A stretch of DNA of 63,244 nt, the filler included. It is 14 parts of 14 records of this genome, joined end to end, with 100 filler letters (N's around TTAATTAATTAA, not from the genome) between each part and the next. Parts side by side here need not be neighbours in the genome. Positions count along the whole stretch, not along the records: positions 1 to 4,881 come from SRR15195285_875; 13 more parts are not named here. One strand, 5' to 3'. The translations under genes and the position numbers were made by a program. A model generated the notes under the pieces. It made no database searches. It had not been told where the DNA came from and worked only from the letters and a program-made list of their open reading frames with translations. This document shows positions 1 through 63,244 of the stretch, one piece after another. Each line of letters starts with the position of its first letter. Positions within the stretch are counted from its first letter, which is position 1.

Positions 1-425
1 AACCGCAGTGCCAGGGGCACTGCTGATTCCTGCATGATTTCTGTTGGAAAACCGAAGTCGTTCCTGCATCGTGCATCTGCACGCATGCGAAGGCACCCGG
101 CCGGCCGCTCGACGGTGGATCGCCGCAGGCGCGCCAGTGGATCGGAGTGCCTCCCACGCACGCAACGCAGGCCGCCGCGGGGCTGCGTGCGAGCTGCTGT
201 TCCGGTAAATAGCTGGCCAGCAGGAAGCTCCCGCGCGGCCTGGACGCCCCTGGTCTGGTGGTCTGGGCGTGTTGCCTGGTTGGAATCCGCAGCGCGGCCG
301 GGTGCTGGTGCGGCCGGGAGCTGTGCAGTCTGCTGGGTCTGGACGGCTGTGGCGCATGTGCGGGTCGCAGGGCTCGAAGGGTTAGCGACGCGGGGCTGGG
401 CATAGCGCTTGTGCGGACCAGCGGG

Positions 426-1670
426 ATGAGCTCGCGCAGCAAGGGCAAGGGTAAAGGTGCGACGCCGCGGGGCGAGCTGCAGTTCGACGCCAACTTTGAG
501 TCTGGCAATCTGGGAGAGGTCACGAGGCTGAACGACGCAGAGTTTGATATCAGTATCCGGCCGGATACAAACAACCCGAAGTACCGGCTTTGGTTCTATT
601 TTCGGATTCGCAACGCAAAGGCAGGCCAGCGTGTGCTGTTTAACGTCGTCAACCTCTGCAAGACCCGCAGTCTGTACCGCGAGGGCATGGCTCCCTGCGT
701 TCGCACCACAGCGCAGCCCAAGTGGGAGCGAATGCCCAGCAAGAGCGTTTTCTATTACCGCTCGCCGGCACACGGCCAAAGCTACATCATGTCGTTCGTG
801 TACGTGTTCGAGCAGGCGGCAACAGAGCACTTCTTTGCCTACTGCTTTCCGTACACTTACACCGATCTGCAACGGTATCTCTACCGGCTGGAGCGGCGTG
901 CGCTGCCGTTCGTGCAGCGCGATGAGATCGCGCGAACATTGCAGCACCGAAGGCTTGACCTGCTGACGATCACCGCGCCGGATGAGGAGTCCAGCGGGCC
1001 GAAGCTTGCCACCGTGTTCGTCACTGCGCGAGTGCATCCTGGGGAGACCCCGGCGTCCTTCGCATGTCAGGGTCTCATCGATTGGCTGACTAGTGACGAC
1101 CCCGGTGCGGTGAAGCTCCGTGATAGAACGGTCTTCAAAATTGTGCCGATGCTCAATCCAGACGGAGTATTCCTCGGCAACTATCGTTGCTCGTTCGTGG
1201 GTGTGGATTTGAATCGGCAGTGGCAGGCTCCTGGGCCGCTCGCACCGGAGCTTGTGGCAGTCAAAGCCTTGTTGCAGCAGGCAGCGCAAACTCAACCCCA
1301 ATTGGCAGTGTTTATCGACATACACTCCCACTCTGCGAATTTAAACAGCTTCATGTACTGCAACTCTCACGACGACACAGACAGACTGGAGGCCGAGACA
1401 GTACTACCAGGCTTGATGGATGCGCGATCACCTTACTTCTCGTTCGCGTCGTCGAAATTCTGTCGCGATCCGAATAAGGCGGGGTCTGGAAGACGTGCTC
1501 TGTCATCCACCGAGGCGCACTGTTATACCTATGAAATTTCCAACTACGCAGCGCTGAATGCAGGAACCGGAACGGTCGTGCCTTTCGATATCGATAGCTA
1601 CACTGAGCTCGGTCGCAGTATGGGCCTAGCCTTCGCCGATTATTATACACCAAGTGAAAGACACAAGTGA
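426..1670 (+). CDS. AGBL4: Cytosolic carboxypeptidase 6-like (M14D tubulin deglutamylase)
   Basis: FDANFESGNL and RLWFYF N-domain motifs, Zn ligands in ARVHPGE and DIHSH, PMLNPDGV.LGNYR..GVDLNRQW, CYTYE. First ATG at 426 (MSSRSKG). No introns. Confidence 0.88.
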   Translation: MSSRSKGKGKGATPRGELQFDANFESGNLGEVTRLNDAEFDISIRPDTNNPKYRLWFYFRIRNAKAGQRVLFNVVNLCKTRSLYREGMAPCVRTTAQPKWERMPSKSVFYYRSPAHGQSYIMSFVYVFEQAATEHFFAYCFPYTYTDLQRYLYRLERRALPFVQRDEIARTLQHRRLDLLTITAPDEESSGPKLATVFVTARVHPGETPASFACQGLIDWLTSDDPGAVKLRDRTVFKIVPMLNPDGVFLGNYRCSFVGVDLNRQWQAPGPLAPELVAVKALLQQAAQTQPQLAVFIDIHSHSANLNSFMYCNSHDDTDRLEAETVLPGLMDARSPYFSFASSKFCRDPNKAGSGRRALSSTEAHCYTYEISNYAALNAGTGTVVPFDIDSYTELGRSMGLAFADYYTPSERHK

Positions 1671-1875
1671 GAACATGCGGCAGCTATTGCTGTGCTACAG
1701 CACACGACTCATGCTTGGTGGCTGTACTCAGCACACACTTGTGTTGCCTGGTGTGTTGCCTGGTGTCTAACAACACGTGTCGGCACTTGTACTGGTATAC
1801 ATAAAAAGAATCATGACCTTAAAATTTGAAACAAAGTCCCGTGGGATCTACAAGAAAATGTGGTCGAGCCAACAA

Positions 1876-4773
1876 TCAATGCCCTCCTCCGCCAGCGCTG
1901 GACGCTCGTCCCTTGGGGACAGCCATGTCCGCTGTGAAGATGAGACCCGCCGCCTCCCAGTCGTCCCCGCCGTGACCGTCATACCCAGCCCGCTTGCCGC
2001 GCGCGTTGATCGTCGCCCTCCATGGCATCGTCGAGTCGCCCGGGATGCTGACTTGGGCGACCAGAGTAGGGTCCTGCGTGGAGCCCACACTAGGGTCCAT
2101 CCAGAACACAGCACCGTTCGGGACAACAAGATCCTGGGTCGCGGACCAGCTATCAAAATCGATGCCAATGGTGGATAGATGGTTGCTCGTCTCGCCTTCA
2201 TCCCACAACACCTCACCAATAGTCAGCCAAGAATCGTGCGCTGCATCGTCAGATGTAAGCGACCACAGTGACGGGTTCGTTCCGCCGATGCTCACGCCAA
2301 ATGGCGCAGCCACTTGAAAAGCGGCCGGGATGACCATCTGTTCAGCTGCTCTGCCAGCGTCCTCGCCTTTCACGACCGCTGGGCTCCCGAAGATGGCATA
2401 CACATTCTTGACATCTGACGACATGAACGACAACCCAAGCTGATACGTGACATACTGGTTGGTGGCGTCACTAGCCACCTGCCAAACGATTGGGTGGACA
2501 AACTCTACGTCTGACACGTTGCCTTTGAATGCACCATTGCGCTGGCAGGTGTGCGGAAATTCGCAGTTGTCGCGACCGGTAGCAGTGCAAGTGGTCCCAT
2601 CCGGGCAATCACCCTTGCGAGCGATTGTTGGGTAGTGAGAAGGTCCAGCAGGTGCGCACACCCGGTCGCATATGTCACCAACACGCAGCGAATCATGACC
2701 GCTTATGCCTGGAGCAACGTGGGCTCCCTGCTCCGGGTTTTGCAAAATGCAGGACCCACCGCGGAACCCATGCACAACGGCGCCCTTTGCGCCTGTCCAC
2801 TCATCGCATGTCCTGTTGCCGAACGGCGTGTAGCCGGCTCGGCAAAAGAACTGGCAGATGTATCCAGGTGGCCCCGTGCAGTTTGGGACCATCTGGTCTG
2901 GAATATATTGTGGACACGACCGCCCATCCAATCGAGAGCACTCCGCCCATGTCGGCAGGAAACTGTCGTCGCAACCGTCAGCGCTTCGTGCCATGCTGCC
3001 AGGGCGGAAGCGTCCCGGGGAAGGTGGCGCAGGTGCTTGTTGTCCCATTTCGGGTACAGGTAGTGCATCTGCACCGTCCGGGAAATTGCCACGTGTACCC
3101 GACCTTGTAGACGGTGTTTCGCCCGTGGATTCCGGATAGTAGTCATCCCCACCGGGAAGTGAGAACGTTGATATTCCAGGGTCACCATTCGCATCCAAGG
3201 GCGCCATGCTACCGGGATCGCTGGCGGACATTGGAGCCGCTGCTGGTGCGGTCTCCGCCTCCGGCGCAGTCGTCCCGGGGCCCGCAGCAAGCATCATCAC
3301 TCCGACTATGCCAAGCGTGAAGCCGGCTGCTACCGGCATCGCTCGGGAGGCGATCGGGCTCTCCGCCCTCCGCCTCTTGAACTGCCGAATGACCCGTGCC
3401 CCTGGGGCCGTATCATCTGTTGGAAGTTCCATTGAAAACTGTTGCATCTCTTGTGGCGTGGTGCAGCCGTCGCCACTGGCGCCAGATGCTTCTGACATCA
3501 AGCCGACGCCAGCTGGCGCTGCGCCTACGGAAATACCGGTCTGACCTGCGTCGAAGTTCTGGAGTGGAGCGGCTACCATCGTCGGCGGGGGCTGCGGCTC
3601 CGGCGGTGGAGGTGTGCGCTGTTTAGACTTGGTCGAGCCCGCGTCCATCTGCTCGTAAATTGCAGCACGCTCGCCCGTGAAGTGGCTTAGCACACGCTCA
3701 CAGTCCAAACACGGAACGTCGCGCGAGCACGCCGTTCGCGTCCCGCGCCGACGGATGATATGGTTGCGAAAGCTGGCAGAGCATGACGTGCAGTACGGTG
3801 GCCCATCATAGCCGAACTTTCGCCAAAAGATGCCAAGCCCTCCGTGGTCAGTTCTGCTGCACAGTGGACAGGCAACTTCAGGTCCGCCGTCGGAGCTTGC
3901 GCCAGGACGGGAGTACGTGCCACGAGACATTGGCTGAGCTTCGTCCATTGCCGCAAATATTTCCGCGTGGGGCTTGGTGAAGTGCACTAGGACCTTATTG
4001 CAGCGGTCGCACGGCACCTCCCGTGTGCACTTATCCGATGCCACCGTGCAAGTTAACATGTGCGACCGGAACACGCACGAGCACCGCGAGCAGTAGGCCG
4101 GCCCTTCGTAGCCAAATTTCTGCCAGAAGTGTCCAAGGCGATGGTGGTGTTCTCCGCACAGAGGACAGAGCCCTGCGTTCGTGCTAGACTTGCCTTTCGT
4201 GGCAGCTGGCCGCCGGTCGGGCGCAGCGACGAGCATCGGTACAACTGTCTCCAAAGGCTCCAGCTTGCCGACTGCCGGCACTCCCACGACGTCTTGCTTC
4301 ACACCGGGGCGAGGGTCGACCCAGGTGGTCGTCCTGGTCGTGTGGTCGATGAAGAAGGGGCGGCCGTTGGCCGCAGTGCGCATCTCCCAGTTCGGCGGCA
4401 GGCCGAGAAGGTCGGGGGGCGCGGAGGCCCGGGCCTCGAGCGGGGGCGTGACGCTGTCGCTGCCCGGCGAGCACGGGAAGGGATTGCCCAGGTCCTGTCG
4501 CAGGGCGCTCGGCGGCGTGTCGCCGAAGTCCGACGAGGAACCCCCGCTGTCGGAAAACTCGTCGGTCAGGGCGTCGAACGCGTCCCCATCCATGGACGGG
4601 TCGCTGTCCCACGACCGTGGAAGCTCCACCAGCCCGACGCCGCTCACGGGCTGCGCCCCTAAAATCGTGAACGGGTCCGCCCACGCTTCGATCGGCACGG
4701 TCATGTCGGCCGAACCATCCCCCAGCGCGTAGGGGTTCTCGTAGCCCTCGTCCTTGATCGCCGGCGCCTCCAT
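1876..4773 (-). CDS. Type II membrane protein: acidic N-terminus, WW domain, two Cys6 repeats, NLS, TM helix, lumenal sushi-like and C-terminal beta-rich domain
   Basis: About 965 aa from ATG 4773. WW motif [32 protein letters not shown] (~4306-4401). Repeats at ~3979-4167 and ~3679-3870. KRRR followed by hydrophobic [20 protein letters not shown] (~3280-3339). Sushi-like [28 protein letters not shown]. Confidence 0.85.
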
Positions 4774-4881
4774 GCCCTCCCCGACCGAACCCACAGCGCA
4801 CAGCCGCACGCACCGACCGCTCCCGAGCGCGCCGCTCACATACACCGCCCCAGCGCCGAACGACAGCGTCCGTACGCCGCT

Positions 4882-4981
4882 NNNNNNNNNNNNNNNNNNN
4901 NNNNNNNNNNNNNNNNNNNNNNNNNTTAATTAATTAANNNNNNNNNNNNNNNNNNNNNNNNNNNNNNNNNNNNNNNNNNNN
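4882..4981. other. Artificial contig-joining spacer (first of 13)
   Basis: N44-TTAATTAATTAA-N44 (stops in all six frames). It recurs at 8458, 12043, 15465, 21572, 25823, 29913, 34230, 37655, 43335, 48958, 52941 and 59544, each 100 nt long. Confidence 0.99.
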
Positions 4982-5105
4982 ACCTTTCCGTATGGTCATA
5001 ATTACTTAGTAACTACTAGTATATTAGTAAAAGTCCGGTGTCGCGCGGCGACCGCCCATTCGACGTCCCGCCCATCGCGAGCAGGGGACGCTCCCACGGC
5101 AGCCG

Positions 5106-7547
5106 ATGAGCGGCGAACTTCCGGGCCTGATCGATACCCAGAGCGCCGTGGAATCGTCGGCGGTGCGTGGCCATCTGGTCAGGGACCGACATGTTGCGGT
5201 GTACAGACCATCTTCTGCTGAGGTGACACCTGAGGAGGAAATCGAGATTGTTCGCCTTGTCCCTTCGGAGGTTGGCCCGCGGCGGGTCTGGCCCGAAGGC
5301 GGGGAGACGACCGCAACTGCAGACCGCGGCGTGGTGCCGTCGCTCGAGCACATCGAGGAGCGCGGGGTTTCTGCGGCCTTCCTGCAGCACCTCGTCGACA
5401 CCCGTCTTGGCGATAAGCGCTTGGCAAAGGATGCGAGCATAGCGGCGGCAGGGCATCTGCAAGAGCGCATCGAGCGCGTGAAGGGGGAAATTGCGCGGGT
5501 GCAGACGCGGGCGAGCGAGGAGCGGCGTGGGGCTAAGGCAGCCCAAGGCAGCGACGCGAGGCAGCGTCGCGTGGTCGCTGGCCAGGCGGAGCGAGAGCTG
5601 TTGGTGCTGGAGCGCGGTTTGCGCCAACACGAGAAGGACCTCGCTTGGCGAGAGACCAAGCCGTACTTGACCGCGCGGGATGTACACAAGCTACTAGTCG
5701 TGAAAGAGACAGAGGAGCGAATGGTCCGCTACGTCGAGCTGCCAGGCGTGTGCGACGGTTTCGATTCGGAGACGGGCAAGTGTTTCGTTGGGCAGGCGCA
5801 GTACTTTTTCAGCTACAGCTGGGACTCGCCGTGGGAGGATGTGGTCGGCGCGCTGGTGGCGCACAGCGCACGGATCGTTGAGGCAGGGCGGCCGCCGCCG
5901 TATTACTGGATTGACATCTTCGCGGTGAACCAGCACACGCGGGACGCCGCGGTCAACGGCCATGCTGTGTGCGGAGCGTGTGAGGAGTGCCGCAAGAACT
6001 CGTTGTGCCCACCATGTCCGGCATGTGCCGCAAGTTACTGCAATGGTTGCCCTGGCTGCGCGGCAGTCTGGAAAGACATGCATGACTGGAGTCGACCTGT
6101 CGGCCACCCAGCTAAAGGATTCGAGCGGGTGATCAAGCATGTCAAACACACGCTGGTGCTAAACGAGCCATTGGATAACCCGAGGCCCCCTACACGTGTA
6201 TGGTGCCTGTTTGAAGGCTACACCACTCTAGCCTGCCACGGTAAGCTAGAAGTGGTGCTTGCTCCACGGCATCATGACGATCTTCAGCTGAGCTTAGAAA
6301 AACAGTTCGCCTACCTGCAGGCATACGTCAGTGGCATCGACAGCCGGCTGGCAGAGGCCACGGTGGAGCAGGATCGAACAAACATCTTCGCTTCGATCGA
6401 GAGGCTGGAGGGTGGGTTCGAGAGGCTGAACGATAAGATGCAGAAGGCGCACTGGCGCTGGCTTGCGGAGACCGCGGATGGAATGCTGAGCCGCACTGAG
6501 CCCAGCAAATTACGGGAGCGTTGCAGCCGCTGGTGTGCTCTTTGTCAAGCTGCAAATGCTGCCGCGACGCACGCCGAGCTCGCAACGAAGGTCGGATGGC
6601 TCTGGCTCAGACTGGGCGAGGCAAAGGCGGCCGAAAAGATCTTTCGTGCTGCGCATGAAAAAGTGCAGCGCATGGTTGGTACTGACGACTCAGAGCACAG
6701 TTACATCGTCGCGCCTGGATTGACGCGAAGCCTGTGCGAGCTCGACAGGCCGAAGGCTGAGGCGCTGCTGGCTGAAGTTAAAGCGGCGACAGAACGGAGC
6801 GCGCGGAATGGCTGCACGCGGCAACGCAATTTGAATTTTGGCAGCGAATGCCTTGGCTTTGTCAGAGCCTCGGGGTGGAAGCGCCGTGGCCCTATGTTGC
6901 GCGCTCGCATGGCGGCGGCGGCACGATTGCCGGACGCCGAAGTACTGGCACTACTGACTGAGGCGGGGAAGACCAAGTTTGGCGAGAAGTACTGCCTCAG
7001 CGACAACGAGCCGGAGTGGGCTGAGCTCCGAGCTCGGATGGCTCCGGATGGCGAGGGCACTGCAGAGGACCGCGCTGTGTGGCAGGCTCTGCCACAGCTG
7101 ATGCGCTCGGCGGGAGACAACGCTCTCTCGCCGTGGGTCAAGTACACACACAACGGTCGGAGCTACTACAAGCACGACAACCGAAAGTATGCCACGTTGA
7201 GAAAACCATCGGTTTTGGAAGGTGTGCGCCAGGAAGCTGAGGTTGATATGCCAGGACTCGCACTCACAGCAGATCAGTGGGAGAGTAACTACTTTAGGCT
7301 GGGTGGCCCGGACAGATGGACGCTACAGCAGTACGAAACATATCTATATCGCCAGCGGATTTTGAGGTGCAAGTGTACCGGTGCATCTGAGCTTGTGCCT
7401 CCTGTGCCTCCAGATTGGTTTCTCTGGTGTCTCCAATGTGTGGTTTCTCCAATGTGTTTTTGTATCCTCATCATCCTCATCATCATCTGTTGTATCATCA
7501 TCATTGCAATTTGGGCAGAATGGGTACTGGCCAACGTACCCAACTAA
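5106..7547 (+). CDS. Uncharacterised 813-aa protein with HET-like domain, TPR-like helices and C-terminal TM anchor
   Basis: YFFSYSW..YYWIDIFAVNQH..TRVWCLFE motif set, typical of HET-like/kinesin-light-chain-associated protist proteins. TPR-like GWLWLRLGEAKAAEKIFRAA. Ile-rich TM at the C-terminus. Confidence 0.8.
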   Translation: MSGELPGLIDTQSAVESSAVRGHLVRDRHVAVYRPSSAEVTPEEEIEIVRLVPSEVGPRRVWPEGGETTATADRGVVPSLEHIEERGVSAAFLQHLVDTRLGDKRLAKDASIAAAGHLQERIERVKGEIARVQTRASEERRGAKAAQGSDARQRRVVAGQAERELLVLERGLRQHEKDLAWRETKPYLTARDVHKLLVVKETEERMVRYVELPGVCDGFDSETGKCFVGQAQYFFSYSWDSPWEDVVGALVAHSARIVEAGRPPPYYWIDIFAVNQHTRDAAVNGHAVCGACEECRKNSLCPPCPACAASYCNGCPGCAAVWKDMHDWSRPVGHPAKGFERVIKHVKHTLVLNEPLDNPRPPTRVWCLFEGYTTLACHGKLEVVLAPRHHDDLQLSLEKQFAYLQAYVSGIDSRLAEATVEQDRTNIFASIERLEGGFERLNDKMQKAHWRWLAETADGMLSRTEPSKLRERCSRWCALCQAANAAATHAELATKVGWLWLRLGEAKAAEKIFRAAHEKVQRMVGTDDSEHSYIVAPGLTRSLCELDRPKAEALLAEVKAATERSARNGCTRQRNLNFGSECLGFVRASGWKRRGPMLRARMAAAARLPDAEVLALLTEAGKTKFGEKYCLSDNEPEWAELRARMAPDGEGTAEDRAVWQALPQLMRSAGDNALSPWVKYTHNGRSYYKHDNRKYATLRKPSVLEGVRQEAEVDMPGLALTADQWESNYFRLGGPDRWTLQQYETYLYRQRILRCKCTGASELVPPVPPDWFLWCLQCVVSPMCFCILIILIIICCIIIIAIWAEWVLANVPN

Positions 7548-7849
7548 ACATCACTGGTGCAAGGGCAGCCGGACCGATTCACTCTTCTTCGTGTCGACAC
7601 CGACATACTGCAACAGAAGATTTTGATATTTTGACACTAAATTAATGCTACATTACTGTTCGTCTTCTTCTACTTCATCAGTAATTTTCTCGAGAACCAT
7701 TGCGTGCCGCCGCTGCATGATTCCGTTTTCGGGTCTTGAGCGATTGTCGACTGCTCCCAATGTATCTCACGTCAACATTAAGGCCGGACTACCACACATT
7801 GAGCCTAAGAATTTCTTGGTGAGTGGTAAGCTTTCGTAGATTGCCCCTA

Positions 7850-7929
7850 GGACACTTGAGGAAAGGGCGCTAGGACACTTGTTTGGGTGGCAACGGACAC
7901 TTTAACGGCCGACCCCGAGACGGACACTT
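7850..7929 (+). repeat. Four iterated GGACACTT motifs
   Basis: Copies at 7850, 7873, 7895 and 7922 (spacing 23/22/27). The first two extend to CTAGGACACTTG and the last two to ACGGACACTTTAACGGCC. Confidence 0.9.
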
Positions 7930-7967
7930 TAACGGCCCGATACCCGAGCGATTACGGCAGGTATGGT

Positions 7968-8405
7968 ATGACACACAACCTCGACAAATTACCACCACAC
8001 ACCGAGAGACACTTGTATCACACGCGTCTCGAAAAGGTCATCGGGCTACACTTGGAGGAGCGGGATGAGCTACACAAGCAGATTGAGAATTTAGAAGAAG
8101 GAAAGGGTTACATGCTCGAGTCGGAGCACTTGCGCGAGATCAAGGAGTTGAAGGAGAAGCACAAGCAAGAACTAGAGGACGAGACTTACCGGGTAGAGAA
8201 GAAGAAGGAGATGGAGAGGGTGGAGTTGGAAAGCAAGGTAGGTGATTTAGAACATCAAATCAAGATGTTGTTGTGGGACATGAAGTGTAGTGGAGTGAAA
8301 CCATCCAAAGCGATGAATGAATTACCACCCGACACAAATGAAACCAATGAATCGTGTGAACCCTCAACGGAACAAGAAGACCTCGATGAGATTTACAAGC
8401 AGTAA
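7968..8405 (+). CDS. Small E/K-rich coiled-coil protein, possibly of mobile or viral origin
   Basis: Intronless 145-aa ORF from ATG 7968. Its purine/A-rich codons differ from the GC-rich host genes. Confidence 0.55.
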   Translation: MTHNLDKLPPHTERHLYHTRLEKVIGLHLEERDELHKQIENLEEGKGYMLESEHLREIKELKEKHKQELEDETYRVEKKKEMERVELESKVGDLEHQIKMLLWDMKCSGVKPSKAMNELPPDTNETNESCEPSTEQEDLDEIYKQ

Positions 8406-8420
8406 CTAGAGGTTTACACT

Positions 8421-8457
8421 CAGACACAAATAGATACAAATAGACATAAATAGAAAT
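8421..8457 (+). repeat. Degenerate 10-bp tandem repeat running into the contig end
   Basis: CAGACACAAA TAGATACAAA TAGACATAAA TAGAAAT. Confidence 0.8.
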
Positions 8458-8984
8458 NNNNNNNNNNNNNNNNNNNNNNNNNNNNNNNNNNNNNNNNNNN
8501 NTTAATTAATTAANNNNNNNNNNNNNNNNNNNNNNNNNNNNNNNNNNNNNNNNNNNNGCTTCTGGGTGTAGCCTGCAGTTTCCGCAATTGGTCGACGGGT
8601 CGCGCGGAGCTGATGCTACAAAGCGAAACCAGTCAGAATCCCAGTACTACTGATTCTGCGATACAGACTTGTGATACTAGTATGGAGCGTTACCTGGGTT
8701 TAGGTAGGTACTAGTAGTATGTGGTACAGCCGTTAATGCATGCGGCGCCGCGGTGACGTGTCAGCAATAATTTTGAATCACGACGAACACAACGCTGCCT
8801 CCTGGCGCAGTGGTGCGCACATGTGACGTGGTCCCTGGCGAGGGACGTGCGACCAGCGCCACGTGGCATCGGACGGCATCGAAGAAACTGAAGAGCGCGG
8901 GCGGAGGCTTGGATGATCAAGAGGGACACAGTCTGATTAACTAGGTGTCACCGCACAACATACTTCAAGACGCTACGCCACCGC

Positions 8985-11888
8985 TCACATTTCCACAGCT
9001 GCAGTGCATACAACCGTGACCGATTTCCCAATGAGACTCTGCTGCGTTGGCAGCGCCAGCTCCACAGTCGTCAAGGGCGTAGTACTAGTGATATTCGTCA
9101 TCGTCGAAGAGACGACGCTATTCCCTGCCGCCCTTGCGTCCGCGCTACAACGCAAAGCTACTCCTTCAAGCGTAATGGTGAGTGGTCCACCAGTATCCAC
9201 ACCCGATGCGGTGAGAGTCACGCCAGTTGCATTTGCACGTCTCAATAAGATGATCGATGGTAGCGATGCGCGCACTATCGCACTACTCGCTCCCAGAATG
9301 CACTCGTCAACCTGGGCCGTGGCGCTCGGAGCCCCACCGCCCGAGGGCCAGAATACAACGTGCAGTTGCGAGGCCGAGCTGTAAGTGGAAGGACCGCCAC
9401 AGACTGAAGCCACTTGCATACTCGCTGTGTTCACGTGGTACATGTATGGACTACCTTGAGCGTGCGGCTTCGTCGCCATGTCTTCGACAAACGCTGATGG
9501 GTACATGGTATACATGTACTCAGATGATCCCTTGGCACTCGCAGAACTTTTTTTCGGCGCCTCACCGTGCAAGATGCGGACTGAAAATGTGTCGAGAGTA
9601 CGGCTTAGCGCTGCAGTTGCTGTGGCGTGAGCCGTGAGATGTGCGAAATTGCCAGTGCGGTTTGTGACGTTGACTTCAAGGGGTTGCGAATTGTTTGTCA
9701 ACAGGATACCTGTGCCATTGTGCCAAAGCCAGGATGGGCACGGCACGGTTGGCCCCGTGCAGAAGGTGTGATTGCCCTGCACACGATGACAGCAATCGCG
9801 CGTTGCAACTCAGTACGGCACTTACTAGTGGCTACATTCCTAGCCGTTTGAAAACGTATCAGTGCAAAGTGATGAGCCATAATGCGACACAACGCAGAGG
9901 GTAACACAAAACAAATCGTAGCGTACTGGTGCTAGGATAGTCCGGCCAGTCGCCTTCCCAATAGCGCTGCCGTCGTCAATCCAAACCAATCCACTTAAGC
10001 GCTCATTTACAATCGTTGTGGCCACATGCATCGGCTTTCCAATGGCCTGCAGTCCTGTCCCTAGCACCACTAAGGCATCGTCGAACGCAAAGTGCGAGCG
10101 TGCGAGCGAAAATCCAGTGTTACGGAGCAGTCCTGTTGGACCAAACTGCATTGCTGTTGCGCCGTACTTGCCATCGCTTGCACCTCCCACGAAGGTGGCT
10201 CCACCCATGAGCAGAGGCCAGTTGTATCCAATGGACTCGGATTGCTTCGGGTCGCAATACAAAAATGATGTGTCTGTTGGTGCTGTGATACCAGGGAGTG
10301 CATGCCAATCCCAAACCGCAGGCATGTCCAGATAGCGCGCTGCAGCAGCATCAGTTGGGTACAGTTGTATTGAGCCGTCTGCCACGTGCTGCGCGCCAAG
10401 GCACGCTCCATTGATGCAACGTGCGGCCACCGTGCGTTTGGAGCGCATGCGTACAACCAAGACAAAGCCACGTCGTCTGTGGACCATGATATCGCTATTC
10501 CAGTAATGCCTGTTCCCCAGCACTCCGGCAATAGCGTTGGCACTGCTACCAGTTTCGATAATCTTGGCGTAGGTAGCCATCTCAGCGCGTCGCACTGGTA
10601 GTGAACGCAGTGCCTCTCCAGAAAACCCCACTCGATGCCGTCCTGGCGCGGAAATTGATCGCCCAATCGCAGCCAAAGCCCAGTCTCCACTGGCCGTTGT
10701 CATCCATTGCTGACCATCAAGTACCTGTCGCACGTGCAGGTTTCAAGTACCGGTATGGTTGTGCTCCGGACTGTGTGATCAATCAAAACGCAACAATCAG
10801 AAAAACTAGTCCCATTCTTTTTCACTGACAAAGCTTGCGAATATGGTCAGCTTGTCAGTAGAAATAGCAAGCGATGTATTTGCGGTCAGGTGGTAGACCT
10901 GCAGCATTCGGTTTGTAAAGACAGCGCCGTAACTTCCCGTCAGCTCTTCTGCACCTGGACAGGAATTAACGAGCGTATCAGCGGCACGCCGCACATTGTA
11001 TCGGGCAGTGTCTTACGGAATTATGCCATTGTCGGTTAACTGCACGCACCGTGTTGATGGAACGAACTGTCGGCCTGTATACCCTCTGCTGGCTGTGGGG
11101 CTATGGCGAGAACGCTGTACAGCCGATTAAGAGCAGAGGTGATCGTGTCACTGGCGCCAGTGATTAAGCCAAGCTGCAGCGTGATTGTTGCCATATCTGC
11201 ACTGTTGGCACCACCACAGCTCCCATCGCAACTGCTCATCTCAGATTTTGCAATCTCGGTCACTGCGCTGTTAACATCATCGGCAGCAAGTCCCTGTATA
11301 CGTGGATGACGACAGAGGGAGCCAACACAGATGTGTGAAACTGTGAATCGCGAAGATGCAAATCTCAGAAGCAGGCGGATCGGGCTGCCGTACACGTCCT
11401 TCCAGAAGCAAAAAAATGTTTGCCAGTGATTGTGGCACGCCAATCTCCATCCAGTACCAGTTGGGATTCGTGAAGTGTCCACGCAACCAATACCTCAGTG
11501 CGACGTTTGCTGAGGCCAGCAGCGAGCTGGAGTTGGCGCTGGGGCTCAGTGGCGATCGCACAGCCACAGCTATTGACTGAATGCGATGCAGGTGGTTGAT
11601 CGTAGCCCACGTCCCACGCGTCTGATCTTTGTAGTTCACGTCTGCCCACGACCCGTCGGCTCGCAGTGAGGACTGCAGCTCTGCCGCGGTCTTGTTGGCA
11701 GCGGCAGCCTTGCTGGCAGTAGGGGAGAGGAGTGGTGCCAGCAGCCGACTCTTGACGGTCTGCTGGTCAGCTGTGCACGACGGGAACGGCGATGGTGGAA
11801 GTGGCGGCGCGGCTGCAGCAGCAAGCGCCAGGGCAGGTGGGAGCATCAGGAACAGCTGCTGCAGCCGTGGGCGGACCATCACGCCCAT
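8985..11888 (-). CDS. Secreted polysaccharide lyase family 8 (chondroitin AC/hyaluronate/xanthan lyase-like), 5 exons, ~817 aa
   Basis: Exons 11888-11394, 11293-11050, 10954-10830, 10724-9927 and 9776-8985, all GT-AG and phase-consistent. Signal peptide. DGSWADVNY, NPNWYWMEIGVP, GGAN, EGIQADSSFHQHG..GSYG, GNRHYWNSD, WDWHALPGIT, FVGGASDG. Confidence 0.92.
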
Positions 11889-12631
11889 CGATCGCGCACC
11901 CAACCAGCGCAGGGTGGATGGCCCGCAAATGCCGATGATACGATATACAGTACTAGTATATATGCACTCCTGACACCTTTGCATGTGATTAGGAATATGT
12001 GCGCCTAAATGCAGGAATTCTGCATTCAGCTCATGCATAAATNNNNNNNNNNNNNNNNNNNNNNNNNNNNNNNNNNNNNNNNNNNNTTAATTAATTAANN
12101 NNNNNNNNNNNNNNNNNNNNNNNNNNNNNNNNNNNNNNNNNNCAACCTGGGTACTGCGGCTTAGGCGGGACGACACATCGGGACCTGATGAGTGGCACAG
12201 CACGTGCGCGTGCGCATGCGTGGCCCGCGCGCGCGGTGGTCTATCTGTGCGCCGCGCGTGACAGCGCGAGACAGGAGAGAGATAGAGAGAGACAACGAAA
12301 GTGAGCTGAACAGTGGCAATTTGCGGGTCGGCGAGTGGCTCTCTCTGCTATCCGCGTATGCGTATGCTGGCGAGAGCACTCTACCGGCGGGGTCACACGT
12401 CATCTGACGCACGACGACCTCGCTCCAGCAAGATGATTCTCTCTACATGCAGCGCCACCACCACCGCTGCTGCTGCGTATGCCGCATCTAACACCACCAC
12501 CACCACTGGAGCCTGCAGTACCCACTCTGTTCAATGCTTTCTCTCAATCCTGGCAGTCATTTTGCCAGCGTAGTCGTGCACGGCGCTCGTCTGAGTGTGA
12601 TGGTGACTCGGCCGTGCTTTGGTCGGAGCAG

Positions 12632-15351
12632 GTAGTGCATCCAGTGACTCTACACCACCTTGCGCCTCAATCGAGGTGCCATCGACGGACGAGCTGAATG
12701 CCGAGGGCGGCTGTGTGTCGCGCTGGGCGCAGTCCCGCCCAGAGGCTGCGTCTCAGGTGAGTGGAATTTGCTGCCGTTGCCACCTGTCTGTGCACGAGAA
12801 CGCGCAATGTCTCCGATATACTCTGTGCATTGGGGCTTCCTAGTTTCAGCGCTGCTGCATGATGAACGAGGCCGATACTTCTGCGTCAGGTTTCGCTGCG
12901 AGCCGGGTGCTACCGAATCACGATCGCCGACGCGGACGTAGTGCGCTGCGTGCAACGGACCGAGACTGAGGACGGCGCGCTGCAGGTGTGGCTTGGTCTA
13001 TGAGCCACGCTGAATCAAATCTGCCTACTTCTACGCTTGATACCGAGTGTGAGGTCCATTCTTGATCGGATCTTGACAGTTCTTTTGAGATTTTGCCATT
13101 CTTTTGGTTTCATGCAGCGCGCCTACGACACCCACGCCGTGGTGTACTGGCCGTCGACTGCCATCCCGTCTACCGCGGCGGCAAGTAGCTCTGGGAAGTG
13201 GGCATGGGCTCCGGGAAGTGGCACTACCCATGAGTACGGTGTAGTGTTCGTCCCGGGCACCGGAGCTGGGGTCGGCCCAGCGTATCGGCATCGTCCCGCG
13301 AGGAATAAGTACCCAGGGCCAATTGATGTAGGGACGTTCCACCCGGACCACGAGGTATCTCCCTTGCACTGTGAACTGCCACTCGGTGGTGCGTGCTGCA
13401 CACGTCTAAGGTTTTCGCTGCGCAGGCATTTTTCCCTACTACAGCAAGAGCGCTCGTGACTGAAGGAGTACCCACTATCCAAGTGACTTGGAGCGATTTC
13501 CGAGCTCCTCCTGCCTCGGCAGCCGAACGCGCCTACGGGTACGACGGTGGAAGCAAGACGAATCCAGCAGTTCCGCTGTGTCCGGCTGCCGCAGGCGCAG
13601 GAGAAGAAGAAGTGGAGATGGTTGTGGACGCCATGGGTGATGTGAGCAGCCTTTCCACACCAGTCGATCCTTTGCTTACAGTCCTTGGTAGGCTGGCGTG
13701 ACACTCTCTGTCTCTGTGTGTGACTGGGTGTAGGTTGCGTCTGCAAAGGTGGAGGCGGCCATAAAGCTGCTACTGCTGAATGGCTGTCGCAGCGTGGTGC
13801 TTGCTGGTCACTCAATGGGCGCGGCTATCTGCTGCGAGACCGCCCGTAGGTGAGAAAAGCTCAAGCGTACTAATTGTGGGCTTCGATTATATTGAGCTGT
13901 GCGTATTGCGTGGTGATTTAGGCAATTGGCTGCTGACACACGCGCCACCGGGCGGTTGAGTGACACTGAACATAGCCAGAATGGACCAATGCTAGAACGC
14001 GACGCTGTGTCTTGGCGTCAACCGACACAACTGCGTGCGTTGTGTATGCTAAGTGGCGCTGCAATTCACTGGACCCTTGGCTCATGGTGCGCAGCACGCC
14101 TTGGTTGAGTTTGCCGTCGCCTTTAAACTTCAGATGTGAGCATCAAAACCTCTCTCATCGACCTATGCACGCATGTCACAGGAGGACTCTGGCGCATCGG
14201 GTACTTGCCAACGAAGGTACTGACGGTGCGAGTGTAGACAACAACACGTGGAGATCGTCTATCATCCTGTGCGCCAGCTGATTGCTGACACAGGCCGCAC
14301 ATGTGCTTGGCTCATGTGCAGCAGAGCAATCATTGTTGGAGCAACACGAGGTCCCGCTGTTGATTGTGAATGCGGAGCACGATATCGGCTGCGCTAAAGG
14401 TAGATCCCACATGCCTGCCTGCTAGAGACTACGAGGACCAAACTACGCAGCAGTACACATATACAGTGTACTCCTAAATCTTATGATTGCAACGTGTCAC
14501 CTATTGTTCTCCTATCTTTCTCCACTTACTAGCAGGCTCGTTTGGTTTCGATACAGGTGTGTACTGGGAAGAAGGGGACGGCAGGAACGGTGCCGCAGTT
14601 GAGCGACAGGTATGATTGTGTTGATGTCATTGTGCTCTGTGACATCCAGTATCACTTGTCGTGTGCTTTTGATGTTGTGGTGTTGCTCTCAACCAGGGAA
14701 TGTTTGCACGCACAGCGAAAGACTATTTTGTTGTCGAGGACCACACTCATTCTTGGTTCCGGGTACGTTACATCAGTTTCTTGTAGTGCCAAAGGTTCAG
14801 TCAAGCCTGTTGCACAAATCTCGTCCTGCCTGCCTGCCTGCTTGTCTATTTTTGGCTCTATCGATTGCTGCTCGTCTGACCTAGGGGACGGAGTCCTCGA
14901 AGCCGTTGAACGTGGCCGATGAACACACATGGAGCAACGTGCGTTTGCTGTCGATGCTCTGGCTGAGATTGGACACCGCAGTGCTCGTCGGCTTTGGACT
15001 GAGACTGTGCCGACTTTTTTTCCATGCAGAAGTAGACAGTAAGAGTTGGACCGCGGTTGCACGTATGATAGTTTTCATTCACACCCACTCTGTTTCAATG
15101 CACAGGCGGACCGACTGGCATCAGACAGAGACGGGCGAGGGATCTACGAGGTCCAGCCAACGATAGACGCCCTCGGTTCGTTACTAAGGGAGTGGTTAGC
15201 AAGACATGATCAAGCTGCTTGGAGAGCGAAGCATGGTCAAGGAGTTGAAAATGCGGGGGAAAAAAATCAGACGGCAGTCGGGACGTGGATCTCAGTAGGC
15301 AGCGGCGAGAAGAGCACACCCAAGCACTGTGATCTTCTGGCAAGCCTCTAG
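12632..15351 (+). CDS. Alpha/beta-hydrolase fold protein, at least 12 exons (5' end unresolved)
   Basis: Exons ..12756, 12890-12985, 13118-13354, 13426-13641, 13734-13849, 13922-14086, 14182-14216, 14322-14399, 14557-14609, 14697-14762, 14885-14938 and 15106-15351 join in phase. Motifs VVFVPGTG, VVLAGHSMGAA (13806-13820), PLLIVNAEHD and EDHTHSW. Confidence 0.78.
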
Positions 15352-15966
15352 CTACGTATTTTGTGAGGTTGCTGTCCACACAGTCGCCGCAAATGGCACA
15401 TAGGTATATAAACAGTCTGCCACATCTCAGCCAGTCTGTTGCGGCATGGTAGCTGCTCGCACGCNNNNNNNNNNNNNNNNNNNNNNNNNNNNNNNNNNNN
15501 NNNNNNNNTTAATTAATTAANNNNNNNNNNNNNNNNNNNNNNNNNNNNNNNNNNNNNNNNNNNNTTCCCTGATCTATTTTCCCTGATCTATTTTGCCATC
15601 CATCCGGATCCGTGACCATTTTGTGTTCCGAACCGGTTGGTTCTCCTCAGAGGTGAAATTTCTGACAGGCTACCCGACATGTACACGTTGAATATTGCAT
15701 TATTAATACAGGACACCGTGCTAGCGACAGAATTGGAGAAATAGGACGGCCAGAGTCGTCTGACTGACTCGGTCCCAAATTCAACAAAACTCATGCTAAT
15801 TCGAGCAATCCAGACAGCAATCACTATTAGTATTCCCTGAATTTCATGGATTAGGATTCGTCGTGAACTACGAGTTTATACGCGTGCTCCAGAATCGGTT
15901 CTGGCTCGCTGTTGGCGGCCTGGCCGTGGGCGGGCACCGTGGGCTGAGAGCGGCTGCTCGGTCGTG

Positions 15967-16468
15967 ATGGCGCAGCGGAAGGCGACGAAGGGTGGGAAGC
16001 CAGAGGCTGTGGCGCCGATGGACTCGCCGCAGAAGTGAGCCAGCCAGCTGAGCACTGCCTGTTGGCTGCGCGGAGCTGCGCCGGTGCTCCGGCCAGAGCG
16101 GCAGCACGCAATTGTAGCACGATTGTAGCATGATTGATGACGCGCGGACAGGATGGAGGCTGACAGCAGCTGTGCGTGTATGCCCTGGACGCAGGTTGAT
16201 CAAGAAGCGCAATCGCCCGGATAAGGCGTCCACCATCAAGGGTGTCAACTTTGACAAAGCCACTTCGAAGTGGCTCGTCCGCGTGTCGGAGAACGGCAAG
16301 CAAAGATACTTCGGGCGCTACACCACGCAGGAGCTGGCAGAGAAGGCCGCCATCGACTGGAAGAAGACGCATGACGACGCCAAAGTCGCGACGGACTCTT
16401 CCGGCGGGCCGCGTGGCAAGGGCAAAAAGCCACCGCCAGCCAAGCCGCCGGCTAGGAATCAGTCGTAG
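15967..16468 (+). CDS. Small basic AP2-domain DNA-binding protein (2 exons, 113 aa)
   Basis: join(15967..16034,16195..16468). AP2 motif STIKGVNFDKATSKWLVRVSENGKQRYFGRYTTQELAEKA with K/P/A-rich tails. Confidence 0.8.
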
Positions 16469-18016
16469 GGACTGGGGAAGGATGCCAAGCGCTAGACTGT
16501 TGCAGCAGCCCATGTATATTAATTGACTAACGTAAACAAACGCTCTGCGCAGCGCTTCGTCTCCGCTGAGCCAACGGTCGCTTGGGCCGTGATCGATCCT
16601 TGCGTGTGGGCGTGCGGTGCACAGCCGTCGCTGCGTTGCTGCCAGTAGCAGGGCTGGCGCAAGGACTGTGCAGTGCTGCCAAGGCCGTGGTTCCGGAAGC
16701 GCCTGTTCCACGCTGCCCAGCGCAACGTGGCACCGCTCTTACGCGGCACGTGCATGCGAATTCGCTTGTTGGGTCGGTGGTGCAACGATAGCGCCCTGAG
16801 AACGGAGAATCAGCTGCCCGCCACCGCTTCGCGATGGCTCGTCTTCTTGAGGCCTCTGGCGTGGCAGTACTATCTTTGATATCTCCGCCGCCTAGGTGTG
16901 CATCAGTTCCTCATGATGGCTCTGCTCTTCTGATTGCACGGATGGCCAGGCGCAGAATCCCGCCCAACACTGCGTGTAGCCGCCCCTGATCACACTTGGT
17001 GTGATACTACTGTGCGCATGACACATGGGACCTGTACCGTCGGCTCTTTGCCCCCACGGGCGACGGGCCACGCTCCGTCGCTCCCACCGCTCACGCCTCA
17101 CCCTCCTGGGGGTCACCGGCACGCGGCAGGCGAAGTTCTTTGCTGCGTCCGTCGGTCACGTCGCGCTGCCGGTCAGGAGCGCCTCCAGGAGCGCCTCCAG
17201 GAGCTACCAGCGCTGTCCCCTGTCGTCAGCAGTGCCACTGGCAGTCCTCCAACCGAAGTCGTGCAGCTCCAGAGCTGCCCTTCCATACCGCAGGCGCGAG
17301 CGATACGCGCCACGAGGGCACTCAGCGCAACAGCCAGTGAGGGAGCCCGAGCTCAGGGTCGAGTCGTCAGGTGTTCAAAAAGTCGCTCGGTCTCGAAGGG
17401 ACGCTGCGTCACTGAGCACGCATTTCTCTGTGCGACGCTGTTGGCCGCAGCTAGTTGGCCTTCTGTGGTCGCCGCTGCAGTGGATGAAGGTGGAAGTTGC
17501 TAGCAGAAGTGAAGTACTCTCCAGTCACCCGGTCGCTACTCCCGTGGCGCCGATCCGGACAGCGGAGTCCTGGCGCGTGTTGCCCTGAATGTAAACGAGC
17601 GCCGCAGTGGCAGCAGTGCTCCAGGCGGCTAGCACATACAGTACAGTGGCAGCACATCTCGAGGCTTGGGAACAGATCTGAGCAGGAAAAGGGTCTGGCC
17701 GTACTGCCGATGAGAGCAATCGCGGCCTGGGGTGCCGTGAGTACAATCGTCTTTAGCGTGCGCGCGATGGCTTCATGCCCACATGCCGCATGCACCATGC
17801 AGCGGTCGCGGGCAGTGGTCGCGGGTCGGTGAGTCGTATCGGTGCGTGAGTGACTCATTCGACTCATCGAAGAGCGACTATTCCGTATTCCCCACTGGTG
17901 GGCATCTACCTCGGCTGCTGCGGTGCCACGCTGCTGCGGCTGCGGGCGGCGGCTGCTGCGGCGGCTGCTGCGGCCGTGGCTGCGCGGTAGCCGCTGCAAG
18001 GGGTGGGGCTGCTGCG

Positions 18017-20529
18017 ATGAGCCCGTATTCGTGCGCGACGCACACGCTGGCAGTGAAGATTGTGGCTGACCGGACGCTGGAGTACACCTTCTCGCGCTAT
18101 ACGGAGTACGCCATTGCGGTGTTCGCGGGCGGGACGTATGTCACGTCAACTTGGCAGCGGTACAAGCGGTTCCACCAGCTGCACCGAGAGCTGGTGCGCA
18201 ACATGCGCGCGCAGGCAGCGCAACTCCCTTCCCTGCCGCCCAAAATTCGCGGACGTGGCGCCCACCCGCGAGTCGTCGCGGATCGGCGTGACGAGCTGTG
18301 CCAGTACATCAACGTGCTGCTCGATGCGGTGCCCGAAAGGCTCATCCCGATTATCGACCGCTTCCTAGGACTGGATCGAGCACCAGTCCCGATGCCGTCC
18401 TCAGATTCTGAGCGGAACTCGCGCCCTGGGATGATGCTGGGCTACGATCGCCGCGAAATTGAGCAGGTGCAGGAGATTGTCGGGGAGTGTGGCATGCTGG
18501 TCGACGAGCTGGCTGACGAGCTCAGCCTTGTGGGCCTGTCCACGGAAGAAGTTGCTCGAGTGAGGCGCACGGCCACTGATCTGGTCGATGCACTGCAAAC
18601 ACTTTCGTCGCAGCAGCCGATCCAGTGGCAACAGGCGCTGAAGGCCGAGCGGGAGCGCGCTGCGTATCTGGAGCGATCGGTGCGGACACTGGCGCTGCAG
18701 AACGAGCGAGTGCTTGCGGGTGCCACCCAGGGGGTGGCGTCGCCGCTGCCGCGAGAGTTGGACGAGGTTGAACAGGGCGAGGAGTCAAGTAGCGATGATG
18801 ACGACGACTTTTTCGACACACTTAGCCACCACGATGACACGTTGCATGATCTGCCAGCGGGTGACCCGGCAGGTGCTGGCTTGGATGCTACTGTTGCAGA
18901 CGCCAACTCAGCACGGCTAGCGAGGCTTGGCCGGATCGAAGGTAGTGCTGGCAGTAATCGTGGTGGAGGTGGTGCCTCGAACGTGAGCTCTGACGGGGTA
19001 GATGGCGGCCGGCGGCGCATGCGGATTGCAGCATACAAGGGATTTACAGAGGTGTCCATGTGGGGCTTCTTGAAGGAAGTCATCGGTCAGGACCTCACGA
19101 GAATTACGTTCCCGGTCGCATTTAACGAGCCGCTTTCCCTCTTGCAGCGCGCGGCAGAAGACATGGAGTACAGCTATTTGCTAGATCAGGCAGCGGCTTG
19201 CGCGGACTCAGAGCAGAAGCTGCTGTACGTGGCGGCGTTCGCCATTTCAAACTACACTGCAACCTGTCATCGGCTGGGAAAGCCGTTCAATCCCCTGCTG
19301 CATGAGACCTTCGAGTACATCAAGCCCAGCGATGCAGAGCGAAAGTGTGGCGGATTCCGTTACATCGCGGAGCAGGTCGGCCATCATCCACCTGTGTCAG
19401 CGATCCATGCAGAAGCCCTACCGGCGGCGAGTGGGCAAAGCCCAGCATGGACCTTTTGGTCAGACTGGGAACCCAAGATGTCATTATCTGGCGCGCGGTG
19501 CAACGTGGTAGCGGACGGCGTTAGCCAGTGCAGGTTTGCCGAAACGGGCGACCATTTTTCGTGGTCTAAGGTGACGACACAGGTCAACGGGATCATCGTC
19601 GGCACCATGGCAATCACGCACTTTGGGGAGATGAAGATCATCAACCACACAACAGGCGAGAGCTGTGTAGTTGAGTTTGAACAGCAGGGGTTGTGGGATT
19701 TCGGTCCCGACCAGGCTAGGCTGTCGGGCGTACTCCGCTCGCAGAGTGGGGTGGCACGGTATGCCCTGCAGGGCTCATGGGACTCAGTCGACGGTCACCT
19801 GTGCGCCGCAAAAGCTGCAGGGGAAGGGAACAAGGTAGTAATGGCGCCTGGTAAAGCTCTACGCATCCGCACTGCGTCGTTCATCTGCAACAACATTTTG
19901 TTGCTCCACCCGCCACGGGCTTGCGCTACTGTTGAGAGTACTGATACTGCCGGTGTGTGACAGATGAGGAGCCGGCGGAGTTGTTTCGCGTGGAGCCTCG
20001 CCCTAATGACTCGGCAAGGCAATATAACTTCACCCAGTTTGCTATTGGACTCAACCAGCGACCAGGTCCAGCGAAGCGTGACGGCGGCGTGATAGGGCGA
20101 CCGGCGCCGACAGACACCACGCTGCGGCCAGACGTGAGGGCCATGGAGGAGGGCAACATGACCCTGGCAGCGGATGAGAAACATAGGCTAGAGGTGAAGC
20201 AGCGTGCGGCGCGGAAGATTCGTAAGGATGCGGGCGAACACGGTGAGTACTGCGTGCCTGGCTGTTTCCCTCACAGGAGCAGGCCGTACGGCAAGACTAT
20301 TATCGGTTGTGTCTGCCCCGGTCTCAAGTTTTTCACTAACATCCATTTGTGCCTGTCTGTCGGCCGGTGGACGTCAGCAGGCGAGCCGCCGCCACGTTGG
20401 TTCCGCAAAGAGCGGGACACGACGTTGGATAGAGACGCGTGGGTGTTCCAAGGAGAATACTGGACTGCGCGCGACGCAGGGGCATTCGAGGACGGCAGCG
20501 CAGCGCATGGCTGCGATGACATCTATTGA
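18017..20529 (+). CDS. Oxysterol-binding-protein-related protein with N-terminal PX domain and FFAT motif
   Basis: PX-like YTEYAI..QRYKRFHQLHREL..LPSLPPK..RRDELCQYINVLL. Coiled coil. SSSDDDDDFFDT (FFAT-like, 18806-18820). ORD motifs GQDLTRITFPVAFNEPLSLLQR, KPFNPLLHETF, EQVGHHPP and EKHRLEVKQR. Introns 19851-19963 and 20243-20380. Confidence 0.9.
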
Positions 20530-20644
20530 CTTCGGCATGTCGGTTCGGTTGAATGGATCCTGCCATTGCGCGCGGATTAGATGAGAGCGCACGTCGTGGC
20601 TTTGCTTGCGTGACGAGAACCTCTCTGCTCCATTATGGTGACCC

Positions 20645-21202
20645 TCATGTGCAGCCGTTGTCTAGCACCAGGAGCTCGTGTTTCTCCATGACCTCAGCTT
20701 CCCACTCGCCTTCCATGACTTCATTCGGGTAGTCGGCTAAGCTACAAATGTCCGACACGGTTTTGCCGTTCACGCGCAGAATCGTTTGCCACTTCATGAC
20801 TGTTAGCATGCCAAACAGCTTCTGTGTCTCCATTATCTGAAGCTTCAAGCCGTAGATCGTGGTGAGCGGGTCGTTGAACGTGAGCTCGATGTCAGTGGGC
20901 TCGCCGCGCGCAGCCGCGGTCTGCGTGGCGCCGCCGATGCCCTCGCGATCGAATCGGTTCCTGCTCTCGTCGGCATTCTGCGCACGCTCTCCTCTCAGGT
21001 AAACTCGAATCTTCAGCTTGATCTCAGCGGGCAACTGGATCGCGCGGTCCTTGTTGTACGGCCGCAGCGTGTCCCCCCGCGCGCCCTGCCCGTCCGCGTG
21101 GCTCGGTTCCAGCGCACCGCCGAAGGTGCCGTCCTTGCGGCTCTCCTTCTCGACCACCGGCGCCGCGGTCGCTGGGAACATCAGGTCCATCATTGAGGTC
21201 AT
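20645..21202 (-). CDS. Uncharacterised protein with possible C-terminal ubiquitin-like domain
   Basis: 185-aa ORF from ATG 21202. TIYGLKLQI..LRVNGKTVSD..SLADY resembles the Ubl pattern. Confidence 0.55.
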   Translation of the reverse strand: MTSMMDLMFPATAAPVVEKESRKDGTFGGALEPSHADGQGARGDTLRPYNKDRAIQLPAEIKLKIRVYLRGERAQNADESRNRFDREGIGGATQTAAARGEPTDIELTFNDPLTTIYGLKLQIMETQKLFGMLTVMKWQTILRVNGKTVSDICSLADYPNEVMEGEWEAEVMEKHELLVLDNGCT

Positions 21203-21779
21203 GTTCGCGCTCTCTAGTGCACAGGAGGCTGCGAGCTGTAGGTCTGCTGCGCCGTCTGTCTGTGCGTGTGTGCGGCGTTGGCCTTGCTGGAAGCGCCGTG
21301 GCCCTGGTGACAAGCTGACCCGTGACCATATGAAACTTGGTAGAAATCGGATTGCAAATTCGTACTAATTGGATTTTACAATACTGTATTTAGATAGGGA
21401 TAAATGCGGATGTTTGCAGGGCTGGGTGAAACCATTTCGGAGCGTCGTTGCCTGCAGGCATGTGAGCCGCACGATCCTGCCCACGGCACCTGCTGCAGGA
21501 TCGAGGATCGGCAATCACGGCTCTTCATCTGAGATAGATCTACTGTGTGTTTCCCATCAGGTTCTGAGACTNNNNNNNNNNNNNNNNNNNNNNNNNNNNN
21601 NNNNNNNNNNNNNNNTTAATTAATTAANNNNNNNNNNNNNNNNNNNNNNNNNNNNNNNNNNNNNNNNNNNNTACTGATCATGCATGAATGGATAACTCCG
21701 CGCCGCTTTTCCCGCGGCTGCACCCCTTCGCGCTCTCGCACCTCGCTCAGGCTCATACGCCGTTCGCCATACGGAGGGC

Positions 21780-22930
21780 ATGCCGGGAGCACGCGTGGGC
21801 GTGTGCACGCTGGTGCAGGTGCAGGTGCTTGTTGTCGCCGCTGCTAGCAGTGCCGGCGACTCAGCTGCTGCTTCCTCCCGAATCCGGCACGCGACAACGC
21901 CCAACACCTTCTCGGATTTTGATGTAGGAGGATGTGGCCGTGGAGTGTTGCCAGCGTCGCATCCGAGAGTTCCTTGTGCTGTGGTGCCAAGCTGTGCGAG
22001 CGGCCATGCTGCCAGGATCAGCCCGTATGCGATGTCGAACGGAAGCGGGCCTGCGTTCCAGCTCACCGTGGCGCAGGTCTGCCACACGCCGACAGGGTTC
22101 CATATTGAATGTGCGCTCCACTCGTGACCGCTCGTGGCAGCGCCAGCCTCCTTTCTCTCTACTGCCACCTCCAGCAGTGACACATCGGAGCAGCGTCAAC
22201 AAATCGCGTGCACCCCCATATCTCGCGAACACAGATACGGCGACTGACAACAATGTGTTCAGCCGGTACTACAATTGCCACGATACTGTTTGGATGGACG
22301 ATGCCCTAGAGTTTATGGTGTATCCCCACGCGACGTCCGCCGACCCAGTGAGTTTCAAATGCGGTTGCTCTGGTTGCTAAGCGCAGTTCCACGGGTGTAA
22401 TGAGCTGTGCCGTGTCCACGCCTCACAAACGGTCTTGATCTGAACCGCAGGCCGGCAATTATACTGAGATCGACCTCTCGCCTAACAATGCCTTGTGGGC
22501 CGGCCATATTCACAACCCCACAGGGACATACCCGGTCGTCAACTCCAGCAACCCAGCACTGAATACGGTGAATATCTCATGCACAACCTCCGGCATAAAG
22601 AGCTCTACGAAGATTACCCCAACTGGATGGGCAGCCACACTGTTCGTCCCGTTTGGGCTCGTCGGCCATCCAGTCTACACGCGTGAACAGATCAGACGAG
22701 ATGCCCCGCCGCCTGCAATATGGCGCGCGAACGTGCGTCAGTCAGTATTTTAACAGTATTCGTACCGACATCTGGACCTGAGTTTACAAGTGCTGCGTGG
22801 ATGCCAGTTTTACCGCACTGATACGAGGAAAGGCACAACTGATCAGGAATTCACTGCTTGGTCGCCAACTCTAGTGCAGCCGCCTGCTTTTCATGTTCCA
22901 GAGTACTTCGGAATTCTAGAGTTGCGCTAG
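21780..22930 (+). CDS. Secreted CBM9-like (DOMON-fold) carbohydrate-binding protein, 4 exons, 282 aa
   Basis: join(21780..22110,22235..22347,22451..22732,22808..22930). VWMDDALEFMV, YTEIDLSPNN, WRANFYR and AWSPT..PAFHVPEYFG match the CBM9-like family pattern. Confidence 0.85.
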
Positions 22931-23090
22931 CTAAGGCCCAGGTTCGGCTCATGGCTGCGTTCGAGCGCGTAAGTGCGTGTGACGGCGGGTTAAATCAATT
23001 GATTGAGTTCACTCATACATTCACGCTGTTGGCCAGCAATTGTGCCACTATCAGTCCTTGCTCGGTTGCTTGCGGCTATTATCCTCGAAG

Positions 23091-25233
23091 TCAGCGCGCT
23101 TTGCCTGCAGTCTGTGCGTTGCGGATTACTGAGACGACGAACGGAATTGCAAAGGCCAATACATATCCCGCGGCCGCCAAGGTTGGCTCGTTCGAGATCA
23201 GCACAGCCAGCGGAACCGGCAGGTAGGCGGACGAGCCTACCCCACCCTGCACCATGCCGAGCAAAGCACCGGCGAGGGCTGCACCGACGTAAGCTGCTGC
23301 GTTGACGACCTATTCCAATATAGTCCACAGAATAAGATACAGCTACCAGTCAGACGCGACAAGACGGAGCATTGTCGATGGAGCTCGGGCGCACCGGGTC
23401 GCGCTCCATGAAGGGATAGGCAGCTTCTATGTAGTCGCCGAACCACACGTTCACGCGGAGGCCTTGCTTGGCAGCAGAGACCTCAGAAGCGCCATCACGC
23501 GGTGAAACAGTCGAGGCAGCGCAGATCCCAGCAGAAACCATGCACAGTGTGGCACAGTCTATCGCTCCTGTCATGCCGAGCGCTTCTCAGGTGCAGTACA
23601 TTAATGTGACCCTAGCATGGCCTGACAGGATGCAATGAGCGGGAGAGTTTACCGAGAAAAGGCGGATCGCCAGATTCCATCTCGAGCAATATCAGGGGCA
23701 AGAAGATGAGGTGATACCATCCGATCTTGGACCCATACACAAACACCTGGCATCACCACAGCACAATCATAGTCTAGGATTAGGTGGCACGACCTCGCAT
23801 CGTCATGGAAGCGCGAAGCTCATTTTGTTTGCGTACCACTGCTGTGATGCTGCCAAAAATGGCCCCCGACAATGGAGTTGATGTTAAGTGCACGATGCTT
23901 AGCCGCAGTACCGCGGTCGGGCCGTCAATTGTTGCCGATATGGATGCGGAACCAATTGCGCTCACAAGCAGACCCGCGCAAGATCCGCTGCCTGCAGCGG
24001 CGGCTATGGTTGCACCTGTTGCAGGGAAGCCGAGTTTGAAGGCCGTTGCAAGGCACCGCTGATACGGGAATCCCACCACCAACGATGCATTCGAAAGTTG
24101 CCACGCAACGGACCCGAGTGAGACACGGCTCTGACGTTACATGTACGTCATCAAATGCGAATGTGCACTGGTTATTGCTAGAGCAGCCAGATTATGGACA
24201 CACCGGACATAGCCATCCCACAAGTACACCAGCCGCGAGACCGCCCACAACAGATCCTCCGGCAGCATTTGCCACGGATGGCCAGCCGACGAGAACGCCA
24301 GCGAGTGCCCCGCTGATCAGACCGATCTCACCCAAGTGCGAAATTTGATGTGCGCCGACAACACATACTACACGACGAGTACAGACAAGCAGCCCGGCCA
24401 GAACCCATCAGAGGAAATCTGACACTGGAAACGGGCAAAGCTCGACAGAGAGGCGCTAAGAGCTTACCGACTACAGCAAGGACTGCGTTGGCTGGAGGAA
24501 GCAACGGAAGCAATTCGGCGAGCTTCGGTGGCAGGATCTTGAACACCGTGCGTAAGACAACCATCGCCAGGAAGGCCGGCAGACATCCGTCGAGTAGTGA
24601 GTGAAGATCGATACCGCTGTCACTTAGCTTTGGTGAATACGAAAGCCGCCAGTGCGCAGCGAGGGCAGAAGTGAAGGCAATTGCCCTGGACTCGCGGGTC
24701 GTAGCCACCGACCCACCGCCCTGGACGACATTGCAGGAGAGCTCGAGCGCCTTACCAGTTCCAGTCCCGCCGGTGCAGACAACAGGCAGCCCAAGCTTCG
24801 CTGCGGCGACCATCGTGTGGCGGTGCACGTCATCCACGTCGCCTGATATCATCACCACGCCGTCTGGCATCTTGCCTCTTGTCAGCGCCACATCCGCGGC
24901 TCTGGCGGCGTCGTTGACGTCTTGCAGGCGGCCTTCGGCAGTTTTGACGAGGCGGCGCGCGCCAGCGACGTCAGGACTGGTGAGCCGCCACAGGGCTGCT
25001 TGGCTGTCATCCATTGCAGTATCCATAGGCGAGTCACAACTCGTGAACACCACGGCGGTGACTTCGATCGACGCGTGCTCGAGCTGTGCAATGAGCAGCG
25101 TGAGGTTGGCGTGGGCATTTGCGGCGCCCAGCGCCTGTGCATTGGCAGCTCCGCCGCCCGTGGACCCGACGATTGCAACGGTACGACGACGCGGCTGTGC
25201 TGCGGGCGACGGGCTGTTGGAGCGCCCCCCCAT
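23091..25233 (-). CDS. PTS-EIIC-like multi-pass membrane protein with N-terminal Rossmann-like domain, 6 exons, 545 aa
   Basis: Exons 25233-24468, 24367-24204, 24058-23837, 23746-23653, 23567-23395 and 23309-23091 in phase. N-terminal VAIVGSTGGG. Membrane motifs GFPATGATI, GWYHLIFLPLILLEME..FLGAID..LCMVSAGI, FGDYIEAAYPFM and SSAYLP. Confidence 0.8.
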
Positions 25234-25363
25234 TCTTCGTGTCGACGGATACACCGGCGCGGTACCAGTACCGCGCGGCCAGCCAGCGCGCGCTCCGTCC
25301 CGGCGCGCGCCGCGGCGTCCGCGCCCGTCGTCGGTCGTGCTGCCGTCGCGCGCTCGCTATACC

Positions 25364-25822
25364 TTAACCGCGGACACGGACTCCAGCCGTGCTCATTCCC
25401 TGCACACGGTGCCATCATGTATTCGAGTATTAGTCAATGCATTGTGTCTCATCACCGCCTACCATACGATAGGGTCCACACCTGCCAGTTTGTTTTGAAT
25501 TGAGAGTCGACGTAGCTGGAGCCCTCAGTCGCCTTGGCGATTGCAAACCCCACCCCAGCACGCTTGACAGCGGCCCAATTGATCGTGCCTTGGTAGTGTG
25601 AGACGTCCGGGCCTATGCAGCCGTGGCACCAACAGACCAAGCGAGTATCGTTCAGAGTTGGCTGATCAATGCGCGACGGACCTCCCTGCTCGCCGACACC
25701 GAGCTAGCGAGCGGCAGTGTGTTGCAGTGCACGTTGAAACATCGGCGCGCACCAAACGGCCCGCCCGAACCAGGCTGCGGTGTGGAGCCGTGGCAACACT
25801 GCACATTCGCAGCGCCCGGGCA
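25364..25822 (-). pseudogene. GH25 lysozyme (muramidase) fragment with N-terminal CPG..CC module and premature stop
   Basis: Exons 25822-25753, 25612-25482 and 25399-25364 give CPGAANVQCC..GPDVSHYQGTINWAAVKRAGVGFAIAKATEGSSYVDSQFKTNWQGMSTAGVRVRG*. It stops before the usual AYHF strand and DxE motif. Confidence 0.7.
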
Positions 25823-26403
25823 NNNNNNNNNNNNNNNNNNNNNNNNNNNNNNNNNNNNNNNNNNNNTTAATTAATTAANNNNNNNNNNNNNNNNNNNNNN
25901 NNNNNNNNNNNNNNNNNNNNNNACAGACAACTACTTTTTACCTTCCCTCATTATTATAGTGTCGGCCCGCTTACGGACAGCGACCAATTTCAGTAGAATT
26001 CCCGAAAACCACGAAATGATTTATGTTCCGGCGCTTGAAAATGATGTCCCGGTGAAATCTCCGCTGACGAGTCAAAATGGACTTCTTGCCCCGCATCCCG
26101 TCACCAGCCGGAGTGAGGCCTCCCGTTCTGTCAAAAACGAAAATGGACAATGATCTGAACATATTGCCTTATGCCACTTAATTATCTATAACTACTATAA
26201 TCGTACCCCGGGCGGGTACTGAACAGTACCAGTGTACACTGTGTTGTGTGTACACGCCATATGAGAAAATTGACAATCACGACTTCACGAGTCCTCGCCC
26301 CGGCTGGTGGGCCGGCGGGCGCCTCCTGAGCTGATTACGCATCATCCGCAACGCAACGCAACGCACAGCAGCTACCATTGACAGCTACCGCCCTTGCCTT
26401 ACG

Positions 26404-27657
26404 ATGATGATGCGCACCGCCCTCGCACTCGCGACCCTCGCCGTGGTCAAGGCACAGAAGCTGCCGGGGACCACCGCGCTGGTGGACTGCTCGATGAGCC
26501 CGTGCCAAAATGGTGGGGTTTGCCGGCCGTCCCGCCGGCCGGGCAACCCTTACACCTGCAACTGTGCCCCGGGCTTCGCGGGCACCAACTGCGAGACCAG
26601 CGTGGGCAACGGCGGGATGATCGCGGTCGACCCGGTTTACCGCCCCAGCCCCACCATCGACTTCTGCATGTCTGCTCCGTGCATGAACGGCGGCCTGTGC
26701 ACCAGCACGCCGCGTGGCTACCAATGCATGTGCAACGCGGGCTTCGTGGGTGAGAACTGCCAGCAGTCGTCCGGCTCCCCGCAGCACCCCGTCGACCCAC
26801 TGCCCCCGCCAACACACACCGGCTCCGCCGGCAACGCCATCCCGCAAGACTGCACGTCGTGGAACGACGGTTGCAACACGTGCGGCGTGTCGAACGGCGT
26901 CGTGTCGTTCTGCACCGAGATGGCCTGCTTCCGCCAGGGCACCCCGTACTGCACAGCGTTCGAGGACGGCACCTCCTGCCGCGACGCCGACTGCTCTGCT
27001 GCCCACGCGGCGGGCGGTGCCGATCCAGCGGCCTCGGGAGCGTGCACGACCGACGCTGACTGCGCGGCTGGCTTCTGCCGGCCGACCACGTTCCAGTATG
27101 ACGGCCCAAAGGAGTGTGTCGCGTTCTCGCCGGCCGGCTCCAGCTGCGGAGGCATGATGCCGCCCAACATGCAGAGCCGCTGCGCGCCGGAGCTCGAGTG
27201 CGTCAACACCATGGCCATGATGATGGACGCTCCAGGCACGTGCGGCCCGGCCTGCCCAAGCACCAGCCCTGGCCGTGACCAGTGGGGCAACTGCATCGAG
27301 GCCGGCTGCCAGACTTGGTTCGATGGATGCAACACGTGCACCGACAACGGCATGAGCTGCACCGAGATGTGGTGCGACTCTCGTGGCACCGCCGAGTGCC
27401 GCGACTCCGCCGACGGCGCCGTCGACCAGTGCAGTGCTTGCCAGGATCGCCAGAGGCGCGGCGAGAACATCGCGTGCTTCAACTTGTGCCAGCCGTCGGT
27501 GTCTTCCGGCGGCGTCGCGGCGGGTGGGCGCTGTGCCGATGGGTTCTGCGAGAACCCGATGGATTGCCCCCAGTGTGCTGCGGGGCTGACATGCAACGTG
27601 ATGCCTGGCATGATGTGCGCAGGCACGTGCTACGGCACATGCGCCAAGGGCCACTAG
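26404..27657 (+). CDS. Secreted cysteine-rich protein (2 EGF domains, 2 WxDGCNTC modules)
   Basis: Signal peptide. CSMSPCQNGGVC..YTCNCAPGFAGTNCE and CMSAPCMNGGLC..CNAGFVGENC. CTSWNDGCNTC..CTEMAC and CQTWFDGCNTC..CTEMWC. Very high GC3. Confidence 0.88.
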   Translation: MMMRTALALATLAVVKAQKLPGTTALVDCSMSPCQNGGVCRPSRRPGNPYTCNCAPGFAGTNCETSVGNGGMIAVDPVYRPSPTIDFCMSAPCMNGGLCTSTPRGYQCMCNAGFVGENCQQSSGSPQHPVDPLPPPTHTGSAGNAIPQDCTSWNDGCNTCGVSNGVVSFCTEMACFRQGTPYCTAFEDGTSCRDADCSAAHAAGGADPAASGACTTDADCAAGFCRPTTFQYDGPKECVAFSPAGSSCGGMMPPNMQSRCAPELECVNTMAMMMDAPGTCGPACPSTSPGRDQWGNCIEAGCQTWFDGCNTCTDNGMSCTEMWCDSRGTAECRDSADGAVDQCSACQDRQRRGENIACFNLCQPSVSSGGVAAGGRCADGFCENPMDCPQCAAGLTCNVMPGMMCAGTCYGTCAKGH

Positions 27658-27791
27658 CTAGAGAGGAGCTTGGTAGCAAGTGAGAGGATCGGGGGTGACA
27701 GTGAATCGGAACCTTTTTGTAGAATTCGTCCGATGGCAGCACGTTATTGAGCCTACGCTGGTTTGCCTTGCGCCTGCGCCACCGTACAGTA

Positions 27792-29510
27792 CTAGTCGAC
27801 ACCCCGTGAGGGGTCCTTCGAATTGCTGTGAACGGCGTGCAGACACCCAACAACTCCGCATGTACACACAGCCGCAAAGCGCAATCCTACAGCACCTGCG
27901 GAGGAGTCGCATTCTGTTGAACCGACCCCCCCTGCAATGAGGGCTGCACTCGCGATAAGCACCGCAACGACACCACGGCGCCATGTGGATGGCAGCGACA
28001 ACAGGGGCAGACGAGATCGGTTGCCCCCGGATTCCTTGATTTCTGTACCCGTGTCCTGCTCTCTGTACTGATGCTGGTGCCGAAACTGGCGCTCGTAGTA
28101 GCTTTGAAGCCAGCGATCGCGCGACAGGATGGAGGTGCGCAGCGGGAACCGCTGCACTGGCGGCCCCAACTCCACTGGCGGGGATGAGCAAGACATAAAT
28201 GGGGCCACAGCCGGAATGTCTCGTCCGTTTGCTGTTGATGCTGACTCGACTGTCGGCTCTGCTACGTCCATGTCTCTATCTGTCGCTGCCGTAGCATGCT
28301 CTTGCGTCGTAGCCTGTGCAAGATAGATCCCATTCGAATCCTCAACAGTTGAGGACTCGCAGACCGTTGTCCTGAACGAGTCTCCAGACTCACTGCTACT
28401 GCTGCTGCCAACGAATGTCTTCACCAACGAACTGCTACATCTATGCTCTCCATGAACAGTCATGCTGGCTGCAACTTCCTGGTCCAACTGTTTCGACGGC
28501 ATCCGATCCACTGTGGTCACTGCTTTGAACGCCGTTCTAGTCTGCCGTCGGTCATGGGCGCACATCGGCAGTGCGGGATGAGATGAGTGAGCATTAGTGG
28601 GGTGAGCATGGGACACCCACTGGTCGCGTTGTGCGGGCCGTGTTGCGCGGGGAGACGCCGACCGCCTCTTGTTCGCACTGCTCCGCGTGGGACTCCGTAT
28701 CCGTCTCAATGCAGTCTGAGAATTGTCACCACCCACCTTCTTGCCCCGATTCGCGTGTGGTGGTGTCCTTGGCCTAGGAATATCGTGCGGTATTCGGCTG
28801 ACGACTTCCATAAGACGCCGGAACTCCGTTCTGTTGACGCACCGCACACCATTCGTTGCATCACTGCTGTCACGATTCCTGCGAAACTTGCTGATGGCGT
28901 TGAAGCGCTCCCTGACTTGCTGTGTAAACCAGTCGTACTTGCTGTCAAGCTGTTGAAAACCACCCTTATGGAGCCGCTCCACGGCTACCTGAACTTGCGC
29001 CAGCGAGAGTAATCCGGTCCCGGCGGTGTCAAGCTCGGAGAACAATTTGTCCTCGCAAGCGAAGTGCAGTGGCTCCACGTGCCAGCAATGCCCTACAGGG
29101 CGCGCTCTGTACGAAGAGCCGCGGCGTGGAGAAGGACTGTGGCGACCTGAAGCAGTGCGACAGCACTGCCCTGGCGAGCGCGCCTTTGCCTCACGGTACG
29201 CCCATGGGTCGAGCACTGTCTCCCAGGCCGGGTCGATCCTCGATGGTCGCTGCTCGTGGAACAGTGGCGCTCGATCAGGTGCATCGCCTGTATATACTGA
29301 GCCTGCTGCCCGCCCCGCGTGTGCCTGCGGTGACGATCTGCCACGTCTCGGAGATCGCACGCGCGGTGAATGCAGGTACGCACTTGGAGCTCCCATCGTA
29401 CGGTCGGCCAGTGCGGTTGTCGCAGCGGCATGCCGGACAGGAGCCGACGGCACACTGTCACTGTTGGCAGACTTCGACGGGCCAGTGAGGCGCTTGTGAA
29501 CCGTTGCCAT
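27792..29510 (-). CDS. Uncharacterised 572-aa protein with EF-hand-like pair and C-terminal hydrophobic segment
   Basis: ATG-initiated long ORF. LFSELDTAGTGLLSLAQV and VNRTEFRRLM. Hydrophobic GVVAVLIASAALIAGG near the C-terminus. Confidence 0.6.
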   Translation of the reverse strand: MATVHKRLTGPSKSANSDSVPSAPVRHAAATTALADRTMGAPSAYLHSPRVRSPRRGRSSPQAHAGRAAGSVYTGDAPDRAPLFHEQRPSRIDPAWETVLDPWAYREAKARSPGQCCRTASGRHSPSPRRGSSYRARPVGHCWHVEPLHFACEDKLFSELDTAGTGLLSLAQVQVAVERLHKGGFQQLDSKYDWFTQQVRERFNAISKFRRNRDSSDATNGVRCVNRTEFRRLMEVVSRIPHDIPRPRTPPHANRGKKVGGDNSQTALRRIRSPTRSSANKRRSASPRATRPAQRDQWVSHAHPTNAHSSHPALPMCAHDRRQTRTAFKAVTTVDRMPSKQLDQEVAASMTVHGEHRCSSSLVKTFVGSSSSSESGDSFRTTVCESSTVEDSNGIYLAQATTQEHATAATDRDMDVAEPTVESASTANGRDIPAVAPFMSCSSPPVELGPPVQRFPLRTSILSRDRWLQSYYERQFRHQHQYREQDTGTEIKESGGNRSRLPLLSLPSTWRRGVVAVLIASAALIAGGVGSTECDSSAGAVGLRFAAVCTCGVVGCLHAVHSNSKDPSRGVD

Positions 29511-30098
29511 TATCGTCCCGACGCTTCTCTGAAGGTAGCTTTCAGCATACTCTACGAATGCTATGAATGGTGGCCAGCCAATCTATCATTCAGCGTTTCC
29601 ACGCGGCGGTGGTGGAGCATCGGAGCGACGCGCTGCACGCTCCTCCCTTCCCCAACCCTTCCGCTTGCCCCGAAGGCTTGCTGCCTGCCTCGTGCCGCGC
29701 TCCTCTCTTGGGGTACTTAGAGAGGCTGCGTGCGTGCCTCAGCCCGGCACTACAGCTGCATAACTGCGCATGTACCAGGTACGCCACGCAGCTGAGGTAC
29801 GCGTATATCCTAGATACGTACCTGCGCGGCGCGCGCGCGCGGTTGACCGCCGCCTCCGGTGGGACTTGTTCTATTGTCTATCATGATTGTTAATGAGTTG
29901 ACTGTGTTTGCANNNNNNNNNNNNNNNNNNNNNNNNNNNNNNNNNNNNNNNNNNNNTTAATTAATTAANNNNNNNNNNNNNNNNNNNNNNNNNNNNNNNN
30001 NNNNNNNNNNNNCGCATAGGATACGGAACGGTGTACTAACCATGTGCTGTGTGTTGTGTGCTGTGCCGATCGACACCATTCGCTTCGTCAACTTGCAG

Positions 30099-30211
30099 CC
30101 ACGTGGGCACTGCAGAATTTCACCTACGAGACACCGCCCCTTGTAGAAACGGTCCACGTATCAGATGGAGCCGTTGAATCCAGAAAACGGCTCTATATGA
30201 TACAGATCTAG
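30099..30211 (+). CDS. Probable last exon of a gene cut by the contig start
   Basis: TACTAAC branch site at 30034-30040, acceptor TTGCAG ending at 30098, open frame TWALQNFTYETPP..IQI*. Confidence 0.45.
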
Positions 30212-30649
30212 CTGTTGCACCACGCAATCCAGCCCATGTGCAGCACGAGCGCGACGAGCTCCAACGAACCCGGCGGCCCACCATGGCCGCCGCCACGGCG
30301 CACCGGCGCGCGGCGCACCGGCGCGTGCGCGTGCATGCCTGGTCGCCACGCGCGCGCGCGCCCGATGGACCGTTGATGACGAGACCGGCACGGTTGAAGT
30401 TGGTAGAAGTCCAGTCATGCAGCACTCACAGTCATCGGCCGAAAATCGGTGAGTTGGGAGCGGGAATCCGCCGGCGCCGGAGGCATGGGGAGCCTAAGAA
30501 TCGTCCCTACGTAGCCCGCCCATATGCCGACGCGCGGTCGATAGCTCACTGCACGCACACGCAGCTCGCAGCGACCAGCGTCTCCGTCTGCAGCGCCAGG
30601 AAATTGTGCCTCGCGTGCCAGGGCCAATACCGTCACGCTGCGACAACAT

Positions 30650-33323
30650 ATGGTCGCACGCTTCCACACCTCAGCGCACAGCCGGGTCCGACGGCTTTCG
30701 GCCCCACGTGCCGTGCTTGCTGTCGCTTGCTTGGCCGGCGCGGCTATGAATGCTTGTACCTGTATGGGAGCCCCTGCAGCGGTGGTGCTGTCTGTGCAGG
30801 CCTCGGTAGGCGTGGACGGCGGCGACATGGCCACAGTCAAGAGTCGCATGCTGTCAGACCTGCTGCCATCGCAGGCGAGTGAAGCCGCGGCCATCAAAGC
30901 AGCACAGACGCTGGCAGCTGAACTCCAGCCGAACGGCACGTGGCCGGATATTGACTATCACGAGTTCCGTCGCGCTGGTTGGCCGATGGTGGAGCATCTG
31001 ACTAGAGTGAGCCAGCTAGCGGCTGCGTGGCGTGGAGGTACCAATGCTAGCAGCGACTCCGAACTGCTGTCTCTGCTGGCAAGCACGAGGCTCGCTCTAG
31101 ACCTGTGGCTGAAGAACGACTGGAAAAATCCGAACTGGTACGACAATGAGATCGGCGTGCCACGGCAGATGGGAGACATTGGGCTGCTGCTTCAGCCAGC
31201 TCTGTCTTCGGAGGAGAGCAACAAGATGGAAGAAATCATGAGTCGGGCAGACTGGAAAGGCTCTGGGACGGATGCGAATCCGAAGTGGACTGGCGCTAAT
31301 TTGCTCGATATGTTGCGCATTCAAATTCACCGCGGACTGTTTGTCAACTCTACTAGCCTGGTAAAGCAGGGCTTCGCGCGTTCGTTTGCAGCAGTGGTCC
31401 ACAAGCACCAGGACGAGGACAGCATTATGGTCGACAATTCGTTTCATCAACACGGCCCGCAGCTGCTGGCAGCGGCATACGGCGCCGTTTTCACATCTGA
31501 CATCCTCGATCTGGCGTGTCTCTCAGCTAGCACAGAATTTCAAATGCCAGCTCCTGCGATTGCCGTTTTCGAAGGTCTCGTGCTTGATGGCCAGGCACGG
31601 ATGTCGCGTGCAGGGACCTGGGACTGGCAGGTGCACGGCCGAGGCATCTCTATCGCATCTGGACTAGAGATAGGATTTAGTGCAGATCGGATGCGCATTT
31701 TTGCCGACCATGTTTCGCCTCGCCGAGGCAATGAGTGGCGGTCTTTCGCTCACCGAATTGATGCAGACGATGCGAGCACTTCAGCAGCAGTAATTGGCAA
31801 CCGTGGCTTCTGGTCCAGCGACTACATGACCCACGGCCAACGCGAATTTCTGTTCACCATTCACATGTTCTCCGCTAGAACAATTCCAGCAGCCTGCGTA
31901 AACGAACAAGGCAAGCACCGTAGTACTCTCAAGCTCCGTCACGCTCCCCCTGACTGACATCCTGCTTGTGCGCACAGGCAAGCTTGACCGACACCTTAGC
32001 GACGGCGGCACCGCGCTGTATAAGACTGGCCACGAGTACGATGGAGTGTTTCCTTGCTGGAACTGGACTCGGCCTCCCGGTACTACCGTTGCGACGGCGG
32101 CGGCTCAGCCTAGCTGCGGCAACGCCAAGCATCATACTACTGCTACGTTTGTGGGCTCCGCATCGGATGGAACACATGGCGTTGCTGTTCAGCAGCTCTT
32201 AGGGCACACAACTGTCGACTCCATCTCGTCCGCGATCGACCGTGGTTTCAACTGCTCAGAGTCAGGAGGTGTCCTAGGCAGCGGCATCTGTTGCATGAAA
32301 TCGTGCGGGCAGTGTTCTGGCAACGGATGCAGCAGCCGCAAAGGTGGTGCTAGAGACTGCTGCAGCAGCGAGATTCATCGTCGCTGCAGTAGCACCGTCG
32401 GTGCCCCCTGCCGTATCGATGGTCAGTCCCCAGGACCAGCCCCGACGCCACACACCGAACCTGACGCGAATGCAAACAAGACATGGCTGCTGTTCGCCAA
32501 TGCGATTATCGCCGCCGGGCGCGCTGAAGTGCCAAAGCTTGGTGGATTGGTGACTTCAGTGGAGCAGACGGTCCTGCAGGGCACAGTATATGTAGGAGAT
32601 GCAGGGTCAATGTCAGTACTCCCCGATGGATCGCTGCATCATGTGGACCTGTCGAAGGGCGGGGCCTGGGTGATGCACGATGGAGTCGGCTACCTATTGC
32701 CACAAACGGCAGGGGCTGTGATGCACGTTAGCAACACCAACAAAACTGGGACTTGGAGCTCGATTGGCGTTGGCAGCGACACGCCTGTAACGAGGGCAGT
32801 GTTCGATCTCTACATCACACACGACGACGAGTACCATTACATGATCTTTCCAAGCAACAACACGGTGGCAACAATGCCAGCAGTACTATCAGCTTCTGGC
32901 GGCTACACTACGGCAGGTGGAGGAGATTCCGGCTTCCGTGCAGGACTCGACCCAAGTGGCAACGTCTTGCTCGGCGCAGTTTGGGCGGATGCAGGTGCCG
33001 CAGTCAATATCGGATGCTGGAGCGTCACTGCGTCACGTGCATCTGTGTTCATACTGCACAAGCTACCAAATAACTCAACGCTTGAGGCGAGCGCAAGTGT
33101 CCCTGGTGCTGACGCGGGAAACCTCATCCTAGTCATCGATGATTCGGGCTGTGAACCAGTCGAGCAAGGCCGTCACACACATCTGCTTGGCCCGCGGCGC
33201 AGTCTTGTTGGGAAGTCGCCTGGGTGCAAGGTAGGTGCAGCAGGTGCGTTGGAGCTCGAGTTTGCACTACCTACAGGAGATTTTAGGGGAAGTAGTGTGT
33301 CCATTGCGTGTACAGTCGTTTGA
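30650..33323 (+). CDS. Second polysaccharide lyase family 8 (2 exons, ~868 aa) with Cys-rich insertion
   Basis: NGTWPDIDY, NPNWYDNEIGVP, TGAN, DNSFHQHG..AYG, GNRGFWSSDY, HLSDG, WNWTRPPGTT, FVGSASDG and WVMHDGVGY. Intron 31911-31977 (GC-AG). Confidence 0.92.
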
Positions 33324-34329
33324 CGATCAAGAAACTGCCGCGACGAAATGAAAGCCGAGTGCATGTCATTCTCACCCGTACTCACTCGTACTCACTCGCA
33401 CGGTTCACCTGTTGCTGGTTCTGCAAACGATATCGTTGACTTGTTGGTATCCCACCTCGGCTCCCCTATGTTCGTGGGGCTGCAATCGCGCGTGAGTGAA
33501 CATGACACCGTCAGCAACTATACCCCCTGGGTCGTCTGCCCAGGCAACTAGCATCTTGCAGCTCGGGTAAGACGCAGAGGCTCCACGTAGTGTAGACACG
33601 GTGCTATGGTAATGCATCGATTGGTTTCATGGCGTATCTTGTTGCCCACGCGTCTTGCGTCGGTAACACAGCGAGCAACGACGCTACAGGTGCTGGGAGC
33701 GATCACAGTGCTCCTACGTGCACCAGCCTCCGCAACTAGTCTTCGCAATTCCACTACAGTCAGCACCCACGGCTGCGATTCATTCCCTGCGTACGTATAA
33801 AATATAGTACTTTAGACAGCACTCAAATTCGTGGCGCTGTCGCTTTGACTCGGACATTGTCGTTGCGCAGCTTCATGAGCTTGAGAGACTCAGATTTGAA
33901 TCGGCAAATGACGAATGTTGAAGGTGCGTCTGTGATTTGTTTCCGGTGTGTGTTGGTTCAGGGTTGCAGTCCCCGTGGTCTCTCCAACAGGCAGGCTGTG
34001 ACGCTCCCGGACTGTAACCGTCGGTGCCGCCTGCCACCACAGCAGAAGGTGGTGTCAGAACTCAGCCGTTCAGATGAAAGCACTAACATACGTCGATGCA
34101 GGTGTCATGCATACCTCCACATAGTCCTTTGCGCTGCAGAATTTTGGACAATCGGTTCACGAACGCTTGCGGCTCCCAAATCTGTGGCAGACGCGACATG
34201 CTGCGTACTCTTGAGCCTCCCTTGCGGTCNNNNNNNNNNNNNNNNNNNNNNNNNNNNNNNNNNNNNNNNNNNNTTAATTAATTAANNNNNNNNNNNNNNN
34301 NNNNNNNNNNNNNNNNNNNNNNNNNNNNN

Positions 34330-37223
34330 GTAGTGGGTGCCGCCGCCGTCGTAGCCGAGCGTTCTGCAGACCGCGTTGGCCTGGTTGTTGTTTGAGTCGA
34401 AGTAGTCGTCACACACAGCGCTCCACTCGCCGTCGTTGACGCGGAACTCCAGCACACCACGGTTGCCTCCGCCGCGGATGCGTACCTCAACGTCACGGCG
34501 CGAGCCATCCATAACCAAAGTGCCCTCGGCGACAGGTGCTGAAGGTACGGCTTGATTCAGCGCCTCTACGTAGGCATTGTCTGTGGCGACGAACACCCGT
34601 GTGTCCGCCGCCGCCGCCAGAAGGCCTGCACGCATACGCGGACGATCATGGGTCCACGTTTGCGGAACAATCCTGACGTGCTTTGCGAACACTGGAGTTT
34701 CAAACCTCGCTTGAATGGGTTCCTGCCAGTTGTCCGACAGTCGGGTTGCCCAGCTTGGATCGGTTAGCACGCACTCTTTGTAGTTGCCACACGGCACATA
34801 GGACCAGTCACCATCTTCTGCCAACTTGTACATGACCTTGAAAGTAGTGACAGCCGAGTCAGACCAGCCAGCCTTGAAAACGATGCCAGCCACCCATCGT
34901 GGGTGGTCCATGTTCAATTGCATCCACTCGTCGGTGGCTGAACTAGGACTCCATGCGTTGCCACCGCCGCCAGAGGCACTCAGCTGACCTTTCGCAAAGT
35001 TCGTTCCAGGGGCCCCACTACCTTCATGGGAACTGGAGTACTCGTGCCCGGAATACGGAACATCGAATGTATACTGAGTAGCGTTCATCGCCACGTCCAG
35101 GTTTGCGCAAGTAAATCCCAACGCAAACCGAGACCCATTCAGCGCTGAGTCTGCCATGTCACCATAGCCAATGAGGTTGAAGTTTTGCGCGCCTCTAGGA
35201 CCAGAACAGTCAGGTCGAAACCACGCTGATACTGTGCGCGCGGCGGCTCCTGCTGGCAGCTCTGTGTTGACAGCTGTGATCTCGTCGTCAAACTGAGCCT
35301 CTTCCTGGCTGCTGAAGGCTAGCGCGTTGCAGCCAGCTGCGAGGCGCTGGCAGCTCGGCTCGTTAGGACCAGCCTGGCGCAACCCTGGCTCAGCAAATAT
35401 CTGAAAGCCAGAGCACTGCCAACCATTGCGTACCCCGGGGGCAACACGTATCTGGTCGATGAACGTCTGCACGCCGAAATCGAACGTGAATGTTGTTTCT
35501 CTGTTGTGATTCCCCATCCAGTACTGGTTATGCTGGTCCGGCTGAGCCGAGCCGTCAAAAAGGTAGCCCATGTAGTAGTTGATGCCACAACAACTGACGG
35601 GATTGTCGGTAGTGAACGTGAAATCGCCCTTGCGGTACACCGTCGAGCCAGTGGCACCACCGGTTCCGCCTGAGAGATCGAGCTTTCGCGCTTCCCGGCT
35701 GGTCGGCATTGACCCGCGCAGGACGCGCTCCCACGGCCCGCTCATTTCATCTGCCACGAACACTTCGAAGTCCTTCACAGACGCCGGAGAGTCGCGGACA
35801 CCACGGATGTATATGCTTGACGCCCAGGTGCAGCGGCAGCGGAAGTGGGGCTCATACGTAATGAACCCTTTGCAGCCATGCGCGTTCGCAGGGCTGCGAA
35901 GCTCGCTTAGGGCTTCAACGGCCCTCGTGTACTCGTCAGACGATATTCCGAAGTCACGGATCGTGTCTTGGAGCATCGACGTTGCTGCCGCTTCTGCACC
36001 GTCAATTGGATATTTGCAGAAGCCCAGGTCGCCGTCGAAAGACTTTGTCTGGAAGTACGCTTCATCTCCTGTCACAGTGTGGGTCGCCGGGAACTCCGGA
36101 TCTGCGTTGCTCCAGGCGTCACTGCCTGGATCGAAGACGTTGCGCGACTGGCTGGTCGTGGCCATGTACATGTTCTGGCTTTGGTCTGCACACACCGCTG
36201 TGGAATCGCATCCGGGGACTTCGCAGTTCCCGAACGCCGCCAACAGTACAAGCAGGTCTGGAACGTCCACGCGCCCGTCGTTGTTCAAATCTGCAAGGAG
36301 GGCCTCGTGCTCGAGCCCAAACGCCGCAAGCATGTGTAGGAGGTCTCCCGTGTCCACGTCGCCGTCGCCGTCGAGGTCGCCTGCGCAGTGGAGAGCCCAC
36401 CAGTCGTCTTTGGCGAATCCATATTCGAAGTCAATCTCGGTCAAGAAGAACTGGTGGCCGTTGGGATGGTCGGTTCTTTCTGCCTGCGGAGGATCTCCTC
36501 CGCTGGTGTACTGGGCGTACGCGGTCAGCTTGTACTGGTGGAAGAAGCGTGGCTGAGCAACGTTGAACTGGACGCACTGCGGAGCGCTTGGCAGGGGGCA
36601 AAACGGACACCGGCCGTTGCCTGCGGGTCCACCCTGGTCGCATCGGTTTTGGTCTAACATCACGTTCCCGTTGCGGCACTCCTCTCCCGTGATCGCGCAC
36701 GTCATCGTCCCGCTGACGCGTTCGTTTTCGTACGGCTGTTGGTCTACCAGTACCCACTCCTGCGTGTCCTCGTCCCAGCCGTGAAAGTCCCACACGCGGG
36801 CGTTGTGAAACCAGTGGTAGCAGCTGTCGTGTGGTATCTGTGGGCACATCGTGTACTGCGTGACCATTGTGCTGGTAGGGAAGTCGAACAGGACGGGGCC
36901 GTCGAACGATGGCCGGTTGCCGTAGGCCCCGTCGTACAGCTGCGCAACAGCCGGGGAGCACACATTCGATAAGGTTGCCGCAGAAGCGCGTTCACTGAGA
37001 CAGGCGAAACAGCCACAAGAGGCGAAACAGGCAGCCTACATCTCCAGGTGCAAAGCCGCCGCCCGTGCCGGCGTTCGAGTAGGCCGAGAAGATTTCGGAA
37101 CCGTCGTCAGCCGTTTTCGCCCCCAGGGCCGTGGACCACGAGCCGGTCGGCGGCGGGCCTCCTTCGTCGGCCTGCAGGTTGCGCCCAAACTGGCTCTGGG
37201 CGTACACCTTGTACTCCCCCGCC
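34330..37223 (-). CDS. Large extracellular mosaic protein (dockerin-like EF pair, F5/8C discoidin-like domains, LamG-like segment, SRCR), partial at both ends
   Basis: GDLDGDGDVDTGDLLHMLAAFG / ADLNNDGRVDVPDLLVLLAAFG (36223-36387). AWSP..DEWMQL..VTTFKVMY..PVFAKHVRIVPQTW..MRAGL. VRIRGG..GVLEF..WSAVCDD..ANAVCRTLGY. Intron 36940-37039. Confidence 0.85.
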
Positions 37224-37754
37224 CTGTCACCACACAGCCATCAGCACATGCGATTCAGAGACAGCTTCGGTCTCGACCATGTGTGTGGTATGTACCGAAG
37301 AGTGTGCACTGTCTACCGCGTGTTTCCCTTGCAAGAGCGCCTTTGACAAGACTGGCGAAAATGATAGAGGGGTCCTTACTTCTCGCCGACCTGCATGTCC
37401 CACTGCTCGGGGGCTGCGCTCAGCCGGCGCTGGTCTCCTGGGTTGCGTGTGGTGCCCATGGGCCTCGACGCGTCCTGCACAAGCGCAACTCATGGTGAGC
37501 AACCGCCCGTCACGACAGGGACGCAGATCTACCACGCCACACTGTGGCTTGGGGGGAGCGCCTGCAAGCTTTGGGGGACTATTCGTCCTCTAGGCTGGCC
37601 TGCCCTCACTCGGTTCCCTCCACACACCCTCCCCCCCCCCCCCCCCCCCCCCCCNNNNNNNNNNNNNNNNNNNNNNNNNNNNNNNNNNNNNNNNNNNNTT
37701 AATTAATTAANNNNNNNNNNNNNNNNNNNNNNNNNNNNNNNNNNNNNNNNNNNN

Positions 37755-40700
37755 TGCATCAGCTATGCCGTCGCCATCGCTGTCTCCCAGGTCGAAGTGA
37801 GTATCGAGATAGTTCGGCGTGCCGTCGCCGTCTGCGTCGGGATAACACGCCGCTGTGCTATCGGGTTCGCATTGCGCCCAATAGCTCGTTCCAGTATCAT
37901 ACAGTCCATTGTAACCCCGAGACACATGATGGTACGGATTGTGTTGTGGATCCCACGATCGAGAGCCTGGAAAGTCGTGTCGCTGCGCCCACAAACCGCC
38001 TTCGAAACGGATTCTGTCGCGGTTCAGCAGGTCCGTATCCACCTCTGCGTTCGGCTGTACGAAGCTGACCCACGTCTGGTTTTCCTCGTATGCATTTTCG
38101 AGGGGCGTCCCCCAGGAGTAGTACCCATCGCCATCCAGGCCAGTACCACGCTCGATTGTCCTGTCACACTTGCGGAACCCACACCCCGATAAACAGTTGG
38201 GGCGGCACCCCGTGGTGTCACGGTGTGCACTGCGTGGGGCAGCTTCGGTGTGTCCTACCGGCAGGTGCGTGGAGCCAGCCTCGCAGCATGCTACGGGTGG
38301 CAGCGGCGCGACCGGGCGCCCTGAGCTATCAAATGACGACAGGTTCAAGCAGCAGATGCCAGGTCCGGAGCCGTCTGCAGTCACACAGCCCGACGGCGCT
38401 CGACCGTAAACACGATACTGAGCCGCTGAGTCACCACCGCATGTGCGATGATATGAAGAGGTCGACCCTGCATCATACGCCTTACTGTCCCCAGAATTGC
38501 AGCCAAAGGGTCTCGAGTGCCGTTTCTCTCCCACTTTGAAGACACCTTGCACCTCACGGAGCTGTGGAAACGACAACGAATCCAAGCCGTTGCTACTCCG
38601 TACGTCCAGATCCCCGCCCACGAACAACAGTTCTGGGAACTTGATGGCTTGTTCGGTGTGTCCAACCTTTACGGTCAACGTACCCTGTACGCGCGACAGA
38701 CTCGGCAGGGCAAGCTGGTTCCCAGTCGAAATGAACAAATCTCCGGCCGCGCGCTGCAATCGAGGCAGGTGCACCAGCACTCCACCAAAGTAAGAGCTCA
38801 CATTTGAACGGACTTCCTCCAGTGATGGCAACCATACACTGGCACCGGAGAACACCGCTCGACCTCCAATGCGTCTGAGCGAGGGAAAGTTCAGATGGGT
38901 GGTATCCCGGGGCAGTATCGGGTACACATGGTCATCTGATTGCCAACTACTTCCAAATGCCTTGGAATTACGAACAACTCTGTAACCGTTAGGCGAGTTC
39001 GAATCCCTGATGTACACTTCGCCCTCAACGGTCTGGAGAGAAGGAAAGTTTATCCAGCTCCAGTCACGAGCTCCGAAGTATTCGTAATCCTCATTTTTCA
39101 CCATGAGCCCGACAGGGGCAAAGCCGATCGTTGGGGCACCTGCAGCTACTGGATCAATCGGGCGTCTATTGGGCTGTATGCCGCTGCCACTGTCGGTTTC
39201 GTAGCAGTACGAGTACGCGGACGTCCCGTATTGTTGTTCAAGATACTGGCACCAGCCGCGGTTTGACGTGCGATGACATCCAAAATGGCCGCAGACGTCG
39301 ACGTGATTCCAGTAGACACCAATGGACGTCAACCTCGAAAAGTCTACCGCATGCAAGTCCGTATTCCTTCCCGACTTGTCGAACAGATGACTACTCGGTC
39401 CCCTCTGCCAAGCATGCATTCTGGGAGGGACGCTTTGCTGGTTCATCTGCAAAGCGCGATTAAATCTGATAGTTTCGAACAGCATACCGCCGCCCATGTG
39501 GGTCAGCGTGGGAAAGGAGATGGTTTGAAGGTCCTTCACTTCGTTGAAATGTATGGAGTGGTCGGTCCAGTGCAGGGCAGGGAACAAGATCTCAGTCGTG
39601 CTCCTCAAATCAAGGAGCAGCACGCTCCCCACGCCGTTGTACTCAGTCTCGTTCTCGGTCGCGCAGATAAAGATCGCGCTGTCGCAGCCAAAGTCTGGTA
39701 GCGCATAGGTTGTCGTCCTGTCTTCGATGTTGTCACCCCATGGAGACTGGACCACGGCCTGGGTAACTGCCTGCGGCGAGGCGCTGCGCGGCCAAGTGCC
39801 ACGGCCACCTAGCGTCCGCAATGCCGGGAACTCGACGCGGTAGTTTGGACAGGATGTGTGCAAATATCCATCATCGGGATGATTCTGCGGATAGCCGGGA
39901 TAGTCCTTTCGATACATCGCGACCTCTCGCGCGGACGGACACCAGCTATTCCTATTGTATCTTCTCGCGAGGTAATTCGAGTCTTCTCGGGAGGTAATTC
40001 GTCGCAGGTACGCCATGTCCTCCAAAGTGCGCTGTTCGAAGCTCAGCACGATCTGGAACTCCACGTGCGCCAGACGCGGGAAAGACATTCTGGGTACCAA
40101 GATCTGGTTGGAAAACTCATCTTGCCAGATTGGGTACCGCTCTTCCTCCGTACCCATGTAGAGCGAACCATGTGGTCCGACCCACAGCGAGTCCGCTGAC
40201 ACCAGTGCCGGAAAGTTGGGGATCGTCTCCGTTCGCCCTGGAACACTTGACTCGACGCGCAGCCGCCCACCCACCACTTCGAGGCTGGGCAGCGTCATGG
40301 TCGGCTCCGGGTCCCAGCCGTCCACGAAGTCGGCAAAGTCTATGAACCAGGCATTGCCGCTGACCGTGCGCAGGGCTGGGAACAGCGCGTCGGCACTGCC
40401 ATGGCTGACATCGATCACCTTTAGATCGCCCTCGACGCGGACCAAGGATGCAAAGGGCGATGTGTTCGGCTGCGATGGGTGGTTGGTGAACGGTCGGTAG
40501 ATCATGTCCTCAAGGTTGCATTCGGGGCACTGGCGGGATAATTGCTCCGCATACGACCTAACGGCCCCAAGGTGACTGATGTCGGGGGTCGCTCGTAGCA
40601 TTGCCGCGGAACGGCACGACTGGTGTGTTTTAGCGCCGTCGACATTGTTAGTATAAACATTCCAGTCGAATCCAGGAACGTCGTCCACAACATCGTCAGG

Positions 40701-42371
40701 AATATGGTCGACTAGATGTGCAAAGCCATGCACGTAGTTTGGTGGGCACCACGACCATGCGGGATTATCGATAGACCACGAGCGGAGGGCACGATCCTGG
40801 GGATTGCGAAACGCATCCTGGGTGCGCTTGCAGCTCTCGTAGTCATGCGGGCGTTGATCTCTACCGCCCGCATCCAAACTGCGCGCACCAGACGTGTCGA
40901 TTCCGTCACGGGACCAGCACTGCGATAAGAGAGCGTAGTGCGGCTGGTGACCGTACTCGTTCGCAGCACCCTCGTAAAGCGGTGTTGTATAGCCTTCGTC
41001 AACGTCGCCGTCTTTTTCGCAGCGCTGATACGGCCGCCCACTTGGATCAAGCAGTACTTCGCCGGTGTTGCGGTCTGTAATGTTGCCGCACGCCAGTGCT
41101 CCATCTGCTGGCCCCCCCAGTCGCAGCTCGCCGCGGACCTCTCTCAGCAACGGTGCATGCACACTCTCGAGGCCACCGACGACAAGAACGAGCCCACCTG
41201 CCGTCTCTAGCGCCGGAAGCCACAAGGTCCTGTTATTCCACGAGGCGGGATTGTCTCCAAAATCCTGTCTCGTGCGTCCGAACCATAGCGTGCCCCCTAC
41301 GTGTTCCAGAGCCGGCAAGCGGAAGCCGGCGTCGGAGACAGCGCCACCAGAAGTGGGCAGAAAGATGCTTCTAACGGCATCATTAATGACGACGGGTGAG
41401 TAGTTATCGTCCGGGCACGCGTATCCCGCTAGCGGGAACGCGCACGAGCGTGGGCCGAACAACGCGTGACCGCCGACTGTGGTGAGGTTCGCGAGCACAG
41501 TCGACGAATCGAGATCGAAGTGGTGTGGGTCGAAGTTGCCGCCCACGCTCCGCAGGGCAGGGAAGTCGAGCTGCACTTCCGAGCGATCCGTCTCGCCTTG
41601 GGCGAAGTGCCCAGACACCTGGCCGGGGCCCTTGGAGATCTCGAAGTCCCCGCCGACCGTCTCCAGCCGAGGGAAGCTCAGGCTCCACGCCCTCTTTTCC
41701 CACTCACTGAAAGTACATTCATCTTCACGCATATCCGTCACACCCCTCGTCCAACTAGAACAGTGATTCTCCGCTTCATGTCGCCATCGTACTGCCCGCT
41801 CTTCGCCGTCCAGCCAGTGGCAAGGTTGGCCACCAGCGAGCCTGCAGTCGTTCGTTTCCGTGTAAGCGTCGGCTGCGTTGGGGTAGAATACTCCTAGCGA
41901 GGGGTTCGCTGGCGGAGTGCCGTGGGCATCGCGACACTGAGCATGCAGCCGCGCAACGTAGTTGTGCAAACGGAAGTGACCTGTGACGCTGCGCAGGGAC
42001 TCCACCGCCTCTCCCAAGCACCCTCCAGAGATCCAGAGCGTCTCGTCACTCGGGCGGTATGCTCGAGACCCACAGAAATCCCACACTCGTTGACCCTGTG
42101 TCCAGTCGGCGGCTGGGAACCACTCGTCGACCGGGAACGGGGTGAACGTATCGGAGTCGGTCCATTGTCCGAGGCGCCGGGTGCATGTGGACCAGTTGCC
42201 CACGACGTCGCCGTCTACGCTCACGCAGCCGTATTCCACCAGCTGGGTCGGACCGCAGGTGCCGGCACACGCCTTGGTCGCCTCGTCCGTGAGGCGGCAG
42301 GGCTCCGTGGTGTGCACCGCTGTCGCAAACGCTACCACAAGGACGACGCACGACAGCGAGCCCGGCGGCAT
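37755..42371 (-). CDS. Very large secreted/surface protein with receptor-L-domain-like repeats and thrombospondin type-3-like Ca-binding motifs, 3' partial
   Basis: Signal peptide from ATG 42371 (MPPGSLSCVVLVVAFATA). Many (F/L)PxLxxVxG repeats. DADGDGTPNYLD..DSDGDGIADA at the contig end. Confidence 0.85.
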
Positions 42372-42823
42372 TGTCGAACCGGCCCCAGCCCGCGCGGGGC
42401 TCAGCCCGCTAGCTGGGATGCGCCGCCGCGCCGGAACAGGCAAGCCGCGGAGGGGATGCTGGTGGCAACTCCTCGAGTGTAGCCTGGCGGCGCTTGCTGC
42501 GGCCTTCCGCTCGCGGGCGGCCCTTCGATTCTGCGGGTCTGCAAAATAGCCCGCAGCTACCAAGCCCCCCGTCAGCGCAGCGCCCAGCCCGTGCTCCTCC
42601 AGCGCCACCCCCCAACAAGCCTAGCTCACTGACCCTCTCCACCACCACCACCGGCAGCAGCACAGCAGCAGCAAGGAACAAATTGCGGAACACGGAAAAA
42701 ATTGCGCGACGCACGTCCGACCGATCACATGCTGTTCCACGGATGTCGAATTGCGTCTAGACGTACTGTCGTGTATTAACACCAATACACGGATAAGCCT
42801 ACCGTGTGGACCGGTACGGTACA

Positions 42824-43272
42824 TCTAAGCTAAGAGGGCCCAAGAGGCCGGAAGTTAGGAAAAGAAACGATTGCCGTAAAATCGCATTTTCATTTAGTTA
42901 CAAACACATTAAAGGTCCATAAATAAAGTCATGAGCCATCGGAAGGCATTGTTTTTGGGTTTTTGTTTTTATCTAAACTAAGCTAAATCTAATTAATGTG
43001 AGCCAATAAGGTATTACGTTGGTGTAAGTTTCGTCGCTCGTAGAAGTCTGACACTTTACACGCCGTGTAAACAAACGTATACACTAATGTGTAGTGCGGA
43101 CTCCGTCCGTGCGGAAAGGTAAAGGTTAGTAAACAATTTGAGGTGAGCGTTTCGTTAGAAATATTTCTAGCGTTTCTAACCTCAATAGTTTTCTATGACC
43201 TTTGACCCCAATACGCTTTTGTGTGGAAACATATTAGGCAAAACCCCTTTCCGTAGGATGGTCGTCCCCTAG
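42824..43272 (+). mobile_element. Candidate non-autonomous Helitron-like element (~449 bp)
   Basis: AT-rich island with no ORF in the track. Begins A|TCTAAGCTAAG and ends with an imperfect hairpin CCTTTCCGTAGGATGG (43246-43261), 7 nt, then CTAG|T. No TSD seen. Confidence 0.55.
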
Positions 43273-43435
43273 TAACTGACGCAGACGCAGACGACACTGA
43301 ATACTGAAAGACGACACTGAATACTGGCATGGGCNNNNNNNNNNNNNNNNNNNNNNNNNNNNNNNNNNNNNNNNNNNNTTAATTAATTAANNNNNNNNNN
43401 NNNNNNNNNNNNNNNNNNNNNNNNNNNNNNNNNNG

Positions 43436-43519
43436 GAGGAGGAGGAGGAGGACAGCGACGACGAAGGAGATGAGGAGGGCAGCGATCGATACGGCGGGAG
43501 AGCCCAAGGCAACGAGTAG
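43436..43519 (+). CDS. Possible acidic C-terminal end of a gene cut by the contig start
   Basis: EEEEEDSDDEGDEEGSDRYGGRAQGNE*. Confidence 0.4.
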   Translation, partial: EEEEEDSDDEGDEEGSDRYGGRAQGNE

Positions 43520-43770
43520 GATATGGCAACGGCGACGGGGTCGGGGCGAAATAGGCCCAGTGACAGGTTTAGTGAAGGAGCGACCACCTTGGTCCACCGA
43601 GTGAGTGGGCAGACACAGACAGCGACAATGGTGTGGCGATTGGACCAATAAAGTCATTCTGCCTATGGCAAATGGTCGTTATACACGTATGGCTCAAGAA
43701 GGCTGCACCGATGCCCAAGAACCATCGATGTGCAGCGTGCTACCGGGTATTGCTGACGACGGGAGGCCTG

Positions 43771-44466
43771 CTAGTGTAAGGCGTCCGTTCCTTGCGCTCC
43801 AGGGCTCTGCTGCTCGCCAGCCTTCAGATACTTCCACATCTCCGACCTCCGGCACGCAATGATGCCGTCTAGTTCGATCCTGAAATCGCCCGGCTCGCCG
43901 GCTGCGAACAGGCCCAGGCTATCTACGTGGCGCGTGTCCATGGTGTGCTGCTGTTCTAGCATGAAACCCTCGTGCGTTTGGTTGAATCTAGAGAACGGTA
44001 GCGTCAGCTGTCCCCACTCGCCGTCCTCAGCCTCCGCGGGACGCTGGAAGGCCGACTGGTATAAGCCATCCGTCCAAGCTCCTGCGGAACCGACGTTAAA
44101 TAAGTACAGCCGGTCGTCGGCGCGGACTCGCAGCATGAATGCATCGTAGTAGCCGAGATTGGTGTCCTTCGTCCGCCCAGCGTAGCGGATTCCACAGAAG
44201 CCGCCACGCTTGAGAACTTGACTGCCGCCGATGTCATCGTTGATCGTCCCCTCGAAAACGCCGAAGCCGTTCGGCCCCATAGACAGCGATGCCTCTGACG
44301 CGCCCCCATATGTACGGTCGAGCACCAGCTCCCACGGCGCCAGGTCCTCCTCGCTCCGAAAGGTGTGGATGAGCTTCACCGGCTCGTGCACCTCTGTGAG
44401 AGGATCTTTTACCACGTCAACAACACGCGCAAAGCGTCTCCGAAGTTCGGCTGCCAAGCGTGCCAT
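43771..44466 (-). CDS. NDUFAF1: Complex I intermediate-associated protein 30 (CIA30/NDUFAF1) family
   Basis: WELVLDRTYGGASEA, GVFEGTI, RGGFCGIR, LRVRADDRLY, LPFSRF and PGDFRIELDGI. The Arg-rich N-terminus from ATG 44466 suits a mitochondrial presequence. Confidence 0.85.
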   Translation of the reverse strand: MARLAAELRRRFARVVDVVKDPLTEVHEPVKLIHTFRSEEDLAPWELVLDRTYGGASEASLSMGPNGFGVFEGTINDDIGGSQVLKRGGFCGIRYAGRTKDTNLGYYDAFMLRVRADDRLYLFNVGSAGAWTDGLYQSAFQRPAEAEDGEWGQLTLPFSRFNQTHEGFMLEQQHTMDTRHVDSLGLFAAGEPGDFRIELDGIIACRRSEMWKYLKAGEQQSPGAQGTDALH

Positions 44467-44790
44467 GACTCCAGGTCTCCAGTTCACCTCCGCGGCCACT
44501 GTAGAGTGGCGGGCTGCCCCTGCACCAAGTCCACGCGGGCCGGCCAGCCAGCCAGCAAGCCAGATCGTGCGGTGACCGGAGCCCAAAAAGCGCTGTCCCT
44601 CACATTCACCGGCAGCACTTGTCCTGCAAACCTAACAGCCGGAGAGCCTGACCATCGCCCTCAGACCGTCTAGCTACGGTAGTGTCTGGCCTCGGTAAGC
44701 AGCTCGGCCCACAGCAGCAGCTGTCCCGCCTGCCCACGACCACAAGATCTACAAGCGCCGGAGTATATTCATTCATTTTATAGCTTATAC

Positions 44791-44811
44791 TACTAGATCT
44801 AGTACTAGTAC
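44791..44811. promoter_or_regulatory. Palindromic TACTAGATCTAGTA plus overlapping GTACTAGTAC between divergent genes
   Basis: Perfect 14-bp and 10-bp palindromes in an AT-rich patch between CIA30 (-) and the FN3 gene (+). The regulatory role is inferred. Confidence 0.45.
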
Positions 44812-45065
44812 CAAGTACGGGAGGCTGACCGACAGAATCAAATGATCACCGCAGGGCGCACTCGAGGCTAGGTGAGGATCAATCCAGAATCCTCAGCAGA
44901 GGCAAAACAACAATGATTTCAGTGGTTATCCGCGAGAAAAGTCAGCGACTCGAGGCGGTCAGAGGGTCTCCTGAATTTATCAGTTGGTTTTCCCTAATCC
45001 AAACGATTCCAACCCAGCCTGTTCGTGAGCACGTGGCCGCCGGCTTCCTATCCACTGCAGCCGGT

Positions 45066-46583
45066 ATGTGGCAGCTCCGGCTCGCCGTAGTGCTGTGTGC
45101 TGGCGCTGCCCCAGTGGCAGCTAGTGGTCTGGTGGCAGAGCGTGTGGAGCCAGCGGCTGGGCGGTGCCTCTCGCAGTCCTCGGCCTCGCTCACCGTGTCA
45201 TGGCCGAGAGTAGGCACGGCTGACCTGTATGATGTGGAGTATGCGACGGTGGTCGCCGGCGACTATGCATTTGACCGGTTTTGGTCGCAGACTACCTACT
45301 GCGACACAGATGGTCTGCCAACCCAGCAGTGCAGAGCTATGCTCGAGGACCTGCTACCTGCCACCGCCTATGTCCTGCGCATGCGAGCACACTCGGCGGC
45401 AATCTCATCACTTGCCATCGGCTGGAGCAACTTCTCCGCTAGCTGGAGCTGTTCGACGAAGCCGTTGCTTGCGCACGCGCCCGGGATACCAGTCCGTAAC
45501 GGGTCGCTTTCGTTGAGTGCCATTTCTCTGCGCTGGAGCGCTGCTTCCACTGTGCAGGCTCGCCGATTGACAGGCTACACTGTAGAACACCATGATGACG
45601 ACCAAAACTGGATTGTGCTGAAAACTGTTGATGCGCCGGCGGTCGGCACCACGCTCTATGGGCTCAACCCAGCGACAGCATACACTCTGCGTATAGTTGC
45701 GCACAGCACAGCGATTGCCAGCACTGGCGTGGTCTTGTCGACTGCTGGCGAGCCGTCGACGCTGCGCACTGCAAATCCGAAGCAACGAATGTTGACAGTG
45801 TGGCGGGTCACTGATTTCCTCGCGAACGAGCGAACGATCGACTATTTAGGCGACCACGACGGCGGCAGTGCAGATGGTGTCAGTCTGTTCATGGCAGGGA
45901 ATCAAAATAACGCCGGTTGGGAGCCGTTCGACATTCGCGAAGCCACGTTGGCGCTGTATTGTGTTGCTGTTGACGCTAGTCATGGGTTTGCGCCTTATGC
46001 GAGCTGCAACACTCGAGCTGCTGGAGAGCCACCGAGTTGCGCGTGCGAGAACTTCGCGGACCGGCAGATTGGCCACCAGGGAAATATCTCTATCGCTCGC
46101 GACTGTGGAGCTCCTGGCCAGGGCGATACATTGACTGACGGATCACGCAAACCGAGCACGTGTAGTTGTTCGAACGAGTCGCTGGCACAATCACGCGCGT
46201 ATGTTGGATCGCAGCCTGTGTTCTGGCCCTGGCCAGGTGCCTGGCAGTGGGGACCGACTGGTGCTGATGGTTATCCGCAAAATATTCCGTCCGGTACTTG
46301 GTATTCATTCCCTGCCGATGCAGAGTGTCGTGACCCTGCTTCCAAGGACTGGTTAGAGCCCTTATGGAACGGAAGCAGCTGTTCTTGGGCGGCGGCGCAT
46401 TTGACGAAGGTAGTCAGAGGTTCGCAGCTCATCAGAGCTGGATGGAATACTTCCAACAGCACAAGCGTCCCAGACTATCACAGTTGGTCTCCTGCGCATG
46501 AGCAGGTACTTGGCAATGCGAAGATCATGACCGCCGCAGCAGATTCATTGCTTGGCGCAGCCAATCGTTGCTGCGGATGCTGA
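45066..46583 (+). CDS. Secreted protein with two fibronectin type III domains and an uncharacterised Cys-rich C-terminal domain
   Basis: Signal peptide MWQLRLAVVLCAGA. LTVSW..YDVEY..LEDLLPATAYVLRMRA and ISLRW..GYTVE..LYGLNPATAYTLRIVA. Confidence 0.85.
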   Translation: MWQLRLAVVLCAGAAPVAASGLVAERVEPAAGRCLSQSSASLTVSWPRVGTADLYDVEYATVVAGDYAFDRFWSQTTYCDTDGLPTQQCRAMLEDLLPATAYVLRMRAHSAAISSLAIGWSNFSASWSCSTKPLLAHAPGIPVRNGSLSLSAISLRWSAASTVQARRLTGYTVEHHDDDQNWIVLKTVDAPAVGTTLYGLNPATAYTLRIVAHSTAIASTGVVLSTAGEPSTLRTANPKQRMLTVWRVTDFLANERTIDYLGDHDGGSADGVSLFMAGNQNNAGWEPFDIREATLALYCVAVDASHGFAPYASCNTRAAGEPPSCACENFADRQIGHQGNISIARDCGAPGQGDTLTDGSRKPSTCSCSNESLAQSRAYVGSQPVFWPWPGAWQWGPTGADGYPQNIPSGTWYSFPADAECRDPASKDWLEPLWNGSSCSWAAAHLTKVVRGSQLIRAGWNTSNSTSVPDYHSWSPAHEQVLGNAKIMTAAADSLLGAANRCCGC

Positions 46584-46709
46584 CCCTTAGCGGCTCAGCA
46601 GCTGCTGCAGCCAAACGGGCTAGGAGGCAGAGGCCAATGGTAGGTGGGTCTTGATGTGACTGAAGCAACCAATCAATTCCTGGTCCGTATTCGTGCCATA
46701 GTGGTTCAT

Positions 46710-48840
46710 TTATGCGTTCGCCCAGCCACCCCTAGTGACGTCAGGTCCCCTCGTTCGGCTGCCTACTCGACGGGTGGCCTCCACTGCGCGCACAGCACCT
46801 TTCATCTTGCGCCGGCGCACCGGCGGCTCCGGTTGGCGCACACCATTCGCTTCGTCCTCAGCCCCTTTCTCCTACGCAACGGACAGCAGGCAAAATAAAC
46901 CGTTTTAGCGTCTGTGCTGCTGTCCAAGTGTGAGGAGTCATGCGCGCGCCCAAGCATCCCAACCGAACGATGCAGTTGTTGTGCTGTACGTAGGTATCAA
47001 CGCAATAGAAGAGCGTCACACCTCTGCCTCGGCGCGGAGCTTCTTGGTCGCCAAGTGTGCGTTCACCATTAGGTAAGCATTCTGCCAGCGGCGCCTGATT
47101 TTGCGCAAACGGTGTCGTTTTGCGCACTTCCATGTGGACACGACTAGGCCTACAAACAGGATACCTGGCACCGCCATGCGTACATCGTGAGTCAGGAACT
47201 CGTCAATATCACCAGTCAACAGGCGTAAAAGATTCCACATTTAATTGCAAAAGATAAAACTCAGAGCGGGGGAGGGTAAGACTGCAAGGCAGTGTTTAGA
47301 CGCGCACCGACGCCGATGATGCTTAGCAACACCCAAAGAGTCGAGGGCACCACTCCATTGAGAGTAAGCACGCCCACCAGATCTCTGCATGGATGGCACA
47401 GCAGTCGCAACACATTCAGGCATGGGAAGTCGGTGCAAAGTGGCTAGAGTACAGCCGCATGGTGTTGGCGATCCTTGGTCTGGTGGATTTGCATAGGGGG
47501 CAGGCAACACCAGGAATAATGGCATGCGTGCTGGAACGCAAGCGAGCTACCAGCGACATGTTTGCAAGTGCGCACGTAGGCCTTCCGTCCGGATCTGCCC
47601 CTCCGACAATCAAGATGTGCTCATAGCCCGGGTTGCCCCAAACCAGTGACCCGTGATAAGACCGCATGGGAGCAGGTTCATCCCCGAGTCGTTGTTCCAT
47701 CCAAAGGTTCTTGTTTGTGGGGACAGTGCGAATGGTAGTTGTCGTAGTCATGGTTCCACTGCCGTCTCCCATGGACTCAGACATCGATCTGGTCGTCGAT
47801 ACCTCCTCTGCGTCGAACGTGAACACCCAAACATCGTCGAAAAAGCTATCCGTGCCCGCTGGCGCACCGCGGTCCGAGCCACCGTAAAGCACCATCCCAC
47901 CAGCCACAGGTTCCACTGCAGCTCCGTAGCGCGCAACTGGCGGCGGCTCGTCCGGCGTGTTATCCGTACGCAACTGCGTCCACAACGACGTCGACGGATC
48001 GTACGACCACATATCGCTCGTCGGCGAGGTACCATCCCAGCCCCCTAGAAGACCGACCTTGCTATCAAACTCCAGCATATTGTGGCCGATGCGAGCGGAC
48101 GGGCGTAAACTCAGCGGACGATGGCGCTGCCAGCCGGCGCTCATGACGTTGCCGTTGACGACGACTGCCTCGTCGGAGTTGTAGCTCCACAGCTCGCCGG
48201 TGACTGCACTTTGACCACAGCCCGAGATCCAACCGCCGAATATCCACATTGTCATGCCAAGTGCCATGCTCGTGTGCCCAAACCGCTTGATCGGCCACAG
48301 GCGCCCATCCGTATCGCACGTGGCCGTGGATGAATTGAGCGGCCGTGATACCATCGACCAGTGGTCACGGAAATCATACACCCACAGGTCGTTCATTGCA
48401 TCCGCCAAATCGCCCTCATCCCCCGCGCCACCGAACAGCACCACGTGCCCGTCTGCGAGCGCCGTCAGGCTGTGGTCGCTGCGCGCGGCGGGCCAGGCGC
48501 CTGTCGCCTGAATCTGCTCCCACACGGGTGCGTCTGTCGGATTGTATGGCACAGAACCGGCCGTGTCAGGGTCCGCCTCGATCTCGATGCTGGGCAGGGG
48601 CAGGAAGCTCAGGCTAGCCGTCCACATGTCGGACCGCACGCCCTCCGTGTCACTGCCGCCAAATATCATGATCTTCGGATCCGAGTCGAGGTAACCCACA
48701 CGCTCTAACAGCGCGACTGCACTCTTCGCTCGAGGCGGCGGCCAGCCTTCAAGCGATGCCCACTCCGTCCAGACCACATCGCCGACCACACACTGCATGT
48801 GCGCCGCGCATAACAGCTGGAGCAGGCGTGTGGTCCGCAT
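46710..48840 (-). CDS. Type I membrane Kelch-repeat beta-propeller protein, 4 exons
   Basis: Signal peptide. About six xFGG..D(L/M)W repeats. Exons 48840-47576, 47384-47308, 47164-47067 and 46871-46710 add TM LWVLLSIIGVGILFVGLVVS and a basic stop-transfer segment. Confidence 0.82.
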
Positions 48841-48927
48841 GCCCGAACCCAAAAGCTCCCTGCGACCAACCAGGCCGACAGCCACAGCAGCAACCCTCCA
48901 CAAGGCAAAGCCTCGTGCGCTCCGCTA

Positions 48928-48957
48928 CAGCAGCAGCAGCAGCAGCAGTAGCAGCAG
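48928..48957 (+). repeat. (CAG)n microsatellite at contig end
   Basis: CAG x7, TAG, CAG x2. A (CTG)n run also ends the window at about 63225-63244. Confidence 0.9.
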
Positions 48958-49140
48958 NNNNNNNNNNNNNNNNNNNNNNNNNNNNNNNNNNNNNNNNNNN
49001 NTTAATTAATTAANNNNNNNNNNNNNNNNNNNNNNNNNNNNNNNNNNNNNNNNNNNNCTGCGTTCTTGTACGCGCGCTCGGTAGTCGCTATATTCATCGA
49101 TGAACAGTTTTGTGTACACTACCGGTACAGTGGCGTACAA

Positions 49141-49156
49141 GTACTAGATCTAGTAC
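49141..49156. promoter_or_regulatory. Perfect 16-bp palindrome GTACTAGATCTAGTAC upstream of a gene
   Basis: Contains the same 14-mer as 44791-44804 on a different contig. Function is inferred. Confidence 0.45.
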
Positions 49157-49426
49157 CCTGACTGGGGAGGGTACGCGGTACGGGCCGGTGCGACTCGGTA
49201 GCGCGAGCGGCTGCGAGTGATGGTGGCACGGGTAGCAGGGGCGGATCAGGGCTGAACTGTCGCACCTGTAGACCTGTAGCCGGTGATGCAGCTGCAGTGG
49301 GCGCAGACGTGGAGGCCTGCTCGCTCAGCGATGCTCTGATGCAGCACTAGCGCGCCACGTTCCTCGAATAGCAGTGGTGATGGCGCAGGGATAGTTGGTG
49401 CGTCTGCATGCGTACGTGCTCGCTGC

Positions 49427-50686
49427 TTGGTGGATAATGGGCCGCGGCACCCGCAGTGGTGCCCGTTCTGTGGTGCCGCCAGAGAGGATGTGTGGGCTGT
49501 AGTTGGTGAAGTGGTGCCAATGCCGCCCGACCCCAGAGGAGCCTCCACTTACGGCGGGTGGCTGCAAAGCTATGAGTCGGGGCTGCTCTCGCGCAGAGAC
49601 GGCGCGATCCACGTGACCTTGCCCGAGTCGGAAGAGCAACTGACGCTGGCGGAGTACAATCCCGCACATGTCCGGAAGACCACTGAGCTAGATCTTCTCC
49701 CAGCACCACAGCGAATATCGCGACTGCGCAGCTGGCTAGACCACGAGCGGCCGCCGCCCGCGACCCCGGAGCCTGTTTACGCCAGTGCGAGCTACGACGA
49801 CGTATCGCGCCGGGCGTCATATCAAACCATGACGCAGGCCGTCCGTGGTTCGTCGCTGCGGCCCGTCCCAACTTCCGAGAGCGACGGGACACCGAGCCAA
49901 GTGCGGGCTGCGTCTCGGCGCGGGGGAGACGGGGAGCGCTCCAGCTTGCCTGCACTGTCCCGGGGAGCTGCGCCCAGGGCGCGACGTCAGCGCCGTAGGC
50001 GCAGCAACCTGTGCGACCAGCGGGCCACCGGGTTCAAGGAAGACGCTAGGTGGAAGCTGCACGCTGGATATGACCCGCTCATGTCAACAGAGGAAATTTT
50101 AGCGCTAGGAGAGCTGGATGACTCGGAGGAGCAGCTAGTGCAAAGCGTGATGTCGCAGCAGGCGCAAGAGGAGACTTTCTGCACGTGGCTGCTCAACCGG
50201 CCGCTACTCGAGCCCATTCTGGGCAACGCGACACTGTCGCTGCAGAAGAGTTTGGATGCGCTTGCGGAAGCGACAGTCTTCGCAGTGGAGCAGCGTTCTC
50301 AGCAGTTGGAGATGCCAAAGCAGGAGTGGGTGCAGTTCGCACGGAAAAAGGCTCACGTCTCGAACCGCGAGTTTAACACCATCTGGAAAGCGTACCGAAA
50401 ATATCGGGAAAGCAGTGCTTCTCAAAGGCAAAACCGGAAACAGAAGGCCAAAGCAGACGTCGATAGGGCATGGCACGTAACTGCAGCCACCACCTACGGC
50501 AAGCCTCTGGTCACGCGCTTGGCAGACAAAAAGACCTTCCGCCGTCGCGAGACTAAACTGTCTGTGGCCCAGCAAAAGGTTGATCAGTCGAAGTCTGTGT
50601 GGGCCGATCCCATCAAGCCACCTTCCGTTTCATGGTTTAGCCGACATAGCGCTGACATGCCAATTGGGGGCGATGGAAGGCGGTAG
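49427..50686 (+). CDS. Uncharacterised protein (start uncertain)
   Basis: 419-codon ORF with WCPFCG near the N-terminus and a basic helical C-terminal half. No family recognised. Confidence 0.6.
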   Translation: MVDNGPRHPQWCPFCGAAREDVWAVVGEVVPMPPDPRGASTYGGWLQSYESGLLSRRDGAIHVTLPESEEQLTLAEYNPAHVRKTTELDLLPAPQRISRLRSWLDHERPPPATPEPVYASASYDDVSRRASYQTMTQAVRGSSLRPVPTSESDGTPSQVRAASRRGGDGERSSLPALSRGAAPRARRQRRRRSNLCDQRATGFKEDARWKLHAGYDPLMSTEEILALGELDDSEEQLVQSVMSQQAQEETFCTWLLNRPLLEPILGNATLSLQKSLDALAEATVFAVEQRSQQLEMPKQEWVQFARKKAHVSNREFNTIWKAYRKYRESSASQRQNRKQKAKADVDRAWHVTAATTYGKPLVTRLADKKTFRRRETKLSVAQQKVDQSKSVWADPIKPPSVSWFSRHSADMPIGGDGRR

Positions 50687-50912
50687 AAGGCGGTGTACTG
50701 AGCTGGCCCGTGGAGGCTCGGGCACCGCGCCCATTTGGTCGCACACTCCAATATGCTTATGGCGCATTGCTACTTTGCCCGTGATAGTACAGCATTTTGA
50801 AGCGATGGGCGCGCAACGAAGAAAGTCGATTCATCTCTCGCGGCGTCAAAAAACGATTGTTGCCTGCGAGCACTTTAACAACATTACTTTGAATTACTGC
50901 AATACAAGCCAA

Positions 50913-52940
50913 TCAATCAGATTTGTCTTGCGCCTGTGTTTCCGTGCGTCTCCGTAGCGTGATTGCAAGGACAAATAACACGAACAGCACAGAGCAAGCT
51001 GCTCCAACTGCAAACACATACCGGTACCTGCGCAAAGCAAATGAACAGCCCGAAGCGCAATGTTAGAGTGCAACTAATTAAGTCCCCGACCGGCAAGAAT
51101 ATCGGTCTGCAGAACGGCACGCGGTTATCTGCGAAGCACGAGGTCGCTAGTGTACACACCCGACAGCTTCAGCAAGCAGTCCAGATGTGATCGACGGTAT
51201 TGATTTGCCAGCTAGCTCTACAGTAGACAACATCGTGTAGTGTGTTGCTCCTGTCGAGAGCACCAACGCAGCACATGTCAGCCGCTAACCAGCGGATGCA
51301 ACACACCTGGTAGGTGCAACGGCTATCTACAATTGCTGCCCGGGGGTTGCTCGCGCACCGATTGATTTGTCAACACTTGCCATCATGTACGTAAAGATGA
51401 TCGTCGTAAGCAGTCCTCCACAAAATGACTCGTACATGATCAGCGCCTGCAATGCCAATTGCCCATGCTCGGAGGACAACACTCCCGCACTTGCACATGC
51501 TGCACAAAATCGGCCTATCTGGGCCACAGCTTCAAGTGCAGACGCCAAGGTCACCGCACTAAGCAGCACGGAATTGCTTCCACCCGCCACTTGTTCCGTA
51601 ACGGTTCTGTCTGATTCCTGATGGCCGCAACGGTTAGCCAGTTGGTTCACCACGAATCCGCCAGCTAACGACCCAGCCGTCGAGAAGCCCATCCCATAAA
51701 CACCGGTCCACATCGATATCTGCGCCTTTGAGAAGCCTTGGTCGAGTAGGTACGGCTTGAACATGTTGTCTGAGACTGCTTCGCCGAATTTGTAAGAGAA
51801 GACGATCAACAGCGTCGTCAAACCGCCCGGAGTCTGCACCTGACGCCACAATGTGCTCATCACACCCCTAACGGATGACTCTGAACGCTGTAAAGTTGCG
51901 ACGGACGCTGCCGGCTCCCCAATACTACCATCTCTTGGGTCGGGCGGAGGCGATGACACTGCCCGTTCAATTCGGTCAGTCTCAGGTCGTTTGGGGGACG
52001 GTGACGATGTTGCCCTTGCCAACACGTGCCCATCGACCGGATGATATTCGGTTGGGGCTGCATAATTGCTGCCAAACGGATTTCTCGGCACTGTAGAATC
52101 TTGCGACTCAGCCATGCTATGTGCACGGTCGTCGGCTACCGTAGCCTCCGGATACAAAGCCAACGGGATCAGCGCAAGCGCCTACATGCAACCGCACGAA
52201 CACCACAAGTTCAAACATTATCGTCATGGAAGATGTGGTGCATAAATTTGCGGCAGTGGAAGACGTACAACGATGCCCGCCATGCACACGAAAAAGCCTG
52301 GCCAGGCCATGCCAGTTAGCTCGGCAATTTGCAACAACACTCCGCCGCCGATGATCATGCCCATTTTGTAGCCAACAGTTTGCGCGACGCTGTGCGTGAC
52401 ACCACAACGGCCCGCCGCGTCCAATCAGCAACAGGCATGCATCAACTGCCGGCCATGGCGGGGCTACGGAAACAGCTGCGTCTATCGGAGAAATGTCGCA
52501 CTCACTTTCCCCATCCCAACTCGTTCTCTCCGGCCAGCATATCGAGCGCGAGGCCGTCCACAGCCACGTCCATGGTCGCCGTGCAGATGTTCATTGCCAA
52601 GATCACGGGCATGAGCAGCTCGACGGTATCCTGCAGGACCGGCAAGCGCACCGTGAGCCAGTGTGCATAGACAAGGCCTGAGGGGACGGACTCGATGGGG
52701 AGTCACGCACGAAGATGGCTGCTGCGAGCAGGCAAGCAACGATAAGGCAGCACTGCATTGGCAGGATCCAGACTCTCCGCCGTCCCCACGGTGATGTAGC
52801 GCCCCACCGGTCTACAAGCGGCGATACGAGGAACTTGCACGTCCATGGTACTGACAGCAGGTTTGCGTATCCGATGTGCCGAAGTGTGAACCCGCGCTCG
52901 CGCAGCAGCAGCGGGAGGGATTTGCTTTGAAAGCCGAATG
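50913..52940 (-). CDS. MFSD3/AmpG-like major facilitator transporter, multi-exon, 5' partial
   Basis: Spliced product has FGFQSKSLPLLLRERG, VPWTCKFLVSPLVD, RRRVWILPMQ, ATMDVAVDGLA, QTVGYKMG, SYKFGE, KPYLLDQG and GATHYTMLSTVELAGK. Confidence 0.85.
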
Positions 52941-53070
52941 NNNNNNNNNNNNNNNNNNNNNNNNNNNNNNNNNNNNNNNNNNNNTTAATTAATTAANNNN
53001 NNNNNNNNNNNNNNNNNNNNNNNNNNNNNNNNNNNNNNNNACCGAAGCCCAACCACTACTTGGGAGGCAG

Positions 53071-56000
53071 ATGACAACATACGGGACCGTGGGACCTGGC
53101 CAAATGGGTCCAGAAACGCAGCCAGAGCCGACGCTCGAACCAGATGAGATGCCGGGACCTGCCAAGCCAAACCCTGATGTCGTGATATGTCCAGTTTGCC
53201 AATTCAGCATGACCTGGGGTCTCAACAGTGGGCACTCGTACGTGTGCAACGTATGCAAAGACCACAGGATAGGCGAGCGCTGGGTGTGTCAGACATGTTC
53301 TGGCGACCAGTGCGCAGACTGTAACCCACGGGTTAACCTGCCGCCGAAGCTTGTCTGTCGGCGGCGGTTCAACGACTTTTACATCGATCGTTTTGAGGCA
53401 GAGAGCCAGGAAGGATACGTTCAGGATTTTGACGAGTGCCATTACGACTCGGCGGCGAGTGATAGCGATGCTGTCGAAGTGCGTGTGTTCGTTCACGAAG
53501 CAAAGGAGCTGGTGCCACAAGATGGCTCAACGAGCGATCCTTACGTAGTCGCGAAATGCTTCGGTAAATGGAAGAAGACGTCCGTTGCACCACCTGGGAT
53601 TGAGGGCGTGTTTGATGAAGAGCTGCAGTTTGTAGGGACGCAGGTAGACCTCACGGGGGGGATGCTGACGCTAGAGTGCTGGGACAAAGACCTTCTTACA
53701 CGAGACGACTTGATCGGGACATTTTCGTTCGACCTAGGCGAGGTGCGGAAGCGCGAGGATAAAGAATACTATAAAGCATGGGTAGGACTCTTCAACCCCA
53801 ACGAAGAGGGCGAGCAGGGCAAGCTGTGCGTCAGTGTGACGATATTGGAACCAGGAGATGAATTGCCTGACAGGCCTGGTAAGGAAACACCCGAGAATGC
53901 CGACACCGCAGAATATCAACTTCGGGTTAAGATACACCAAGCTGAGGGGGTCCCGCGGACGGATGGGAACCTTGCGAATTCGTGTGTCTCTTTGCTGTGG
54001 GCAAATCAACATACTCAAACCAAAGTTGCCGACAATACCCTCTCGCCGGAGTGGAACGAGGAACTGACTATGAAGGTGCTGGTTGAGCAGAGCGTCGACG
54101 CACCACCTAGAAGTGATACGGTCTTGGTGCGTCTGCGCCAAAAGAATCGGATTGGGATTAAGGAGGTTGCTCAGGGGTTTGTGTTTCTCAGCGACATTCA
54201 GAACAAGCAGTGGGAGCAGCCATGCTGGTTAAACTTCTATGGGGCTGCACGAAAGTATGATGACCCCTTTGTCAAAAAGCCCGCTAAGTCAGAGGTTGCC
54301 AGTATGATGAATGAAGGCAAAATGTCGGGGCTCATGTATCGAGGCCGTGTGCTTCTGTCAGCAACAATGGTTGAATCACTGTCCGACGTGGCAGCCTCGC
54401 GTGTAGCAAATGGACCTGCCGACAACAAGCCAGTATCTGTCCCAACGACTACATGGTACTATCTCAAAGTGGCGGTCGTGTCTGGTTGTGACTTACCAGA
54501 TCGCTCGGCGCTTGCAGTTCGTGTGACTTGGGGCTTGCCAAAGTCAGGGTTCAAAGGGGCCAAGTTTGGACAGGGAAGGCATAAAGACGGTCGTGATGCA
54601 GCCGGCGTGGATGCTTGGACTCAGGCAGAAAGTTCTTCAGGTGGTATGGCCCAGTGGGACCGTTTACTGACCCTCAGGGGTGAATGGCCAATAGATCTGA
54701 CTCAAGTTCCGGATATTTTCGTCGAGTTGATTGACACTGAAGAGAACAAACGGATGTACTGCCTTCGTCTTGAGATAGACCACCCGTTTATCCGGAGTCC
54801 TAAACAGATGGTGCCGCAGCGTAGATTTGGTCCACCGACTTTGGACTGTGACTGGTTTGACACTCAGCTTGATCCAGAGCACGCACAGAAGCATGATGAT
54901 TGTGAACCGCAATTACTATTGAGCTTGGGAGTGGAGTGCGGTCGCACACCAGCTGACCGCACGATAAAGTGCCCACATCTGCGCGACAACTTGACAGTGT
55001 CCCCTGGAGAACAGCAGACTATTGCTGTCGGTGCAACAGAGATTGAACATTCCTGGTGGCCTGTAGATGATTTGGTGCATGGAAAAGGTGGCCTAGACTC
55101 TACACCTGAGATGGCTGGAATGAAAGCCGGCCCGAAGTTGGAAAAGATGCAAAGAGATTTGGCGGAACTTGCAACACTTCGAAGCCTGTCTCTTGATGAT
55201 CTGCGCACCCAGGCGGTTGCTGAAGGAGTTGGCCCTGCACGAATGCGGGATGCTGCTGCATTCGTGGATCACCTTGGTCAGCCGCTGAATTCTAGCATTC
55301 GTAGCCTTCACAGCACAGCAGAGGGGGCAGCACTGGCGAACCTACTCACAAAACGGTTGGCTGATGCAGCAGAGTGTCAGGCAAAGATCAGATGCCATGT
55401 ATACCAAGCGAGAAGTCTCGATGCCGGGTTCAACTCTGACGACTCCGAGCTGTATGCCGAGGCACGGATGTGGGACGCAGATGGGGAAGCGCATGCGGTG
55501 CGCTCGAAGACTGTGAAGACAACCAGTCGTTCTGTCAAATGGTTTGAGACGCTTGAAATCAACGACGTAGCGATCACAGGACCAAATACACAGAGCATTC
55601 AGGTTAGGATGGGGCCCGACATGGTGATTGCTGTCTATCAAGTCTCAAAGCGTGGGAAGAGACGACAAGGACAGCGGCGTTCACTGGATACGAAGGCGAG
55701 CGCGAGCATGATTGGGAGGATGCGAGTTCGTCTGTCTGTGATGGAGGCTCGCTTCGAGGAGCCCGCATGGTACGCCTTGCGCGTGCCTGGTAGTGACGTG
55801 TGCGCCGGAGAAATTCTCGTTGGTTTCCAGTTGATCAGCTCCGAGGTTCCTCAGGTGTCACCACCACCAAGATTGGAGCCACGAGAAAAAAGCTTCGATT
55901 TAGATGTGACGATTGTTGGAGCTCGGTGCCTACAAGATAGTGCAGCTCTTCTGTTGACGGGTGTCAATGAATCCCTTGTAAAGTGGGAGCTCAATGACCA

Positions 56001-59000
56001 CGAAGGCAAAACGCCGTTGGCGGATGGTGAGAATCCAAATTACTTGATGCCGGGTGGGAAACAATGCTACGCAAGGCTCGTCGAAGATATCAGTCTACCC
56101 GTTGATGCTCTGTACGCCCCTTCGGTCACGTTCAGTGTGCATACGGAAGGTGCGCCTTGCATTACCTAGCCTGAGTTGTACTTCACCCCTGTCAAGTAGC
56201 TGCTATCGGAGGTGTGACCTAGTGATGAATCTTTCTGGGCTCCGGTCAGCAAATGCATGTTGTCAGATACCACAGCCCTAGCTAGCCGTTCTCGTTCGTT
56301 GAATCACGACAGTGCCGCTGTCCAGTGCACACATGAACGCAGACTGGTGTTGTGCGCAGATGACGAGGATAGTGTTCCTATTGGTTTTGCTGACCTCAAC
56401 CTCGCCAAAGTTATTCAGGCTGGTAGGTCGCTTGAGCTTCTATCCAGCTTCGCTGGCTCCAACTTAGAGCCCGAGCCCGAGCCAGCAACGACCAGGCAGA
56501 GTGGCAACATGATTGGCCATGCCACAGATGTTGCGATGGAGGCAATGAAGGCAGGCGAAAAATCTATAGAGGCTGGTGTACATGAGACTGTGGATCTAGT
56601 AGAAGAGGGCTTGGGTGAGACAGTCAGGGCTGCAGAAAACGTTGAGCATGCCTTAGAAGCTGAAGCGAAGCTACTGATGCAGACAAGTGGTCTGCGAGGT
56701 TACTCGCTGGTGCAAGAAGATGACAATTCGTCTGACGAAAGGTCAGACGAGGGCAATGACACGAATGATCACGGCGCCAAGCCAATTCTTGGTCGATACA
56801 AGAGTCAGAAGACCGTCGTGTATCCGTCTGCAGCCGCCGCCGCGCTAGCGCTCGGGTTATCTGCCGAACAGGTTGCCAAATGCTGTGAAAACGAAACATT
56901 CAGATCGGATTTTCGCGCCAATACCGGCTACACCTTTAAAACGGCTGAAGAACCCCGTGGAAAACTCGAGCGAGACCCAGAGTGGCGGGTTGGTAGGCGC
57001 AAAGCTCTTGACGAGCTCGAAACCGTGCACGAGATTGATGCGTTCACAACCCTGGTGCTTCGCTCGCCTGACGAAGGTGCGCCATCGCCTGGCTGCGTGA
57101 AGGTTCGCCTGACAGCCACTGAGCGACTCGAGAAATCGGTCCCTGGTGCAACAACACATTTGCTGCCTCCGGGATTGCCGTCCCCTCACGAGAACACCAG
57201 CGCTAGCATGACCAAGAGCGGGATTCAACCCCGCGATGTAATCGTCCGATTGTACGCCATCCGGGCCTTTGCTTTGTCAGCGAAGGATGCCGGCAACACA
57301 TCTGATCCTTATTTGATGGCGACGATTGATGATGCGGACGGCGATCCACAAGACGGAGTCTGGCCCAAAGGAGCTGTGGTTAACGGGAAAGACATGGGTG
57401 GAAAAAAGGTGGAAATCAGTCCCCTGCAGAATACTCTGAATCCTCACTTTGGGCAGATCTTCCAATGGCAGATCCAGCTGCCTGGTCCTCCTCTGAAGAT
57501 TGCGGTCAAAGACCACGATGACATACTCGAAGGAGGCGTTGATGATCTAATTGGGGAGACTACGATCGATCTAGAGAATCGGTTCTTCTCACACGCCTGG
57601 CAGAGTCTGGGGCACCATGAAGGCTTTGATATGAAGTTCCCGATCGAGCAGCGCGACTTGATTGGTGAGAGCGGGGTGACGCAGGGTGTTCTTGAGTGCT
57701 GGGTCGAGATATTCCCACGAGAAGACATGCAGCTGTTCCCAGTCATGGACATCGCTGCACCACAGAAGCAAAAGTTTGAGCTGCGGGTAGTCGTATGGGA
57801 TGCGATTGAAATGAAGGCGATGGACACCGGTGCCATGAACGACCTGTTCGTGACTGGTACTCTCATGTATAGGGATAAGAGGAACAAGCTCAAAAACGTT
57901 AGCCGAACGACCGATATCCACTGGCGATCGCAAAAAGGAAAGGGATCGTTCAATTATCGGTTGGTCTACAAGGACCTTGAGCTGCCTATGACAATGCCTG
58001 GAGCTGAAGAAAGCGAATTTCCAAGATTTGTTGTCAAGGCGTACGATCAGGACGTCATCGGCGGAAACGATTTGATTGGGACAGAACAGGTGCGGGAGAT
58101 CAAAGACCTATTCAAGCGAGCCTGGTGTAAGTTTGAGACGCAACAGAAACGGGACCATGAGCTGGACAGGATGACTGTGCCGCAGCTTCGTGTCGAGGCC
58201 CGGCGGATGTACGACAAGATACTTGGTAAGACGACCAGCCAGCTCGAGACTGCAAGGAGTGCGGTGGTTAAGAATGCTAAGCAGATTGAAAGCTTACGCA
58301 AGCAGCAAGCCAAGCAAAGAAAGGCTAGAGAGAAGGTAGACGAGCTGCCGGAGTCGAAGCTCCGGCGGTTTCTCATGGAGGATCCAACAAGACAGCTAGA
58401 AAATACAGCAGTCAAGTTCCCTGAACCGTCATCGAAATGGGTTCAACACAAACTCAAAGGCGATACTGGAATGGCTCGCATATACTATCAGCACATCAGC
58501 TCGAACGAGCTCACACAAGAAGCACCAATGGATGGCATACTTAGGCAAGTCTTCGTGGACCCTTCGGACCGCCGGGCGGCGCAATTCTTGCGAGAGTACG
58601 AGAAAGCTGGACGCCACGATACTGAGCGCGATAAGGGAGTACGAATGTGGGATATCGAAATGCAGCATCGCTCTGGGACGGAATCAGCTAGCTCGAAGTA
58701 CGGATTGCTCATCATGCCCCGTGCCGTCACCACTGAATATTAGAGATTTTGTGCTGAACCAATCGGCTGGCTTGATCTGACTGCACGTTTGGATGTGCAT
58801 TGATGTTGCCTATTTTGTGCGTGTCGTGTCACGGTTGCAGTGGCGCTTCGGCGGAGACCGCGGGTCGGTTTTGGCAGCGCATCTCTGGTGGGACAGCATC
58901 CACTCCTGGACGCTTCGATGCTGCAGTCGTCTTGAGGGGAACAGACGACGCCTCCTCAGAATCTGAAGAGGACGACGACCATGGCGGCAGCCGAGGCACG

Positions 59001-59342
59001 GTCAACCGGTGGACACAGGTTGGCAAGGTCTTTGTTCAGTTTGAACTTCTCCCACAAGCACTGGCAAACGAGCGCAGCTGTGGCCACGGCCGTTCGGCGC
59101 CAAATCAGTATCCCGAGTTGCCACCCCCCGTTGGAAGAATCAAACTTTCTCTGAATCCGTTGAGCAATCTCTCGGCCCTCATGGGTCCCGACTTGGCGCG
59201 GAAGTTGTGTCTACCGCTCGCTTGTATTGGGGTGTTCTTCATCCTAGTTGCTTTCGCGCAGATCAAACCGATTGCGTCAATGCTAGCGAGCTTTTTCAGC
59301 ACCATTGCGGGTATTTTCCGACAGCTGTTTCGATGGCTGTAA
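53071..59342 (+). CDS. Ferlin-family multi-C2 tail-anchored protein (~1970 aa) with N-terminal ZZ-like zinc finger
   Basis: join(53071..56149,56360..58697,58841..59342); the frame is open to the contig start. C2 domains with SDPY, WLNFYGA..YRGRVLLS, VPDIFV, DDLIGETTIDLENR, FELRVVVW, TDIHWRS..GSFNYR, GHGRSAPNQYPELPPP and a C-terminal TM. Confidence 0.92.
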
Positions 59343-59522
59343 TGCAAACTGAGCAGCATGTGAAATGGAGCGCGCTACTGACGCTATTACGTCTTAGTTA
59401 GCGCTTCAACCGGTTGAGCCAGGTAGTCCACTGCTTACACTTGCGAACCATGCCAACCACACGGAGAAACCAGTCAGGAACTCTTGTGTTCTGGTCAAAG
59501 TGTATTAAAGTTCCGTGACACT

Positions 59523-59543
59523 GGGCATAAGGCCCTTATGCCC
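59523..59543. repeat. 10-bp inverted repeat with 1-nt spacer at contig end
   Basis: GGGCATAAGG-C-CCTTATGCCC. Confidence 0.85.
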
Positions 59544-59842
59544 NNNNNNNNNNNNNNNNNNNNNNNNNNNNNNNNNNNNNNNNNNNNTTAATTAATTAAN
59601 NNNNNNNNNNNNNNNNNNNNNNNNNNNNNNNNNNNNNNNNNNNCGCGCGCGCGCGCGGCGAGAGACATCTTGCATGCATCGCAGCGCCGCGCGGCGCGCG
59701 CTGCACGCCGGGGCGGAGATGGAGGTGCTGCTTGTGAGCGCCGAGTGTCGTAGCCTAGAAAACTGTACTCTAGACATCTAGTACATACATACTACGGCAG
59801 ATCTCTCTGCAGTGGTCGCTCGCTGTGCACACACATAATCAC

Positions 59843-62356
59843 ATGCCAGACTTGAGGAGCCCGCTGGTGACGTCCGTGTCAGAGGAGCCAACAGAGCAGC
59901 GGCAGCAGCCACAGAGTCAGCAAGGCACCATCGTGCAGAATCTGGTCGCTGGCGCCACCACGAGTTTTGCTGCGATCGCTCTCGGTGCGGCCTTTGGCGA
60001 TGCCTGTGGGCGTGGTGCTCTGGTCGGGATTCTCTCGGCCGGCACGATAGCCGTGATCACTGCCGCCCTTGGTGGCACTCGCGTCCAGTGCTCAGGACCG
60101 ACCGCACCGATGACTACCGTCACCACGACGGTTGTGGCATACAGCCGCGGCGCCCTGTTGGACGACATCACCAGTGATTTCGACGCCAACAGCCCAGGCT
60201 GTGGGCAGGACTACGACAGCACACTCTGCCCTCTACCGGACAGGTTCGTGAACATCGTGCTCATGCTGGGTGGCCTGTTCATCGTATTGATGGGTGCACT
60301 TCGCCTCGGGCAGTACATAACGCTCGTACCAAACATTGTGATCTCGGGATTTATGAACGGCATCGCTGTGCAAATCTGGCAGAAGGAGGTGATCCGGTTG
60401 AGTGGATCTGTGCTTGGCATCGAACCTTTGATACGAGGCGACTGGCGCATCAACCTGTGCATCACGTTCTGCACTACCGCGCTCTGTTTTCTATTGCCGA
60501 AGCTTAGTGAGTGGCTGCAAGTACCATTGGCAAGCATTAGCCTTTCACGCTGCTCGTGGATCGACTGACAATCGAGCGGGGTGTTACAATTGGATATTTT
60601 GTGCACAGACCAAAAGCTGCTGCCGATCAGCATCGCCAAATCTGTCCCGACGACGCTGTGCGTGATCGGTGCACTTACAGCAGCCGGACTCGCGTTCGAG
60701 GACTGCAACACGTGCAACGACTGCGATGGTTGCATCGAGAAGACACAGCTAGGTGCCAGCCTCGAAAGCTTCAGTGGTACGCAACCCACGATGTCGCAAT
60801 TCTGATTGTTTGCCTTCGTACTCAGAGTTGCGAAAATCTCTTCTTATGCACATGGATCCATACTATGCGCGGATCTGCTCGTGCCCGTACCAGACTTGCA
60901 GAATCTTGTGAATTCTTCCATCCCAAGAGTTGACGACTTGAGCATAGCAGGTCTTTTGCCGAACGCTGTGGGCTACGCACTACAGCTAGCGATACTCTGC
61001 TATTTGGACACGCTGCTGACTTCGCTGGTGGTTGACAAGATGGTTCAAGAAAGGGACAGTTCTGACGAGACCACCAATAAGGCAAAGGAGCTCTCTGCTC
61101 AAGGCCTTGCCAACGGCGCGGTGGCTATCTTTGGAGGGCTACCTGGAGCACAAGCCACGATCCGATCTGTGCTTGTCTTGAAAGAGGGTGGTACAATGCG
61201 GCTTGCAGGAATTGCTGCAGGTGTGTCTTGTATGCATGCGAGTACCGTGTTCTCCCCCGGAACCATTAACCTGCAGACCACTGCTGCAATTTGAATGTCA
61301 GCGTTAAAGGATGAATGGCAGAAACTCTGCATCCATTCATGGCAGGCTTACCAGTGTCTAACGAGCATTGTTGCCGCACGCAGGCTGCTTCGTGCTGGTT
61401 GAGATGATTGTCCTGCAGAAGATGGTGCAGCTGATCCCGCAGGCCGTTTTCTCAGGAGTGTTGATCAAAGTCGGCTACGATGTATTTGACTTCGCACCTG
61501 TCCTTATCTATCTCAAGTCCATCGGACAAGCCCGGTGCGTGAGTGATGGGTGAAGACCTCCAGGGCAATGCCGAAACTGATTTGTTTTCTGTGTTCTAAC
61601 GACATGAGAGTGTAAATTTATGACCGCAGGATGGATGCTTGCATGTCGGTCGAAGCCCTGCGAGCACTACACACAGCTGCGGCAGCTGAGCTGGAACAGC
61701 AGAATGCACATGTGAATCTGGAGCGGAGGAGTGTCATGATTCTGGCTGACTCTGAAGCCGCAGCTATCGCTCCAGAGCATTCGGTGGAGCATCGTCGAGC
61801 AGCTGTCCAGCGCTACGCTGACGCGCTAATCGCCAAGGGCGAGCAGGCCGCTGGATGGGCTGAGGTCGAGGCTAGTGAACAGGCATATCTGAGAGGAGAT
61901 GAGGAGAGGCGCAAGAGTGTGATGTTTGCCGAGTATGCACTCTCCGCGCCTCAGCGCATGACTCGGGCACTAGTGCAGAGAACACAGAGCGCTGGCAGCA
62001 GCGCGTTCTCAACTTTGGTCGACACATCGAAGCCGCTTCCGTGTGTTGGGCACTTGGCCATGCTGTTCATTTTGGGCACTACAGTAGTCACCGTGATGGT
62101 GAATCTAAATGCCGCGGTTGGTACATTCAGCCTGGCCTTTCATCTCTTACGGAAATTGCACGGCGGTAAATTTGCGATAGACGATCTCACTATTGTCGAG
62201 ACCAGTTACGGCTTCAACGATGTGACTATTGGTAGTGTGAGCCGCGTTTCTGGACGACACTCGGTAGCAGTTGCAGCATCTGAATTCAATGATGCAAGCA
62301 GTGGTGGAGTTGAATCACTGGGAGGACAAAGTGCTTTGCCTAGAGGCACGATCTGA
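59843..62356 (+). CDS. SulP/SLC26 anion (bicarbonate/sulfate) transporter, bacterial BicA/DauA-like, 5 exons, ~678 aa
   Basis: join(59843..60506,60609..60776,60894..61220,61384..61534,61630..62356). QCSGPTAPM, LGQYITLVPNIVISGFMNGIA, YLDTLLTSLVVD, KELSAQGLAN..GGLPGAQATIRS and IPQAVFSGVLIKVGYD. Confidence 0.9.
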
Positions 62357-62415
62357 GCTCTACCGTGAACATTCTGATCAGTGCATTGGCGAGAGTCCAT
62401 GCGATTGTAAATACA

Positions 62416-62457
62416 CTAGTCTAAACTGAACCCAAACCGAGTCTAGGCTCGGTTTGG
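62416..62457 (-). other. Strong hairpin followed by CTAG|T on the minus strand (Helitron-3'-end-like, or a 3'-UTR stem-loop)
   Basis: CCAAACCGAG-tctagg-CTCGGTTTGG (62432-62457). On the minus strand it is followed by 12 nt, then CTAG (62419-62416) and T. Confidence 0.45.
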
Positions 62458-63244
62458 TGTATCGTTGAACACCCAGCTTGTGTAGACACTCCTGTTGCCC
62501 TCATCGAGCGATGCTGTGATGCTAACCGGATAAATGCGCATTAACTTGACTTGACTTGCCCAGATTCTTGCACTCCAACGTTTTTCTGTCCTTGAAAAGT
62601 CATGGGACAATTCTCGATTTGCATGTGAGCAAAATCACTTGGGTCGATCTCAGATTTACAGAAAATCGCGGAGGTTCCAGGTGGCGATCAGTTGTGAACC
62701 CTGGCGGACGGTCAATTTACACAATCTCTGTGGCACGATACTAGTGCTGCCTGGCGTTGATGATTTCGGCACGCTCGCCGGATTCGGCACTGTGAACAGC
62801 ACGGCGTGGTGTTCGAACAGGGGCACCTTGGTTGTGAGTCCATTGTATACTGTGTGCCATGCCACTGATCTCCCAGCAGCCTACTAGCAGTGAATGAGCA
62901 TCTGATGACTCGTGCTCGTGTTTGGGGCACATGGACGGTGGTGTGCTGGTCAAACTACCGGTATCGAATATGCAATCAGCCTTGGTGGCATTGGCAGACG
63001 AGTTGAATGTGGCAGTGCCCGCAGTGTGGCGAGCAGCCTCTAAATTATTAGTGCGCAGGTGGTGGCCTGAAATGCTATATAAAATCCCTGTGTTGACGAT
63101 ACCATCCATGTCACCAAGGCCCGTACAGTGGGTCAAATGCCGCCGCCGCTATCATCGCTGGAGCTTCGTCAACATGCAACGCTTCGTCATTACCGCGCCA
63201 TCGTTGGGTAGCCTCTGCTGCTCCTGCTGCTGCTGCTGCTGCTG

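What the first reader, a model, noticed from the sequence alone, without database searches (positions are those of the whole stretch)
1876..4773. Candidate membrane-tethered transcription factor or one-component sensor
Seen: in order, an acidic/aromatic low-complexity N-terminus ([14 protein letters not shown]), a WW domain, two Cys6 modules, a Pro-rich linker, a basic cluster [10 protein letters not shown] about 10 aa before a single Gly-rich TM helix, then Cys-rich sushi-like and beta-rich lumenal domains. There is no N-terminal signal peptide, so type II topology is likely. Known: ATF6/CREB3, MYRF and plant NTL/bZIP factors share this layout and are released by proteolysis. Inference: this may be an undescribed regulated-proteolysis signalling system that uses its own DNA-binding module.
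Basis: partly seen in the sequence, partly recalled or inferred. Interest (0 to 1): 0.85.

Follow-up and report, generated by a model that had tools for sequence, protein, structure and literature searches.

The report
Membrane-anchored protein with new zinc module
This gene from an uncultured marine protist, probably a picozoan, encodes a single-pass membrane protein whose cytosolic half carries a WW domain and two copies of an undescribed zinc-binding module, so it may carry signals from the cell surface to the nucleus, though neither cleavage nor DNA binding has been shown.

Summary
Window 1876-4773 (minus strand) is one intronless ORF of 965 aa. It has an acidic N-terminus, a WW domain (Pfam E 9e-11), two Cys/His modules, a Pro-rich linker, the basic cluster [10 protein letters not shown] ten residues before the only hydrophobic helix (478-498), a 14-Cys region and a C-terminal beta-sandwich. 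Two corrections: each module has an eight-ligand set (C4 + HC3, probably two zincs), not Cys6, and "sushi-like" has no Pfam support.

The module matches no Pfam family, PDB sequence or solved fold at significance. The best structural resemblances are weak (Z <= 3.6) and are mostly nuclear-receptor and GATA DNA-binding fingers, with RINGs at similar scores. It defines a family of 222 clusters, and the only taxon names attached to them are Picozoa. In 52 of 69 members with enough downstream sequence, a TM follows the module within 150 aa, and in 50 of those 52 the N-terminal flank is the more basic one. The ectodomains vary (Kelch, TNFR, EGF, beta-sandwich). Soluble members also exist.

Cleavage, nuclear import and DNA binding remain untested. 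I put a membrane-tethered regulator at about 0.4 and a non-cleaved receptor or scaffold at about 0.3. The window is a concatenation of 14 contigs, so gene context beyond position 4881 is meaningless.

The parts
1876..4773 (-). Whole coding sequence, 965 aa plus stop, single exon
   Evidence: ORF list and translation. Colinear with P0002 and with orthologues P0003-P0009. RNA-library contigs from 3 studies lie on it colinearly at >= 99% identity with no joints.
4414..4773 (-). Acidic, Ser-rich N-terminal region (residues 1-120), net charge -18. It holds a conserved acidic/aromatic motif (F-D-x-L-T-D-E-F) and a DSGxxS-type stretch.
   Evidence: Composition and conservation among orthologues. Its function as an activation domain or degron is inference only.
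4312..4401 (-). WW domain (residues 125-154)
   Evidence: Pfam PF00397, E 8.9e-11, 42.1 bits against a cut-off of 26.9. Best PDB matches are NEDD4-family WW domains.
3937..4167 (-). Zinc module 1 (residues 203-279). Candidate ligands are C203, C206, C228, C231, H238, C249, C255, C258 (+H264), followed by a third helix.
   Evidence: Invariant columns. AlphaFold pLDDT is about 85-96 in this block. No Pfam hit at E <= 10.
3640..3870 (-). Zinc module 2 (residues 302-378). Candidate ligands are C302, C305, C328, C331, H338, C349, C355, C358 (+H364), followed by a third helix.
   Evidence: The module HMM scores 130.5 bits here and 131.2 bits on module 1.
3583..3621 (-). Pro-rich linker (residues ~385-397)
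   Evidence: Read directly from the translation.
3370..3399 (-). Juxtamembrane basic cluster [10 protein letters not shown] (residues 459-468)
   Evidence: Translation. K466 and R467 are invariant in 9 family members. The family-wide mean is 6.1 K+R in the 25 aa before the TM, against 1.5 after it.
3280..3342 (-). Single Gly/Ala-rich transmembrane helix (residues ~478-498)
   Evidence: Kyte-Doolittle maximum 1.94 at 478-479. L487, G488, G491, M494, L495 and G498 are invariant in alignment A1.
2980..3279 (-). Pro/Ala/Thr/Ser-rich, poorly conserved stalk (residues 499-598)
   Evidence: Alignment A1 is gappy here. Composition.
2539..2979 (-). Cys-rich extracytosolic region (residues 599-745), with 14 Cys and two N-x-S/T sequons (N631, N653). 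Its second half is absent in orthologues P0007-P0009.
   Evidence: No Pfam family. AlphaFold pLDDT is mostly below 65.
1909..2538 (-). C-terminal Cys-free beta-sandwich domain (residues ~746-955). The same domain occurs, often repeated, in secreted-looking proteins.
   Evidence: Shared with P0011-P0026 and P0028. AlphaFold pLDDT about 80. Only generic cohesin/adhesin/Ig-like matches: Z <= 6.3, Foldseek E >= 2.7e-3.
4882..4981 (.). Artificial spacer (N44-TTAATTAATTAA-N44) marking the end of this gene's contig
   Evidence: There are 13 such spacers in the window.

Best explanation
SHOWN:
- The gene encodes an expressed-looking, intronless, type II (N-in, C-out) single-pass membrane protein.
- The cytosolic 477 residues hold an acidic region, a WW domain and two tandem copies of a previously undescribed module of about 80 residues. 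Each module has eight conserved Cys/His ligands (C4 + HC3) and is confidently predicted to fold as knuckle, beta-hairpin and helix (a GATA-like treble clef), followed by a second knuckle-helix and a third helix.
- The outside part is a stalk, a disulfide-rich region and a beta-sandwich that is otherwise found in secreted proteins.
- The module defines a large family whose only named members are Picozoa. Its rule is: module(s), then a basic stretch, then a small-residue-rich TM, then a variable extracellular domain. Soluble paralogues also exist.

INFERRED (most likely mechanism):
The protein is a membrane-tethered regulator. The ectodomain binds an outside ligand or surface. The cytosolic part is then released by juxtamembrane or intramembrane proteolysis; type II helices rich in Gly/Ala are the substrate class of site-2 and signal-peptide-peptidase-type proteases. 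The basic cluster serves as a nuclear import signal. The zinc modules bind DNA or chromatin, and the acidic N-terminus and the WW domain recruit partners.
For: Topology:
- There is a single hydrophobic segment and no N-terminal one.
- The 25 aa before the TM are basic and the 25 aa after are not, here and in 50 of 52 family members.
- All three N-x-S/T sequons and 14 of the 32 Cys (an even number, compatible with disulfides) lie after the TM.
- The C-terminal domain recurs in proteins with signal-peptide-like starts and with EGF, CUB, F5/8C or LRR domains.

Architecture rule:
- 52 of 69 members with at least 150 aa downstream have a TM within 150 aa of the module. Seven more have one further away, and 10 have none.
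- Kelch and TNFR hits lie C-terminal of the TM.

Module:
- AlphaFold mean pLDDT is 86.
- The best local fits are GATA fingers (Foldseek: 4hc9_A rmsd 2.3 over 38 columns, 6gat_A 2.2 over 40).
- Over the whole module the best fits are nuclear-receptor DNA-binding domains: the 12 best rows of 18, Z 2.7-3.6, 52-71 residues aligned, 16-24% identity.
- The core module is net positive in all 155 copies examined, mean +6.
- In the long-loop subfamily the loop between the first knuckle and the Trp is K/R-rich.

Other points:
- Soluble and membrane-anchored paralogues coexist. From recall, the same is true of plant NAC and bZIP factors.
- The TM helices are 42% Gly+Ala+Ser+Thr (no control set was run).
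- RNA-library contigs, including one oligo-dT library, cover the gene.
Against: - No sequence or fold match to a DNA-binding domain is significant. Pfam finds nothing at E <= 10, the profile against PDB sequences finds nothing relevant, no Foldseek match reaches E <= 1e-3, and the best VIA Z is 3.6, a level the tool itself says can reflect only a common arrangement.
- RING and RBR domains score nearly as well (Z 2.4-3.1).
- A basic juxtamembrane cluster is expected for any type II anchor, so it is not specific evidence for an NLS.
- No protease site could be recognised, and nothing here shows cleavage.
- This protein's own modules are only weakly basic once the third helix is counted (+1 and +2).
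- Co-occurring domains give almost no nuclear hint: one chromo domain among 42 long members, and one helicase-associated domain among 74 shorter ones.
- The ectodomain types (beta-sandwich, Kelch, EGF, TNFR) fit adhesion or receptor proteins that signal without being cleaved equally well.
Confidence: 0.4

Rival explanations
1. A non-cleaved type II receptor or adhesion protein. The zinc modules and the WW domain form a membrane-proximal scaffold that recruits cytosolic partners or binds acidic lipids. Signalling or anchoring happens at the membrane, and nothing goes to the nucleus.
For: - Treble-clef zinc modules are very often protein- or lipid-binding (general knowledge, recalled).
- WW domains are protein-recruitment modules.
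- The ectodomain modules are typical of adhesion and receptor proteins.
- A positively charged module close to the membrane, plus a basic juxtamembrane stretch, would suit binding to acidic phospholipids.
- No cleavage site was found.
- The small-xxx-small spacing in the TM (G484-x3-G488-x2-G491) could drive dimerisation rather than proteolysis.
Against: - Soluble paralogues consisting of a low-complexity region plus a C-terminal module are harder to explain as membrane scaffolds.
- The best structural resemblances, though weak, are mostly to DNA-binding fingers.
- There is a strongly acidic N-terminal region of the kind seen in activation domains (inference).
Confidence: 0.3
2. A membrane-anchored component of the ubiquitin system. 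The zinc modules would be RING-like E2-binding domains, or ubiquitin or substrate adaptors. The NEDD4-like WW domain would recruit PPxY proteins. The overall arrangement would be analogous to transmembrane RING ligases.
For: - RING and RBR domains appear among the weak fold matches: HOIP RING1 Z 3.1, gp78 RING Z 2.7, HHARI Z 2.5-2.7.
- The closest sequence relatives of the WW domain are in NEDD4-family ligases.
Against: - The ligand spacing does not fit the RING consensus as I recall it. There is no C/H-x2-3-C-x2-C after the second pair, and the second CxxC instead starts a 13-residue helix.
- No RING, IBR or zf-C3HC4-type Pfam hit appears at E <= 10.
- Nuclear-receptor domains outrank RINGs in both VIA lists.
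Confidence: 0.12
3. An assembly or annotation artefact: a chimeric ORF, or a fusion of two genes in a fragmentary single-cell or metagenome bin.
For: The window is a concatenation of short contigs, and the gene ends 109 nt from a contig end.
Against: - The whole ORF lies inside one contig (1-4881).
- The same full-length architecture is found in eight independent orthologous clusters at 42-100% identity.
- Contigs from 4 RNA runs of 3 studies lie on it colinearly.
Confidence: 0.02

Closest known systems
ATF6 / CREB3 (OASIS) family of type II membrane-tethered bZIP transcription factors
   Same: Layout: a cytosolic N-terminal regulatory domain, a basic stretch, a single type II TM, and a lumenal or external sensing domain. 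Soluble and tethered relatives coexist in the wider family. The ATF6/CREB3 properties are recalled from general knowledge.
   Different: No bZIP domain is present (Pfam). The putative DNA-binding part is a new zinc module. The ectodomain is built of extracellular-type modules rather than an ER-stress-sensing domain. S1P/S2P processing is unknown here.
Teneurins (type II receptors whose intracellular domain is reported to reach the nucleus)
   Same: A large type II surface protein with a basic motif next to the TM on the cytosolic side, proline-rich or WW-related interaction elements, and Cys-rich plus beta-propeller ectodomains. In the wider family here, 16 of 42 members have Kelch-type propellers. 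Teneurin properties are recalled; I saw PMC2289808 only as a search listing.
   Different: No teneurin domains were found. Teneurin intracellular domains have no zinc module.
GATA-type zinc finger and nuclear-receptor (zf-C4) DNA-binding domain
   Same: The first half of each module has a CxxC knuckle, a beta-hairpin with a conserved Trp, and a second CxxC that opens a helix bearing F-R-x-H, as in GATA fingers (motif comparison from recall). Local superposition is 2.2-2.3 A over 38-40 columns. Two successive zinc sites, each followed by a helix, and a C-x5-C start to site 2, resemble nuclear-receptor DBDs (Z 2.7-3.6).
   Different: No Pfam GATA or zf-C4 hit at E <= 10. The loop has 21 residues (36-60 in most paralogues) rather than 17-20. 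The second site is HC3/C3H rather than C4. The fold scores are below significance.
NEDD4-family WW domains (group I, PPxY-binding)
   Same: Residues 125-154 are a bona fide WW domain, closest to WW3 of NEDD4L.
   Different: There is no C2 or HECT domain, and the WW domain sits in the cytosolic part of a membrane protein. Only the closest orthologues have it: 1 of 42 long and 1 of 74 shorter family members at E <= 1e-4.
Bacterial ToxR-like membrane-bound one-component regulators
   Same: The logic of a DNA-binding N-terminus, one TM and an outside sensor in a single polypeptide (recalled).
   Different: ToxR acts while still in the membrane, in a cell without a nucleus, and uses a winged helix. 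A eukaryotic protein would have to be released or sit in the inner nuclear membrane.

Membership tests
WW domain (PF00397) | Pfam profile match above the gathering score, with two conserved Trp and a Pro | tested here: met
   42.1 bits against 26.9, E 8.9e-11, residues 125-154. PDB WW domains match at E down to 5.9e-25 for multi-WW chains.
GATA zinc finger (PF00320) | Profile match to the GATA family | tested here: not met
   No GATA hit for residues 195-380, or for either module alone, at E <= 10.
GATA zinc finger (PF00320) | C-x2-C-x17-20-C-x2-C spacing (spacing as stated in the abstract of PMC8367991, seen in the listing) | tested here: not met
   The spacing is x21 in module 1 (C206 to C228) and x22 in module 2 (C305 to C328). 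Most paralogues have the knuckle 36-60 residues upstream.
GATA zinc finger (PF00320) | Treble-clef fold superposable on solved GATA fingers | tested here: inconclusive
   Foldseek gives rmsd 2.2-2.3 A over 38-40 columns, but E 3.8-8.7 and probability <= 0.2.
Nuclear receptor DNA-binding domain (zf-C4) | Profile match, and two C4 zinc sites | tested here: not met
   No Pfam hit at E <= 10. The second site has at most three Cys plus His.
Nuclear receptor DNA-binding domain (zf-C4) | Fold similarity over the whole DBD | tested here: inconclusive
   Z 2.7-3.6, rmsd 4.0-5.4 A, 52-71 residues aligned. These are the top 12 rows and 11 of the top 17 rows, all below the level the tool calls meaningful.
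RING finger E3 ligase | Cross-brace C3HC4/C4C4 spacing and a profile match | tested here: not met
   No RING-type Pfam hit at E <= 10. The spacing read from the sequence does not fit the consensus (the consensus is recalled).
RING finger E3 ligase | RING fold | tested here: inconclusive
   Z 2.2-3.1 for several RING and RBR domains.
ATF6/CREB3-type membrane-tethered transcription factor | bZIP DNA-binding domain | tested here: not met
   Pfam finds only WW in the whole protein at E <= 1.
ATF6/CREB3-type membrane-tethered transcription factor | Type II single-pass topology with a cytosolic N-terminus | tested here: met
   Prediction only. There is a single hydrophobic segment and no signal peptide, the basic flank is on the N-terminal side, and sequons, Cys and extracellular-type domains are on the C-terminal side.
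ATF6/CREB3-type membrane-tethered transcription factor | Regulated proteolytic release and nuclear import | not testable with these tools
   This needs tagged expression and fractionation.
MYRF-type membrane-tethered factor | NDT80-type DNA-binding domain and an intramolecular chaperone auto-processing domain | tested here: not met
   Neither family appears in the Pfam scan of the whole protein.
   No Sushi hit at E <= 1 for the whole protein or E <= 10 for residues 592-758. A G-Y-x-x-x-G ... C ... W stretch at about 640-660 resembles the motif only by eye.
Cohesin-like / Ig-like beta-sandwich (C-terminal domain) | Fold similarity | tested here: inconclusive
   Best Z is 6.3 (a BBSome subunit and a cohesin, tied), with many unrelated beta-sandwiches at Z 5-6. 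Foldseek best E is 2.7e-3.

The most novel reading that the evidence does not exclude
Picozoa, an uncultured phylum of tiny marine heterotrophs, carry a lineage-specific, much-expanded family of single-polypeptide "receptor-transcription factors". In these, a variable extracellular domain is wired through one type II helix to a new two-zinc DNA-binding module, built like a GATA finger fused to a second zinc knuckle and overall resembling a nuclear-receptor DBD. Ligand-triggered proteolysis would send the cytosolic part directly to the nucleus. Soluble paralogues would be the free transcription factors of the same family.
Probability: 0.3. Interest if true: 0.85.

Novelty: new variant of a known kind. 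Interest (0 to 1): 0.62.

Why it matters
If the module binds DNA, this would be a new DNA-binding domain family and a new, expanded class of membrane-to-nucleus signalling proteins. It would sit in a phylum known only from single-cell and environmental sequence, where nothing is known about how cells sense their surroundings. It would also offer an independent evolutionary example of the ATF6/Notch/teneurin logic.

Even on the conservative reading, the work defines two domain families missing from Pfam. One is the C4-HC3 zinc module, with 222 clusters at 50% identity. The other is an extracellular beta-sandwich. It also gives a clear architectural rule that can be used to annotate hundreds of "hypothetical proteins" in marine metagenomes.

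Tried and rejected
- Pfam on the modules, the Cys-rich region and the beta domain at E <= 10 gave only sub-threshold noise, such as C1_1, Ribosomal_S27e and zf-CCCH_tandem.
- A profile of 17 module sequences against all PDB sequences gave one irrelevant hit at E 7.8.
- The ESM Atlas search gave a top score of 0.77, below the level the tool treats as a lead.
- Foldseek against PDB gave no E <= 1e-3 for either model. VIA-align gave Z <= 3.6 for the modules and <= 6.3 for the ectodomain, so there is no specific fold assignment.
- No whole genome is held for the window, so paralogues in the same genome could not be counted. A six-frame scan of the window found no second module gene and no second copy of the C-terminal domain.
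- Earlier findings of this scan returned nothing, by place or by sequence.
- Gene-neighbourhood reasoning was dropped once the N44-TTAATTAATTAA-N44 spacers showed that the ORF at 5106-7547 and everything beyond lie on other contigs.
- Literature: four full-text searches turned up no description of this module or family in the results listed. In the Picozoa single-cell genome paper PMC8599508, a term search of the main text found 0 occurrences of "zinc", "receptor" or "intron". Its supplements were not seen.
- Parts of the gene without RNA-contig cover in single runs are not interpreted.
- No complex-prediction job was run. No specific binding claim is made that such a job would decide.
Full report
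WHAT IS THERE

The finding's coordinates delimit one ORF on the minus strand, from the ATG at 4773 to the stop at 1876-1878, giving 965 aa. Orthologues from environmental assemblies begin at the same methionine. P0002, from a 3.2-kb contig, is colinear over the full length (reported as 100% identity and coverage, with a few substitutions visible), so there is no intron. Contigs from four RNA libraries of three studies, one of them oligo-dT primed, lie on the gene at >= 99% identity with no joints. This suggests expression in seawater communities, but contigs from RNA libraries cannot exclude carried-over DNA.

THE WINDOW IS A CONCATENATION

Thirteen spacers of the form N44-TTAATTAATTAA-N44 split the window into 14 pieces. 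The gene's contig is window 1-4881. Its only true neighbour is a convergent M14 cytosolic-carboxypeptidase gene at 426-1670. The ORF at 5106-7547 and everything beyond it are on other contigs, so I drew no conclusions from synteny.

CHECK OF THE OBSERVATION

Every listed element is present.
- Residues 1-120 have net charge -18 and contain the quoted acidic/aromatic motif.
- Residues 125-154 are a WW domain (Pfam E 8.9e-11, above the gathering score), closest to NEDD4-family WW domains.
- There are two Cys/His modules at 203-264 and 302-364, and a Pro-rich linker near 385-397.
- [10 protein letters not shown] lies at 459-468, ten residues before the only strongly hydrophobic stretch (about 478-498, Kyte-Doolittle 1.94). 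No hydrophobic segment occurs in the first 470 residues, so there is no signal peptide.
- After the TM come a poorly conserved Pro/Ala/Thr stalk, a 14-Cys region (601-743) and a Cys-free beta-rich domain.

Two descriptors need correcting.
- The modules are not Cys6. The conserved ligand set is CxxC, then a loop with an invariant Trp and G-Y-x-G-P-x-Y, then CxxC-x6-H-x10-C-x5-CxxC. That makes eight ligands, enough for two zinc ions. A further His five residues later is conserved in only about half of the family.
- "Sushi-like" is unsupported by Pfam, and that region is modelled with low confidence.

TOPOLOGY

The 25 residues before the TM carry 6-7 Lys/Arg and the 25 after it carry none. All three N-x-S/T sequons lie after the TM. 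The C-terminal domain recurs, often in tandem with poly-Pro linkers, in proteins that start with signal-peptide-like segments and contain EGF, CUB, F5/8C or LRR domains. It remains a prediction.

THE MODULE IS NEW AND DEFINES A LARGE FAMILY

No Pfam model matches it even at E <= 10. A profile of 17 copies finds nothing relevant among PDB sequences. The ESM Atlas gives no usable lead.

A full phmmer scan of 1.84 billion representatives with residues 195-380 found 222 clusters at E <= 1e-3, 112 at <= 1e-10 and 19 at <= 1e-30. I analysed the 150 listed hits together with the hits, 176 stored proteins in all. Of these, 156 contain the module by an HMM built from seven close homologues, 34 of them with two copies.

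The family consensus is L-G-x-W-W-x-K-x-G-Y-x-G-P-x-Y-C-Q-R-C-S-E-V-F-R-D-H-I-I-R-Q-x-x-N-S-A-x-C-S-R-x-x-P-C-x-D-C-x-K-V-L-x-H-F.

An upstream CxxC knuckle is nearly universal. Of 154 module anchors with at least 60 residues of upstream sequence, 139 have one within 60 residues. In 62 it lies within 25 residues, as here. In 71 it lies 36-60 residues upstream, across a Lys/Arg-rich loop.

The 71-column core is net positive in all 155 copies examined, with a mean of +6.

The only taxon-bearing names in 30 clusters looked up are EukProt Picozoa single-cell assemblies, including the one assigned to Picomonas judraskeda. This covers 8 of the 28 module-family clusters and 1 of the 2 beta-domain clusters. 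Two word-index searches added no named organism, only another EukProt SAG identifier. The window's organism is therefore probably a picozoan. Whether the family is restricted to that phylum is not established.

Among 155 module proteins, 69 have at least 150 residues after the last module.
- 52 have a hydrophobic 19-mer (Kyte-Doolittle >= 1.6) within 150 residues.
- 7 have one further downstream.
- 10 have none.

In the 52:
- The 25 residues before the helix average 6.1 Lys/Arg and 1.9 Asp/Glu. The 25 after it average 1.5 and 3.1.
- The N-terminal flank is the more positive in 50 of 52.
- 34 of 52 have at least 4 Lys/Arg within six residues.
- The helices are 42% Gly+Ala+Ser+Thr (no control set was run).

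The parts after the helix differ between members. Kelch-type or attractin-type propeller hits occur in 16 of 42 long members, along with TNFR, EGF and ephrin-receptor-like hits. Some individual Kelch scores are below Pfam's gathering cut-off. In every case checked these domains lie C-terminal of the helix. P0010 and P0031 share the two modules, a KKRQRR cluster and a TM with this protein but have a different ectodomain and no WW domain.

So "module, basic stretch, TM, variable ectodomain" is a real rule.

The remaining 86 proteins have fewer than 150 residues after the module. Many must be fragments, but some are complete soluble proteins. P0090 (470 aa) and P0075 (425 aa) recur at identical length on contigs of up to 12.5 kb, and P0059 is a complete 467-aa model with two modules and no TM.

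Co-occurring Pfam domains on the cytosolic side are almost absent. There was one chromo domain and one WW among 42 long members, and one helicase-associated domain and one WW among 74 shorter ones.

FOLD OF THE MODULE

With a 44-sequence alignment, AlphaFold2 models residues 195-380 at mean pLDDT 86, with the two modules joined by a disordered linker.

Each module reads as follows: a knuckle, then short beta-strands, then a 13-residue helix that starts at the second CxxC and carries the F-R-x-H motif, then a loop with one Cys, then a second helix starting at the third CxxC, and finally a third helix ending in a conserved F/Y-x-x-M-D.

Fold-search results:
- Foldseek finds no match at E <= 1e-3. 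Its weak list is dominated by GATA fingers (local fits of 2.2-2.3 A over 38-40 columns) and nuclear-receptor DNA-binding domains.
- An exhaustive VIA-align search gives a best Z of 3.6 (the DNA-binding domain in an RXR/LXR entry). Nuclear-receptor domains take 11 of the first 17 rows, with RING and RBR domains interleaved at Z 2.4-3.1.
- Re-alignment of Foldseek's list puts nuclear-receptor domains in all 12 top rows, Z 2.7-3.6, 52-71 residues aligned.

These values are below what the tool regards as more than a common arrangement.

My reading is a GATA-like treble clef followed by a second HC3 zinc knuckle, giving two sequential zinc sites each capped by a helix, an arrangement like that of nuclear-receptor DBDs. 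The resemblance is a lead towards nucleic-acid binding, not evidence of it.

ECTODOMAIN

The C-terminal roughly 200 residues model at pLDDT about 80 as a beta-sandwich. There are only generic matches: cohesins, pilins, adhesins and Ig-like domains, with Z <= 6.3 and Foldseek E >= 2.7e-3. It is a second domain family absent from Pfam. The Cys-rich region is variable, and its second half is missing in orthologues P0007-P0009.

MECHANISM

Shown: a type II membrane protein (by prediction) with a conserved cytosolic zinc module and a variable outside domain, belonging to an expanded family.

Inferred: because no enzymatic output domain exists in any member, the zinc module must be the output. The most economical model is release of the cytosolic part and action in the nucleus. 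The points in its favour are:
- the weak DNA-binding-finger resemblance;
- the uniformly positive module;
- the K/R-rich loop and juxtamembrane clusters, which look like classical import signals;
- the acidic/aromatic N-terminus;
- the coexistence of soluble paralogues;
- small-residue-rich type II helices of the kind cut by site-2 and signal-peptide-peptidase-type proteases (recalled knowledge).

I give this 0.4. The main rival is a non-cleaved receptor or scaffold in which the module binds proteins or acidic lipids (0.3). A ubiquitin-system role, suggested by the RING-like hits and the NEDD4-like WW domain, gets 0.12. An assembly artefact is essentially excluded by the orthologues. The remainder is left for unknown functions.

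COMPARISON AND NOVELTY

The layout is that of ATF6/CREB3-type tethered factors and, in the wider family with propeller ectodomains, of teneurins. Membership in any of these families fails on their defining domains (no bZIP, NDT80 or teneurin modules). Membership in the GATA, zf-C4 or RING families fails on profile and spacing tests, and the fold tests are inconclusive. The WW domain is a genuine member of its family.

I found no description of the module or the family in four full-text searches, or in the main text of the Picozoa single-cell genome paper. Its supplements were not seen.

The finding is best classed as a new variant of a known kind of system, built on a new domain.

Noticed in passing
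window 4882-4981, and 12 further sites (8458-8557, 12043-12142, 15465-15564, 21572-21671, 25823-25922, 29913-30012, 34230-34329, 37655-37754, 43335-43434, 48958-49057, 52941-53040, 59544-59643): The window is not contiguous DNA. Fourteen contigs of about 3-6 kb are joined by N44-TTAATTAATTAA-N44 spacers, which put a stop in all six frames. Any synteny or gene-density argument across these points is invalid, and ORFs that touch them are truncated.
   Followed up: yes
window 1909-2538 (-), and proteins P0011-P0026, P0028: The C-terminal beta-sandwich is a separate domain family that is not in Pfam. It occurs one to three times per protein, often between poly-Pro linkers, in secreted-looking proteins with EGF, CUB, F5/8C, LRR or Kelch domains. 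A cluster member (P0182, cluster of P0015) is from a Picozoa single-cell assembly.
   Followed up: partly
C-termini of P0001, P0003-P0006, P0017, P0018 (window 1879-1893 for P0001): Many proteins carrying the beta-sandwich domain end in Gly-Gly-(Gly/Asp)-Gly-His at the very C-terminus. This may be a processing, sorting or metal-binding tail. It is unexplained.
   Followed up: no
window ~4531-4590 (-), residues 62-81: The conserved acidic stretch contains a D-S-G-x-x-S pattern, which from recall is the form of a beta-TrCP phosphodegron, and an E-F-S-D-S stretch that loosely resembles an FFAT-like motif. Both are conserved in orthologues P0003-P0006 but could be chance in a Ser/Asp-rich region.
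   Followed up: no
window 34282-36867 (-), a different contig, truncated at the spacer: An ORF of 861 aa with F5/8 type C (E 8e-11), SRCR, and weak Dockerin_1 (E 1e-4, just under the cut-off) and EF-hand hits. A dockerin-like element is notable because the beta-sandwich domain gives weak cohesin-like matches. Possibly a eukaryotic cohesin-dockerin-like pairing, but very speculative.
   Followed up: no
window 5106-7547 (+), a different contig: An 813-aa ORF with no Pfam family, a Cys-rich CxxC cluster in the middle and an extremely hydrophobic Ile/Cys-rich C-terminal tail, so possibly tail-anchored.
   Followed up: no
window 426-1670 (+), same contig as the finding: An M14 cytosolic carboxypeptidase with its characteristic N-terminal domain, from the family of tubulin-deglutamylating enzymes (recalled), convergent with the finding's gene and 205 bp from its stop. 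There is also a PX + oxysterol-binding protein at 17783-19960 and two C2-domain proteins at 53071-58743, all on other contigs.
   Followed up: partly
P0100 (650 aa; a cluster member is from a Picozoa assembly): One family member has the module followed by about seven hydrophobic segments rather than one. This would be a polytopic variant of the architecture.
   Followed up: no

Follow-up and report, generated by a model that had tools for sequence, protein, structure and literature searches.

An intron-split gene from a marine protist predicted to encode a membrane protein with an EIIC fold

Relation to described EIIC systems

To our knowledge, PTS permeases are generally held to be limited to bacteria and some archaea, and transporters of the PTS type are not known from eukaryotes; a gene for an EIIC-fold protein that is split by introns in a marine protist is therefore notable. 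The closest described systems are the glucose-family EIIC proteins (8qsr, 9lgt, 6bvg, and 3qnq), with which the membrane part of the predicted product has in common its general fold across ~330 residues, a pair of conserved residues (His and Glu) placed in a G-x-x-(I/V)-E-x-x-(Y/F)-P-F loop of the C-terminal half, and a symmetric dimer predicted to form by way of the N-terminal helices. It differs from them in that sequence identity is 7 to 15%, matches are absent or below the Pfam and NCBIfam cutoffs, the family motif reads G-D-Y-I-E rather than G-I-T-E-P, there is neither an EIIB or EIIA domain nor a phosphorylatable Cys, and members are found in eukaryotes. In E. coli K-12, a profile of the family finds only mtlA (E 0.037) and cmtA (E 0.057), both marginally; in MtlA, IIB and IIA domains are attached at the C-terminus, and the family has instead an unrelated domain at its N-terminus. 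A full-text search of the literature in non-subscription journals returned no description of EIIC homologues in eukaryotes or of the two-domain family.

The whole architecture is shared by bacterial proteins of 515 to 540 amino acids, such as those of Yersinia frederiksenii (L013), Metabacillus (L015), Longilinea (L026), and Brachyspira (L010). These are 30 to 36% identical, over residues ~28 to 564, to P0001, an uninterrupted 576-aa homologue of the protein studied here, and all conserved motifs are common to them. The bacterial genes are intronless.

Gene structure and genomic context

The window, a stretch of 63,244 nucleotides, consists of many contigs whose joints are filled by N44-TTAATTAATTAA-N44 spacers. 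The gene lies on a 4.15-kb piece (positions 21672-25822), and the DNA outside this piece belongs to other contigs, on which domains typical of eukaryotes occur (WW, PX plus oxysterol-binding, C2, Kelch, and EGF). It is encoded on the minus strand (25233..23091), its ATG starting at 25233 and its TGA ending at 23091, and comprises six exons and five GT..AG introns; the spliced coding sequence of 1638 nt is open and yields 545 aa. Exon limits were taken from a tblastn search of P0001 against the window, which returned six collinear segments (in groups with E values of 6.8e-108 and 7.2e-71), and an alignment of 556 columns puts the identity of the window protein to P0001 at 64%.

Exon 1 (24468..25233, minus strand; 766 nt, ending in phase 1) contains the start codon, the N-domain (residues ~14-200), and the first membrane helix, and matches P0001 residues 4-269 at 66% identity in tblastn. 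After intron 1 (24368..24467, minus strand; 100 nt, GTAAGC..GTGTAG), exon 2 (24204..24367, minus strand; 164 nt) encodes membrane helices of the scaffold/dimer region, with 65% identity to P0001 residues 269-330 in tblastn. Intron 2 (24059..24203, minus strand; 145 nt, GTGTGT..TATCAG) would place a stop at codon 4 on read-through. Exon 3 (23837..24058, minus strand; 222 nt) encodes a "GFPATGATIAA" helix and a variable loop and is followed by intron 3 (23747..23836, minus strand; 90 nt, GTACGC..TGCCAG), which is in frame and would place a read-through stop at codon 19. Exon 4 (23653..23746, minus strand; 94 nt) holds GWYH..LPLILLEME (23675-23722), and exon 5 (23395..23567, minus strand; 173 nt; 76% identity in tblastn) holds GDYIEAAYPFM (23407-23439); they are separated by intron 4 (23568..23652, minus strand; 85 nt, GTAAAC..TGACAG). 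Intron 5 (23310..23394, minus strand; 85 nt, GTGCGC..GAATAG) precedes exon 6 (23091..23309, minus strand; 219 nt including the TGA), which encodes the last membrane helices with the conserved S.AYLP.P and matches P0001 residues 502-571 at 61% identity in tblastn. All four motifs quoted in an earlier note on this DNA occur in the product: exon 1 supplies AIVGSTGGG and VVCTGGTG, exon 4 GWYH..LPLILLEME, and exon 5 IEAAYPFM.

Every one of the five introns breaks the reading frame: four of them shift it, and four, including the 90-nt in-frame intron, introduce an in-frame stop on read-through from the upstream exon. Excision of exactly the five GT..AG segments gives a gap-free match to P0001, and GC content is 0.609 in the coding sequence versus 0.521 in the introns. 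In two related metagenome contigs (L086 and L087), the exons are 72 to 86% identical at the nucleotide level, with 0 or 6 gap columns, whereas introns 1 and 2 are 38 to 62% identical (43% for intron 2 in L086) and have changed lengths; similarly, the 5' flank is 27 to 44% identical in these relatives versus 77 to 83% in exon 1. Two exon 3 indels in contigs from other samples (12 nt at 23931 and 6 nt at 23937) are both in frame, and the sole frame-breaking indel in those samples (1 nt at 23645) falls in intron 4.

We considered whether this might be no working eukaryotic gene at all, being either an unspliced pseudogene in decay or a contig binned with a eukaryote in error, and find this very improbable. 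Contigs from three RNA libraries (X10, X15, and X17) carry intron sequence, running unspliced through or into introns, and contain no spliced joints, as a decaying gene would lead one to expect; however, these contigs cover only parts of the gene, their depth of 3 to 7 cannot show absence, and they may represent DNA carryover or pre-mRNA. The acceptor side of intron 1 is mixed, L087 keeping both the GTAAG donor and the TAG acceptor and L086 having no AG at the aligned acceptor, and the contig is just 4.15 kb long. Against these points stand the gap-free match after removal of the five segments, the far better conservation of exons than of introns, and exon indels in multiples of three. Moreover, spliceosomal-type introns are, as far as we know, absent from bacteria, and the contig is thus eukaryotic whatever its bin. 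The earlier proposal of five canonical introns, and hence of nuclear rather than bacterial DNA, is borne out by the GT..AG borders of all five, by the restored frame and homology, and by the contrast in conservation between exons and introns. Judged by these comparisons, the locus is a genuine nuclear gene with six exons, belonging to a marine protist.

The same note had placed the gene on one contig with a CBM9-like gene and a GH25 fragment and had seen in this a hint of a small glycan-use cluster. Within positions 21672-25822 the GH25 fragment is indeed present (PF01183, E 3.3e-13), but the "CBM9-like" open reading frames (ORFs) matched no Pfam family at E ≤ 0.1. The gene, the GH25 fragment, and these ORFs form three separate transcription units on the 4-kb contig, beyond which another contig begins. 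We therefore reject the cluster, since the window is made up of short contigs strung together and GH25 is the only glycan-related neighbor that was confirmed.

A membrane domain with an EIIC fold

Structural evidence for the whole protein comes from a model of P0001, the 64%-identical orthologue (pLDDT 82, pTM 0.77), and not of the window protein itself. The C-terminal ~340 residues of this model adopt a PTS EIIC fold, aligning with E. coli PtsG IIC (8qsr_A) at Z 19.4 and a root mean square deviation (rmsd) of 4.5 Å over 333 of 383 residues, with V. cholerae IICGlc (9lgt_A) at Z 18.2, with B. cereus MalT (6bvg_A) at Z 18.0, and with ChbC (3qnq_D) at Z 15.8. The best non-EIIC structure in this comparison reaches Z 9.7. 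The Foldseek check against EIIC structures that had been suggested for the membrane part also puts EIIC chains at the top of its list. The EIIC fold consists of N-terminal scaffold helices and a C-terminal transport domain with reentrant hairpins.

The residues expected at an EIIC site are also retained. Across 105 bacterial and eukaryotic sequences, over which all residue conservation was counted, G, Y, H, L, P, and one E of the exon 4 motif and N, G, E, Y, and P of the exon 5 motif are at least 90% conserved. The family His (GWYH) aligns with MtlA H195 and with PtsG H212, and the family Glu (DYIEAAYPF) aligns with MtlA E257 of the GIHE motif; we take H195 and E257 to be functionally important residues of MtlA. 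The reading of GxH and (I/V)E..YPF as EIIC-type motifs thus agrees with their alignment to the MtlA pair and to PtsG H211/H212. According to PMC12900739, neither transport nor phosphorylation can proceed without the GITEP Glu, and conserved EIIC features are proposed there as targets for antibacterial inhibitors.

Sequence comparisons recover this relationship mainly through the bacterial members. Searches of Pfam and NCBIfam with the six exon translations and P0001 returned no family, even at E ≤ 10, and PF02378 was reached by 1 of 14 close homologues (E 0.0011). Bacterial members matched TIGR01995 with E values of 2.4e-15, 9.8e-14, and 3.4e-16 (51 to 59 bits against a cutoff of 614.7), and one matched PF02378 (E 6.7e-6; 25.8 bits against a cutoff of 30.7). 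A profile search of PDB sequences with the family found nothing (best E 1.1), and hhalign gave a probability of 0.8% for the family against PtsG, a test for which a single-sequence template is too weak. Given these null results, the EIIC homology of the eukaryotic protein rests on the modeled fold and on a chain of links through the bacterial members.

A homodimer was predicted with an ipSAE of 0.56, compared with 0.00 for the best control (single-sequence input). Of the solved one-chain pairs, 21 of 30 reached the mark used, as against 0 of 23 single chains; among eukaryotes, 17 of 29 reached it, but only 1 of 7 lacking an older solved relative. At least 73% of contacts were common to the dimer runs, the partner pLDDT was at least 76, and the predicted interface is formed by helices 233-307 of the scaffold domain. 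Because EIIC dimers have already been solved, this result may reflect likeness to them.

A two-domain family in bacteria and eukaryotes

The family comprises 676 representative clusters at E ≤ 1e-3 and 253 at E ≤ 1e-30, and there is no Pfam or NCBIfam model for it. In bacteria, 373 of 444 candidate stretches were confirmed in species-representative genomes; the gene was found in all 80 loci that were kept, with both domains whole in 78. A 10-member profile matched the bacterial ORFs across its positions ~4-522, with E values of 1e-150 to 1e-180, so that both domains are matched from end to end, and the family motifs (GSSGG, GTGGTS, GGSVATT, PAT, G.YH..LP...E, GD..E..YPF, and AY.P) are shared. 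The source names of the bacterial members and this end-to-end homology uphold the proposed match to a bacterial family annotated as PTS sugar transporter.

In an unrooted tree, the window gene, Symbiodinium, and Phaeothamnion fall in a separate clade (SH-aLRT 99). The eukaryotic-type rows account for 63 of the 163 rows in the tree, lie behind the branch with support 99, and include a diatom-rich cluster, the bacterial rows forming the reciprocal side. On sequence evidence, then, the two-domain family is common to many bacteria and to a separate clade that appears to be eukaryotic, and a eukaryotic-type clade of such depth and diversity argues against recent transfer.

The N-terminal domain

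An AF2 model of residues 1-200 (pLDDT 94.2, pTM 0.89) shows a flavodoxin/Rossmann-like fold, and the ~200-aa alpha/beta domain recognized from the letters alone is thereby corroborated by model and structure comparison. Three Gly-rich loops stand out in the 105 sequences. Loop 1 (GSTGGG, residues 23-28, 25150..25167, minus strand) follows strand 1 and is conserved at G23 (96%), S24 (97%), S/T25 (99%), G26 (100%), and G27 (98%). Loop 2 (CTGGTG, residues 153-158, 24760..24777, minus strand; family consensus GTGGTS) is conserved at G153 (97%), G155 (100%), G156 (99%), and S158 (90%), and loop 3 (GGGSVATT, residues 172-179, 24697..24720, minus strand) at G174 (100%), T/S178 (98%), and T/S179 (92%), followed by R/K183 (99%). 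Asp71 and Asn107 are conserved as well, and there is no conserved Cys or His in the domain; its conserved charge amounts to one acidic and one basic residue, with no Walker-type Lys.

Like PTS_IIB domains of the Chb/Gat/Mtl type, this is a small cytoplasmic alpha/beta domain beside an EIIC, in which strand 1 leads into a loop rich in Gly, Ser, and Thr, and loop 1 presumably resembles the C-x-x-G-x-x-T-S loop of EIIB. Unlike in EIIB, the place of the phospho-Cys is taken by Ser (97%) in the family loop G-S-S/T-G-G, and the domain, which has a beta-hairpin insert, is double the length. In BLAST searches, E. coli IIB and IIA domains matched nothing below E 0.19 among 163 family N-domains.

Foldseek returned nothing for the N-domain at E ≤ 0.001, and VIA-align against 48,161 chains gave a flat list, headed by flavodoxin domains (Z 9.9) and PBP lobes (Z 9.5), with 48 chains at a Z of at least 8. 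No structural relative stands out, and we assigned the domain to no family. NYN was considered and set aside, the best named Atlas clusters reaching 0.82 by features, below the 0.9 lead level.

The longest alignment among the top rows (142 residues) is with the N-subdomain of MarK (9mpy; UPF0261), at Z 8.4, rmsd 3.9, 16% identity, and rank 32. MarK is described as an ATP-dependent kinase whose Rossmann-like N-subdomain, in MarK/Tm-1 a nucleotide-binding module, holds a putative ATP site (PMC12624787). One could therefore imagine the protein as a single-polypeptide group translocator, in which the N-domain, as a new phosphoryl-donor module using ATP or another donor, phosphorylates the sugar while the EIIC domain holds it and so replaces EI, HPr, EIIA, and EIIB. 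The three loops with their Ser/Thr residues, together with Asp71, Asn107, and Arg/Lys183, would suit such a module, and the retained EIIC His and Glu are those that position a hydroxyl for phosphorylation. However, the Z of 8.4 lies within noise, being no better than dozens of other flavodoxin-like matches; no sequence-profile link to UPF0261 and no Pfam match of the gene product to UPF0261 or any kinase was found; just one acidic and one basic residue are conserved, with no Walker-type Lys; and the look-alikes by features are NYN clusters at no more than 0.82. We regard this as a minor possibility.

Bacterial neighborhood and the PTS relay

In 34 of the 80 bacterial loci, the transporter gene is directly followed by one for a 279-aa TIM barrel with an HxlA/NanE/HisA-like phosphate-binding end, and GntR/UTRA regulators (14), Cof-type HAD proteins (9), and DeoR regulators (6) also occur nearby. 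A tblastn search of the window, 63 kb of a bin, with homologues of the TIM-barrel and HAD neighbors found no match at E ≤ 1. Since these neighbors act on or sense sugar phosphates and no recurrent kinase was found near the bacterial transporter genes, they would fit a protein that itself phosphorylates its substrate, which we nevertheless continue to see as doubtful for the reasons given above. In Brachyspira (L010), a neighbor at 7385-9217 is a chemoreceptor, a single case.

Another reading is that these are ordinary PTS permeases whose EIIB and EIIA are encoded elsewhere, with the N-domain in a regulatory or docking role and the eukaryotic copies having been acquired recently and functioning poorly or in another way. 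Of the 5 bacterial carrier genomes tested, 4 have EI and HPr, which weakens the case for relay independence in bacteria, and both the source name "PTS sugar transporter" and the conserved EIIC catalytic-site residues agree with such a role. However, within four genes of the transporter only 1 of 568 neighbor ORFs resembles E. coli IIB or IIA, neither is found among the 14 commonest neighbor clusters, Longilinea arvoryzae has the carrier gene and no HPr or EI match, and the eukaryotic-type clade (63 of 163 rows, support 99) is deep and diverse. This makes the ordinary-permease reading unlikely in our judgment.

We likewise give little credence to a sensor or transceptor, in which the EIIC domain would bind a sugar from outside, with no net transport of it, and would signal through the N-domain. 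The fused, cytoplasmic, ligand-binding-like domain without a catalytic signature would be in keeping with this, as would the Brachyspira chemoreceptor, but no output domain is recognizable, the bacterial neighbors are metabolic (TIM barrel, phosphatase) rather than signaling, and the fold features of the transport domain are all kept.

Proposed mechanism

The reading that we favor, if by a modest margin over an even chance, is that the 545-aa product is a relay-independent, homodimeric, elevator-type EIIC-fold sugar carrier with a cytoplasmic N-domain in the place of EIIB. A sugar or sugar derivative would be bound in the C-terminal transport domain between the GWYH His and the YIE..YPF Glu, and movement of this domain against the dimer-forming N-terminal scaffold helices would carry it across the membrane, with no need for an EI/HPr/EIIA relay. 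The N-domain, with a putative pocket made of the three Gly/Ser/Thr loops and one Asp, one Asn, and one Arg/Lys, would sit at the cytoplasmic mouth and bind a phosphate-bearing ligand, which it may use to gate the carrier or to hand the substrate on. A phosphorylation-independent carrier or sensor, as proposed in the earlier note, is plausible. The gene structure, fold, conserved residues, family range, and predicted dimer come from the analyses above; the class of substrate, independence from the relay, and what the N-domain binds and does are our inferences. Relay independence is suggested by the lack of a conserved Cys or His in that domain, by the near absence of IIB- or IIA-like neighbors, and by the Longilinea arvoryzae genome.

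Implications

The intron-containing protist gene belongs to a deep clade of EIIC-fold carriers, in which Symbiodinium, Phaeothamnion, and a cluster rich in diatoms are also found. If this clade is truly eukaryotic, the EIIC fold would function in cells without a phosphorelay and would offer a naturally uncoupled EIIC for the study of elevator transport. Should the N-domain instead be a kinase or phosphoryl-transfer module kept across eukaryotic algae and protists, which we hold to be a rather long shot, a single polypeptide would both import and phosphorylate the sugar, and eukaryotes would have their first example of PTS-type sugar uptake chemistry. The clade also bears on the idea that EIICs started as stand-alone carriers, and it points to a way of taking up nutrients that has gone unannotated in abundant marine microbes. 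In gut and soil bacteria, the family members and their highly conserved TIM-barrel partner may likewise constitute an uncharacterized sugar-utilization module.

Gene model and RNA evidence

The gene lies on the minus strand between 25233 and 23091, and its exons were fixed by six collinear segments obtained by tblastn of P0001, a 576-aa homologue with an uninterrupted coding region on 1.9-kb contigs, against the window: exon 1, 25233-24468; exon 2, 24367-24204; exon 3, 24058-23837; exon 4, 23746-23653; exon 5, 23567-23395; and exon 6, 23309-23091. P0001 was the single match to the exon-1 translation (67% identity; E 7.6e-92) in a word-based search covering longer proteins only. The motifs quoted in the earlier note are present in minus-strand ORF fragments and in the reverse-complement read, and the five canonical introns that it described hold up, as all five (100, 145, 90, 85, and 85 nt) start with GT and end with AG. 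Four of them shift the frame; introns 2 to 5, including the in-frame one of 90 nt, lead to a stop within 4 to 19 codons on read-through from the upstream exon, and intron 1 has no read-through stop, yet shifts the frame. The joined coding sequence is open over 1,638 nt, has a GC content of 0.609 versus 0.521 in the introns, and encodes a 545-aa protein with 64% identity to P0001 over 556 aligned columns.

Two related contigs from one metagenome scan (L086 and L087), whose protein is 86 to 87% identical over exon 1, were aligned to the window. Nucleotide identity is 72 to 86% in exons 1 to 3, with 0 or 6 gap columns, and drops to 38 to 62% in introns 1 and 2, where lengths are altered. Intron 1 retains a GTAAG donor and a TAG acceptor in L087; in L086 (~2640-2660, versus window 24368-24372), an AG is missing where the acceptor would lie, which may reflect a shifted or noncanonical acceptor or an alignment or assembly artifact. 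As the 5' flank is only 27 to 44% identical in both contigs, the ATG at 25233 fits as the start. Further, in contigs from other samples the exon 3 indels are of 6 and 12 nt, and the sole 1-nt indel falls in intron 4. This indel pattern and the exon/intron contrast among relatives support the exon model independently.

Nineteen public runs contain the stretch or part of it, six of them RNA libraries, and contigs from three of these libraries, plus one DNA run, were compared with the gene. Transcripts, by which the earlier note proposed to test the exon joins, gave no confirmation: in the three RNA runs, contigs of depth 3 to 7, from which rare forms are dropped, report no splice joints, run continuously through introns 1, 2, and 5, and reach into introns 3 and 4. 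These unspliced contigs may represent DNA carry-over or pre-mRNA.

Genomic context of the gene

About 14 short contigs have been joined artificially to form the window, with thirteen junctions (4882-4981, 8458-8557, 12043-12142, 15465-15564, 21572-21671, 25823-25922, and seven more), each consisting of 44 N, TTAATTAATTAA, which gives stops in all frames, and 44 N; adjacency across them is biologically meaningless. The transporter gene is on the contig at 21672-25822. Upstream of it on the same strand is the N-terminal fragment of a GH25 muramidase (25455-25703, minus; PF01183, E 3.3e-13, profile positions 2 to 43), truncated by the contig end at 25822; this part of the earlier reading is real. 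The putative CBM9-like gene corresponds to convergent ORFs at 21928-22750 with no Pfam match at E ≤ 1e-1. Proteins of clearly eukaryotic type are encoded on other contigs (M14 cytosolic carboxypeptidase, WW, PX plus oxysterol-binding, EGF, F5/8-C, fn3, Kelch, and C2). As the contigs are separate and the CBM9-like ORFs have no Pfam match, the small glycan-use cluster suggested earlier is not supported.

Two separate contigs carry PL8 lyase domains, at 9843-10742 (minus) and 30545-33320 (plus), with Lyase_8 at E 4.7e-39 and 2e-40 and Lyase_8_N at E 6.9e-30. PL8 is unusual in a protist and hints at degradation of glycosaminoglycan or xanthan-type polymers or at genes of bacterial origin. Long ORFs of 1,622 aa (37755-42620, minus), 838 aa (5031-7544, plus), and 596 aa (27795-29582, minus), all without a Pfam match at E ≤ 1e-6, and other long single-exon ORFs suggest an intron-poor eukaryote.

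Family distribution and bacterial neighborhoods

A profile of ten full-length members recovered 676 cluster representatives (50% identity) at E ≤ 1e-3, of which 253 reach E ≤ 1e-30. Of 444 candidate stretches in prokaryote species-representative genomes, 373 could be confirmed; each of the 80 loci retained encodes the protein, with both domains whole in 78. The gene is carried by, among others, Anaerolineaceae, many Bacillota, Enterobacteriaceae, Yersinia, spirochaetes, and one Segatella. The closest Atlas clusters are one dominated by eukaryotes, most commonly Bacillariophyta, and two bacterial ones called "PTS sugar transporter," the annotation that the earlier note had given for the family.

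Unrooted trees were built with FastTree (163 rows) and with IQ-TREE (68 rows picked from those), excluding partial hits and bacterial ORFs shorter than 500 aa. In both, a branch with support of 99 separates all labeled bacterial rows (77 and 28, respectively) from the window protein, P0001, P0006 (named Symbiodinium sp. CCMP2456), P0079 (named Phaeothamnion confervicola), and 59 unlabeled rows, which are not proven eukaryotic, several being full-length ORFs on 10- to 20-kb contigs. As the trees are unrooted, they state no direction or donor of transfer.

In the 80 loci, 568 ORFs lie no more than four genes from the transporter. In 34 of these loci, the next gene downstream, in the same orientation, encodes a 279-aa protein (e.g., L013:9645-10481, L004:9582-10418, and L010:6369-7205). 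This protein is a TIM barrel of the phosphate-binding type, weakly similar to HxlA, NanE, HisA, ThiE, and class II aldolase, in each case under the curated cutoff, and carries only generic names ("histidine biosynthesis protein"). With 65 to 80% identity across phyla (Yersinia, Bacillota, and Brachyspira), it is, as judged from conservation, an uncharacterized and strongly constrained putative enzyme. Other neighbors are a GntR/UTRA regulator (14 loci), a Cof-type HAD phosphatase (9 loci), a DeoR regulator (6 loci), and, divergently upstream in 14 Chloroflexota loci, a gene of about 360 aa (359 aa) without a Pfam match (e.g., L002:1938-3017 and L004:6707-7891, both minus). The window, which covers only a little of the bin, yielded no homologue of the TIM barrel or the HAD phosphatase.

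Only 1 of the 568 ORFs is IIB/IIA-like, with E. coli domains as the reference. EI and HPr were found in four of five carrier genomes tested; the 4.4-Mb isolate genome of Longilinea arvoryzae, which bears the transporter and its TIM-barrel neighbor, has no match to HPr (PF00381) or the EI N-terminal domain (PF05524).

An EIIC-like membrane domain

Pfam and NCBIfam gave no match in the exon pieces or P0001, PDB sequences did not match the family profile, and hhalign recovered no link between PtsG and the family. Three of five tested bacterial members match TIGR01995 (E 1e-14 to 1e-16) and three match PF02378 (best E 6.7e-6), all under curated cutoffs, and in E. coli K-12 a 105-sequence profile recovers only mtlA (E 0.037) and cmtA (E 0.057). 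The AlphaFold model of P0001 (nine homologues in the alignment; pLDDT 82, pTM 0.77) matches solved EIICs, namely, E. coli PtsG IIC (Z 19.4; rmsd 4.5 Å; 333 of 383 residues aligned), V. cholerae IICGlc (Z 18.2), B. cereus MalT (Z 18.0), and ChbC (Z 15.8), versus Z 9.7 for the top unrelated structure. EIICs also top the Foldseek list. Hence, the EIIC fold proposed earlier is clear in the predicted structure. The fold and its elevator mechanism are already known; neither Pfam nor NCBIfam has a model for the two-domain family, and, at the level of titles and abstract openings, we found no literature that treats this family or EIIC homologues in eukaryotes.

The family His (GWYH) aligns with MtlA H195 and PtsG H212, and the family Glu (DYIEAAYPF) aligns with E257 of the MtlA GIHE motif; we take both MtlA residues to be functionally important. 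A published account presents the Glu of the equivalent GITEP motif as almost universal and as indispensable to both transport and phosphorylation (PMC12900739).

Dimer prediction for P0001 residues 215 to 576 passed (score 0.56 versus 0.00 for the best control) at a mark that 21 of 30 solved one-chain pairs attain but none of 23 single chains does; for eukaryotes, 17 of 29 attain it, but only 1 of 7 that lack an older solved relative. Runs shared at least 73% of contacts at pLDDT of at least 76, with the interface in helices 233 to 307. As EIIC dimers are already solved, the predicted dimer reads as likeness to EIICs rather than proof.

The N-domain and a proposed mechanism

Residues 1 to 200 of the window protein, modeled from a 105-row alignment (pLDDT 94.2, pTM 0.89), comprise a strand, helix, strand, beta-hairpin, three helix-strand units, and a final helix. 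In an exhaustive structural search, no match stood out among 48 chains at Z ≥ 8; flavodoxin domains (Z 9.9) came first, in line with the Rossmann-like domain first noted, and the others included sugar-binding-protein lobes (Z 9.5), MilB (Z 8.3), and TIR (Z 8.1). Foldseek returned nothing at E ≤ 0.001, and the nearest named Atlas clusters were NYN at only 0.82. Given these results, we call the modeled domain flavodoxin/Rossmann-like without a family assignment. Residues conserved among the 105 sequences (G23-S24-S/T25-G26-G27, D71, N107, S130, G153-T/S-G155-G156-T/S-S158, G174, T/S178, T/S179, and R/K183) point to one pocket, which suits a candidate anion- or phosphate-binding site. No Cys or His is conserved among them, which excludes a classical phospho-Cys EIIB.

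The main rival to a relay-independent carrier is that the N-domain itself provides the phosphoryl group, a role in keeping with the orientation of the bacterial neighbors to sugar phosphates, the lack of a linked kinase among them, and the retained EIIC His/Glu site. Its sole precedent is a noise-level likeness (Z 8.4; 142 residues aligned) to the putative ATP-binding subdomain of UPF0261 kinase MarK (PMC12624787), and we consider this reading unlikely.

We lean, by a modest measure, toward a dimeric elevator-type carrier that would work without the EI/HPr relay. Its cargo would be a sugar or sugar derivative, given the EIIC fold and the sugar-phosphate neighbors in bacteria, and its independence from the relay is suggested by the eukaryotic host, the one bacterial genome without EI/HPr, and the absence of linked PTS genes. 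The N-domain may occupy the place of EIIB and hold a phosphate-bearing ligand there.
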